Below, in pieces: positions 1 through 64,000 of a stretch of DNA of 64,000 nt. This DNA comes from Eledone cirrhosa. Lineage: Eukaryota. The stretch covers positions 95,914,001-95,978,000 of the forward strand of contig OZ024740.1 in the NCBI GenBank assembly GCA_964016885.1. The letters are read 5' to 3'. Numbering within the stretch: the stretch's first letter is position 1; each line of letters begins with the position of its first letter. A model generated the notes under the pieces. That model saw nothing but the letters and a program-made list of their open reading frames with translations. It had not been told where the DNA came from and did no database searches. The position numbers and the translations under genes are program-made.

Positions 1-536
1 GTCTAAACACTTCTCCCTAAGACGAACCCACAACATACACACGTCAACATACATACCTATATCAGCACAAATCTCTACCCACATATAAACACAATGACAC
101 ACGTAAACACACATGCTCTATGGTGCAATACAAAAAAATATATGTGCATATATATGTATGTATATGTGTATATATATGTATATATGTAGTGAATATATGT
201 ATGTGTATATATATATATAGTGAATATCATTTCACACCTTTTATTGTTAAGATTTTTGATGTTCTATTAAGAGAACCGATTTTACTGAAAAAATCGAATA
301 ATGTACACCATTTTACCAGGGGGGAAAAAAATACTGGTCCCCCCCCCCACACACACACATATATACACAAACACATACACACGCGTACATCAACATACAA
401 AGAGACTTATACACACACACACACACACACACACGCACTTCTCCGTATAAGACAAAAGCTGAAAAATATCTTTTGACATGCTAAAATACACCCCATTGCT
501 TTCAGACACATTCTTACTGACCATCGAATTACTCTG

Positions 537-600
<64 letters not shown>

Positions 601-678
601 ACACACACTTATCTTAATAGCCATTTGACACACATCGCTGCCAGCCATTGTCGCAGCATCGAACACCTAACTGCTACT

Positions 679-714
<36 letters not shown>

Positions 715-753
715 ACACACACGCATATTTGTTGTGAAAGAGTCATTTCTCAA

Positions 754-981
754 TCTTGGCGCAAAACCAATTTTTTATCCACATGACCTCTACCGACCAA
801 TCAAAAATGTTTTGACCAAGAATTTTTGCTGGAGCCACTTTTTTAACATAAAAACAGTCTTGGCGCAAAATCAACTTTTTACATTCACATGACCTCTACC
901 GACCAATCAAAATTGTTTTGACCACAAGCATTTTTGCAACACAAAAATAACGCTGGAGCCACTTTTTTAACATAAAAACAG
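754..981. repeat. Imperfect tandem duplication, two copies of ~105-120 bp
   Basis: tcttggcgcaaaa...cacatgacctctaccgaccaatcaaaa...gctggagccacttttttaacataaaaacag occurs at ~754 and again at ~859. Confidence 0.85.
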
Positions 982-1197
982 GTAGAATTCACAAAACTAA
1001 TCAGATCAGAGCAAACAGCAAGGACACTCTATCTCAAAATTATTTTTGAAAAGCATTTAGAAATGCGCAACCGGTAAAAACTTCAAAACTTAAAACCACA
1101 ACTGAATACTAATCCATACAATCACTAATACTCTTTTATTCCTAATTAAACCATTTTTCAACTGTGAACAATTTGTCAGCATTTTCTATTCCGTTTA

Positions 1198-1231
<34 letters not shown>

Positions 1232-1233
<2 letters not shown>

Positions 1234-1358
1234 AACCAGTAAGACCCCAACGGCTGAGCGCAAGCCGTTTCAACGGCTAATTCAGTCCAGAATTAGCCGT
1301 CGAAACGGTTTGAGCTCAGCCGTCGGGGTCTTACTGGTTCCTTACCACATTTCCTTCG

Positions 1359-1360
<2 letters not shown>
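1232..1360. repeat. GC-rich ~110-bp foldback hairpin with ~19-nt unpaired tail, between (TA)n tracts; probable PLE 3'-end derivative
   Basis: ggaaccagtaagacccc...ggggtcttactggttcc near-perfect inverted repeat centred on gaattc/agtcca/gaatt; tail ttaccacatttccttcgtt. Confidence 0.7.
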
Positions 1361-1427
<67 letters not shown>

Positions 1428-1604
1428 AAAAAGAGATGAAATCGAAAATGCAACAGGAGTCTTATTTTTTTTTTAAATATACATATTTATTTGCTTCCTT
1501 TACCGGTTTCGCAGTTCTTCTGCTTTTCAAAAGGTGAGTCGAGATGGAGGGTATGTGGTTTTTCTCACATCAGATGTGAGAAAAACCACATACCACCTTA
1601 TATA

Positions 1605-2281
<677 letters not shown>

Positions 2282-2296
2282 TATACATATATATAC

Positions 2297-2339
<43 letters not shown>

Positions 2340-2368
2340 TATACATATATATACATATATATACATAC

Positions 2369-2423
<55 letters not shown>

Positions 2424-2425
2424 CA

Positions 2426-2483
<58 letters not shown>

Positions 2484-2563
2484 TACACATATATAAACAT
2501 TTACAAACACATCTACACAAATACACATATATACACATATACAAGATGCATAAACACATACGG

Positions 2564-2726
<163 letters not shown>

Positions 2727-2833
2727 AAATTGAGGCTGGTAATGGTACATGGAATATATAAGAGACAGAATACTTTTTTGTGAAAAAACATATAATTTTA
2801 TAAGGTAAGGAAATAATAAAGGGTATAATAAAT

Positions 2834-2871
2834 GACCGGTTTCGATGGGTCCGCAAAAGCCATCTTTTCAA
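2834..2871 (-). ncRNA. Minimal type I hammerhead ribozyme, U3-A8 variant (inverted copy of PLE A)
   Basis: Minus strand reads TTGAAAA-gatgg-cttttgcggac-ccatc-GAAA-ccgg-TC. Confidence 0.7.
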
Positions 2872-3970
2872 ATGTTGATTAATATTAAGAAAAATTAATA
2901 ATACGAAGAGTTAACATTTGAGATTTAAAAATTCAAGTATAAAATTCATTGTCGGATTTCATAGTAGTTTTCATCTAGGTAGCAACAGCAGGTTGACTGC
3001 TGTGTCCCTTTCTGGTAGTGAATGAGAAGTTATTTGGGGTGTGGGTTATTTTATAAAGGTCAGATTTAGCAATGGCCAACTGGCCAGCTGCTGGTCAGTG
3101 AGGGGGTGGAAGCAATATACATACACATATCTTCCTGTGGTGGGTAGGAGAGTGGAGCGTGATAGAAAGGGATTTAGTGCACTTACACCTATATATACAC
3201 ACATCCCTTCATCCACACATACATACATATACATTTACATATACATATATATATATATATATACATATACACACATACATACACACACACATACATATAC
3301 ATACACACATACACACACACACACATATATACACATACACACATATATATATATATATATATATACAAACACACACACATATATACATACACATACATCC
3401 AGATACACACATACATACACACACACACACATACAAACATACACACATATATATAGACATACACACACATATATATACACACACACACACGCATATATAT
3501 ATATATATACACATACGCATACATCCAGATACACACATACATACACACACACACACACGCACACACAATACATTCATCCACATGCACACACATACACACA
3601 CACACACACATATACACATACATACACCCACACACAGAGAAATGGCCTCCAAATATATATATATATATATATACATACAGACATATATTTTTTCCATAAT
3701 ATAAGAAGTTGGGACAGTGAAATTAAAATACAAGTCATTCTGATCACATTGAGTTCTTCATGTAGATTGGGCCCCGCAACCGACAGTGGTGAATTCTCTG
3801 TGCGCATATATATATAGATATATGTGTGTGCACGTGCAGGGTTTAACATGTATGTGTTGGTCACACAAAGGCATGGTCTGTCAACGAATAAACCTGATTC
3901 TACAGAATTGGTCTCTGGTCTTTAATAGTAGTGATTCCGTGCGTATGTGTGTTTATATTTTATGACAATT

Positions 3971-4642
3971 CTATTGGGGTGATAACCCGTTTAGTTTTGG
4001 TTTAAATTTGTTAAGGAATAGATTTTCTTTGTTTATTCTTTGTTGCTGTGTGAACGAATCTGAGCACTTGTAGAAGGGGAAGATTTGAAAGTTGGGTAGT
4101 GTCATTCCTGCGCAGTTCGCAATATGGCTGCTCAAGGGGATTTTTCTTGTGTTAGCGTCCCGGATTTGTTGGCGGTGGATGGTCATTATTTTGCGTAATG
4201 AGGTGCCCGTCTGTCCTATGTAGTTGTGTTTGCACCCACCGCAAGTTATTGCGTAAATCAAGTTCTCCGAGTTGCAGGTGAAATTGTTTTTTACTCTAAA
4301 TGTTTGGCCATCTTTGAATGTAAATGTTTGTCCTTCAGTGAGGTAGAGGCACGTTCCACAGTTTGTTCTACCACATTTGGTAACTGTAGGGTTGAGGATT
4401 GGCTTGGGTATATTTGGTCCAGTGAGAATGCGTTTAAGTGATTTGGGTTGTCTTTTACTTTTAAGGATCTTGTGTGTTTCAAGAATAGACTTCATTTTTA
4501 CATCTTTAAGTAGGATGGGGAGGTTTTTGTGTAGGTGATCAAACATTTCGGTATTTCTGGGGTTGAAAGTGGATACATATGGCAGTGTTGAGTGTGGTTT
4601 TCTGTTTTGGATTGTTAAGTTGATGGGGATTTAGGTGTTTTG
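3971..4642 (-). pseudogene. Inverted 5'-truncated copy of the PLE A linker and GIY-YIG endonuclease
   Basis: ORF 3971-4546 is almost identical to the C-terminal 191 aa of 6997-8844 (CGRTNCGTC, LIYAITCGGCKHNYIGQT). Confidence 0.92.
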
Positions 4643-5114
4643 TGTGCGTATGTGTATATATGTGTATGTGTGTGTATGTGTGTATGTATATGTATGTGTG
4701 TGTGTATGTATGTGTGTATATGTATATATATATATATATATGTATATGTAAATGTATATGTATGTATGTGTGGATGAAGGGATGTGTGTATATATAGGTG
4801 TAAGTGCACTAAATCCCTTTCTATCACGCTCCACTCTCCTACCCACCACAGGAAGATATGTGTATGTATATTGCTTCCACCCCCTCACTGACCAGCAGCT
4901 AGCCAGTTGGCCATTGCTAAATCTGACCTTTATAGAATAACCCACACCCCAAATCATTTCTCATTCACTACCAGAAAGGGGCACAGCAGTCAACCTGTTG
5001 TTGCTACCTAGATGAAAACTACTATGAAATCCGACAATGAATTTTATACTTGAATTTTCAAATCTCAAATTTTAACTCTTCGTATTATTAATTTTTCTTA
5101 ATATTAATCAACAT

Positions 5115-5152
5115 TTGAAAAGATGGCTTTTGCAGACCCATCGAAACCGGTC
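5115..5152 (+). ncRNA. Minimal type I hammerhead ribozyme, U3-A8 variant (5' pLTR of PLE A)
   Basis: TTGAAAA(5115-5121)-gatgg/ccatc stem II-GAAA-palindromic ccgg-TC; stem I is weak. Confidence 0.7.
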
Positions 5153-5328
5153 ATTTTTTATACCCTTTATTATTTCCTTACCTTATAAAATTATATGTTT
5201 TTTCACAAAAAAGTATTCTGTCTCTTATATATTCCATGTGCCATTACTAACCTCAATTTTCTCTATAACCTTCGTTTTGTGTAGAAAATTACACTTTTCA
5301 TATATACTAACCTACGCAAATCCGGAAA

Positions 5329-6996
5329 ATGGCACTGGAACAAGACAACACAACTTCAAACTCCAATATAAATGAGGAAATCCTGAAAATAACTAAAAGA
5401 GATAAATGGAAAACTCAGCATTCTGACAAAAAAACAGGATATACCCCAAACCACCACACCGACTGACAACCAAATTTATTTAAACGTTCAAAACGTATGC
5501 AACTCCATTGAAAAACTTATGAATACCAACACAGAACAAACGACATTGCTCCATATCAAAAACCAAATGGGACACCTCTGGAAAAAACATCTAAAAACCA
5601 GAAAATTCACTTTCTGGAATATGATAAAAAACCTCAACAAAGCAGGAATTTACCAAAAATGGATTAACTCAACACCGATATTTTTACCACGTAAATTCCA
5701 AATAAAGCATATTACAAACGAACCTGAACCAGGAAGAAAACTCCGTGAACAAATGTCACTCAACAGGATAAACATGGAAATAGAACTTATAAAATTAAGG
5801 ACCACCTCAAACGATCAAGAGTATAAGGATACTGATAAAAATATGGAGGAAGAATGCACTAAAAAGGCCGAGGGAACAACCCTACAAAATTTAATCAAAT
5901 CGTGGAAACAGGACTGCGAGAATGCAGAAACTACTTCCCTTAAACGGTGGGAAAAATCCGAAAACTGGTTCCTCAAATATGAAGAAGACTTTAAAAGGAC
6001 GCACCAAACAGGTAACCCCTTTATAAAGCATTTGAACATAACAAGAACTACAACAGACACATTTACACCACCAAACCCAACACACACTAACCACAGGCAC
6101 ATCCCCCAACCAACACAAACCAAATACGGCCAACTACACCAAAAGAAACACACCCAACCACCACAACACAGGTTTCCGTAGAAATACTCCCTACATAAAC
6201 CAACGCGAAATAACATAGATCCAACTCACAACACAAACACCACATTCCTCAGAAGAAATCCACCCAGACTACTTGAAATCACAACAGAACTTACCCACAA
6301 CCACACCAGACATCACCCTCAATCCAACAAAAGACAACCGCCCAACCTCAACACTCTGTACCACAGAAATAACGCACCCAGACCACATGAACCAACAACA
6401 GAACCCTTGCTCATCAACAACCACAACACATACCACCCCCACCATCACATTCACCCTCATGAAACAAGCTACAGACCCACACGCAACAGACCAACAAAAT
6501 ATAATCACACACAAAACTACATTCCTTTTTTAGGGAAAAGCCTGAAATACCAGGATACTCGATGCCCCCCCCCCCCCTCAGGAGAAACCAAAAATAATCA
6601 ACCTCTCAAAGACATCTCTAACGAACACACAAATCAACATTTTAAGTAAGGGCCTGAAATTTACACCTACATCACGTAAACCAAACTTCCCCGAAATGAA
6701 GGATGAAATCATGGAATACTGCCGAAAGCTGCGACTAACGGAATTCTTCCACAACGACACCAACACTGAAGACGAATCACTGGTTAGAAATAAAAGCAAT
6801 TTCTGCCCACAAAAGGGAAGAAATAAAGCACTGGACACGTACTGCGAACACATCACCAACTTTCCCTATGAAAAAATTACAAATAAACACACGAAATCAA
6901 ACCTATCTACACACGAATGGAAAGAATTATTCACACTTAGAAACAACCCTGAGATAACTATCAAAAAAAGCCGATAAAGGCAGTACTGTTGTCATT
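5329..6996 (+). pseudogene. Frameshifted N-terminal part of the PLE A polyprotein (helical region, Pro/Thr/His-rich linker, start of RT: IINLS, KGLKFTP, ITIKxADKG)
   Basis: ATG at 5329; ORF fragments 5519-6181, 6407-6649 and 6696-6977 are joined by 1-nt shifts, several in homopolymers; matches the copy at 54135-54570. Confidence 0.75.
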
Positions 6997-8844
6997 ATGA
7001 ATACGGACTACTATAGGACCCTCGCACTTAACATTTTAGAAAACAACACATACTATGAAAAAACAGAAAACTACAAACACACCAAAACAATGGGGAACCT
7101 TTTGACCTTACTGAATAAATACCGCAACGGCTTAACCACAAAAGAGTTTAACTATATAAGCCACTTCAAATGCAATACAAGCTCTTTTTACGGCTTACCG
7201 AAACTCCACAAATGTAAACCCATAAACGATGCATGTGACACCTCAACCAACAATTACATTGAACTAACACCACCAGAAGACCTAAAACTCAGGCCAATTA
7301 TAGCAGGCCCTACATGTGAAACCCACAGACTTAGCAACTTTCTGGATATCCTACTGAAACCCTTTCTACAACATATACAGAGCTACATACGAGATGACCT
7401 TGACATGCTGAAACACCTCCCTAAAACAGTAAGTGCAAATACAATTCTTGTCTCCTTTGACGTAATAAACCTCTACACAAACATACCTCACAACTATGGA
7501 ATAACAGCAGTCCAATACTGGCTTAACACACACCCATCAGAAATACCGACACGCATCAACACAGATTTTATCACTGACGGACTCCGCTTTATCCTACAAA
7601 ATAACTACTTCACATTCAATGGTTCAACATACAGACAAGTATCAGGTACGGCAATGGGCACGAAAGTAGCACCCACATATGCCAACCTAGTCATGGGATT
7701 CCTTGAACAACAAATATACAGTCAGTCCCTTCTCTTATTTGGAGACTCTTTCCACACACACCTCAAAGCCAATTGGAAAAGATATCTAGACGACTGCTTT
7801 ATCCTATGTCAAGAAGACATGAACTCACTTACTACGTTTAAAAACATGATAAACAACATAGATAATAACATACAATTCACAATGGAATCCAATCCTAAGG
7901 AATTAGCCTTCTTGGATATTCTCATCTCTGTAATAGACGGGAAATTAGATACAGATATATTCTATAAACCCACAGATTCCAAGCAATACCTCTTTTTCAC
8001 ATCAAGTCACCCAAAACATACAGAACTTAACATTCCTTACAATTTGGCCAAACGTATATGTACCATAGTATCAGATCCACCTAAACGGGAGCAAAGACTA
8101 AAGGACCTAAAAGACACCCTTATCTTAAGAGCCTTTCCACTTGAAATAATCAACAATGGAATAGACAGGGCAAAACACCTAAATCCCCATCAACTTAACA
8201 ATCCAAAACAGAAAACCACACTCAACACTCTGCCATATGTATCCACTTTCAACCCCAGAAATACCGAAATGTTTGATCACCTACACAAAAACCTCCCCAT
8301 CCTACTTAAAGATGTAAAAATGAAGTCTATTCTTGAAACACACAAGATCCTTAAAAGTAAAAGACAACCCAAATCACTTAAACGCATTCTCACTGGACCA
8401 AATATACCCAAACCAATCCTCAACCCTACAGTTACCAAATGTGGTAGAACAAACTGTGGAACGTGCCTCTACCTCACTGAAGGACAAACATTTACATTCA
8501 AAGATGGCCAAACATTTAGAGTAAAAAACAATTTCACCTGCAACTCGGAGAACTTGATTTACGCAATAACTTGCGGTGGATGCAAACACAACTACATAGG
8601 ACAGACGGGCAACTCATTACGCAAAAGAATGACCATCCACCGCCAACAAATCCGGGACGCTAACACAAGAAAAATCCCCTTGAGCAGCCATATTGCGAAC
8701 TGCGCAGGAATGACACTACCCAACTTTCAAATCTTCCCCTTCTACAAGTGCTCAGATTCGTTCACACAGCAACAAAGAATAAACAAAGAAAATCTATTCC
8801 TTAACAAATTTAAACCAAAACTAAACGGGTTATCACCCCAATAG
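6997..8844 (+). CDS. PLE reverse transcriptase + GIY-YIG endonuclease (intact 615-aa segment)
   Basis: FYGLPKLHK, LRPII, SFDVINLY, GTAMGT, RYLDD, FLD, YKPTD, SSHP; Cys-rich linker; IY..YIGQT..R..H. Confidence 0.95.
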   Translation: MNTDYYRTLALNILENNTYYEKTENYKHTKTMGNLLTLLNKYRNGLTTKEFNYISHFKCNTSSFYGLPKLHKCKPINDACDTSTNNYIELTPPEDLKLRPIIAGPTCETHRLSNFLDILLKPFLQHIQSYIRDDLDMLKHLPKTVSANTILVSFDVINLYTNIPHNYGITAVQYWLNTHPSEIPTRINTDFITDGLRFILQNNYFTFNGSTYRQVSGTAMGTKVAPTYANLVMGFLEQQIYSQSLLLFGDSFHTHLKANWKRYLDDCFILCQEDMNSLTTFKNMINNIDNNIQFTMESNPKELAFLDILISVIDGKLDTDIFYKPTDSKQYLFFTSSHPKHTELNIPYNLAKRICTIVSDPPKREQRLKDLKDTLILRAFPLEIINNGIDRAKHLNPHQLNNPKQKTTLNTLPYVSTFNPRNTEMFDHLHKNLPILLKDVKMKSILETHKILKSKRQPKSLKRILTGPNIPKPILNPTVTKCGRTNCGTCLYLTEGQTFTFKDGQTFRVKNNFTCNSENLIYAITCGGCKHNYIGQTGNSLRKRMTIHRQQIRDANTRKIPLSSHIANCAGMTLPNFQIFPFYKCSDSFTQQQRINKENLFLNKFKPKLNGLSPQ

Positions 8845-9451
8845 AATTGTCATAAAATATAAACACACATACGCACGGAATCACTACTATTAAAGACCAG
8901 AGACCAATTCTGTAGAATCAGGTTTATTCGTTGACAGACCATGCCTTTGTGTGACCAACACATACATGTTAAACCCTGCACGTGCACACACATATATCTA
9001 TATATATATATGCGCACAGAGAATTCACCACTGTCGGTTGCGGGGCCCAATCTACATGAAGAACTCAATGTGATCAGAATGACTTGTATTTTAATTTCAC
9101 TGTCCCAACTTCTTATATTATGGAAAAAATATATGTCTGTATGTATATATATATATATATATTTGTAGGCCATTTCTCTGTGTGTGGGTGTATGTATGTG
9201 TATATGTGTGTGTGTGTATGTGTGTGCATGTGGATGTATGTATTGTGTGTGCGTGTGTGTGTGTGTGTATGTATGTGTGTATCTGGATGTATGCGTATGT
9301 GTATATATATATATATATGCGTGTGTGTGTGTGTGTATATATATGTGTGTGAATGTGTATATATATGTGTGTATGTTTGTATGTGTGTATGTATATATAT
9401 ATATATGTGTGTGTGTGTATGTATGCGTGGGGGTGGGGGTGTATATATATA

Positions 9452-9496
<45 letters not shown>

Positions 9497-9579
9497 ATGT
9501 GTATATATATGTGTGTGTGTATGTGTGTATGTATATGTATGTGTGTGTGTATGTATGTGTGTATATGTATATATATATA

Positions 9580-9612
<33 letters not shown>

Positions 9613-9965
9613 GTATGTGTGGATGAAGGGATGTGTGTATATATATAGGTGTAAGTGCACTAAATCCCTTTCTATCACGCTCCACTCTCCTACCCACCAC
9701 AGGAAGATATGTGTATGTATATTGCTTCCACCCCCTCACTGACCAGCAGTTGGCCAGTTGGCCATTGCTAAATCTGACATTTATAAAATAACCCACACCC
9801 CAAATAACTTCTCATTCACTACCAGAAAGGGACACAGCAGTCAACCTGTTGTTGCTAACTAGATGAAAACTACTATGAAATCCCACAATGAATTTTATAC
9901 TTGAATTTTCAAATCTCAAATTTTAACTCTTCGTATTATTAATTTTTCTTAATATTAATCAACAT

Positions 9966-10003
9966 TTGAAAAGATGGCTTTTGCAGACCCATCGAAACCG
10001 GTC
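9966..10003 (+). ncRNA. Minimal type I hammerhead ribozyme, U3-A8 variant (3' pLTR of PLE A)
   Basis: Same sequence as 5115-5152. Confidence 0.7.
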
Positions 10004-10169
10004 ATTTTCTATACCCTTTATTATTTCCTTACCTTATAAAATTATATGTTTTTTCACAAAAAAGTATTCTGTCTCTTATATATTCCATGTGCCATTACCA
10101 ACCTCAATTTTCTCTATAACCTTCGTTTTGTGTAGAAAATTACACTTTTCATATATATATATATATACA

Positions 10170-11926
10170 CAATATATTAATAAATGGATCTTAACAATAA
10201 ACTATATTACCCTTATCATAAACCAGGTGAGATACTTACATATATTAGCCCACACTCTAACCACCCACCGGCAGTCATCAGAGCAGTAATCAAATCTATC
10301 TCATATAGGATGTCCATGCTATCATCAAATGAGGATATATTTATAAACCATGCGGCATATTATAATAAGGCTCTTTCTGAATATATTTATGAACTAGATA
10401 CCATTTACTAGATACCTAAATGCCATAGCACAGCACTTCACCACAACCATAATAAACTTAGCACTAGAACTAAAAATATCTTAGCATATACCCAGATTCG
10501 CCGTAATTTTAGAAGTAACTGCACTTATACAGGGAACTTTAATGGTGGCAGTGGCCTGCTTCCCACCCCAAGTAGCAAACTAAAAATCAACCCTAGAATA
10601 GGATTGAGCAATGGGATGAGAAATAACAAATGCCCAGTTAATAATAACCCTATGAAGGCCCCTACCAACTCTACTAGAACACCTAGAAGGAATATTCCTA
10701 GAATTATCCACTGGCTTAACCCCCCTTTCTCATCTAATCTCGCCACGAATATCCCTAAACGCTTCTTCTCTATCCTATCTAACCCATCCACCCCACCATA
10801 GATATTACAAACTCTTTAATAAAAACAACATTAAAATCTCATTCTCCACAACACCTAACCTAGCTAGCCACATCGCATTCAGTAACCATCATAAACTAAG
10901 ACAGTATAACTCCCACACTGCGGTACCACCACCCCCATCAAATAAACTACGCCACTACACCAATACTTACTCTAGTAGCACAACTCCCCCATCTAATCCT
11001 TCTAGCACTGACCAACCGCTTAGGCTAAACAACCCTACTCTCACTAACCGCAGAAGCAACTGCAACTGCCGTTACCCTAATGCATACTCACTAAATTGGA
11101 CACTGTCTGACACCCAATATAATTTATAGGTGCACGGTTAAATCTGCTTCGCATACCAGCTCCTATATCGGCTCTACCTCTAACCCTTTTAAGGTACGTT
11201 ATAACGCGTACTCTTTTACCTTCCGAGACTCTAACAACAGATGTTCCACATCTCTATCTAGGCTCATTAAAAACCTTAAATTAACCAACATTGAACACTC
11301 ACTAACATGGGATATCATGGCTAGGGCCCAACGGTTCAATGGACGAAGAAACTTCTGTGACCTCTGTCTTACCGAAGCATATTACATTACTCTATCACGA
11401 CCTATACCGATCAACGATAGAACGGAGGTAACTATTAGCTGTCAACATCGAAGGGCTAATTCCTTCGCCAACAGTATTTGACTCAACATAGTCATCTAGC
11501 CCCATTTTTACTTGTAGCTAATAAGCTAAATCGTTATAGCTAACTTGGATAATAATAGGTTGTCTCCCTTACATTGTCTCTCAATTAAAAAATTAAAAAA
11601 TTATCAATGCTTAACTCTAAACTCCACACAATTTCTAATCTCTCGAGGAGTTACTTCCCCTGAAACCAGCCTCTCGTTAGTAAGGTAAATATGTCCATTG
11701 GAGTCCATCTTGTTACCCATAGGCAGATCTCACACAATGCAGCCTCGACAGAAAAATACTGCTCAACTATGGCAGACAATAGATATACCCAGGACACCAT
11801 AGTGAAATACCAATATATGGAACATATAACATTCTTTCCTTATTTTAATTTATATTATTTTTGAAGTTCCGATGAGCTGGTCCATTTTACCTAAGTCAAC
11901 TGAACCAGATCAATAATGATCTATAA
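10170..11926 (+). mobile_element. 5'-truncated degenerate PLE D (RT thumb, GIY-YIG, 3' UTR); continues at 14111-14136 after the transposon
   Basis: YPYHKPGE..YI...SNHP, WLNPPFS, KISFSTTPNLA, CNCR, YIGST, CDLC..E in broken frames; 3' part homologous to 21385-22075 (-). Confidence 0.85.
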
Positions 11927-14110
11927 CACTGGTCTGCGTTTCAAAGCTTTTTTAAAAAGGTCAAGGGTTTTCCAAATGATTTAGGACCCTTTTTGCATGC
12001 TGAATTCAAAAATACAGTTTATTTTTCTGGGTCAGGTCTGGTTTCTAAGATATAGTCTATTTCTTTACCAGCATATTTTTCTAAAATATCGCAATCCAAG
12101 CGTTTATGGGCTTTGCTTTTGCAAAACCGGGTCGTGGGTAACCTTTAATAATTATTTTTATTTCTCTTTTCAGGTCTAGAAAAATGGATCGGAAGTGTAA
12201 AAACCATCCTAATAGGTTCTGTTACATCTGCAGACATGTGGTTCTTCCAGACCGTCAAGCAAAAATCACGGATTTTGTGAAGAAGGCATATCACGCTTAC
12301 TTTGGAGTCAAACTAGGGGACCAGGATAAGCTATTCGCTCCCCATATCTGCTGCAAAACATGTGTAGAGAACTTACGGGATTGGAGGAACAAGAAAAGGA
12401 AGAGTATGCCATTTGGTGTCCCAATGGTGTGGAGGGAAGGGAAATATCACGTTACCGACTGCTACTTTTGCATGACAAATCTAAAAGGCATCAATCGCAA
12501 GCACCATGTTCAATACCCTGATGTTCCTTCTGCCATAAAGCCAATCCCCATGGCCCCGATCTTCCTGTTCCTGAGCCAAATGTCACCATGGAATCTAGTT
12601 CTGATTCCGAATCTAGTGACATGATTGATACAGCTAAGTGTGATGAATACAGGTCAGAAGAGGACGACCAACCGGTGCCTTTGACCCAAGCCGAACTCAA
12701 TAACCTGACACGAGACCTGAACCTTTCGAAGGAGTCTGCTCAGCTACTGGGTTCTCGTCTTCGAGAAAAACGTCTACTGGCGCCAGGAACAACATTATTT
12801 GGTATCGGGACCGCGAGAGAGAATTTAGAAAATTCTTCATGTTTGATGAGGCATTTTCACTGGTCTACTGTAGCAATATTGCTGACCTGATTGAATTACT
12901 TGGTCTGAAGTATGTTGCTATGGAATGGAAACTTGTCATTGACTCATCTAACAGAAGTCTCAAAGCAGTTCTTCTGAATATCGGAAACAAGTTTACATCG
13001 ATCCCTGTTGGGCACTCAGTTGAAATAGAAGAATCCCACAAAAGCATGGAACGTCTGTTGTTTGCTCTGAAGTATCAGAAACATAAATGGTTGATCTGTG
13101 GAAATCTTAAAGTTGTTGGACTCATCCTAGGACTTCAAGGTGGTTACACAAAGTATCCATGATTTCTGTGCTTATGGGATAGCCGTGCTGATGACCAGCA
13201 TTATGTCAGACAAGAGTGGCCATTAAGACAAGGATTAACACCTGGATCACACATCGTCTTGTCCCACCCTCTTGTTGAACCGAGCAAGATATTGCTTCCA
13301 ACCCTGCACATCAAACTCGGTCGCATGAAGAACTTTGTAAAGGCATTGGACAGGGAAGGTGGAGGATTTGCTTTCCTCCATCAGAAGTTTCAACGAAAAA
13401 GCATGGAGAAAATTAAGGCAGGTATATTTGATATCCTTAAATAAGGGAACTCATCAAGGATACTAGTTTTGATGATGCACTGAATCCTGCTGAACTCTCT
13501 GCCTGGTTGTCCCTTAAGTCAGTCATTGAAAACTTCCTTGGCAACCACAGCAGTTCCCAGTATCAGAAAGTGGTTGATGAGTTAATGTATTATTTCCGCC
13601 GCCTTGGTGCGCGGGTGTCAGTGAAAATGCACTTCCTCCGGTCTCATCTGGACTATTTTCCAGAGAATTGTGGAGACATCAGTGAAGAACAAGGTGAGCG
13701 CTTTCACCAAGATATCAGTGTTATGGAGGAACGCTATCAAGGCCGATGGGATGTCAACTTTCTGGCCGACTACTGCTGGTGCCTAAAGAGGGATGCGCAG
13801 TCTGCTCAGCACAAACGGAAGTCCCTGAAGAGACCATTCATCCATGAGTAGCGTCCTTAGTTCATTATACTCTTCTTGCTATCTATTCAAAATATTTTGT
13901 AAGACTTCTGTGAATAAATCAGTCTAATATTTTCAATATTGCGTTTTATTCACCTTCTAATAGATCGGAATTTAGGATCTTTTTAATGTGCTAATATTTC
14001 ATTAACCTGATCTGATTGAGTAAAATTAGAATGATTTTTCGATTCAGTGCAAAAAACTGGCCTAAAATCATATATTATATGTTAGACCTTCAAAAAATCG
14101 CAGACAAGTG
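11927..14110 (+). mobile_element. Chapaev3-like (CMC superfamily) DNA transposon, 2184 bp, CAC...GTG termini, TAA target duplication
   Basis: TIRs cactggtctgcg / cgcagacaagtg; taa at 11924-11926 and 14111-14113; the reconstructed empty site aligns without gaps to the paralog at ~21440 (-). Confidence 0.85.
12184..13851 (+). pseudogene. Frameshifted Chapaev3-type transposase
   Basis: C/H-rich N-terminus (FCYIC, APHICCKTC, PMVWRE..H..DCYFC), IDSS, LHIKLG.MKNFVKA, KMHFL.SHLD.FPEN, SEEQGERFHQDI; split over five ORFs; ttttcag just upstream of the ATG may be a splice acceptor. Confidence 0.85.
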
Positions 14111-14136
14111 TAATCATTTGATCCAGAAATATTATA

Positions 14137-14275
14137 TTTACAAACAAACGAACCGGCATAATAATAAGTGTTCGGTAAACCGATAGTGCATGTATATATG
14201 TGTGCATATATGTATATATATACATACTACTGTACGTATGTTTACATATATGTATGTACGTATACATACATTCTT

Positions 14276-14276
<1 letters not shown>
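14137..14276 (+). mobile_element. Fragment of dispersed HHR family B (relative of the 466-bp satellite)
   Basis: Reverse-complement similarity to 15975-16175; direct similarity to 19560-19600. Confidence 0.65.
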
Positions 14277-14333
<57 letters not shown>

Positions 14334-14334
14334 G

Positions 14335-15681
14335 AAAAAGTTAGTCCTTCACCAGTGATCTTCCAACCATCATTGGTATGTCATCGCTTTAAAGACCATA
14401 TACCTCCGGTTGGTGCGAGCAACGGCTAAAAAAAGTCGTTGGGACATGTAAATAAAGGGGACACGAGAGTGTCAACAAACAAAGATGATGAAGCAATGAG
14501 AAGTGAGGAAGAACGAGTCAAGTCCCAAATTTCCATGAATATAAGTTCGGTGAAATCGTGAACGAGAGAGAATAAAGACCATCAAACCTGGTTGAAATGT
14601 GAGCAAGGAAGGAATTCCGTACAGGTCTAACGAGAGGAAGCAGGAATCTAGTCTGTGAATTCGGTGAACATAAGTTCTGTGAAATCGTAGACGAGAGCGA
14701 GAAAAAAAGCGAACCAGCCTGACCAAGAGAGCGAAAGAAAAGAATTACGCACAGGTCAAACGAGAAGAAGGAGGAGGAGGAGAGGTAGTAACAGAGAGTG
14801 AGTGAGTGAAGGGTGAGGAAGAGGCTAACAGCGAGAGTGACTGTTAGAGAGGGGAAAGATACAGAGAAAGAGGAAGCAGTAACAACGAAATATCGGGTCT
14901 CAGCGGGGGAAAAAATATGTGTAAATATGAGAATAAACGTGCTGCGTGGTTGCATTACCAATGATTTTTAGAAGATTACTGATGAAGGACTAACTTTTTC
15001 ACATGTAACCCATTAGCAGCCACGCAGCACGTTTATTCTCATATTTACACATATTTTTTCCCCCGCGATGACCCGTCTATTTCGTTCTTACTGCTTCCTC
15101 TTTCTCTGTATTTTACCCTCTCTAACAGCCTCTCTCTCTGTTAGCCTCTTCCTCACCCTTCACTCACTCACTCTCTGTTACTACCTCTCCACCTCCTCCT
15201 TCTTCCCGTTTGACCTGTGCGTAATTCTTTTCTTTCGTACTCTTGGTCAGGCTGGTTCACTCTTTTTTTTTTTTTTCTCTCTCTCGTCTACGATTTCACA
15301 GAACTTATGTTCACCGAATTCAAAGACTAGATTCCTTCTTCCCCCAGTTAGACCTGTACGGAATTCCTTCCTTGCTCACATTCCAAACAGGTTTGATGGT
15401 CTTTATTCTCTCTCTTTCACGATTTCACCGAACTTACATTCATTGAAATTTGGGATTTGAATCGTTCTTCCTCAATTTTCGTTGCTTCACCATCTTTGAT
15501 TGTTTACACTCTCGTGTCCCCTTTATTTACGTGTCCCAACGACTTTTTTTAGCCGTTGCTCGCACCAACCGGAGGTATATGGTCTTTAAAGCGATGAAAT
15601 ACCAATGATGGGTGGAAGATCACTGATGAAGGACTAATTTTTTCATATGTAACAAATTAGCAACCACGCAGCACGTTTATT

Positions 15682-15685
<4 letters not shown>
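14335..15685 (+). mobile_element. Non-coding element with PLE-type layout: inverted copy (14335-14953) + ~645-bp monomer with ~90-bp terminal direct repeat and ~40-nt tail
   Basis: The left arm is the reverse complement of the right arm; gat(t/c)actgatgaaggactaa...ccacgcagcacgtttattct occurs at ~14974 and ~15618; (TA)n flanks. Confidence 0.75.
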
Positions 15686-15744
<59 letters not shown>

Positions 15745-15766
15745 TATTTATATATGTATATATTTA

Positions 15767-15871
<105 letters not shown>

Positions 15872-15914
15872 ATATATGTGTATATATGTATGTATATAAA
15901 TATATATATATAAG

Positions 15915-16038
15915 TTGAAAAAAATGAAAACGAAATTTCATTTCTCACTCTTAAGATGGCACTTACTTAAATGTAAGTATGTATGTATACGTACATACAT
16001 ATATGTATACAGACGTACAGTAGCATGCATATATATAC

Positions 16039-16073
<35 letters not shown>

Positions 16074-16300
16074 CATATATATATACACATATGCATACAG
16101 GTACACATACATATATGCACGCATCAGTTTAGCCGACGTTTATTATAACGCCTGCTTTGTTCGTTTGTTTGTCAACAAATCGAACAGCCTGAATTTATGC
16201 CATACGGTGTTAAGGCAACCACGTCACCTTTTTGTTCAACACTGACACAGGAACGATGTACTAGTTTCAAGCTTGTTAGCTATCATCAGCACCGTTTACC
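15915..16300 (-). mobile_element. Family B dispersed retrozyme-like copy, HHR at 16254-16294
   Basis: Minus strand cggtg-CTGATGA-tagc-taacaa-gctt-GAAA-ctag-TA-catcg; motif order is colinear with the satellite unit. Confidence 0.8.
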
Positions 16301-16304
16301 CATC

Positions 16305-17700
16305 AGCAAGAGTAAATGGTATTGACTACATTTCTATAAAATATGTTATTATATCTATGATTTTGGGGAAACATTTTCTTCCTACATTAGTTTTAACAAT
16401 CAGATAAAAGGGGGGGGGGGGGGCGTAAACCAAATAATTTTTCTTTTCCTCTTATTGCGTTTAGTGTTAGAGAGAAGATTAGGTAAATAGTTAATATGTT
16501 CGGCGAAATCGCTGTTATTGAGGGCCTTATTATAATCACTACAGAAGGAGATAAGGTAGAAATTCTACGGCTAATGTTAGGAATAAGATTTGTAATGACT
16601 ATAGGTGGATGGCAAGACACTTTGTGTATATATCTTAAATTCTCGTTAGGTTTATGATAAGGTTTAAAAGAGGCAGTAAGTAGATCAAGAAAGTTAGTAT
16701 TAGTAAGATTCGTATCTATAGTCATTTTAAGGTTTAGGATACCAAAGGTATTGATTAAATCTTTACGGAATTTATCAAGGTTATGGTCGTTGGTGGTATG
16801 AGAAAATGTCAAACCGTCGTCTCGGTATAAACCGATATGATGGAACGGAAATTTCTCTTTAAGGGTGTGGAGGAGGAATAATCCTACTAAGTCACACACA
16901 TCAGCACTATCATATGAGCCCATCGCAACATCAACAGATTTATGAGGGCTTGATTTTATAACCCAAATACTTTCATTAGCACAGAGTACTGTTTCCTAGC
17001 ATGAAGATAATGTCTTATTCTAATTTAGAATTATTAATGAAAGGTCTTGCAAAATCTAAGGCTTTTGTTAATAAGGATTCAGTGATAGAGGGGTAAAAAT
17101 CAACAATATCAAATAGGGTAGAACTACACTTATTTTTTCCTTGTATTTTCTTAAACCAAGACATAACAGAGGATATATTTAACCATTGTGATAAGTCAGT
17201 CATAATTCTTATTTGAAGTATAATTATTCTTGAGATTTTTTTACTCGGAAGGCCAACTAAAGGTTTAGCAAGGTTAATTAGTCTACAGCTAGGTCGATTA
17301 GTAAAGTCTTGTTTATGGTCTTTAAGGGTAATATATTTTTTACGTTTAGTTAGTGTTTCAATCTGGTTATCTATTTTTAAAATACTAGCTAGGTTTTTAG
17401 TTTCATTATTAATGGTATTGTAGATATTAATGTTAGCTATTTGATATTTGGCGGTACGGCTATTTGTTTAAAGTTGGTTATACGAAATATTATTTACTTC
17501 AAAAAGATGTTTAGTTTATCAGAAAAAACGAAAGCGTTAATAGAGTGTTTAAAATTAGAAATATCGTTAGAGAGTTTTCAGTGAAAATTATTGTGGGAAA
17601 TACGGTATTTAATTTCACTAATTAAGTTAACTAGGTCTATTTCGAAGTTGCCCATGTCTTTAACTCTAGTTGGGTATTTGTGGGATTTAATGTCAAAATA
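16305..17700 (-). pseudogene. Degenerate PLE reverse transcriptase (YRDD type)
   Basis: FDIVDFYPSI, MGSYDSADVCDLVG, LYRDDGL, NFLD, PYHKPN..L.YI...SCHP, in broken frames. Confidence 0.88.
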
Positions 17701-18055
17701 GTGATTGGAATCAGCACAGAATTGTCCGTCGTAAATAATTGCCTTCCATTTCATTCTTTCAATGACTTGTTAAATTTTATCGATAAACAATTTGATTTAC
17801 GTATGGGTTTTTGTATGCGTGTGTTGATTTCTTATTACGTGCGTGCGAACGCACGCATTTCTATACGTATGCACGTATGTTATGAACCCTGGCTCTTTAT
17901 TGTAGACTTTTATGTGTAGGTATGTGGATGTGTGTGTAATATGGTTATATGCATGTTTATATATACGTGTGTAGGCACGTGGTTGTGTATGTGTATAATT
18001 ATTTTTGCTCGCATGTATCTGTATGTGCACGTATGTTTATTTTATCTTGTTTGTG

Positions 18056-18086
<31 letters not shown>

Positions 18087-18752
18087 GCATATGTGTGTGT
18101 GTGTTTATACGTGTGTATCATTATATGTGCTTGTATATGTGTGTGTGCGTGTGTATGTATGTATGTGTATATGTTTATATATATATATATATATATATGT
18201 ATACGCACATCTCGTGTATTTGTTTATTTTAAAGTTGTGTTAACGTTTAACCCCTCCCTCCACACACTCATACTTATCGTTGTCAACACGTCTCTTGTTT
18301 GTCTTTATTTCGTTTTTGACTTGGTATATTGTTTGTGTTTATTTATTTATTATTTCTTGTAAATATATGTGTATGTATTTATGTGCCTGTCTTTAGACGC
18401 TAGTGCTCTTATGTGAAAAAGTATACGTCGTTGTACTTTTTAAGTATATGCGCGTGGTTTAGTGTGTGTATGTTTAAGTTCTGAATAGTTATTGTTTATA
18501 TATATATATATATATTTCCCCTCTTCTTTTCGCCCGTTTTTTTTCTAAGCCACAAATCCATATTTAATAAAAACACCATGTTGTTTATTCAGTCTCACGA
18601 CTGAAAACAGTTATAATACATACTTTCAAGAAACCACTGGTAAATGAAATAATTATCTTATGTTGTTTATTAAATAACTAATACGCTCTGTAGCATATAT
18701 CGAGCACTCGTTTTTACTTTACCTTTCCGACGGAATTACTTCATTCATAAAT

Positions 18753-18791
<39 letters not shown>

Positions 18792-18795
<4 letters not shown>

Positions 18796-19600
18796 GTAAG
18801 TATATATGTATACGTACACACATATATGTATACAGACGTACAGTGGTATGTATATATATTTATACATGCATGCACACATACATATACGCCCAGCCGACTA
18901 ACTCAATCGATGTGCAAATTAGGCTGCTCAGCGGTTAATATGCATAAGGAAAATATATAATTTCAGACGTTCAACCATCTGACAGAAAAGCATACGATGC
19001 TGACGATAGCGAATAAGCTTGAAACTAGTACATCGTTCCTTTGTCAGTGTTGAGCAAAATGGTGACGATGGTTGCCCGAACAATGTACGGCGTATTTCGG
19101 GCTGTTTGTTTATGCTTTTCTGTCAGATGGTTGAATGTCTGAAAGTATATATTTTCCTTATGCATATTAACAGCTGAGCAGCCTAATTTGCATATCGATT
19201 GAGTTAGTCGGCCGGGTGCACAGAAACAAATAAATGGAAACGAATGAAACGAAATTTCAATTCTCACTCTTAGTACGGCTGGTACTTAAATGTAATTATG
19301 TATGTATACCTTCATACATATATGTATACAGACGTACAGTAGTTTGTATATATACAAATACATGCACAAATATCTATATGTATTTATGGGTTTACCGAAC
19401 AGTATATACTTTCAGACGTTCAACCAATCTGACAGTAAGGTATACGATGCTGACGATAGCTAATAAGCTTGAAACAAGTACATCGTTTCTCTGTCAGTTT
19501 TGAGCAAAAAGGTGACGATGGTTGCCTGAACAGTGTACCGCGTAATTCGGGCTGTTGTTAACAAACAAACCGAGCATTATAATAAATATTCGGTAAACAC
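18792..19600 (+). mobile_element. Rearranged family B cluster, HHRs at 18995-19035 and 19445-19485, with internal inversions
   Basis: cgatg-CTGACGA-tagc...gctt-GAAA-ctag(caag)-TA-catcg twice; 18888-18994 is inverted at ~19112-19219. Confidence 0.8.
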
Positions 19601-19609
19601 ATACGTACA

Positions 19610-20082
19610 TGTATATAATATATATATAATATATATATAATATATATATAATATATATATCATATATATATAATATATATATAATATATATATAATATAT
19701 ATATAATATATATATAATATATATATAATATATATATAATATAAACCCATACGTATATGTATATAATATATATATAATATATATGTATATAATCTATATA
19801 TAATATGCTGTCTTCAGCATGTATATGTGAAGGTATGTATATTTCCTATGATAATTTGTAATATTTTTACTTAGATCTATATGATATAAATGCCAATACA
19901 CATATACATCGGAGAAACGATAGTAAAATGATGAATAATTTAATATAAGGAACTTGTTATATGTTTTTATTTCATTGTTTTATTAATTTATCTTGAATGC
20001 ATCATCTCTTTTCATGATATTTGGATTACATCGTGTTCTTCATACGGATTGGACACTACCGCATATTTTGGTAGATTTATCT

Positions 20083-20121
<39 letters not shown>

Positions 20122-20347
20122 AATATATATATATATAATATATATATACACATAATATATATATGTATATTATATATAATATATTTATACATAATATATA
20201 TATATATACATATATAATTTATATATAATTTATATATATATATATATAATATATATATAACATATATATACATATATAATATATATATAATAAATATAAA
20301 TATATAATATATATATATATAATAAATATATATATATAATATATATA

Positions 20348-20419
<72 letters not shown>

Positions 20420-20589
20420 TTTATATATAATATACATATATACATATATAATATATATATATATAATATATATATATATATAACATATATATATACATAT
20501 ATAATATATATATATATATATATAATGTATATATATATATATAGTATATGTATATATATATATATAATATATATATATATACATATATA

Positions 20590-20620
<31 letters not shown>

Positions 20621-20710
20621 ACATATATAATATATGTAATATATAAATATATATATATATATATTTAATATATAAATATATATATTATATATATTATATA
20701 TATATATATA

Positions 20711-20742
<32 letters not shown>

Positions 20743-20910
20743 TTTATATATAATATACATATATACATATATAATATATATATATATATATAATATATAT
20801 ATATATATAACATATATATATACATATATAATATATATATATATATGATGTATATATATATATATAGTATATGTATATATATATATATAATATATATATA
20901 TACATATATA

Positions 20911-20941
<31 letters not shown>

Positions 20942-21075
20942 ACATATATAATATATGTAATATATAAATATATATATATATATATATTTAATATATATAT
21001 ATATTATATATATTATATATATTATATATATATATATAATATATATATAATATATATATATAATATATATATACA

Positions 21076-21153
<78 letters not shown>

Positions 21154-21212
21154 TAAAAAGTATTCTGTCTCTTATATATTCCATGTGCCATTACCAACCT
21201 CAATTTTCTCTC

Positions 21213-21260
<48 letters not shown>
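19610..21260. repeat. Complex (TA)n low-complexity tracts with an internal ~320-bp duplication
   Basis: Rare interruptions (taacata, tagtatatgta, tgtaatata) recur in the same order at ~20400-20690 and ~20720-20990. Confidence 0.75.
21156..21213 (+). mobile_element. Solo ~55-bp fragment of the PLE A 3' end
   Basis: aaaagtattctgtctcttatatattccatgtgccattaccaacctcaattttctct matches 10060-10115. Confidence 0.9.
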
Positions 21261-21384
21261 CATTAGTTAAGCAAAACAAGACCACACATTTCACAAGTAA
21301 GACATTATTAAAAGATTGTCAACATATTTAGTTTGATGTAAGGAATGTAGAGAATAATAATAATAATAATATTAATAATAATAA

Positions 21385-22072
21385 TGCCCGTTTACAATTG
21401 TTTCGCTACTCCGTATAATGCTTCTGGATCAGATGACTATGTATCATAATTGATCTGATTCAGTTGAAAATAATTAAGATATTTAAAAAAACAGAATGGC
21501 TCATCGGTTCTCACAGGAATATAAATTAAAATAATGTTACATAATATAATGTTCCATATATTAGTTTTTACTATGCTGCCTTTGTTTCATCAGCTGTCAG
21601 CCATAATCAAGCAGTACTCATCTGTCGAGGCTGCATTGTGTGAGATCTGCCTATGGGTAACAAGATGGCTGCCAAAGGGCATATTTACCTTACTAATTAG
21701 AGGGTGATTTCAGGGGAAGTAACTTCTCGAGAGATTAGATATTGTGTGTATTTTATAGTTAAGTGCTAGTATTTAAATTATTTAATTGAGAGACAATGTA
21801 GGGGAGGTAACTTATAATTATCGAGTTGTTCATAGCAATTTAACTTATTAGCTGCAATTAGAGATGGGGCTACATGACTAAGTTGGGTCAAAAACTCTAT
21901 TGGCGAAGGAATTAGCCCTTCGATGTTGACAGCTAATGGTTACCTCCGTTCTATCGTTAATTGGTAGAGGTCTTGATAGAGTTATGTAATACGCTTCCGT
22001 AACACAGAGATCACAAGATTTCCTTCGTCCATTGAACGGTTGTGCCCTAGCTACGATATCCCATTTTAGTGA

Positions 22073-22075
<3 letters not shown>
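21385..22075 (-). mobile_element. 3' fragment of the PLE D family (end of GIY-YIG + 3' UTR) with a long-stem-II HHR-like motif at 21393-21507
   Basis: Reverse complement aligns with 11305-11926; CCGATGA-gccattctg...cggagtagc-GAAA-caattg-TA. Confidence 0.8.
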
Positions 22076-25177
<3,102 letters not shown>

Positions 25178-25268
25178 GTATATATATATAAATATATATA
25201 TGTATATATATATACATATATATATATATTTATATGTTTAAATATATATATATATGTATGTATATATA

Positions 25269-25315
<47 letters not shown>

Positions 25316-25407
25316 GTCTATGTATATATATATATATGTGTGAATATATATATACACATATATATATAATATATATATACATATATATATATATACATAT
25401 ATATACA

Positions 25408-25495
<88 letters not shown>

Positions 25496-25496
25496 C

Positions 25497-25557
<61 letters not shown>

Positions 25558-26275
25558 CATATGTATATATCTATGTATATATATATTATATATTATATAT
25601 ATATAACATATATAAACATATATATATATACATATATATATATATATGGTGGCTGCCAACTCGTTTTCGAGTACGGCCACTACTTTATATCCATGTAGGA
25701 GAACCCCTACCGATGCACTGAACGAGTGTGACTTTTTAGTCCAGCCAGCGTCTTGAAAACTCTGGTACAAACACTACACTTGTGACAATTACTGACACAT
25801 AGTGCTGGGCCCATGGTACCATGTGACGACAAGTGCCGAGAGATCTCCAGATATAAAGCAATGCCTGTGCCGTGAAGCTTTTATAGTGAGCAAAGGCACT
25901 GCACAAAGCCAGTCCCACTCTCTTAACCAAGATGATATTTACCAAAAAGAAGAACAAGTCAACATCATTGGATACCATCAGGGTTGCAGGTGTTATATCA
26001 GAGTTTTCCTTCTCCTAGAATTCTGCCTTGACAAAGGCTAAGGGGTCATCCCTCCCGGTGATTTTGGATGGCCATTGACTCTTAAGAGCTCCTTTGCCCT
26101 TTGACAGGTTTTGTTTTTAGTCCTGCAGGATGTCCAAAGTCACCTTCCTCACCAAGAAACCTTGGTGGGATTGCCAGTTTAGTCGCCAACGACCCGACCA
26201 TGGGACAGGTTGTACTGGGATACATGTTACCAGTAGCACCAACTGGTGACCTGACATATATATATATATATATAC

Positions 26276-26447
<172 letters not shown>

Positions 26448-27007
26448 AAATAATTAGTATATTTACTTACATATGTATACAGATGCATACCTATGCCAGC
26501 AAATATATAGGTTTTGTCTTAGTAACTGTGTGGTTCAATGCATAGGGGTGCAGAACAATAATATGAAAGACGTAAAATAAGAAAATTATAAAAATTAACT
26601 TACATACTAAAATTTCCCTCCAACTAATTAGTTTTTGAAAGGGAATAAACATGGTTTCAGAAGAAACGCACGGAGAAGTCCTTTCGTCATCAGGGAAGTC
26701 TATTCTCAGCTAGGTTTCCAGGCAATGCGTGGGCACAGGGAACTTATACAAAAATAATTCAGTGGATTCAAAAAAGCAAAGCGTGGACTAAGTTCCAAGA
26801 CATTGAAAAAATCACTGCCTATTCGGCTGGTACCAAATTCAAAAGAATCAATCACCTGACATCGAGGTTAATCAGTGAGGAGTGGTTTGTTAAGAAGACA
26901 GCAGCCGAACCATTACTATGAACTATAGTAGCAGTTTTGGGAAATTTTGGCTCAACAAAATAATTTGGAGATAATTATAAAGAATTAGTATATCTACTAA
27001 CATTTAA

Positions 27008-27130
<123 letters not shown>

Positions 27131-27145
27131 CATATATACATATGT

Positions 27146-27211
<66 letters not shown>

Positions 27212-28172
27212 AGATCAAAAGATGGTTAAAGGAGTTCCATGTATTTTATTATGCGCATTTCAAAAACAAACATCATCATGCAATAATATTTGTGTTTTCA
27301 TCAGATAAAACAGGAGGACATGATATGAAGGCTAAAAAACACTTGTGGATAGTGCAGTTTTAAATCAACATATGAGAAGTAGTTTTAGATTGATGTGTGA
27401 TATTGAGAAAAATATTTCATTTAGAGATGGGGGGTGGAAAGGATGAACAAAAGCGGAGGAGATGAGAGTGAAGGTGGAGAGGGAGAGATGGGTGATAGAG
27501 AGAGAGAGATAGTTTTTATAACTGAGAAAGATATATTGTTTTTCATAGAGAGGTTGAAAACCGTTGGAAGATAATGTATAAATTAAAAGAATTTGAAAAT
27601 TAACGAAGGGAAACATATGTACGAAGAAGGAGAGGGAGTTAATATGTATTGAGATTAAAAAGTTTGATGATAGAGAGAATAGAATAATGAATTGCGGATG
27701 GATATTCTAACGTCAAAAAACTGTGTATGTTTAAAAGTATTAGGGAAATTTGAAAAATTAACGAAGAGAAAAAAAAAATTATTAAGGTTTGTGTATTGAA
27801 GGATTTGAGAAAAATAATGTGAAGTTAAGGTTTGTATATTGAAGGAATTGATAATATGTGCGAAGAAAGAGTTAATATGTATTAAGAATGAGTTAGATGA
27901 TGGGGAGAAAAAATAATGAATTAAGGATGAATAATCTGGCGTCAAAACAAATGCATATGTTACGAAGGATTTTACAAGGTGAAAATAGAGTAAGGGTAAT
28001 GAGTAAACAAGTATTATAGAGTGTATAATACCCTTTGAAATAAGGTAGGAAGATGGGTATATTTTAAAAGAGGGGTATATTATGTGCCTTTGAGAAAAGA
28101 TTCTAAATTGATAAAGAATTGAATATTAGCTGTATACTTTGAGAAATGTCTACAATAAAACTCACCTCCTAC

Positions 28173-28215
<43 letters not shown>

Positions 28216-28309
28216 TCAGGTTGTCAATAATGTAATGTAGTGATAATATATCGTTACGTTACATAATAAATTCCTTTCCAAAAAAGCACTTTCATTTTAT
28301 ATTCATCTT

Positions 28310-28345
<36 letters not shown>

Positions 28346-28350
<5 letters not shown>

Positions 28351-31300
28351 CAAATAACGAAACGAAATTAATTTCGTTTCGTTTGTAACTCACTTTGTAT
28401 GACTGACGCTTAAACAATTAAGTTAAAAATGTACATCCATATATGTATACTGAAATACTAGTATGCATATGAATACACACACGTATACATATGTAGATGT
28501 ACCAAGTCTTTCACTGGTTACTTTACTGTGAGTATCCAGCTATTCTGTATGTAAACACACAGACAAACCGGTTTTTAGAGTCATACTGGTTTTTGAGGAA
28601 ACACCTTTCCACTATTCTCCAGAAAGCCAGACAAGGAATATTGAACTAGTTTCGTTGTTGTTACAACTCATCAGCAATATTTACCTATCTACCGGCCTTT
28701 CTGGAGAATCGTAAAAGCACATATCGTTATATGCTTTTTCTATGAAAATTAGTAGTGGGCAGACTAATTTGCATAGAGTGTGAGTACGTACCGATTCAAC
28801 GGAGACGATAAAAACAAATAACGAAACGAAATTAAATTTCGTTTCGTTTGTAACTCACTCTTGTATGACTGACGCTTAAACAATTAAGTTAAAAATGTAC
28901 ATCCATATATGTATACTGAAATACTAGTATGCATATGAATACACACACGTATACATATGTAGATGTACCAAGTCTTTCACTGGTTACTTTACTGTGAGTA
29001 TCCAGCTATTCTGTATGTAAACACACAGACAAACCGGTTTTTAGAGTCATACTGGTTTTTGAGGAAACACCTTTCCACTATTCTCCAGAAAGCCAGACAA
29101 GGAATAATGAACTAGTTTCGTTGTTGTTACAACTCATCAGCAATATTTACCTATCTACCGGCCTTTCTGGAGAATCGTAAAAGCACATATCGTTATATGC
29201 TTTTTCTATGAAAATTAGTAGTGGGCAGACTAATTTGCATAGAGTGTGAGTACGTACCGGTTCAACGGAGACGATAAAAACAAATAACGAAACGAAATTA
29301 AATTTCGTTTCGTTTGTAACTCACTTTGTATGACTGACGCTTAAACAATTAAGTTAAAAATGTACATCCATATATGTATACTGAAATACTAGTATGCATA
29401 TGAATACACACACGTATACATATGTAGATGTACCAAGTCTTTCACTGGTTACTTTACTGTGAGTATCCAGCTATTCTGTATGTAAACACACAGACAAACC
29501 GGTTTTTAGAGTCATACTGGTTTTTGAGGAAACACCTTTCCACTATTCTCCAGAAAGCCAGACAAGGAATATTGAACTAGTTTCGTTGTTGTTACAACTC
29601 ATCAGCAATATTTACCTATCTACCGGCCTTTCTGGAGAATCGTAAAAGCACATATCGTTATATGCTTTTTCTATGAAAATTAGTAGTGGGCAGACTAATT
29701 TGCATAGAGTGTGAGTACGTGCCGGTTCAACGGAGACGATAAAAACAAATAACGAAACGAAATTAAATTTCGTTTCGTTTGTAACTCACTTTTGTATGAC
29801 TGATGCTTAAACAATTAAGTTAAAAATGTACATCCATATATGTATACTGAAATACTAGTATGCATATGAATACACACACGTATACATATGTAGATGTACC
29901 AAGTCTTTCACTGGTTACTTTACTGTGAGTATCCAGCTATTCTGTATGTAAACACACAGACAAACCGGTTTTTAGAGTCATACTGGTTTTTGAGGAAACA
30001 CCTTTCCTCTATTCTCCAGAAAGCCAGACAAAGAATATTGAACTAGTTTCGTTGTTGTTACAACTCATCAGCAATATTTACCTATCTACCGGCCTTTCTG
30101 GAGAATCGTAAAAGCACATAACGTTATATGCTTTTTCTATGAAAATTAGTAGTGGGCAGACTAATTTGCATAGAGTGTGAGTACGTACCGGTTCAAAGGA
30201 GATGATAAAGACAAATAACGATACGAAATTAAATTTCGTTTCGTTTGTAACTCACTTTTGTATGACTGACGCGTAAACAATTAAGTTAAAAATGTACATC
30301 CATATATGTATACTGAAATACTAGTATGCATATGAATACACACACGTATACATATGTAGATGTACCAAGTCTTTCACTGGTTACTTTACTGTGAGTATCC
30401 AGCTATTCTGTATGTAAATACACAGACAAACCGGTTTTTAGAGTCATACTGGTTTTTGAGGAAACACCTTTCCTCTAATCTACAGAAAGCCAGACAAGGA
30501 ATATTGAACTAGTTTCGTTGTTGTTACAACTCATCAGCAATATTTACCTATCTACCGGCCTTTCTGGAGAATCGTAATAGCACACATCGTTATATGCTTT
30601 TTCTATGAAAATTAGTAGTGGGCAGACTAATTTGCATAGAGTGTGAGTACGTACCGGTTCAACGGAGACGATAAAAACAAATAACGAAACGAAATTAAAT
30701 TTCGTTTTGTTTGTAACTCACTTTTGTATGACTGACGCTTAAACAATTAAGTTAAAAATGTACATCCATATATGTATACTGAGATACTAGTATGCATATG
30801 AATACACACACGTATAGATATGTAGATGTACCAAGTCTTTCACTGGTTACTTTACTGTGAGTATCCAGCTATTCTGTATGTAAACACACAGACAAACCGG
30901 TTTTTAGAGTCATACTGGTTTTTGAGGAAACACATTTCCTCTATTCTCCAGAAAGCCAGACAAGGAATATTGAACTAGTTTCGTTGTTGTTACAACTCAT
31001 CAGCAATATTTACCTATCTACCGGCCTTTCTGGAGAATCGTAAAGCACATATCGTTATATGCTTTTTCTATGAAAATTAGTAGTGGGCAGACTAATTTGC
31101 ATAGAGTGTGAGTACGTACCGGTTCAACGGAGACGATAAAAACAAATAACGAAACGAAATTAATTTTCGTTTCGTTTGTAACTCACTTTTGTATGACTGA
31201 CGCTTAAACAATTAAGTTAAAAATGTACATCCATATATGTATACTGAAATACAAGTATGCATATGAATACACGCACGTATAGATATGTAGATGTACCAAG

Positions 31301-34300
31301 TCTTTCACTGGTTACTTTACTGTGAGTATCCAGCTATTCTGTATGTAAACACACAGACAAACCGGTTTTTAGAGTCATACTGGTTTTTGAGGAAACACCT
31401 TTCCTCTATTCTCTAGAAAGCCAGACAAGGAATATTGAACTAGTTTCGTTGTTGTTACAACTCATCAGCAATATTTACCTATCTACCGGCCTTTCTGGAG
31501 AATCGTAAAAGCACATATCGTTATATGCTTTTTCTATGAAAATTAGTAGTGGGCAAACTAATTTGCATAGAGTGTGAGTATGTACCGGTTCAACGGAGAC
31601 GATAAAAACAAATAACGAAACGAAATTAAATTTCGTTTCGTTTGTAACTCACTTTTGTATGACTGACGCTTAAACAATTAAGTTAAAAATGTACATCCAT
31701 ATATGTATACTGAAATACTAGTATGCATATGAATACACACATGTATACATATGTAGATGTACCAAGTCTTTCACTGGTTACTTTACTGTGAGTATCCAGC
31801 TATTCTGTATGTAAACACACAGGCAAACCGGTTTTTAGAGTCATTCTGGTTTTTGAGGAAACACCTTTCCTCTATTCTCCAGAAAGCCAGACAAAGAATA
31901 TTGAACTAGTTTCGTTGTTGTTACAACTCATCAGCAATATTTACCTATCTACCGGCCTTTCTGGAGAATCGTAAAAGCACATATCGTTATATGCTTTTTC
32001 TATGAAAATTAGTAGTGGGCAGACTAATTTGCATAGAGTGTGAGTACGTACCGGTTCAACGGAGACGATAAAGACAAATAACGATACGAAATTAAATTTC
32101 GTTTCGTTTGTAACTCACTTTTGTATGACTGACGCGTAAACAATTAAGTTAAAAATGTACATCCATATATGTATACTGAAATACTAGTATGCATATGAAT
32201 ACACACACGTATACATATGTAGATGTACCAAGTCTTTCACTGGTTACTTTACTGTGAGTATCCAGCTATTCTGTATGTAAACACACAGACAAACCGGTTT
32301 TTAGAGTCATACTGGTTTTTGAGGAAACACCTTTCCACTATTCTACAGAAAGCCAGACAAGGAATATTGAACTAGTTTCGTTGTTGTTACAACTCATCAG
32401 CAATATTTACCTATCTACCGGCCTTTCTGGAGAATCGTAAAAGCACATATCGTTATATGCTTTTTCTATGAAAATTAGTAGTGGGCAGACTAATTTGCAT
32501 AGAGTGTGAGTACGTACCGGTTCAACGGAGACGATAAAAACAAATAACGAAACGAAATTAAATTTCGTTTCGTTTGTAACTCACTTTTGTATGACTGACG
32601 CTTAAACAATTAAGTTAAAAATGTACATCCATATATGTATACTGAAATACTAGTATGCATATGAATACACACACGTATACATATGTAGATGTACCAAGTC
32701 TTTCACTGGTTACTTTACTGTGAGTATCCAGCTATTCTGTATGTAAACACACAGACAAACCGGTTTTTAGAGTCATACTGGTTTTTGAGGAAACACCTTT
32801 CCTCTATTCTCTTGAAAGCCAGACAAGGAATATTGAACTAGTTTCGTTGTTGTTACAACTCATCAGCAATATTTACCTATCTACCGGCCTTTCTGGAGAA
32901 TCGTAAAAGCACATATCGTTATATGCTTTTTCTATGAAAATTAGTAGTGGGCAGACTAATTTGCATAGAGTGTGAGTACGTACCGGTTCAACGGAGACGA
33001 TAAAAACAAATAACGAAACGAAATTAAATTTCGTTTTGTTTGTAACTCACTTTTGTATGACTGACGCTTAAACAATTAAGTTAAAAATGTACATCCATAT
33101 ATGTATACTGAGATACTAGTATGCATATGAATACACACACGTATAGATATGTAGATGTACCAAGTCTTCCACTGGTTACTTTACTGTGAGTATCCAGCTA
33201 TTCTGTATGTAAACACACAGACAAACCGGTTTTTAGAGTCATACTGGTTTTTGAGGAAACACATTTCCTCTATTCTCCAGAAAGCCAGACAAGGAATATT
33301 GAACTAGTTTCGTTGTTGTTACAACTCATCAGCAATATTTACCTATCTACCGGCCTTTCTGGAGAATCGTAAAAGCACATATCGTTATATGCTTTTTATA
33401 TGAAAATTAGTAGTGGGCAGACTAATTTGCATAGAGTGTGAGTACGTACCGGTTCAACGGAGACGATAAAAACAAATAACGAAACGAAATTAAATTTCGT
33501 TTTGTTTGTAACTCACTTTTGTATGACTGACGCTTAAACAATTAAGTTAAAAATGTACATCCATATATGTATACTGAAATACTAGTATGCATATGAATAC
33601 ACACACGTATACATATGTAGATGTACCAAGTCTTTCACTGGTTACTTTACTGTGAGTATCCAGCTATTCTGTATGTAAACACACAGACAAACCGGTTTTT
33701 AGAGTCATACTGGTTTTTGAGGAAACACATTTCCTCTATTTTTCCAGAAAGCCAGACAAGGAATATTGAACTAGTTTCGTTGTTGTTACAACTCATCAGC
33801 AATATTTACCTATCTACCGGCCTTTCTGGAGAATCGTAAAAGCACATAACGTTATATGCTTTTTCTATGAAAATTAGTAGTGGGCAGACTAATTTGCATA
33901 GAGTGTGAGTACGTACCGGTTCAAAGGAGATGATAAAGACAAATAACGATACGAAATTAAATTTCGTTTCGTTTGTAACTCACTTTTGTATGACTGACGC
34001 GTAAACAATTAAGTTAAAAATGTACATCCATATATGTATACTGAAATACTAGTATGCATATGAATACACACACGTATACATATGTAGATGTACCAAGTCT
34101 TTCACTGGTTACTTTACTGTGAGTATCCAGCTATTCTGTATGTAAATACACAGACAAACCGGTTTTTAGAGTCATACTGGTTTTGAGGAAACACCTTTCC
34201 TCTAATCTACAGAAAGCCAGACAAGGAATATTGAACTAGTTTCGTTGTTGTTACAACTCATCAGCAATATTTACCTATCTACCGGCCTTTCTGGAGAATC

Positions 34301-37300
34301 GTAATAGCACACATCGTTATATGCTTTTTCTATGAAAATTAGTAGTGGGCAGACTAATTTGCATAGAGTGTGAGTACGTACCGGTTCAACGGAGACGATA
34401 AAAACAAATAACGAAACGAAATTAAATTTCGTTTTGTTTGTAACTCACTTTTGTATGACTGACGCTTAAACAATTAAGTTAAAAATGTACATCCATATAT
34501 GTATACTGAGATACTAGTATGCATATGAATACACACACGTATAGATATGTAGATGTACCAAGTCTTTCACTGGTTACTTTACTGTGAGTATCCAGCTATT
34601 CTGTATGTAAACACACAGACAAACCGGTTTTTAGAGTCATACTGGTTTTTGAGGAAACACATTTCCTCTATTCTCCAGAAAGCCAGACAAGGAATATTGA
34701 ACTACTTTCGTTGTTGTTACAACTCATCAGCAATATTTACCTATCTACCGGCCTTTCTGGAGAATCGTAAAGCACATATCGTTATATGCTTTTTCTATGA
34801 AAATTAGTAGTGGGCAGACTAATTTGCATAGAGTGTGAGTACGTACCGGTTCAACGGAGACGATAAAAACAAATAACGAAACGAAATTAATTTTCGTTTC
34901 GTTTGTAACTCACTTTTGTATGACTGACGCTTAAACAATTAAGTTAAAAATGTACATCCATATATGTATACTGAAATACAAGTATGCATATGAATACACA
35001 CACGTATAGATATGTAGATGTACCAAGTCTTTCACTGGTTACTTTACTGTGAGTATCCAGCTATTCTGTATGTAAACACACAGACAAACCGGTTTTTAGA
35101 GTCATACTGGTTTTTGAGGAAACACCTTTCCTCTATTCTCTAGAAAGCCAGACAAGGAATATTGAACTAGTTTCGTTGTTGTTACAACTCATCAGCAATA
35201 TTTACCTATCTACCGGCCTTTCTGGAGAATCGTAAAAGCACATATCGTTATATGCTTTTTCTATGAAAATTAGTAGTGGGCAAACTAATTTGCATAGAGT
35301 GTGAGTATGTACCGGTTCAACGGAGACGATAAAAACAAATAACGAAACGAAATTAAATTTCGTTTCGTTTGTAACTCACTTTTGTATGACTGACGCTTAA
35401 ACAATTAAGTTAAAAATGTACATCCATATATGTATACTGAAATACTAGTATGCATATGAATACACACATGTATACATATGTAGATGTACCAAGTCTTTCA
35501 CTGGTTACTTTACTGTGAGTATCCAGCTATTCTGTATGTAAACACACAGGCAAACCGGTTTTTAGAGTCATTCTGGTTTTTGAGGAAACACCTTTCCTCT
35601 ATTCTCCAGAAAGCCAGACAAAGAATATTGAACTAGTTTCGTTGTTGTTACAACTCATCAGCAATATTTACCTATCTACCGGCCTTTCTGGAGAATCGTA
35701 AAAGCACATATCGTTATATGCTTTTTCTATGAAAATTAGTAGTGGGCAGACTAATTTGCATAGAGTGTGAGTACGTACCGGTTCAACGGAGACGATAAAG
35801 ACAAATAACGATACGAAATTAAATTTCGTTTCGTTTGTAACTCACTTTTGTATGACTGACGCGTAAACAATTAAGTTAAAAATGTACATCCATATATGTA
35901 TACTGAAATACTAGTATGCATATGAATACACACACGTATACATATGTAGATGTAGCAAGTCTTTCACTGGTTACTTTACTGTGAGTATCCAGCTATTCTG
36001 TATGTAAACACACAGACAAACCGGTTTTTAGAGTCATACTGGTTTTTGAGGAAACACCTTTCCACTATTCTACAGAAAGCCAGACAAGGAATATTGAACT
36101 AGTTTCGTTGTTGTTACAACTCATCAGCAATATTTACCTATCTACCGGCCTTTCTGGAGAATCGTAAAAGCACATATCGTTATATGCTTTTTCTATGAAA
36201 ATTAGTAGTGGGCAGACTAATTTGCATAGAGTGTGAGTACGTACCGGTTCAACGGAGACGATAAAAACAAATAACGAAACGAAATTAAATTTCGTTTCGT
36301 TTGTAACTCACTTTTGTATGACTGACGCTTAAACAATTAAGTTAAAAATGTACATCCATATATGTATACTGAAATACTAGTATGCATATGAATACACACA
36401 CGTATACATATGTAGATGTACCAAGTCTTTCACTGGTTACTTTACTGTGAGTATCCAGCTATTCTGTATGTAAACACACAGACAAACCGGTTTTTAGAGT
36501 CATACTGGTTTTTGAGGAAACACCTTTCCTCTATTCTCTTGAAAGCCAGACAAGGAATATTGAACTAGTTTCGTTGTTGTTACAACTCATCAGCAATATT
36601 TACCTATCTACCGGCCTTTCTGGAGAATCGTAAAAGCACATATCGTTATATGCTTTTTCTATGAAAATTAGTAGTGGGCAGACTAATTTGCATAGAGTGT
36701 GAGTACGTACCGGTTCAACGGAGACGATAAAAACAAATAACGAAACGAAATTAAATTTCGTTTTGTTTGTAACTCACTTTTGTATGACTGACGCTTAAAC
36801 AATTAAGTTAAAAATGTACATCCATATATGTATACTGAGATACTAGTATGCATATGAATACACACACGTATAGATATGTAGATGTACCAAGTCTTTCACT
36901 GGTTACTTTACTGTGAGTATCCAGCTATTCTGTATGTAAACACACAGACAAACCGGTTTTTAGAGTCATACTGGTTTTTGAGGAAACACATTTCCTCTAT
37001 TCTCCAGAAAGCCAGACAAGGAATATTGAACTAGTTTCGTTGTTGTTACAACTCATCAGCAATATTTACCTATCTACCGGCCTTTCTGGAGAATCGTAAA
37101 AGCACATATCGTTATATGCTTTTTATATGAAAATTAGTAGTGGGCAGACTAATTTGCATAGAGTGTGAGTACGTACCGGTTCAACGGAGACGATAAAAAC
37201 AAATAACGAAACGAAATTAAATTTCGTTTTGTTTGTAACTCACTTTTGTATGACTGACGCTTAAACAATTAAGTTAAAAATGTACATCCATATATGTATA

Positions 37301-40300
37301 CTGAAATACTAGTATGCATATGAATACACACACGTATACATATGTAGATGTACCAAGACTTTCACTGGTTACTTTACTGTGAGTATCCAGCTATTCTGTA
37401 TGTAAACACACAGACAAACCGGTTTTTAGAGTCATACTGGTTTTTGAGGAAACACATTTCCTCTATTTTTCCAGAAAGCCAGACAAGGAATATTGAACTA
37501 GTTTCGTTGTTGTTACAACTCATCAGCAATATTTACCTATCTTGCGGCCTTTCTGGAGAATCGTAAAAGCACATATCGTTATATGCTTTTTCTATGAAAA
37601 TTAGTAGTGGGCAGACTAATTTGCATAGAGTGTGAGTACGTACCGGTTCAACGGAGACGATAAAAACAAATAACGAAACGAAATTAAATTTCGTTCTGTT
37701 TGTAACTCACTTTTGTATGACTGACGCTTAAACAATTAAGTTAAAAATGTACATCCATATATGTATACTGAAATACTAGTATGCATATGAATACACACAC
37801 GTATACATATGTAGATGTACCAAGTATTTCACTGGTTACTTTACTGTGAGTATCCAGCTATTCTGTATGTAAATACACAGACAAACCGGTTTTTAGAGTC
37901 ATACTGGTTTTTGAGGAAACACCTTTCCTCTATTCTCCAGAAAGCCAGACAAGGAATATTGAACTAGTTTCGTTGTTGTTACAACTCATCAGCAATATTT
38001 ACCTATCTACCGGCCTTTCTGGAGAATCGTAAAAGCACATATCGTTATATGCTTTTTCTATGAAAATTAGTAGTGGGCAGACTAATTTGCATAGAGTGTG
38101 AGTACGTACCGGTTCAACGGAGACGATAAAAACAAATAACGAAACGAAATTAATTTTCGTTTCGTTTGTAACTCACTTTTGTATGACTGACGCTTAAACA
38201 ATTAAGTTAAAAATGTACATCCATATATGTATACTGAAATACTAGTATGCATATGAATACACACATGTATACATATGTAGATGTACCAAGTCTTTCACTG
38301 GTTACTTTACTGTGAGTATCCAGCTATTCTGTATGTAAACACACAGGCAAACCGGTTTTTAGAGTCATACTGGTTTTTGAGGAAACACCTTTCCTCTATT
38401 CTCCAGAAAGCCAGACAAAGAATATTGAACTAGTTTCGTTGTTGTTACAACTCATCAGCAATATTTACCTATCTACCGGCCTTTCTGGAGAATCGTAAAA
38501 GCACATATCGTTATATGCTTTTTCTATGAAAATTAGTAGTGGGAAGACTAATTTGCATAGAGTGTGAGTACGTACCGGTTCAACGGAGACGATAAAAACA
38601 AATAACGAAACGAAATTAAATTTCGTTTCGTTTGTAACTCACTTTTGTATGACTGACGCTTAAACAATTAAGTTAAAAATGTACATCCATATATGTATAC
38701 TGAAATACTAGTATGCATATGAATACAGACACGTATACATATGTAGATGTACCAAGTCTTTCACTGGTTACTTTACTGTGAGTATCCAGCTATTCTGTAT
38801 GTAAACACACAGACAAACCGGTTTTTAGAGTCATACTGGTTTTTGAGGAAACACCTTTCCTCTATTCTCTAGAAAGCCAGACAAGGAATATTGAACTAGT
38901 TTCGTTGTTGTTACAACTCATCAGCAATATTTACCTATCTACCGGCCTTTCTGGAGAATCGTAAAAGCACATATCGTTATATGCTTTTTCTATGAAAATT
39001 AGTAGTGGGCAGACTAATTTGCATAGAGTGTGAGTACGTACCGGTTCAACGGAGACGATAAAAACAAATAACGAAACGAAATTAAATTTCGTTTCGTTTG
39101 TAACTCACTTTTGTATGACTGACGCTTAAACAATTAAGTTAAAAATGTACATCCATATATGTATACTGAAATACTAGTATGCATATGAATACACACACGT
39201 ATACATATGTAGATGTACCAAGTCTTTCACTGGTTACTTTACTGTGAGTATCCAGCTATTCTGTATGTAAACACACAGGCAAACCGGTTTTTAGAGTCAT
39301 ACTGGTTTTTGAGGAAACACCTTTCCTCTATTTTCCAGAAAGCCAGACAAGGAATATTGAACTAGTTTCGTTGTTGTTACAACTCATCAGCAATATTTAC
39401 CTATCTACCGGCCTTTCTGGAGAATCGTAACAGCACATATCGTTATATGCTTTTTCTATGAAAATTAGTAGTGGGCAGACTAATTTGCATAGAGTGTGAG
39501 TACGTACCGGTTCAACGAAGACGATAAAAACAAATAACGAAACGAAATTAAATTTCGTTTCGTTTGTAACTCACTTTTGTATGACTGACGCTTAAACAAT
39601 TAAGTTAAAAATGTACATCCATATATGTATACTGAAATACTAGTATGCATATGAATACACACACGTATACATATGTAGATGTACCAAGTCTTTCACTGGT
39701 TACTTTACTGTGAGTATCCAGCTATTCTGTATGTAAACACACAGACAAACCGGTTTTTAGAGTCATACTGGTTTTTGACGAAACACATTTCCTCTATTCT
39801 CCAGAAAGCCAGACAAGGAATATTGAACTAGTTTCGTTGTTGTTACAACTCATCAGCAATATTTACCTATCTACCGGCCTTTCTGGAGAATCGTAAAAGC
39901 ACATATCGTTATATGCTTTTTCTATGAAAATTAGTAGTGGGCAGACTAATTTGCATAGAGTGTGAGTATGTACCGGTTCAACGGAGACGATAAAAACAAA
40001 TAACGAAACGAAATTAAATTTCGTTCTGTTTGTAACTCACTTTTGTATGACTGACGCTTAAACAATTAAGTTAAAAATGTACATCCATATATGTATACTG
40101 AAATACTAGTATGCATATGAATACACACACGTATACATATGTAGATGTACCAAGTATTTCACTGGTTACTTTACTGTGAGTATCCAGCTATTCTGTATGT
40201 AAATACACAGACAAACCGGTTTTTAGAGTCATACTGGTTTTTGAGGAAACACCTTTCCTCTATTCTCTAGAAAGCCAGACAAGGAATATTGAACTAGTTT

Positions 40301-43300
40301 CGTTGTTGTTACAACTCATCAGCAATATTTACCTATCTACCGGCCTTTCTGGAGAATCGTAAAAGCACATATCGTTATATGCTTTTTCTATGAAAATTAG
40401 TAGTGGGCAGACTAATTTGCATAGAGTGTGAGTACGTACCGGTTCAACGGAGACGATAAAAACAAATAACGAAACGAAATTAAATTTCGTTTCGTTTGTA
40501 ACTCACTTTTGTATGACTGACGCTTAAACAATTAAGTTAAAAATGTACATCCATATATGTATACTGAAATACTAGTATGCATATGAATACACACACGTAT
40601 ACATATGTAGATGTACCAAGTCTTTCACTGGTTACTTTACTGTGAGTATCCAGCTATTCTGTATGTAAACACACAGGCAAACCGGTTTTTAGAGTCATAC
40701 TGGTTTTTGAGGAAACACCTTTCCTCTATTCTCCAGAAAGCCAGGCAAGGAATATTGAACTAGTTTCGTTGTTGTTACAACTCATCAGCAATATTTACCT
40801 ATCTACCGGCCTTTCTGGAGAATCGTAAAAGCACATATCGTTATATGCTTTTTCTATGAAAATTAGTAGTGGGCAGACTAATTTGCATAGAGTGTGAGTA
40901 TGTACCGGTTCAACGGAGACGATAAAAACAAATAACGAAACGAAATTAAATTTCGTTCTGTTTGTAACTCACTTTTGTATGACTGACGCTTAAACAATTA
41001 AGTTAAAAATGTACATCCATATATGTATACTGAAATACTAGTATGCATATGAATACACACACGTATACATATGTAGATGTACCAAGTATTTCACTGGTTA
41101 CTTTACTGTGAGTATCCAGCTATTCTGTATGTAAATACACAGACAAACCGGTTTTTAGAGTCATACTGGTTTTTGAGGAAACACCTTTCCTCTATTCTCC
41201 AGAAAGCCAGACAAGGAATATTGAACTAGTTTCGTTGTTGTTACAACTCATCAGCAATATTTACCTATCTACCGGCCTTTCTGGAGAATCGTAAAAGCAC
41301 ATATCGTTATATGCTTTTTCTATGAAAATTAGTAGTGGGCAGACTAATTTGCATAGAGTGTGAGTACGTACCGGTTCAACGGAGACGATAAAAACAAATA
41401 ACGAAACGAAATTAATTTTCGTTTCGTTTGTAACTCACTTTTGTATGACTGACGCTTAAACAATTAAGTTAAAAATGTACATCCATATATGTATACTGAA
41501 ATACTAGTATGCATATGAATACACACATGTATACATATGTAGATGTACCAAGTCTTTCACTGGTTACTTTACTGTGAGTATCCAGCTATTCTGTATGTAA
41601 ACACACAGGCAAACCGGTTTTTAGAGTCATACTGGTTTTTGAGGAAACACCTTTCCTCTATTCTCCAGAAAGCCAGACAAAGAATATTGAACTAGTTTCG
41701 TTGTTGTTACAACTCATCAGCAATATTTACCTATCTACCGGCCTTTCTGGAGAATCGTAAAAGCACATATCGTTATATGCTTTTTCTATGAAAATTAGTA
41801 GTGGGAAGACTAATTTGCATAGAGTGTGAGTACGTACCGGTTCAACGGAGACGATAAAAACAAATAACGAAACGAAATTAAATTTCGTTTCGTTTGTAAC
41901 TCACTTTTGTATGACTGACGCTTAAACAATTAAGTTAAAAATGTACATCCATATATGTATACTGAAATACTAGTATGCATATGAATACAGACACGTATAC
42001 ATATGTAGATGTACCAAGTCTTTCACTGGTTACTTTACTGTGAGTATCCAGCTATTCTGTATGTAAACACACAGACAAACCGGTTTTTAGAGTCATACTG
42101 GTTTTTGAGGAAACACCTTTCCTCTATTCTCTAGAAAGCCAGACAAGGAATATTGAACTAGTTTCGTTGTTGTTACAACTCATCAGCAATATTTACCTAT
42201 CTACCGGCCTTTCTGGAGAATCGTAAAAGCACATATCGTTATATGCTTTTTCTATGAAAATTAGTAGTGGGCAGACTAATTTGCATAGAGTGTGAGTACG
42301 TACCGGTTCAACGGAGACGATAAAAACAAATAACGAAACGAAATTAAATTTCGTTTCGTTTGTAACTCACTTTTGTATGACTGACGCTTAAACAATTAAG
42401 TTAAAAATGTACATCCATATATGTATACTGAAATACTAGTATGCATATGAATACACACACGTATACATATGTAGATGTACCAAGTCTTTCACTGGTTACT
42501 TTACTGTGAGTATCCAGCTATTCTGTATGTAAACACACAGGCAAACCGGTTTTTAGAGTCATACTGGTTTTTGAGGAAACACCTTTCCTCTATTTTCCAG
42601 AAAGCCAGACAAGGAATATTGAACTAGTTTCGTTGTTGTTACAACTCATCAGCAATATTTACCTATCTACCGGCCTTTCTGGAGAATCGTAACAGCACAT
42701 ATCGTTATATGCTTTTTCTATGAAAATTAGTAGTGGGCAGACTAATTTGCATAGAGTGTGAGTACGTACCGGTTCAACGAAGACGATAAAAACAAATAAC
42801 GAAACGAAATTAAATTTCGTTTCGTTTGTAACTCACTTTTGTATGACTGACGCTTAAACAATTAAGTTAAAAATGTACATCCATATATGTATACTGAAAT
42901 ACTAGTATGCATATGAATACACACACGTATACATATGTAGATGTACCAAGTCTTTCACTGGTTACTTTACTGTGAGTATCCAGCTATTCTGTATGTAAAC
43001 ACACAGACAAACCGGTTTTTAGAGTCATACTGGTTTTTGACGAAACACATTTCCTCTATTCTCCAGAAAGCCAGACAAGGAATATTGAACTAGTTTCGTT
43101 GTTGTTACAACTCATCAGCAATATTTACCTATCTACCGGCCTTTCTGGAGAATCGTAAAAGCACATATCGTTATATGCTTTTTCTATGAAAATTAGTAGT
43201 GGGCAGACTAATTTGCATAGAGTGTGAGTATGTACCGGTTCAACGGAGACGATAAAAACAAATAACGAAACGAAATTAAATTTCGTTCTGTTTGTAACTC

Positions 43301-46300
43301 ACTTTTGTATGACTGACGCTTAAACAATTAAGTTAAAAATGTACATCCATATATGTATACTGAAATACTAGTATGCATATGAATACACACACGTATACAT
43401 ATGTAGATGTACCAAGTATTTCACTGGTTACTTTACTGTGAGTATCCAGCTATTCTGTATGTAAATACACAGACAAACCGGTTTTTAGAGTCATACTGGT
43501 TTTTGAGGAAACACCTTTCCTCTATTCTCTAGAAAGCCAGACAAGGAATATTGAACTAGTTTCGTTGTTGTTACAACTCATCAGCAATATTTACCTATCT
43601 ACCGGCCTTTCTGGAGAATCGTAAAAGCACATATCGTTATATGCTTTTTCTATGAAAATTAGTAGTGGGCAGACTAATTTGCATAGAGTGTGAGTACGTA
43701 CCGGTTCAACGGAGACGATAAAAACAAATAACGAAACGAAATTAAATTTCGTTTCGTTTGTAACTCACTTTTGTATGACTGACGCTTAAACAATTAAGTT
43801 AAAAATGTACATCCATATATGTATACTGAAATACTAGTATGCATATGAATACACACACGTATACATATGTAGATGTACCAAGTCTTTCACTGGTTACTTT
43901 ACTGTGAGTATCCAGCTATTCTGTATGTAAACACACAGGCAAACCGGTTTTTAGAGTCATACTGGTTTTTGAGGAAACACCTTTCCTCTATTCTCCAGAA
44001 AGCCAGGCAAGGAATATTGAACTAGTTTCGTTGTTGTTACAACTCATCAGCAATATTTACCTATCTACCGGCCTTTCTGGAGAATCGTAAAAGCACATAT
44101 CGTTATATGCTTTTTCTATGAAAATTAGTAGTGGGCAGACTAATTTGCATAGAGTGTGAGTATGTACCGGTTCAACGGAGACGATAAAAACAAATAACGA
44201 AACGAAATTAAATTTCGTTCTGTTTGTAACTCACTTTTGTATGACTGACGCTTAAACAATTAAGTTAAAAATGTACATCCATATATGTATACTGAAATAC
44301 TAGTATGCATATGAATACACACACGTATACATATGTAGATGTACCAAGTATTTCACTGGTTACTTTACTGTGAGTATCCAGCTATTCTGTATGTAAATAC
44401 ACAGACAAACCGGTTTTTAGAGTCATACTGGTTTTTGAGGAAACACCTTTCCTCTATTCTCCAGAAAGCCAGACAAGGAATATTGAACTAGTTTCGTTGT
44501 TGTTACAACTCATCAGCAATATTTACCTATCTACCGGCCTTTCTGGAGAATCGTAAAAGCACATATCGTTATATGCTTTTTCTATGAAAATTAGTAGTGG
44601 GCAGACTAATTTGCATAGAGTGTGAGTACGTACCGGTTCAACGGAGACGATAAAAACAAATAACGAAACGAAATTAATTTTCGTTTCGTTTGTAACTCAC
44701 TTTTGTATGACTGACGCTTAAACAATTAAGTTAAAAATGTACATCCATATATGTATACTGAAATACTAGTATGCATATGAATACACACATGTATACATAT
44801 GTAGATGTACCAAGTCTTTCACTGGTTACTTTACTGTGAGTATCCAGCTATTCTGTATGTAAACACACAGGCAAACCGGTTTTTAGAGTCATACTGGTTT
44901 TTGAGGAAACACCTTTCCTCTATTCTCCAGAAAGCCAGACAAAGAATATTGAACTAGTTTCGTTGTTGTTACAACTCATCAGCAATATTTACCTATCTAC
45001 CGGCCTTTCTGGAGAATCGTAAAAGCACATATCGTTATATGCTTTTTCTATGAAAATTAGTAGTGGGCAGACTAATTTGCATAGAGTGTGAGTACGTACC
45101 GGTTCAACGGAGACGATAAAAACAAATAACGAAACGAAATTAAATTTCGTTTCGTTTGTAACTCACTTTTGTATGACTGACGCTTAAACAATTAAGTTAA
45201 AAATGTACATCCATATATGTATACTGAAATACTAGTATGCATATGAATACACACACGTATACATATGTAGATGTACCAAGTCTTTCACTGGTTACTTTAC
45301 TGTGAGTATCCAGCTATTCTGTATGTAAACACACAGGCAAACCGGTTTTTAGAGTCATACTGGTTTTTGAGGAAACACCTTTCCTCTATTCTTCAGAAAG
45401 CCAGACAAGGAATATTGAACTAGTTTCGTTGTTGTTACAACTCATCAGCAATATTTACCTATCTACCGGCCTTTCTGGAGAATCGTAACAGCACATATCG
45501 TTATATGCTTTTTCTATGAAAATTAGTAGTGGGCAGACTAATTTGCATAGAGTGTGAGTACGTACCGGTTCAACGAAGACGATAAAAACAAATAACGAAA
45601 CGAAATTAAATTTCGTTTCGTTTGTAACTCACTTTTGTATGACTGACGCTTAAACAATTAAGTTAAAAATGTACATCCATATATGTATACTGAAATACTA
45701 GTATGCATATGAATACACACACGTATACATATGTAGATGTACCAAGTCTTTCACTGGTTACTTTACTGTGAGTATCCAGCTATTCTGTATGTAAACACAC
45801 AGACAAACCGGTTTTTAGAGTCATACTGGTTTTTGAGGAAACACATTTCCTCTATTCTCCAGAAAGCCAGACAAGGAATATTGAACTAGTTTCGTTGTTG
45901 TTACAACTCATCAGCAATATTTACCTATCTACCGGCCTTTCTGGAGAATCGTAAAAGCACATATCGTTATATGCTTTTTCTATGAAAATTAGTAGTGGGC
46001 AGACTAATTTGCATAGAGTGTGAGTATGTACCGGTTCAACGGAGACGATAAAAACAAATAACGAAACGAAATTAAATTTCGTTTCGTTTGTAACTCACTT
46101 TTGTATGACTGACGCTTAAACAATTAAGTTAAAAATGTACATCCATATATGTATACTGAAATACTAGTATGCATATGAATACACACACGTATACATATGT
46201 AGATGTACCAAGTATTTCACTGGTTACTTTACTGTGAGTATCCAGCTATTCTGTATGTAAATACACAGACAAACCGGTTTTTAGAGTCATACTGGTTTTT

Positions 46301-49300
46301 GAGGAAACACCTTTCCTCTATTCTCTAGAAAGCCAGACAAGGAATATTGAACTAGTTTCGTTGTTGTTACAACTCATCAGCAATATTTACCTATCTACCG
46401 GCCTTTCTGGAGAATCGTAAAAGCACATATCGTTATATGCTTTTTCTATGAAAATTAGTAGTGGGCAGACTAATTTGCATAGAGTGTGAGTACGTACCGG
46501 TTCAACGGAGACGATAAAAACAAATAACGAAACGAAATTAATTTTCGTTTCGTTTGTAACTCACTTTTGTATGACTGACGCTTAAACAATTAAGTTAAAA
46601 ATGTACATCCATATATGTATACTGAAATACTAGTATGCATATGAATACACACATGTATACATATGTAGATGTACCAAGTCTTTCACTGGTTACTTTACTG
46701 TGAGTATCCAGCTATTCTGTATGTAAACACACAGGCAAACCGGTTTTTAGAGTCATACTGGTTTTTGAGGAAACACCTTTCCTCTATTCTCTAGAAAGCC
46801 AGACAAGGAATATTGAACTAGTTTCGTTGTTGTTACAACTCATCAGCAATATTTACCTATCTACCGGCCTTTCTGGAGAATCGTAAAAGCACATATCGTT
46901 ATATGCTTTTTCTATGAAAATTAGTAGTGGGCAGACTAATTTGCATAGAGTGTGAGTATGTACCGGTTCAACGGAGACGATAAAAACAAATAACGAAACG
47001 AAATTAAATTTCGTTCTGTTTGTAACTCACTTTTGTATGACTGACGCTTAAACAATTAAGTTAAAAATGTACATCCATATATGTATACTGAAATACTAGT
47101 ATGCATATGAATACACACACGTATACATATGTAGATGTACCAAGTATTTCACTGGTTACTTTACTGTGAGTATCCAGCTATTCTGTATGTAAATACACAG
47201 ACAAACCGGTTTTTAGAGTCATACTGGTTTTTGAGGAAACACCTTTCCTCTATTCTCCAGAAAGCCAGACAAGGAATATTGAACTAGTTTCGTTGTTGTT
47301 ACAACTCATCAGCAATATTTACCTATCTACCGGCCTTTCTGGAGAATCGTAAAAGCACATATCGTTATATGCTTTTTCTATGAAAATTAGTAGTGGGCAG
47401 ACTAATTTGCATAGAGTGTGAGTACGTACCGGTTCAACGGAGACGATAAAAACAAATAACGAAACGAAATTAATTTTCGTTTCGTTTGTAACTCACTTTT
47501 GTATGACTGACGCTTAAACAATTAAGTTAAAAATGTACATCCATATATGTATACTGAAATACTAGTATGCATATGAATACACACATGTATACATATGTAG
47601 ATGTACCAAGTCTTTCACTGGTTACTTTACTGTGAGTATCCAGCTATTCTGTATGTAAACACACAGGCAAACCGGTTTTTAGAGTCATACTGGTTTTTGA
47701 GGAAACACCTTTCCTCTATTCTCCAGAAAGCCAGACAAAGAATATTGAACTAGTTTCGTTGTTGTTACAACTCATCAGCAATATTTACCTATCTACCGGC
47801 CTTTCTGGAGAATCGTAAAAGCACATATCGTTATATGCTTTTTCTATGAAAATTAGTAGTGGGCAGACTAATTTGCATAGAGTGTGAGTACGTACCGGTT
47901 CAACGGAGACGATAAAAACAAATAACGAAACGAAATTAAATTTCGTTTCGTTTGTAACTCACTTTTGTATGACTGACGCTTAAACAATTAAGTTAAAAAT
48001 GTACATCCATATATGTATACTGAAATACTAGTATGCATATGAATACACACACGTATACATATGTAGATGTACCAAGTCTTTCACTGGTTACTTTACTGTG
48101 AGTATCCAGCTATTCTGTATGTAAACACACAGGCAAACCGGTTTTTAGAGTCATACTGGTTTTTGAGGAAACACCTTTCCTCTATTCTCCAGAAAGCCAG
48201 ACAAGGAATATTGAACTAGTTTCGTTGTTGTTACAACTCATCAGCAATATTTACCTATCTACCGGCCTTTCTGGAGAATCGTAACAGCACATATCGTTAT
48301 ATGCTTTTTCTATGAAAATTAGTAGTGGGCAGACTAATTTGCATAGAGTGTGAGTACGTACCGGTTCAACGAAGACGATAAAAACAAATAACGAAACGAA
48401 ATTAAATTTCGTTTCGTTTGTAACTCACTTTTGTATGACTGACGCTTAAACAATTAAGTTAAAAATGTACATCCATATATGTATACTGAAATACTAGTAT
48501 GCATATGAATACACACACGTATACATATGTAGATGTACCAAGTCTTTCACTGGTTACTTTACTGTGAGTATCCAGCTATTCTGTATGTAAACACACAGAC
48601 AAACCGGTTTTTAGAGTCATACTGGTTTTTGAGGAAACACATTTCCTCTATTCTCCAGAAAGCCAGACAAGGAATATTGAACTAGTTTCGTTGTTGTTAC
48701 AACTCATCAGCAATATTTACCTATCTACCGGCCTTTCTGGAGAATCGTAAAAGCACATATCGTTATATGCTTTTTCTATGAAAATTAGTAGTGGGCAGAC
48801 TAATTTGCATAGAGTGTGAGTATGTACCGGTTCAACGGAGACGATAAAAACAAATAACGAAACGAAATTAAATTTCGTTCTGTTTGTAACTCACTTTTGT
48901 ATGACTGACGCTTAAACAATTAAGTTAAAAATGTACATCCATATATGTATACTGAAATACTAGTATGCATATGAATACACACACGTATACATATGTAGAT
49001 GTACCAAGTATTTCACTGGTTACTTTACTGTGAGTATCCAGCTATTCTGTATGTAAATACACAGACAAACCGGTTTTTAGAGTCATACTGGTTTTTGAGG
49101 AAACACCTTTCCTCTATTCTCTAGAAAGCCAGACAAGGAATATTGAACTAGTTTCGTTGTTGTTACAACTCATCAGCAATATTTACCTATCTACCGGCCT
49201 TTCTGGAGAATCGTAAAAGCACATATCGTTATATGCTTTTTCTATGAAAATTAGTAGTGGGCAGACTAATTTGCATAGAGTGTGAGTACGTACCGGTTCA

Positions 49301-51471
49301 ACGGAGACGATAAAAACAAATAACGAAACGAAATTAATTTTCGTTTCGTTTGTAACTCACTTTTGTATGACTGACGCTTAAACAATTAAGTTAAAAATGT
49401 ACATCCATATATGTATACTGAAATACTAGTATGCATATGAATACACACATGTATACATATGTAGATGTACCAAGTCTTTCACTGGTTACTTTACTGTGAG
49501 TATCCAGCTATTCTGTATGTAAACACACAGGCAAACCGGTTTTTAGAGTCATACTGGTTTTTGAGGAAACACCTTTCCTCTATTCTCCAGAAAGCCAGAC
49601 AAAGAATATTGAACTAGTTTCGTTGTTGTTACAACTCATCAGCAATATTTACCTATCTACCGGCCTTTCTGGAGAATCGTAAAAGCACATATCGTTATAT
49701 GCTTTTTCTATGAAAATTAGTAGTGGGCAGACTAATTTGCATAGAGTGTGAGTACGTACCGGTTCAACGGAGACGATAAAGACAAATAACGATACGAAAT
49801 TAAATTTCGTTTCGTTTGTAACTCACTTTTGTATGACTGACGCGTAAACAATTAAGTTAAAAATGTACATCCATATATGTATACTGAAATACTAGTATGC
49901 ATATGAATACACACACGTATACATATGTAGATGTACCAAGTCTTTCACTGGTTACTTTACTGTGAGTATCCAGCTATTCTGTATGTAAACACACAGACAA
50001 ACCGGTTTTTAGAGTCATACTGGTTTTTGAGGAAACACCTTTCCACTATTCTACAGAAAGCCAGACAAGGAATATTGAACTAGTTTCGTTGTTGTTACAA
50101 CTCATCAGCAATATTTACCTATCTACCGGCCTTTCTGGAGAATCGTAAAAGCACATATCGTTATATGCTTTTTCTATGAAAATTAGTAGTGGGCAGACTA
50201 ATTTGCATAGAGTGTGAGTACGTATCGGTTCAACGGAGACGATAAAAACAAATAACGAAACGAAATTAAATTTCGTTTCGTTTGTAACTCACTTTTGTAT
50301 GACTGACGCTTAAACAATTAAGTTAAAAATGTACATCCATATATGTATACTGAAATACTAGTATGCATATGAATACACACACGTATACATATGTAGATGT
50401 ACCAAGTCTTTCACTGGTTACTTTACTGTGAGTATCCAGCTATTCTGTATGTAAACACACAGACAAACCGGTTTTTAGAGTCATACTGGTTTTTGAGGAA
50501 ACACCTTTCCTCTATTCTCTAGAAAGCCAGACAAGGAATATTGAACTAGTTTCGTTGTTGTTACAACTCATCAGCAATATTTACCTATCTACCGGCCTTT
50601 CTGGAGAATCGTAAAAGCACATATCGTTATATGCTTTTTCTATGAAAATTAGTAGTGGGCAGACTAATTTGCATAGAGTGTGAGTACGTACCGGTTCAAC
50701 GGAGACGATAAAAACAAATAACGAAACGAAATTAAATTTCGTTTCGTTTGTAACTCACTTTTGTATGACTGACGCTTAAACAATTAAGTTAAAAATGTAC
50801 ATCCATATATGTATACTGAAATACTAGTATGCATATGAATACACACACGTATACATATGTAGATGTACCAAGTCTTTCACTGGTTACTTTACTGTGAGTA
50901 TCCAGCTATTCTGTATGTAAACACACAGGCAAACCGGTTTTTAGAGTCATACTGGTTTTTGAGGAAACACCTTTCCTCTATTCTCCAGAAAGCCAGACAA
51001 GGAATATTGAACTAGTTTCGTTGTTGTTACAACTCATCAGCAATATTTACCTATCTACCGGCCTTTCTGGAGAATCGTAACAGCACATATCGTTATATGC
51101 TTTTTCTATGAAAATTAGTAGTGGGCAGACTAATTTGCATAGAGTGTGAGTACGTACCGGTTCAACGAAGACGATAAAAACAAATAACGAAACGAAATTA
51201 AATTTCGTTTCGTTTGTAACTCACTTTTGTATGACTGACGCTTAAACAATTAAATTAAAAATGTACATCCATATATGTATACTGGAATACTAGTATGCAT
51301 ATGAATACACACACGTATAAATATGCAGATGTACCAAGTCTTTCACTGGTTACTTTACTGTGAGTATCCAGCTATTCTGTATGTAAACACACAGACAAAC
51401 CGGTTTTTAGAGTCATACTGGTTTTTGAGGAAACACCTTTCCTCTATTCTCCAGAAAGCCAGACAAGGAAT
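28346..51471 (-). repeat. Tandem array of a 466-bp hammerhead-containing unit (49 complete copies + 1 partial); retrozyme-like satellite
   Basis: Unit starts at 28346, 28810, 29276, 29741, 30207 ... 51176; only a few substitutions per unit; HHR on the minus strand of each full unit. Confidence 0.97.
28637..28681 (-). ncRNA. Minimal type I hammerhead ribozyme (first of 49 in the array, repeating every ~466 bp)
   Basis: Minus strand aatattg-CTGATGA-gttgt-aaca-acaac-GAAA-ctag-TT-caatatt: 7-bp stem I, 5-bp stem II, palindromic CUAG stem III, GUU cleavage triplet. Confidence 0.93.
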
Positions 51472-52309
51472 GTAGTACTCACACTCTATGCAAATTAGTC
51501 TGCCCACTAATAACTTTCATAGAAAAAGCATATAACGATATGTGCTTTTACGATTCTCCAGAAAGGCCGGTAGATAGGTAAATATTGCTGATGAGTTGTA
51601 ACAACAACGAAACTAGTTCAATACTCCTTGTCTGGCTTTCTGGAGAATAGAGGAAAGGTGTTTCCTCAAAAACCAGTATGACTCTAAAAACCGGTTTGTC
51701 TGTGTGTTTACATACAGAATAGCTGGATACTCACAGTAAAGTAACCAGTGAAAGACTTGGTACATCTACATATGTATACGTGTGTGTATTCATATGCATA
51801 CTAGTATTTCAGTATACATATATGGATGTACATTTTTAACTTAATTGTTTAAGCGTCAGTCATACAAATGTGAGTTACAAACGAAACGAAATTTAATATC
51901 GTTTCGTTATTTGTTTTCATCGTCTCCGTTGAACCGGTACGTACTCACACTCTATGCAAATTAGTCTGCCCACTACTTATTTTCATAGAAAAAGCATATA
52001 ACGATATGTGCTTTTACGATTCTCCAGAAAGGCCGGTAGATAGTTAAGTATTGCTGATGAGTTGTAACAACAACGAAACTAGTTCAATATTCCTTGTCTG
52101 GCTTTCTGGAGAATAGAGGAAAGGTGTTTCCTCAAAAACCAGTTTGACTCTAAAAACCGGTTTGTCTGTGTGTTTACATACAGAATAGCTGGATACTCAC
52201 AGTAAAGTAACCAGTGAAAGACTTGGTACATCTACATATGTATACGTGTGTGTATTCATATGCATACTAGTATTTCAGTATACATATGTAAATTTTTAAC
52301 TTAATTGTT
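51472..52309 (+). repeat. Inverted ~1.8 copies of the 466-bp unit with two plus-strand HHRs (51581-51625, ~52047-52091)
   Basis: Reverse complement of the unit; ctgatga at 51588 and 52054; ends in (TA)n. Confidence 0.95.
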
Positions 52310-52381
52310 ATATGTATATATAATATATATATATATATCATATATATATTTATATATATATATATATAATATATATCATAA

Positions 52382-53480
52382 TCTATAAAGCTCAGCGTGT
52401 GGTCATGCTCCTTTCTTATAGAAACTACAATATAGAATTTCTTCAATTGAAATTTACAATTCAGTTTTCCAAATAGTTACGATTGCGTCTTGGCACATCT
52501 CATTTTTTCAATTTCACCCACAATTATGCAATAAATAGATAAAACTCAATATTTTACAATTTTTCTCAATCATTTAAACTGCTAAACTCTTTCCACTACC
52601 ATTCAAAATCTATACAACTTCATACTTTCTGCTACTTTTTCTTTCCAAGCTTGATGGTGATACTGTCCGTATTACTCTGTCATATCATCTGCTCACCTCT
52701 ATCTACAACCCACACATTTTGCTACTTTCTCTTTCATACATTCAAATTATTACATTTCATACGAAACGACAATTATTCAAAAGCAACAGATACATTTATT
52801 CAACAACAAGCGATAAATCTTTTTTAAAACCTCTTTTCCAAACGTATACAAACACACACTCACTTCAATAACAACAACAACAATCTGCATTTTTATAGAT
52901 AATGATAAACAATAATATCCTCTATGAGGTCACTAAACCTGCTAGAAACAGCAGCTAACTCTCCCCCATACCATACCCCTCCCTACTGTCTTAAATTTAG
53001 AAAACATATCTTCTATGAGGTCACTAAACCTGCTAGAAACAGCAGCTAACTCTCCCCCATATCACACCACTCCCTACTGTCTTAAATTTAGAAAACACAT
53101 ATCCTCTATCAGGACACTAAACCTGCTAGAAACAACAGCTAACTCTCCCTCATATCTCAACCCTCCCTACTGTCTTAAATTTAAAAAAAAGCCACAGGAA
53201 ACCATGCAGAACAACTCCATCGCAGCTCTGTTGTTCGGCTGACATCGTCTACGCGCGGGTTCCGCAAGTATTGTAAAATAATAAATTTCAACACTTTTTG
53301 GCACAGAGATAATATTCATAGGCGAAACTACGATTGTCACTGCTGGCGCAGCTCCTGCTTCCAGGTGTGCAATTCATTCACCCAGTGCCTGGCAGACAAA
53401 AAGGTGCTGCCATAAAATGGGTGGTGCAACCTAACTTTGGTAATTTAATGACCCCGAGCAACGCCGGGCTTTAATGGTAG
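52382..53480 (+). mobile_element. Probable non-autonomous Helitron
   Basis: A|TC start (atctataaagctcag); subterminal GC hairpin cccgagcaacgccggg ~12 nt before a TAG|T end (gtag rather than ctag); internal minisatellite. Confidence 0.62.
52916..53182. repeat. Minisatellite, three copies of ~91 bp
   Basis: tctat(g/c)agg(t/a)cactaaacctgctagaaaca... at 52921, 53012 and 53105. Confidence 0.92.
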
Positions 53481-53529
53481 TATACATATAATATATATAT
53501 GTATATTATATATTATATAGGTATACATA

Positions 53530-53560
<31 letters not shown>

Positions 53561-53612
53561 TAATTTATATATATATATATGATATATATATATATATTTA
53601 TATATATATTAT

Positions 53613-53646
<34 letters not shown>

Positions 53647-53893
53647 TTTATATATAATATATATATATAATATACATATATACATATATAATATATATAT
53701 ATATAATATATATATATATAATATATATATACATATATAATATATATATAATATATATATAATGTATATATATATATATTATATATATATATATATAATA
53801 TATATATACATATATAATATATATATATATTATGTATATATACATATATAATATATATGATATATATATATATATATTTAATATATATATATA

Positions 53894-53928
<35 letters not shown>

Positions 53929-53931
53929 GCT

Positions 53932-53962
<31 letters not shown>

Positions 53963-53992
53963 ATATATATACATATACATTTATATATATAT

Positions 53993-56809
53993 ATGCCTTT
54001 TGCAGACCCACCATCACATTCACCCTCATGAAACGACAAGCTACAGACCCACACGCAACTGACCAACAAAATATAATCACACACAAAACTACATTTCCTT
54101 TTTTAGGGAAAAGCCTGAAATACCAGAATACTCGATGCCCCCCCCCCCCCCTCAGGAGAAACCAAAAATAATCAACCTCTCAAAGACACCTCTAACGAAC
54201 ACACAAATCAACATTTTAAGTAAGGGCCTGAAATTTACACCTCCACCACGTAAACCAAACTTCCCCGAAATGAAGGATGACATCATAGAATATTGCCGAA
54301 AGCTGCGACTAACGGAATTCTTCCACAACGACACCAACACTGAAGACGAATCACTGGTTAGATATAAAAGCAATTTCTGCCCCAAAAAGGGAAGAAATAA
54401 AGCACTGGACACGTACTGCGAACACATCACCAACTTTCCCTGTGAAAAAATTACAAATAAACAAACGAAATCAAACCTATCTACACACGAATGGTAAGAA
54501 TTATTCACACTTAGAAACAACCCTGAGATAACCATCAAAGAAGCCGATAAAGGCAGTACTGTTGTCATTATGAATGCGGACTACTATAGGACCCTCGCAC
54601 TTAACATTTTAGAAAACAACACATGCTATGAAAAAACAGAAAAATACAAACACACCAAAACAATGGGGAACCTTTTGACCTTACTGAATAAATACCGCAA
54701 CAGCTTAACCATAAAAGAGTTTAACTATATAAGCGACTTCAAATGCAATACAAGCTCTTTTTACGGCTTACCGAAACTCCACAAATGTAAACCCATAAAC
54801 GATGCATGTGACACCTCAACCAACAATTACATTGAACTAACACCACCAGAAGACCTAAAACTCAGGCCAATTATAGCAGGCCCTACATGTGAAACCCACA
54901 GACTTAGCAACTTTCTGGACATCCTACTGAAACCCTTTCTACAACATATACAGAGCTACATACGAGATGACCTTGAATGCTGAAACACCTCCCTAAAAAA
55001 GTAAGTGCAAATACAATTCTTGTCTCCTTTGACGTAATAAACCTCTACACAAACATACCCCACAACTATGGAATAACTGCAGTCCAATACTGCTTAACAC
55101 AAACCCATCAGAAATACCGACACGCATCAACAAAGATTATATCACTGACGGACTCCGCTTTATTCTACAAAATAACTACTTCACATTCAATGGTTCAACA
55201 TACAGACAAGTATCAGGTACTGCAATGGGCACGAAAGTAGCACCCACATATGCCAACCTAGTCATGGGATTCCATGAACAACAAATATACAGTCAGTCCC
55301 TTCTCTTATTTGGAGACTCTTTCCACACACACCCCAAAGCCAATTGGAAAATATATCTAGACGACTGCTTTATCCTATGGCAAGAGACATGAACTCACTT
55401 ACTATGTTTAAAAACATGATAAACAACATAGATAATAACATACAATTCACAATGGAATCCAATCCCAAGGAATTAGCCTTCTTGGATATTTTCATCTCTG
55501 TAATAGACGGGAAATTAGATACAGATATATTCTATAAACCCACAGATTCCAAGCAATACCTCTTTTTCATATCAAGTCACCCAAAACATACAAAACTTAA
55601 CATTCCTTACAATATGGCCAAACGTATATGTACCATAGTATCAGATCCACCTAAACGGGAGCAAAGACTAAAGGAACTAAAAGACACCCTTATCTTAAGT
55701 GCCTTTCCACTTGAAATAATCAACAATGGAATAGACAGGGCAAAACACCTAAATCCCCATCAACTTAACAATCCAAAACAGAAAACGACACTCAACACCC
55801 TGCCATATGTATCCACTTTCAACCCCAGAAATACCGAAATGTTTGATCACCTACACAAAAACCTCTCCATCCTACTTAAAGATGTAAAAATGAAGTCTAT
55901 TCTTGAAACACACAAGATCCTTAAAAGTAAAAGACAACCCAAATCACTTAAACGCATTCTCACTGGACCAAATATACCCAAACCAATCCTCAACCCTACA
56001 ATTACCAAATGTGGTAGAACAAACTATGGAACGTGCCTCTACCTCACCGAAGGACACAAATTTACATTTAAAGATGGCCAAACATTTACAGTAAAAAACA
56101 ATTTCACTTGCAACTCGGAGAACTTGATTTACGCAATAATTTGCGGTGGGTGCAAACACAACTACATAGGACAGACGGGCTCCTTATTACGCAAAATAAT
56201 GACCATCCACCGCCAACAAATCCGGGACGCTAACACAAGAAAAATCCCCTTGAGCAGCCATATTGCGAACTGCACAGGAATGACACTACCCAACTTTAAA
56301 ATCTTCCCCTTCTACAAGTGCTAAGATTCGTTCACACAGCAACAAAGAATAAACAAAGCAAATCTTTTCCTTAACAAATTTAAATCAAAACTAAACGGGT
56401 TATAACCCCAATAGAATTGTCATAAAATATAAACACACATACGCACGGAGTGACAGATATGTGTGTGTATGTGTGCATGTATATAATTATCACTACTATT
56501 AAAGACCAGAGACCAATTCTGTAGAATCAGGTTTATTCGTTGACAGACCATGCCTCTGTGTGACCAACACATCCATGTTAAACCCTGCACGTGCACACAC
56601 ATATATCTATATATATATATATGCGCACACATAATTCACCACTGTCGGTTGCGGGGACCAATTTACATGAAGAACTCAATGTGATCAGAATGACTTGTAT
56701 TTTAATTTCACTGTCCTAACTTCTTATATTATGGAAAAAATATGTGTATGTATGTATATATATATATATTTGGAGGCCATTTCTCTATGTGTGTGAGTGT
56801 ATGTATGTG

Positions 56810-56840
<31 letters not shown>

Positions 56841-57114
56841 ATGTATTGTGTGTGTATGTGTGTGTATGTATGTGTGTATCTGGATGTATGCGTATGTGTA
56901 TATATAAGTGTGTGTGTGTGTATATATATATATGTGTATGTGTATATATGTGTGTGTGTGTATGTATGTGTGTGTGGGTGTGTGTGTATGTGTGTATCTG
57001 GATGTATGTGTATGTATATATATATGTGTGTGTGTGTATATATATGGGTGTATATGTGTGTGTGTATGTGTGTATGTATATGTATGTGTGTGTGTATGTA
57101 TGTGTGTGTATATG

Positions 57115-57147
<33 letters not shown>

Positions 57148-57685
57148 ATGTATGTGTATGTGTGTGTTGATGTGGGTATTTGTGTATATATAGGTGTAAG
57201 TGCACTAAATCCCTTTCTATCACTCTCTCCTCTCCTACCGACCACAGGGAGATATATGTATGTATATTGCTTCCACCCCCTCACTGACACACAGCTGGCC
57301 ATCTGGCTAAATCTGACCTTTATAAAAAAAAACATTCCCCACAAATAACTCCTCATTCACTACCAGAAAGGCACACAGCAGTCAACTTGATGCTACCAAG
57401 ATGAAAACTACTATGAAATTCCACACTGAATTTTATACTTGAATTTTCAAATCTCAAATTTTAATTCTTCTTATTAATTTTTCTTAATATTAATCAACAT
57501 TTTAAAAGATGGCTTTTGCAAACCCATCGAAACCGGTCTTTTTTATACCCTTTATTATTTCCTTACCTTATAAAATTATATGTTTTTTCACAAACAAGTA
57601 TTTTGTCTCTTATATATTCCATGTGCCATTACCAACCTCAATTTTCTCTATAACCTTCGTTTTGTGTACAAACTTACACTTTTCA
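53993..57685 (+). mobile_element. Second, 5'-truncated and more degenerate copy of PLE A (RT + GIY-YIG pseudogene 54135-~56410, 3' UTR, HHR with G5U at 57501-57538)
   Basis: Colinear with 6438-10151; contains stops and frameshifts; same 3' terminus ttacacttttca followed by (TA)n. Confidence 0.93.
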
Positions 57686-57859
57686 TATATATATATATAT
57701 ATATATGTTTCGTTTCTGAATTTGTTTAGCAAGATTCTTTATCTGAAATCGTGTGTTGAAACCGATATTGTTATACTTTGGGAGGGTCATGTTGCCAATA
57801 AGAAACACACGCACCAGTTGCCTTCACTTCAATTTATTATATATTTATAAATTTATAAA

Positions 57860-58884
57860 TTTATGAATTTCTGGTTGGTTGGTTCCACAACCAGATAGTT
57901 GTTTATATATAGTCATAGTTCTTTCGTCACACACTATGTGACCTCTTCAGTGACTGGGGATTCCTCTCTTCGTTTCTGTGCCTCTCCTTTGTTCTGTCCT
58001 ACGCCATTTTGTTTCTGTGTGTTGTGTGCTCAGTCTGCGCATGCGCCACATCCGGGTGTCTGTGTGTGTTTATGTTCATTTATTTATTTGTTTATTTACA
58101 TGTTGTTGGTTGGTTGTTTGTTCTATGTGTGTGTGTGTTTTCATTTTGTCCTTAATTGTAAGTTGTGATGTTGCTGTTCCACTCATATTTTCTATTTAAT
58201 TTTGGTAGTAATTCTTTTATGTTTATTGCCTCTGTAATTTGTCTAAATATTGCGCCTTTTCTGTGTGTAGATTCTATTTTTATTTCTGTTCTCTAATTTA
58301 CCCTTGTGTTCTATTTTAGCATGTTGGTAGAGTACAGATGATTCTTTATTATCTTGAAGGTCTCGCCAGTGTTCATTTATCCGTTCCCCTACATTACGAG
58401 CTGTCTCACCTATGTACACTATATTTTTGTCTCTACAATGTCCTTCAGTACATCTTATGCTATACACTGCATTTCTAGTTTTACAGTGAATATGGGGGCT
58501 TATTTTACAGGTTATAAATTTCTTATCTATACATGAGGGTCTTTGAAAAGGCTATGTCTTGCTAATAAGTGTTTTTACGGAGGTACCTGGTTTTTCTACT
58601 ATCTTAATATTGAGTTTATGTGTATTTAGGGCCCTTCTAAATTTCTAAGCTAATTAACCTCTAGGGGTTGTATCGATGAACATTACACTCTGGTATTTAT
58701 TGCTATCATACCATGAGTTTATTCTATTAGCCTTGTTCCTAGTTCTTTCTATTCTATTCCAAAATTTGCTCCTATACCAGGGGCAGGTCCCATTTATGTC
58801 ATTATTTACCATTTTTTCCCATTTAGTTCTGGCTCCTCTATACACTCTGATTTTATCTCTCTGATTGTAGCCAGAGAACTGCAT
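57860..58884 (-). mobile_element. 5'-truncated PLE of a third lineage (thumb/linker + GIY-YIG)
   Basis: FSGY...SWY....SVMFIDTTPRG; YSIRC....C....VYIGETARN..ERINEH; HHR downstream. Confidence 0.8.
57911..57955 (-). ncRNA. Minimal type I hammerhead ribozyme
   Basis: Minus strand agtca-CTGAAGA-g-gtcaca-tagtg-tgtgac-GAAA-gaac-TA-tgact; 5-bp stem I, 6-bp stem II. Confidence 0.82.
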
Positions 58885-58949
58885 ATATATATAAATATAT
58901 ATGTACATATATATATATATAAATATATATACATATATATATATATATA

Positions 58950-59627
58950 TTGAGCCCTCTGCCACTCATGTCGAATTTGTTTATCGTATACTCGTGAGCC
59001 GATTTTCCGATACTCGATTATTCTACTATATTTAGCTCTAGACTTAGCAATTGACCAGTTAATTTTGTTCATTTTTTGTCGATTCTATTAAATGATGAAT
59101 AGCTCCTGTTTATTTTAACATGTCTATTGAGCACTCTTATTCGATATGTGATTTCCCACATTACTGAATATCTTTCGCGGATATAGAGGTTATCTCCCTT
59201 GCTGGACACCATGTGAGTCTCAGCTAGGGTTAGCTTTTTTATTCGTTTGGACAAGACCCGTTGATAAAGTATTCCGGTCCGCCGCCCTCTAGAAGTCTTA
59301 TATATTTTTATGTGGGCTGATAGTGGGCGGATTAAGGAATTACAGAAACCCAAGAAGCTAGATTTACCATCTTTCTAGTGGGTCCGGATAAGCTTTTTAC
59401 ATTCATATGATTTATTGATTTATTGATATTTTATCTGAGTGACCCGAATCTTCCTGGTCGTAATTTTTCGGCCGCATGGGTGATTTTAGACATAATCTTT
59501 GTGTGTTGGTATTTTAACGATAGTTATAGCTCTGATTTATCTGAATTATTGAGCCCTCTGCCACTCATGTCGAATTTGTTTATCATAAAATCGTGAGCCG
59601 ATTTTCTGATACTCGATTATTCTACTA
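58950..59627. mobile_element. Unclassified ~680-bp non-coding element with ~80-bp terminal direct repeat, between (TA)n tracts
   Basis: ttgagccctctgccactcatgtcgaatttgtttatc...tactcgattattctactata at ~58950 and ~59549. Confidence 0.65.
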
Positions 59628-61216
<1,589 letters not shown>

Positions 61217-61218
<2 letters not shown>

Positions 61219-64000
61219 GTGGGGAAGTGAAGAATCGGAGAATAGAACTTTAAAACATGTTTATTTAAAACAGCACCTACGTACGTTTTGCCCAGTTGGG
61301 CTTCTCAAGGGCATAAATAATCAAAAGTGTTCCTCATATTGCTCGGAAAGAGTTGTTGGGGTTAAAACCACATCAAGGTTCATTGCTCGCGAAAATAGCT
61401 TGTTTTGATTTTGCAGCAGGTCAAATGAGGTAACTCTGGCCTGTGTTAGGGCAGTCTTTCCGGGACAAATTTTTTTTTTTTTGCCGCATCTGTTTGTCTG
61501 AGGCTGGGTCTGGTATGCACGGATTGTATCCTGGGTGTTATTTTGCAGCGCCTGCCCGCCGGGGTGTTAAGACTTGTTGCAGGTAGATCCGGAGTACGGT
61601 TTCACTCCTCATCCTTAACCCATCTGCAGAAGGATATTTTTAACCGACGTGTACAATTTATCGCTGTATAAGCTCTGCTGTTGATGAACTCGGGGGGTGC
61701 AGTTATGATGTGGTAGAGCTCCATGGGGCAAATATCGCACTTCCTCTTGAAGTTGTACGGTGCAGCCCTGCCGACAATCTCCCAGTGCGTGGAGAAGCTG
61801 ATGTTTAAGTCCTTTAGTGATGTGATGTAGTCCGCGAGCGAAGTGGAGTGCCTTAGTTTTCTATTTGTGAAAGAGTGGAGATGTGTTCGAAACCTAATTT
61901 TGAACAGGCCGGAGGAAGCCCCTATATAATGTTTACCGCTATTGTGGCTAGCAATAGTGCATCTATATATAACCCTATCAGTCAAGCAGTATCCTCTAAG
62001 GTGGCAGGGTCCTCTGTCGCGGCAGTTTGCAATTTCTGTCGCGGTTCCGTCTATTTCCCACGGTAAGGCTATCATTGTTGCTGCCTACGTTCTAACCTAC
62101 GCTACCGCAGCTGTCGTTAGCACCATTACAACCTACAGCACGCGGGGTGGTGCGATTGTTATTCCGCACGTCATGTCCTGCATGTTCCCCAGTCATTTCG
62201 CGGTTATGCTGGTTGCGTCTGCGGATGCCGTTGCCAACACTATTGGATGCTGCCAGGGAGATGTTAAGGCCGATATAGTTATTATCAGGTGTAGGTGCGT
62301 CTGTGTCGAGGTGCTGTATTTTGGTGATCTTACTGTCGTTCATTGTTCCTATGATGTCTGCTAGGTTAGGAGTAGTAGAGAAGGATATTTTTATATTGTT
62401 CCTATTAAGAATTTTTCTATACCTATGGTTGGGCGGGAAGTTCTTCTCTAAGGCTTCGAAGAACATCCGGGGTATGTTGGAGGCCACACTCCGAGAGTAG
62501 CGGGGTTGGAACCATAGGACGTTACGGTGGCGATTACGTGTCCTTGTACTTTTGCTAAGGGTGGTTCCATCTAGGTGACGGCTCTTATGCGTGTTAATGC
62601 GCAGTCGCCCATTCGGTGTCCCTTGCACTTTATGATCGGGTGCACTCTTCCTACCTCTTACATGTTTATGTACACGAAGATGTTGGTTGGAAGGCGTCGG
62701 TAGTAGGCCGTCGCCTTTGTTGGTTTTGTAATACGGGAATAGTTCGAGTAATCTACAGTGTTCACCGTCGCCGTGGTCGTGGTCTTTAGTGCGGTTATCT
62801 ATACTATTACATCCGACTTCGACGAGGTCGCCGCTTGATCGGTTATAGGTATGGCTTACTATAACGTTCATTTTATGAGGGGGGTGGTTTCTAGAGCTAG
62901 CGTTAGGGATGTAGGAAATTCCTCGGTTAAAGCCGGCGCTTATCAAGGCCGTATTGTAGTAATCTTCCGCTTGGTTGAATATATCCTCATTGGCGGATAG
63001 CCTCGAGATTCGATGTGAGATACTATAGGCTATGGAGTTGAGAGTTTGCTTAGGGTGGTTGGAGGCATAATTAATATAAGAGAGGCACTCTCCAGGCTTA
63101 TGGTATAGCTTGTATAAGCCCGTACTCAACTCCAGGGTCACGTCCAGGAAGTTGACAACACTGTGGTTGAGGTCCATAGTTACGGATAGGCCGTATGACT
63201 TGAAGAACCTGTGTATATGTTTGTTAAGTTTCTCTATCCTAGGGGGTTTATGGTTCCTAACGGTAAACAGGGCGTCGTCCCTATATACACCTCCTTGTAG
63301 GGTCGGTATCTCTTCCCTCAGCTTATGTAGGAGGTATATCCCGACCAGGTCATTTGCTTGCGCTGAGTTACTGGACCCCATCGTAACATCGAAGTTATCA
63401 GGACGTTTGGTTCTGGTCCAGTGGGAGCCTTCGATCTGGATAATGGTTCTACGCGCCGCTAGAATTATGTCTATTTCTTTTTTAGTGAGGCTAGTGTTAG
63501 ATCTAGCTAAGATAAGTACCTTATTTAAGAGTATGGGGGAGATAGAGGCGTAGTAACTATCTATATCAAACTGGATGAATTTCAGGGTGGCTTTATCCGG
63601 CAACTCGGTGTTGCCCCAGAGGCAGACCTTAGCCTTTCTATTAAGCTCCAGTATTACTCTGTCGAGGATCACTTTACTAATCTTACCTATATATGATGCA
63701 GAGGGGCATATTAGTCTAATAGAGGGGCTTTCATTAAAGTCATATTTGTGATCCTTAAGAGAGAATTTAGGCGTCAGAGGGACATACGGTTTAGTGTACT
63801 TTTCTATTTCTAAGCTGGTGACTATATCCTTCCCTACTCTATTTATGTCATTTAGGGTACCAGAGGGTGTTTTTTTTGTAGTGTTTGTGTAGTTCCTTAT
63901 AGATGAATTTGTTATACTTACTCGCGTCCATCTTGTACATCTTTTTTGTTTTGTCGGAGGTAACGAAGAGGTGCGGGTCATTCTTGATCTTAGTTATTAG
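61217..64000 (-). mobile_element. PLE (YRDD-type RT ORF 62092-63981, GIY-YIG ORF 61602-62075, 3' UTR); runs off the window end
   Basis: LKDHK, RLICP, FDIDSYY, TMGS, YRDD, NFLDV, YHKP, SNHP; NCR....C.L...CL...VIY, HYIGAS..FKIRF..H, CDIC..E. Confidence 0.92.
61273..61312 (-). ncRNA. Degenerate hammerhead ribozyme (U3-A8 core, G12A)
   Basis: Minus strand gccc-TTGAGAA-gccc-aact-gggc-AAAA-cgtacg-TA-ggtgc. Confidence 0.6.

What the first reader, a model, noticed from the sequence alone, without database searches (positions are those of the whole stretch)
15915..19600. Dispersed family B is a diverged relative of the satellite with compensatory changes in the ribozyme stems
Seen: the copies at 15915-16300 and 18792-19600 share ordered motifs with the satellite unit (gaaacgaaat, ctcact..cttaaa, catatatgtatac, gac.a(a)ggaa, gcag.ctaatttgcat). 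The core CUGANGA / GAAA-CUAG-UH is kept. Stem I changes from tattg/caata to cgatg/catcg, stem II from gttg/caac to agc/gct, and the extended stem I also changes while still pairing (ctgacaga/tttgtcag). Inference: this covariation suggests selection on the ribozyme fold and a wider retrozyme superfamily in this genome, with both dispersed and satellite members.
Basis: partly seen in the sequence, partly recalled or inferred. Interest (0 to 1): 0.72.

Follow-up and report, generated by a model that had tools for sequence, protein, structure and literature searches.

The report
Two related hammerhead retrozyme families
The dispersed repeat and the 466-base satellite are diverged copies of one non-coding mobile element that carries a hammerhead ribozyme motif; its stems changed by matching pairs of mutations, so the RNA fold is likely under selection, as in animal retrozymes already described.

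Summary

- **Homology.** Family B and the 466-bp satellite are homologous along the whole unit, not only in the hammerhead (HHR) core. With the HHR removed, global alignment gives z = 29 against 300 dinucleotide shuffles, and blastn gives E = 1.5e-15.
- **Compensatory changes.** Three stem I pairs and three stem II pairs differ on both sides and still pair.
- **Covariation.** On 64 distinct genomic HHRs picked by core motif only, the covariation score is 0.465, against 0.184 for shuffled and at most 0.147 for slid controls.
- **Subfamilies.** Family B is two subfamilies. B1 is the copy at 15910-16311. B2 is the copies at 18791-19692.
- **Copy number.** Exact HHR cores number 10,575 for B2 and 5,212 for the satellite. 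The looser pattern that covers B1 and its near variants gives 14,364 matches.
- **Insertion pattern.**
  - The satellite is itself dispersed.
  - Both families end at the same two homologous 3' sites, next to (TA)n.
  - Both form head-to-head arms, the pattern described for Penelope-like elements.
- **Caveats.**
  - B has a U.U at the base of stem II.
  - Stem III is only a palindrome, so the ribozyme probably works as a dimer.
  - Rfam models miss B2.
  - No RNA data were available.

This scan had already noted sister retrozyme families on other DNA of this genome, but not family B. Verdict: a new member of a known kind.

The parts
15684..15912 (.). (TA)n microsatellite that abuts the 3' end of the B1 copy
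   Evidence: TRF. The junction was read.
15910..16311 (-). B1 copy of less than one unit. In B1 unit coordinates it runs 414 to 466, then 1 to 310. Its 3' end lies at the family's usual site and its 5' end is truncated.
   Evidence: 86% identity to the B1 unit from L048.
16253..16295 (-). Type I hammerhead motif of the B1 copy. Predicted cleavage is after the A complementary to base 16259.
   Evidence: Sequence. Rfam HH9 scores 18.5 bits, E 0.64. It is identical to the commonest B1 core.
16304..18749 (-). Penelope-like element with reverse-transcriptase ORF fragments at 16393-16995 and 17015-17467. Its 5' part is present. About 950 nt of its 3' part is missing. It is fused in the same sense to the B1 copy.
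18747..18790 (.). (TA)n lying between the Penelope-like element and the B2 cluster
   Evidence: (array 18747-18812).
18791..18886 (-). B2 segment 1, unit coordinates 131 to 224. Its 3' end lies at the second usual site, next to (TA)n.
   Evidence: 90% identity.
18887..19112 (+). B2 segment 2, unit coordinates 293 to 436, then 1 to 82. It holds the HHR at 18995-19037, with predicted cleavage after 19031.
   Evidence: (92% identity), and the fold.
19111..19401 (-). B2 segment 3, unit coordinates 108 to 400. Its bases 19111-19216 form the right arm of the 106-nt inverted repeat whose left arm is 18889-18994.
   Evidence: (repeat I1, 95% complementary).
19401..19692 (+). B2 segment 4, unit coordinates 358 to 436, then 1 to 210. 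It holds the HHR at 19444-19486, with stem III CAAGT. It ends in the TA-rich array at 19612-19806.
28344..51479 (-). Satellite left arm: 49.6 units of 466 bp, each with an HHR on the minus strand (e.g. 28637-28681). Its 3' end is at unit position 302, next to (TA)n at 28313-28346.
   Evidence: HH9, 38.6 bits.
51475..52309 (+). Satellite right arm in the opposite orientation, with HHRs at 51580-51626 and 52046-52092. Its 3' end is at unit position 231, next to (TA)n at 52309-52376.

Best explanation
Family B (subfamilies B1 and B2) and the 466-bp satellite are diverged, homologous non-coding repeat units of about 436-470 bases that each carry a type I hammerhead motif, and they are most likely animal non-LTR retrozymes.

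Shown here:
- The units are homologous along their whole length.
- The catalytic core is invariant.
- Stems I and II covary.
- The two 3' ends are shared and lie next to (TA)n.
- The 5' ends are variable.
- Arms can be longer than one unit, and paired arms lie head to head.

Inferred:
- The units would be transcribed, in arrays as multimers.
- The ribozyme would cut each unit out, probably as a dimer formed through the palindrome ACUAGU that stands for stem III.
- The monomers would be ligated into circles.
- A Penelope-like reverse transcriptase and endonuclease would copy this RNA into nicked (TA)n tracts. Priming would occur at one of two AUUUA-like sites. The enzyme would sometimes run round the template several times, and from both sides of the break.
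For: **Homology**
-. Identities: B1-B2 82%, B-Sat 59%, Sat-S2 89%.

**Core and fold**
- 13 columns are invariant in 64 distinct HHRs, all of them letters the search pattern itself fixed. Unconstrained and still at least 90% kept: loop II columns 21, 22 and 25, and columns 45-46 in stem I's 3' strand.
- Covariation is significant.
- The centre of the stem III palindrome covaries: UA in 42, AU in 15, GC in 1, unpaired in 5.
- Minimum-energy folds give the long stem I and stem II. The z-score is -5.0 for the satellite and -2.1 for B2.

**Abundance**
- 10,575 exact B2 cores and 5,212 exact satellite cores; the reversed-pattern control finds none of either.
- 14,364 matches to the looser pattern that covers B1 and its near variants (control 3).

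**Insertion footprints**
- 28 of 33 B2 arms end at unit position 273-281 or 219-224.
- 16 of 18 printed ends abut at least 8 nt of alternating AT.
- The satellite arms end at the homologous sites, 302 and 231.
- Among neighbours on opposite strands within 1 kb, 31 are (-,+) and 0 are (+,-). This is my hand count from the first 100 places of each.
- Arms reach 2.6 units in B2 and about 50 units in the satellite.

**Literature, passages read**
- PMC7229834: tandem type I HHR repeats; a U.U at the base of helix II in the axolotl HHR_Amex2; a palindromic helix III with dimeric cleavage.
- PMC8557442: Penelope-like elements prefer (TA)n and form tandem or inverted 5'-truncated insertions.

**Element in the window**
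- A Penelope-like element lies fused to the B1 copy.
Against: - No RNA evidence. No RNA run is listed for this sequence, so transcription, cleavage and circles are untested.
- Rfam hammerhead models do not reach their thresholds. The satellite scores 38.6 bits against 52 needed, B1 scores 18.5, and B2 has no hit at E <= 10.
- B, C and D lack the usual G10.1-C11.1 pair. In 47 of 64 sequences this pair is non-standard, which may lower activity.
- Stem III cannot close as a monomer, because only 2 nt lie between C15.2 and G16.2.
- Most B2 loci hold a single HHR. Of 80 loci in my hand count, 64 show one exact core. A lone copy could not release a unit.
- Covariation among families shows past selection on master copies, not activity of the window copies. 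Copy 2 has a loop II change and copy 3 a broken palindrome.
- The link to Penelope-like elements rests on footprints and one fusion.
Confidence: 0.8

Rival explanations
1. The hammerhead-like motifs are inert relics. B and the satellite would be ordinary SINE-like or satellite repeats that amplify at the DNA level, and the matched stem changes would be chance or hitch-hiking.
For: - No RNA data.
- Rfam thresholds are not met.
- The base of stem II is a U.U.
- Stem III is minimal.
- The 50-unit array, 98% alike, could grow by unequal crossing-over.
Against: - Double changes that keep pairs are 2.5 times the shuffled value and more than 4 times any slid control. The same holds with one sequence per cluster.
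- Where the search pattern set no letter, loop II columns 21, 22 and 25 are still at least 90% kept across families whose flanks are only about 59% alike.
- The palindrome changes as UA/AU/GC.
- Fixed 3' ends at (TA)n, variable 5' ends and strictly head-to-head arms (31 to 0) fit retrotransposition, not DNA-level satellite growth.
Confidence: 0.1
2. B units are not independent elements. They would be pieces (pseudo-LTRs) of autonomous Penelope-like elements, so the 'family' would be the terminal part of a coding transposon.
For: - Penelope-like elements carry hammerheads in their pseudo-LTRs (PMC8557442).
- The abstract of preprint 10.64898/2026.07.22.740005 says pLTRs are closely related to retrozymes.
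- In the window a B1 copy is joined in the same sense to such an element.
Against: - In 18 other copies of that element, the sequence past the junction is the element's own coding 3' part, not B1.
- None of the 19 loci holds a B-type or satellite-type HHR.
- Only 1 of 89 B/Sat/D loci holds a long stretch of this element, and there it lies in the opposite sense.
- The junction is unique in the genome.
- Other Penelope-like families of this genome were not examined.
Confidence: 0.07
3. B and the satellite share only a swapped-in module and are otherwise unrelated, so the 'compensatory changes' would compare non-homologous ribozymes.
For: Family C (310 bp) shares the HHR architecture but is only 43-52% alike outside it. 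So HHRs of this type do sit in unrelated or very diverged bodies.
Against: With the HHR removed, B2 and the satellite still align collinearly (z = 29, E = 1.5e-15). The blocks keep the same order over the whole unit, and the 3'-end sites are homologous.
Confidence: 0.03

Closest known systems
Metazoan non-LTR retrozymes (Cervera and de la Pena 2020, PMC7229834; passages read)
   Same: - Tandem, AT-rich repeat units of a few hundred bases, here 34-38% GC, each with a type I hammerhead.
- No LTRs.
- Many copies per genome.
- Several variants in one genome.
   Different: - The units here (436-470 bp) are at or just above the 150-450 bp range quoted there.
- Expression and circles were shown there and are untested here.
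- In the passages I read, that paper does not describe fixed 3' ends at (TA)n or head-to-head arms.
Axolotl HHR_Amex1 / HHR_Amex2 with their 330- and 350-bp repeats (same paper)
   Same: - Two related repeat families in one genome, each with its own hammerhead variant.
- One variant has a U.U at the base of helix II.
- One has a helix III reduced to a palindromic loop.
- Both cleave better as dimers.
   Different: - Here the U.U and the palindromic helix III occur together in B.
- The two families differ by six compensated stem pairs.
- The host genome here is 3.0 Gb.
Minimal hammerheads of Penelope-like elements, and newt satellite 2 (named in PMC7229834; details recalled)
   Same: A very short helix III with a palindromic centre, which implies cleavage as a dimer or from tandem transcripts.
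   Different: Here the motif sits in a non-coding unit of about 450 bases, not in the pseudo-LTR of a coding element. The long stem I with internal loops is retained.
Insertion pattern of Penelope-like elements (Craig et al. 2021, PMC8557442; passages read)
   Same: - Preference for (TA)n.
- Partial tandem copies.
- An inverted 5'-truncated copy beside the main one.
   Different: Those features were described for coding elements. Here a non-coding hammerhead repeat shows them.
Plant LTR retrozymes (PMC4918200; search listing and start of abstract only)
   Same: Non-autonomous retroelements with hammerheads that propagate through circular RNA.
   Different: [quoted passage not shown] None of these is seen here.

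Membership tests
Hammerhead ribozyme, type I | Conserved core: CUGANGA, GAAA, and a cleavage triplet ending in U-H | tested here: met
   Present in all three window copies of B and in the satellite units. It is invariant in 64 of 64 sequences, but those were selected by this motif.
Hammerhead ribozyme, type I | Helices I and II flank the core and are kept by covariation; the open end is at helix I | tested here: met
   The controls, 500 shuffles and slid partners, all lie below the observed score.
Hammerhead ribozyme, type I | Helix III closed by a loop within one molecule | tested here: not met
   Only A15.1-U16.1 and C15.2-G16.2 pair, around 2 nt. The six bases form a palindrome (ACUAGU, ACAUGU or ACGCGU) whose centre covaries. 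This fits the dimeric amphibian and Penelope-type variants.
Hammerhead ribozyme, type I | G10.1-C11.1 pair at the base of helix II | tested here: not met
   Met in Sat and S2. B1, B2 and C have U.U, D has A.A, and B4 has C.A. The pair is non-standard in 47 of 64 sequences. A U.U variant is reported as active in axolotl.
Hammerhead ribozyme, type I | Score at or above the Rfam gathering threshold for a hammerhead model | tested here: not met
   No hits at gathering in the window. The satellite scores 38.6 bits on HH9 against 52 needed. B1 scores 18.5 bits. B2 has no hammerhead hit at E <= 10.
Hammerhead ribozyme, type I | Self-cleavage at the predicted site | not testable with these tools
   Needs in vitro transcription.
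Metazoan non-LTR retrozyme | Tandem units of a few hundred bases, each with a type I hammerhead, AT-rich, without LTRs | tested here: met
   Periods are 436 (B2), 466 (B1, Sat) and 470 (S2). GC is 34-38%.
Metazoan non-LTR retrozyme | Non-coding | tested here: inconclusive
   Only stop-to-stop frames of 72-99 aa, of low complexity, overlap the B copies. Conservation of these frames was not tested.
Metazoan non-LTR retrozyme | Expressed as unit-length linear and circular RNA | not testable with these tools
   No RNA holder is listed. The contigs laid were of unknown kind.
Element mobilised by Penelope-like retrotransposons | Insertion into (TA)n, tandem and inverted 5'-truncated copies, fixed 3' end | tested here: met
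   Orientation counts are 31 to 0. These are footprints only; the enzyme itself is inferred.

The most novel reading that the evidence does not exclude
The fusion at base 16304 is a template-switch product of a single reverse-transcription event. Priming began at the usual 3' site of a B1 retrozyme RNA on a (TA)n nick. The enzyme ran through the uncleaved or re-ligated hammerhead site, then jumped at a short imperfect homology onto a Penelope-like element's mRNA and copied it to its 5' end. If so, this locus physically ties a retrozyme RNA and a Penelope mRNA to the same enzyme. Together with the shared 3' sites and the strictly head-to-head arms, it would show how animal retrozymes are copied.
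Probability: 0.3. Interest if true: 0.7.

Novelty: new member of a known kind. Interest (0 to 1): 0.45.

Why it matters
The genome holds tens of thousands of related hammerhead units, split into subfamilies whose stems differ by compensated pairs. That is a natural mutational series for this ribozyme. It includes unusual but recurrent features: a non-standard 10.1/11.1 pair in most families, and a palindrome in place of helix III.

Two distantly related families share the same 3' end sites at (TA)n and the same head-to-head arms. This gives testable marks of the copying enzyme, a question that the literature on animal retrozymes still leaves open.

For genome annotation, it shows that the 'satellite' and the 'dispersed repeat' are one kind of mobile element.

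Tried and rejected
- **RNA runs.** No RNA holder is listed for the B2 unit.
- **Laying contigs.** Contigs of runs X1, X4 and X5, kind unknown, showed only presence, many variants, and 'goes back 420/434' joints that tandem DNA explains. They say nothing about expression or ends.
- **Rfam.** The gathering search gave no hits. The permissive search over 15500-20000 was swamped by microRNA models matching TA/TG repeats.
- **Pfam.**
  - The two reverse-transcriptase ORF fragments gave nothing.
  - Three of their homologues also gave nothing, although precomputed labels PF26215 and PF28514 exist for them.
  - The Penelope-type call therefore rests on my reading of the RT and C-terminal Cys/GIY-YIG-like motifs in P0001 and P0006.
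- **Cofolding.** Two HHR copies gave generic domain-swapped dimers only 2.7-3.4 kcal/mol better than two monomers. This is inconclusive for the dimer model.
- **More fusions.** Among 89 loci I found only L088, in the opposite sense and with the family D copy starting at its usual point, so probably mere neighbours.
- **Junction.** It is unique in the genome.
- **Family C (310 bp).** I considered it a member of the same unit family and rejected that. It is 43-52% alike outside the HHR, near background.
- It failed because one reference held stop codons. It was repeated without that reference.
Full report
**What is there**

The window holds a 466-bp tandem array of 49.6 units, 98% alike, at 28344-51471. 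Each unit carries a type I hammerhead (HHR) on the minus strand: AATATTG CUGAUGA GUUG UAACAA CAAC GAAA CUAGU U/CAAUAUU.

The stretch 15915-19600 holds three HHR copies of another kind:
- one on the minus strand at 16253-16295;
- two on the plus strand at 18995-19037 and 19444-19486.

Their canonical form is ACGAUG CUGACGA UAGC UAAUAA GCUU GAAA CUAGU A/CAUCGU.

**Is B related to the satellite beyond the ribozyme?**

Yes. I took one natural B2 unit (L015, between two cleavage sites, 436 bp) and one satellite unit (466 bp), and cut away the HHR and the start of stem I.
- The global alignment score is 160. The 300 dinucleotide shuffles give 10.2 +/- 5.1 with a maximum of 32, so z = 29.
- The reverse-complement and reversed controls score 17 and 19.
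- 239 of 330 aligned columns are identical.
- blastn gives E = 1.5e-15 over 224 columns.

A five-way MAFFT alignment shows collinear blocks over the whole unit in B1, B2, Sat and a fourth family, S2 (L085, 266 kb to the left of the window).
- Pairwise identities are B1-B2 82%, B-Sat 59% and Sat-S2 89%.
- The 310-bp family C is near background at 43-52%.

**Family B is two subfamilies, and both families are very numerous**
- Window copy 1 has the core CTGATGA TAGC TAACAA GCTT (B1, unit 466 bp).
- Copies 2 and 3 have CTGACGA TAGC TAATAA GCTT (B2, unit 436 bp).
- Whole-genome pattern counts: a pattern covering B1 and near variants gives 7335+7029 matches, with 1+2 for the reversed-pattern control.
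- The exact B2 core gives 5524+5051 and the exact satellite core 2742+2470, both with zero control matches.
- In my hand count of the first 100 places listed, B2 falls in 80 loci, 64 of them with one exact core.
- The satellite falls in 28 loci, 9 of them single and with arrays up to 21 units.
- So 'dispersed' and 'satellite' differ in degree only.

**Compensatory changes**

Between B2 and the satellite, stem I keeps G-C and U-A next to the core. It then changes A-U to U-A, G-C to A-U and C-G to U-A. Stem II changes A-U to U-A, G-C to U-A and C-G to G-C. Its closing pair G-C becomes U.U. That makes six pairs changed on both sides and still paired (rows L002 and window 51002-51048).

For a test that does not rest on two sequences, I collected every match to CTGANGA-N14-GAAACNNGT in the window and all loci then held. 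The pattern fixes only the core and the spacing. It gave 64 distinct 47-nt sequences.

On these 64 sequences:
- 81.8% of cells are paired, against 65.9% in shuffles.
- 145 cells changed on both sides, against 58.9.
- The covariation score is 0.465, against 0.184.
- For each of these three measures, 0 of 500 shuffles reach the observed value.
- Sliding the partners by 1-3 columns gives scores of at most 0.147, and 14-34 such cells.

With one representative per 85% cluster (15 sequences, probable chance matches included), the score is 0.489 against 0.220 (0 of 500), and slid controls reach at most 0.168.

RNAalifold on 19 sequences extended by 27 nt on each side predicts stem I, stem II and the distal helix of the long stem I. 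Of its 19 predicted pairs, 14 are kept through a double change in at least one sequence.

- CUGACAGA/UUUGUCAG in B2;
- a 13-bp distal helix in the satellite.

These counts are of sequences, not of independent events. The slid controls and the per-cluster run are the guard against relatedness.

**Unusual features of the ribozyme**
- The 10.1/11.1 pair is non-standard in 47 of 64 sequences. It is U.U in B and C, A.A in D, C.A in B4, and G-C in Sat and S2.
- Helix III is only A-U and C-G around two bases. The six bases are a palindrome, and its centre varies as UA (42), AU (15) or GC (1), with 5 unpaired.
- Both features have precedents. [quoted passage not shown] HHR_Amex1 has a single-pair helix III capped by a palindromic tetraloop. 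Both cleave much better in dimeric constructs (PMC7229834, passages).
- Rfam does not recognise these motifs at its thresholds. The satellite scores 38.6 bits on HH9 (52 needed), B1 scores 18.5 bits, and B2 gets nothing at E <= 10.
- Cleavage is therefore predicted, not shown.

**How the copies lie in the genome**

I mapped 29 B2 loci onto a natural unit.
- I counted arms of at least 250 nt. I left out L016, which duplicates L015, and one arm cut by the end of its locus. That leaves 33 arms.
- 16 of the 33 arms end at unit position 273-281 (...TTTCGTTTCATTCTTTTCCATTTAT).
- 12 end at 219-224 (...ACATTTA).
- 5 end elsewhere.
- Of 18 ends near 281 that I printed, 16 abut at least 8 nt of alternating A/T.
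- The 5' ends are spread widely.
- Arms reach 2.6 units in B2.

The satellite arms in the window end at positions 302 and 231, which align with the two B2 sites. Both abut (TA)n.

Among neighbouring HHRs on opposite strands within 1 kb, 31 are (-,+) and none is (+,-). This is my hand count (15; 6; 10). So the arms always meet at their 5' ends.

Craig et al. 2021 describe this pattern for Penelope-like elements: a (TA)n bias, partial tandems, and an adjacent inverted 5'-truncated copy (PMC8557442, passages). Notes of this scan on other windows of the genome had proposed the same for sister families. I tested it here for B and for the satellite copy in this window.

**Anatomy of the window**
- (TA)n at 15684-15912.
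- B1 on the minus strand at 15910-16311, unit 414 to 310.
- A Penelope-like element on the minus strand at 16304 to about 18749.
- (TA)n at 18747-18790.
- Four B2 segments of alternating sense: 18791-18886 (-), 18887-19112 (+), 19111-19401 (-) and 19401-19692 (+).
- A TA-rich array.

Segments 2 and 3 cover the same unit positions (about 293-400) in opposite sense. This produces the 106-nt, 95% inverted repeat around copy 2. The two outer ends are canonical. How the inner junctions arose is not resolved.

**The neighbouring element**
- The ORF fragment 16393-16995 has 52 homologues at E <= 0.001, the best at 1.7e-46.
- Two that I read carry reverse-transcriptase motifs followed by a C-terminal cysteine motif and a GIY-YIG-like block. 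That reading is mine.
- The family has at least 1405 first-look candidates.
- In 18 of 19 other loci the similarity to the window stops at 16304-16307. Beyond that point 18 copies share their own further sequence; the 7 checked (L093 and six aligned to it) carry 350-950 nt of it. The window has B1 there.
- The missing part is not elsewhere in the window.
- The 5' part reaches the (TA)n at about 18749.
- The junction is unique in the genome. It lies in an imperfect short homology, ACTCTTGCTG against ACTATCTGGCAG.
- A copy that is complete at its 5' end, lacks its 3' end, and is fused in the same sense to the 3' part of another retroelement fits template switching during reverse transcription. 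A later deletion is the alternative. One case cannot decide between them.

**Verdict**

It is a further member, with two subfamilies, of the animal non-LTR retrozymes. In this genome it is one branch of a large superfamily.

What I searched in print was 'retrozyme', 'hammerhead' and 'Penelope-like' (66 papers with at least 2 of the 3 terms, 20 listed). I read passages of PMC7229834 and PMC8557442, and the abstract of preprint 10.64898/2026.07.22.740005. Supplements of these papers were not opened.

Noticed in passing
window 16304 (junction), 16304-18749 minus strand: - A Penelope-like element is complete at its 5' end and lacks about 950 nt of its 3' coding part.
- It is fused in the same sense to a 5'-truncated B1 retrozyme, and the pair is flanked by (TA)n on both sides.
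- The junction is unique in the genome and lies in a short imperfect homology.
- It is either a template-switch chimera or a deletion.
   Followed up: partly
window 51475-52309 (+) with (TA)n at 28313-28346 and 52309-52376: The satellite array has a short second arm in the opposite orientation. The two arms meet at their 5' ends near 51475-51479, and both outer ends abut (TA)n. So the whole 24-kb block looks like one two-armed insertion into a microsatellite.
   Followed up: partly
window 19183-19194 (+), 18913-18924 (-), and each satellite unit (e.g. 28766-28777): The block TATGCAAATTAG, read on the HHR-sense strand, contains the octamer ATGCAAAT. It is identical in B1, B2, Sat and S2, and family D has a near match (TATGCAAATGAG). 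About 30 nt further on lies a TATA-like AAAG(T/C)ATATA. It could be an internal promoter. On its own the conservation is not significant.
   Followed up: no
loci L064, L073, L088 (family D); L068, L071 (E); L005, L044 (C, 310 bp); L085/L086 (S2, C1:95.648 Mb): Further hammerhead families in the same genome. D has stem II AGGG/CCCA with A.A at its base and stem III ACAUGU; its flanks are homologous to B. C has stem III ACGCGU and a U.U. The pattern that found D and E has 533+422 matches, with 8+5 in the control.
   Followed up: partly
L014:2764-2810, L072, L074, L078, L079: A B2 sub-lineage in which the stem I pair A-U became U.G (ACGTTG/CAGCGT). In three of the five loci (L072, L074 and L014's neighbour L067) the stem II pair A-U became G.U (TGGC/GCTT). 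These are pair-preserving changes inside family B.
   Followed up: no
window 52915-53189: Three copies of a 91-93-bp tandem repeat, 90% alike, just beyond the satellite's right flank.
   Followed up: no
window 16412-16425: A run of 14 G inside the 3' part of the Penelope-like ORF fragment.
   Followed up: no
run X5 (organism B): A run labelled as a second organism holds a few contigs 90-99% like the B2 unit. The family may be shared with a related species.
   Followed up: no

Follow-up and report, generated by a model that had tools for sequence, protein, structure and literature searches.

Results

A two-armed tandem array between (TA)n runs

The window analyzed here is a 64,000-nt stretch of the Eledone cirrhosa genome (contig OZ024740.1, positions 95,914,001 to 95,978,000 of the forward strand), and position 1 is its first base. 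It contains a long array of a 466-nt repeat between two (TA)n runs, together with two PLEs (Table 1).

Table 1. Positions of the array, its parts and the neighboring PLEs in the window
Feature	Position	Strand	Basis or parts
(TA)n target run, tailed end	28313..28346	.	TRF and sequence
Tailed arm, 49.6 head-to-tail 466-nt units, unit +5 to 302	28344..51471	-	
69-nt tail, unit ~234-302, between two inferred priming sites	28344..28412	-	
Hammerhead motif closest to the junction, tailed arm	51010..51040	-	Motif scan
Head-to-head junction: 3-nt filler, or a continuation of the short arm with 1 nt deleted	51472..51474	.	
Short (untailed) arm, 835 nt	51475..52309	+	
(TA)n target run, short end	52309..52376	.	
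PLE A, Neptune-like by motifs	2722..10151	+	
Decayed Hydra-like PLE, family B	16304..18749	.	RT fragment, minus strand, 16304-17802; pLTR end, plus strand, 18643-18749

The array at 28344-51471 comprises 49.6 copies of a 466-bp unit at 98% (TRF). Its sense strand is the minus strand, and a motif scan found one hammerhead motif in each unit. We numbered the unit from the first base 3' of the predicted hammerhead cut (+1) to the last base before the next cut (466). On this scale, the tailed arm starts at unit +5 (51471), 4 nt past the predicted cut, and ends at unit 302 (28344-28346), where it abuts (TA)n; for the tailed-arm motif closest to the junction, the predicted cut lies between 51010 and 51009. 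Three extra bases (51472-51474) separate the two arms. The short arm, from 51475/51476, consists of unit 324-466, one full unit and then unit 1-231, which ends at 52309, and it passes the predicted cut twice, after 51618 and after 52084. Both arms read through the predicted cut. Pairing of 28413 with 52309 by BLAST sets the tail at 28344-28412, a length of 69 nt. No reading frame of at least 150 aa lies between 28344 and 52309.

A preliminary description of this DNA had read the locus as (TA)n, an inverted partial copy, direct copies and (TA)n, with a direct 3' end that extends about 70 nt beyond the inverted copy and a sense array that starts at 51471, 4 nt from the predicted cut. Every coordinate of this layout was verified, with the extension measured at 69 nt and the start placed at unit +5. 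The same plan had been described for PLE A, with a 36-nt tail, and it was also borne out: an inverted arm (2722-4642) is followed by a direct arm (4643-10151) that holds an RT+GIY-YIG frame at 6958-8844. PLE A carries a hammerhead of the U3-A8 kind described in PMC4209133, with cuts after 5152 and 10003. Its ends lie at approximately +110 and at +146 from its own ribozyme cut, and its junction lies approximately 510 nt upstream of that cut. The translated frame has a C-terminal GIY-YIG, a CX2-5CxxC linker and DKG, so that PLE A is Neptune-like by motifs alone, as these are defined in the accessible part of PMC8557442.

The repeat forms a two-armed family with fixed ends

In the 3.0 Gb E. cirrhosa genome, the 466-base ribozyme repeat is found at approximately 2,000 places, mostly as two head-to-head arms. 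A genome search with the unit gave 561 candidate regions; 39 of these were scored, and one scored locus (C2:43129020) was left out of the similarity-picked set. The exact pattern of a tailed end plus TA occurred 1,965 times and that of a short end plus TA 656 times, and there were 0 control matches. The parse covered 186 elements in two sets. The first contained 125, of which 38 had been chosen by similarity and 87 by a match to the short-end pattern; the second contained 61 chosen by the tailed-end pattern. Of the 186, 105 were clean two-arm forms, in which one arm has the tailed end and the other the short end, and a further nine had one end outside the fetched stretch. The other parsed elements were 46 one-arm calls, 13 complex elements and 13 with other ends; several of the one-arm calls actually have a partner arm that falls below BLAST-detectable length.

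The similarity-picked loci, which were chosen with no condition on their ends, had 33 of 67 outer ends at unit 296-302, 30 at 219-233 and four elsewhere, and a TA run adjoins 62 of the 67. These data indicate that chance does not account for the fixed ends and the tail, nor for the inversion between TA runs, and that the two-arm layout is real and family-wide. Judged by sequence, the tail and inversion are the integration signature of PLEs, with a longer tail than has been reported. The preliminary description had seen such a signature at the ends of the window array and had proposed that other copies be surveyed for inverted, tailed ends in (TA)n; the signature holds family-wide in the 105 clean forms, and 63 of the 67 outer ends fall into the two clusters.

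The unit carries a predicted hammerhead ribozyme

The motif scan assigned to the unit a minimal type I core with a palindromic helix III and U at position 17, and Rfam models run over the window gave no match at the gathering score. Position 17 is U in 254 of 265 copies and C in 10, with one other variant. Hammerheads with U17 cleave poorly. Core positions were invariant in 106-107 of the 107 loci, and stem II had undergone a compensatory change in 26 loci; the predicted ribozyme is conserved across the family. Folding of the monomer gave a z value of -9.85 for the linear form and -8.2 for the circular form, and the tail contains a hairpin at unit 262-290. Polymorphic sites were paired in 24 of 61 cases, compared with 66% of all positions, and the common variants at paired sites comprised three compensatory, 10 pair-keeping and seven pair-breaking changes. 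The fold value, the invariant core and the low share of paired sites among the polymorphic ones speak for selection on the RNA. The unit has the sequence features of a non-LTR retrozyme, with a predicted ribozyme and a predicted circle, and the family appears to behave as a non-autonomous PLE.

Arms start all round the unit

Junction positions were obtained by gapped alignment of 274 arms of at least 40 nt from 164 loci. Complex elements (9 + 4), arms below 40 nt, 5' ends off the stretch and other 3' ends were dropped from the arm counts, and duplicates (L080, L083, L120 and the second copy in L132) were excluded. The clustering of 5' junctions at the ribozyme cut that the preliminary description had suggested looking for was not observed: one of the 274 arms starts at the cut, two start within 2 nt (2.9 expected), eight within 5 nt (6.5 expected) and 16 within 10 nt (12.3 expected). 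Starts were distributed all round the unit, and the predicted cut was crossed 411 times by the 265 arms with both ends.

The supposed link to the cut site therefore fails at +1 to +5 and survives as a broad remnant. Stops at +1 to +30 numbered 30 compared with 16.4 expected, a 1.8-fold excess (P 0.002) in an interval picked post hoc. Most of the excess comes from arms that approach the cut for the first time (16 versus 5.1 expected) rather than on later approaches (14 versus 9.0), and the first-approach excess is present in both pattern-picked sets (8 versus 3.4 and 7 versus 1.6). Stops were rare just upstream of the cut (5 at 447-466 versus 11.3 expected). The excess is centered at +13 to +26 (17 versus 7.9 expected), inside the long stem that pairs the two ends of the monomer, and it may reflect pausing at structured RNA or, as a minor route, the copying of linear cut RNA that had been trimmed. 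Two loci, L138 and L234, have both arms ending in the +1 to +30 zone on the first pass; the tailed arm of the window, with its +5 start, is not a first-approach arm. There were 12 stops at +1 to +12 in all. Because arms already past the cut contribute four of these compared with 3.6 expected, the 4-nt closeness of the window junction to the cut is likely to be a chance stop.

The strongest junction hotspot was the tail hairpin, with 18 stops at 262-275 compared with 6.0 expected. Among 79 head-to-head junctions, 39 had an overlap of 1-5 nt, 26 had filler, nine were blunt and five had a longer overlap. The possibility that the two 5' ends lie on partner strands of predicted helices was also considered and rejected (6 of 96 versus 5.3 when shuffled).

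Most insertions carry one monomer haplotype

Haplotype tests covered the first-set loci L031-L160 only, apart from the second 59 stretches. At 61 family-polymorphic sites, mismatch was 0.9% for units of one arm, 1.2% for the two arms of a locus and 21.7% for different loci, and within-locus variation was 0.86% at these sites versus 0.87% at other sites. The two arms were no more than one site apart in 56 of 64 loci (4.4 expected). We found 60 haplotypes among 106 loci, and these were nearly always locus-pure. Nine variants were fixed in both arms of seven of 58 loci and absent from every other sampled locus. Young loci were uniform, with as many as 36 near-identical units. In L129, whose arms measure 13.7 and 4.1 kb, 32 of 36 full units are identical and a private variant is present in both arms; all 18 of 18 units are identical in L075+L217. 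Motif-matched crossings of the cut had the exact length in 265 of 265 cases, evidence against template jumps that add bases. The shared arm haplotypes, the uniform young loci and the exact crossings therefore point to one monomer sequence per insertion, a bottleneck for which a circle is most simply the template. Recent tandem amplification or assembly polishing could be another source of identical units. At least two of the 64 loci, L057 and L074, have arms that are six sites apart; therefore, two templates can be used.

The arms of the window are 1.4% apart at family-polymorphic sites, and the short arm has private changes of its own. Units of the tailed arm differ at approximately seven sites on average, near-identical pairs occur at lags of six to eight units, and the arm is arranged in 6- to 8-unit higher-order repeats. 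Three-unit repeats were found in L035 and L057. The unit differences and the lagged pairs show that the window arm grew after insertion, and its length is therefore not a count of RT turns; the long array was amplified in part after insertion.

Each arm extends from its own fixed site

Read from the flank inward, each arm is the complement of RNA from its fixed site, which suggests that each DNA end primed its own cDNA. The extension of the arms from two fixed sites matches the two-strand extension obtained in vitro, as described in the accessible part of PMC11167929. In 49 of 96 loci, it is the short arm that extends further upstream, which favors independent priming of the two arms. Arm lengths rule out fold-back in both directions in 28 of the 96 two-arm loci and leave one direction possible in 68. 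Near-symmetric junctions (within 20 nt) were found in 19 of 96 loci compared with 8.4 expected; therefore, some fold-back or hairpin joining probably also occurs in addition to two-strand priming.

Discussion

We consider it probable that the array in the window arose in one insertion, in which the RT/endonuclease of a PLE cleaved a TA run on both strands, used each strand as primer at one of two internal RNA sites and copied a predicted monomer circle for at least one turn. Tandem transcripts would self-cleave at the conserved hammerhead, and the monomers would be ligated into circles. One DNA end would then prime at unit 302 and the other at approximately 233; the genomic signature of the two sites is seen, and the chemistry is what the model would supply. 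Each cDNA would pass the ligated cut site error-free and stop nearly at random, more often at the tail hairpin, and the two cDNA 3' ends would be joined head to head through short microhomology or filler. At the window locus, the tailed arm was later enlarged to 50 copies by multi-unit duplications. The dominance of U17 counts against this model, and the 1.8-fold excess at +1 to +30 and the dip at 447-466 would not be expected from a pure circle. A more ambitious version, which we put forward tentatively as a possibility that falls somewhat short of an even chance, is double-primed rolling-circle copying, in which a PLE dimer would use one ribozyme-made circle for up to approximately 30 turns per event (13.7 kb, L129) and retrozyme RNA and PLE mRNA could be paired in one insertion. 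If true, double-primed rolling-circle copying would account for the tandem structure together with the inversion and the PLE tail, and satellite arrays would be born whole.

The same two-site, two-strand PLE priming might instead act on an uncut multimer from a young homogeneous array, with the ribozyme as a passenger or serving some other step. Exact read-through of the cut site would be expected equally from such a template, large arrays are available as donors, U17 dominates, and ribozyme cleavage was dispensable for PLE insertion in vitro, with uncut RNA as the main substrate (accessible part of PMC11167929). We nevertheless regard an uncut template as unlikely: older arrays are heterogeneous, as the seven or so differences between window units and the 3-mer repeats of L035 and L057 indicate, but the daughters have no excess of inherited within-locus variation (0.86% versus 0.87%) and a locus almost always holds just one of the 60 haplotypes counted across 106 loci. 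An invariant ribozyme core with a compensatory stem change also counts against a passenger role. The preliminary description had the founder copied from ribozyme-cut RNA, with a template switch at its 5' end; on a linear template, the start seen at this locus would imply a 4-nt trim. This proposal is mostly unsupported, given 411 cut crossings and junctions all round the unit, and we hold it to be quite improbable as the general route. A start no more than 2 nt from the cut is found in only two of 274 arms (2.9 expected), the excess is highest in the long stem at +13 to +26 rather than at +1, multi-turn arms give 4 versus 3.6 stops at +1 to +12, and a switch leaves unexplained both the fixed second end and the 28 of 96 loci in which fold-back is impossible. 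The +5 junction of the window is in its favor, as are the stops at +1 to +30 with their first-approach component and upstream dip, and the two loci in which both arms stop near the cut on the first pass; a minor linear-template route, perhaps 5% of arms, is plausible.

Single priming followed by fold-back or self-priming, with the inverted arm copied from the first cDNA, is close to a self-priming idea found in the accessible part of PMC3846280. It would account directly for the shared arm haplotypes, and it gains from the enrichment of near-symmetric junctions (19 of 96 versus 8.4), from the tail hairpin hotspot and from arm lengths that permit one direction or the other in 68 of 96 loci. However, 28 of the 96 loci permit neither direction and the rest would need both, the second arm is given no reason to have one fixed end beside TA, and two loci have arms of different haplotype; as the sole origin of the arms, fold-back is very improbable. 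We assign almost no probability to an assembly or fold-back-read artefact, or to a satellite palindrome made at the DNA level without RT. None of the sequencing-run contigs compared bridges 51471, and the 50-unit array could be mis-sized, but the layout and fixed ends are common to 105 dispersed loci, the window short arm has private changes, and the tailed end is joined to TA in contigs of two other runs (X1, n = 12; X5, n = 1). An artefact is unlikely on these observations. Two-strand priming on a predicted monomer circle is the reading we prefer.

PLE dependence of retrozymes has already been proposed, and the tail and inversion are established for PLEs. For animal non-LTR retrozymes, Cervera and de la Pena (2020; PMC7229834, accessible part) proposed a circular template and a PLE partner and showed expression and circles, and circular retrozyme RNAs and a PLE partner were also proposed in PMC4209133. 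Like the elements of PMC7229834, as far as its accessible part describes them, the present unit is a non-coding tandem repeat of a few hundred nucleotides with one type I hammerhead per unit and strong self-pairing, and it forms dimers to approximately 50-mers at many dispersed loci. It differs in that its ribozyme is not canonical but of the minimal type found in PLEs, its length is 466 nt compared with a range of 170-400 there, and its circle is a prediction from genomic sequence; the word "inverted" is absent from the accessible text of PMC7229834. Retrozymes were described as non-autonomous PLE derivatives by Li, Clavereau and Pollet (2026; bioRxiv 10.64898/2026.07.22.740005), whose accessible text reaches the same conclusion as ours, that PLE machinery moves such repeats. 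Their basis is co-occurrence and pLTR homology, whereas ours is the insertion ends, with no pLTR homologue found, and the words "tail" and "junction" are absent from the accessible text of that preprint.

PLE insertions are characterized by an inverted 5'-truncated copy, a tail of 30-40 nt at one end and a (TA)n bias (Craig et al., 2021, PMC8557442; Arkhipova et al., 2013, PMC3846280; accessible parts of both), and non-autonomous multicopy head-to-tail Chlamys elements are mentioned in the same sources. The present family shares the inverted 5'-truncated copy, the tail at one end only and the (TA)n target with the PLEs described there, but its tail is 69 nt rather than 30-40 nt, it has no ORF, and either arm may hold many units. 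In vitro, the Poseidon PAc enzyme cleaved and extended both strands, with two internal RT starts bounding the tail (Frangieh et al., 2024, PMC11167929, accessible part). Under the proposed model, our family would resemble that system in its two internal starts that bound the tail, its two-strand cleavage and extension, its AT-rich target and its predicted dimer; Poseidon PAc differs in being autonomous, in using a linear template and in having dispensable ribozyme cleavage, and the accessible part of PMC11167929 has no account of head-to-head joining or multi-turn copying.

In the literature searched, to which subscription journals and preprint supplements did not belong, we found no description of two-armed tailed retrozyme insertions, no end-signature evidence for a retrozyme and no haplotype-based case for multi-turn copying of one monomer from two primers. 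The family bears on which enzyme moves animal retrozymes and on how PLEs build tandem, inverted, tailed insertions. The link between PLEs and retrozymes previously came from co-occurrence and pLTR similarity; here it comes from the insertion ends of a family of approximately 2,000 copies. The unit is short and polymorphic, and therefore each locus reports the numbers of templates and turns. The family also offers, within one genome, a compact RNA with two predicted starts together with two candidate enzyme clades and many open frames.

In L1 twin priming, two target strands prime two cDNAs and an inversion results; the pieces do not overlap, they come from one linear RNA, and the second site varies. 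The present insertions are alike in that two strands would prime two cDNAs with an inversion, but they differ in the complete overlap of their arms and in having a fixed position for each site.

Candidate partner enzymes

The preliminary description had tied the array to the machinery of the local PLE A. That tie did not hold up: the 466-nt unit has no homology to PLE A, and the tails differ in length (36 nt versus 69 nt). Family F, which is related to PLE A, likewise has a tail of approximately 36 nt. None of the reference sequences compared was an autonomous PLE whose pLTR is homologous to the unit.

Family B, decayed in the window, has many open 714-aa frames elsewhere in the genome. Its 714/715-aa frames contain RWK, DKT and CxCX5C motifs and a C-terminal EN, so that the family is Hydra-like by motifs alone, following definitions in the accessible part of PMC8557442. 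Its ends fall at +35-49 in 20 of 36 cases and at +101-120 in 14 of 36, and its tail is approximately 70 nt. Comparison of the unit with 12 family B loci gave no pLTR homology beyond simple repeats among the matches listed. Tail length is not a clean clade marker because another Hydra-like family, E, has a single end class (17 of 17). In our judgement, a Hydra-like partner is slightly better than an even prospect, a promiscuous or other enzyme is a distinctly smaller one and a Neptune-like enzyme is smaller again; for the donor enzyme, we lean toward family B as the candidate partner.

Two loci join a tailed retrozyme arm to a PLE arm: in L042 the partner is a Hydra-like family B arm that ends at the short end of B, and in L238 it is a Neptune-like family F arm that ends at the short end of F. 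In both, the ends of the two arms complement each other, tailed with short. These chimeras were nevertheless rejected as proof of the partner; the PLEs belong to different clades, and one deletion between neighbors explains each. Two further candidates, L076 and L133, proved to be nested beside PLE A rather than chimeric. The possibility that L054 is an autonomous PLE whose pLTR is the unit was rejected: 0 of 29 other copies of its ORF end carry the unit, and they have their own 3' region instead.

The tails of family B and of the unit have identical first four bases, a weak hint. Family C, a further ribozyme repeat, is unit-like around the short end and has a tail of approximately 57 nt; in the window, it abuts a family B fragment.

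Retrozyme-PLE chimeric loci

Two loci elsewhere in the genome join the 466-nt hammerhead-bearing repeat to a Penelope-like element (PLE). At the first, which spans the stretches L042 and L211, a tailed retrozyme arm of four units faces an arm of the Hydra-like family B head to head, and the B arm terminates at the short end of B; the chimera was subsequently split by approximately 2.8 kb of LINE-like reverse transcriptase (RT) sequence. At the second, L238, a tailed retrozyme arm is followed by a 35-nt inverted retrozyme piece and then by an arm of the Neptune-like family F, which terminates at the short end of F. Family F in L238 shares 46% amino acid identity with PLE A, the Neptune-like element of the window.

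Within the window, a decayed B RT fragment directly adjoins an arm of family C, a second hammerhead repeat, and a B pLTR end at 18643-18749 lies in the opposite orientation to both. This arrangement is possibly a chimera or a nested insertion.

Positions of chimeric loci and of other elements in the window
Feature	Position	Strand
Retrozyme/Hydra-like B chimera (L042+L211)	G000:C28:97322900-97329300	
Retrozyme/Neptune-like F composite	L238:353-4090	
Family C arm, decayed B RT fragment, B pLTR end	window 15910-18749	
Family C hammerhead repeat	window 15910-16300	-
Family C hammerhead repeat	window 18791-19600	
Further palindromic elements with TA flanks	window 1201-1390, 1550-1594, 1599-2317, 14190-15825, 60763-61050	
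Cys-rich protein, frames broken	window 11870-14130	
91-93-bp unit, three tandem copies	window 52915-53188	
Second PLE A copy, 5'-truncated, frameshifted	window 54007-57701	
PLE A end fragment, 60 nt, lone within TA run	window 21155-21214	
Further fragments of Hydra-like PLEs (families D and E)	window 21518-25047, 10170-11856, 61218-64000	

Other elements related to the repeat or neighboring it

Family C and the 466-nt unit have a palindromic helix III start in common and are similar near the short end. The ends of family C are two in number, fixed, approximately 57 nt apart, and flanked by TA; a genome search returned 2,489 candidate regions. Family E carries a U3-A8 hammerhead and has a single end class, at +61/62, in all 17 of the 17 ends seen. 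At least 150 RT matches across the genome are near-identical to PLE A, many of them in 777-amino-acid frames.

The further palindromic elements resemble insertions with two arms that belong to other families. The Cys-rich frames had no match in Pfam and are possibly a DNA transposon, and the 91-93-bp tandem repeat sits 500 bp from the short end of the 466-nt repeat locus.

Distribution and variation of the 466-nt family

The unit was found, at 85-99% identity, in contigs of seven sequencing runs (X1 and X4-X9) representing six organisms and six studies; the family is therefore common to more than the E. cirrhosa genome. Identical copies of the same insertion recur at nearby places at L082/L083, L119/L120, and L132, that is, as local segmental duplications or assembly duplicates, and each was entered once in the counts.

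Across the family, unit position 466 (ribozyme position 17) is U in 254 of 265 motif-matched copies, and the canonical C occurs in 10 of the 265, all from one subfamily. Single units at L064 and L057 contain tandem duplications of 18 nt; at L064, the 18 nt immediately before the short end are duplicated in two adjacent units. At L284 (669-735), both arms start at +14, counted from the predicted hammerhead cut, and between them lies a 65-nt filler, unrelated in sequence, that resembles a captured stretch of coding sequence.
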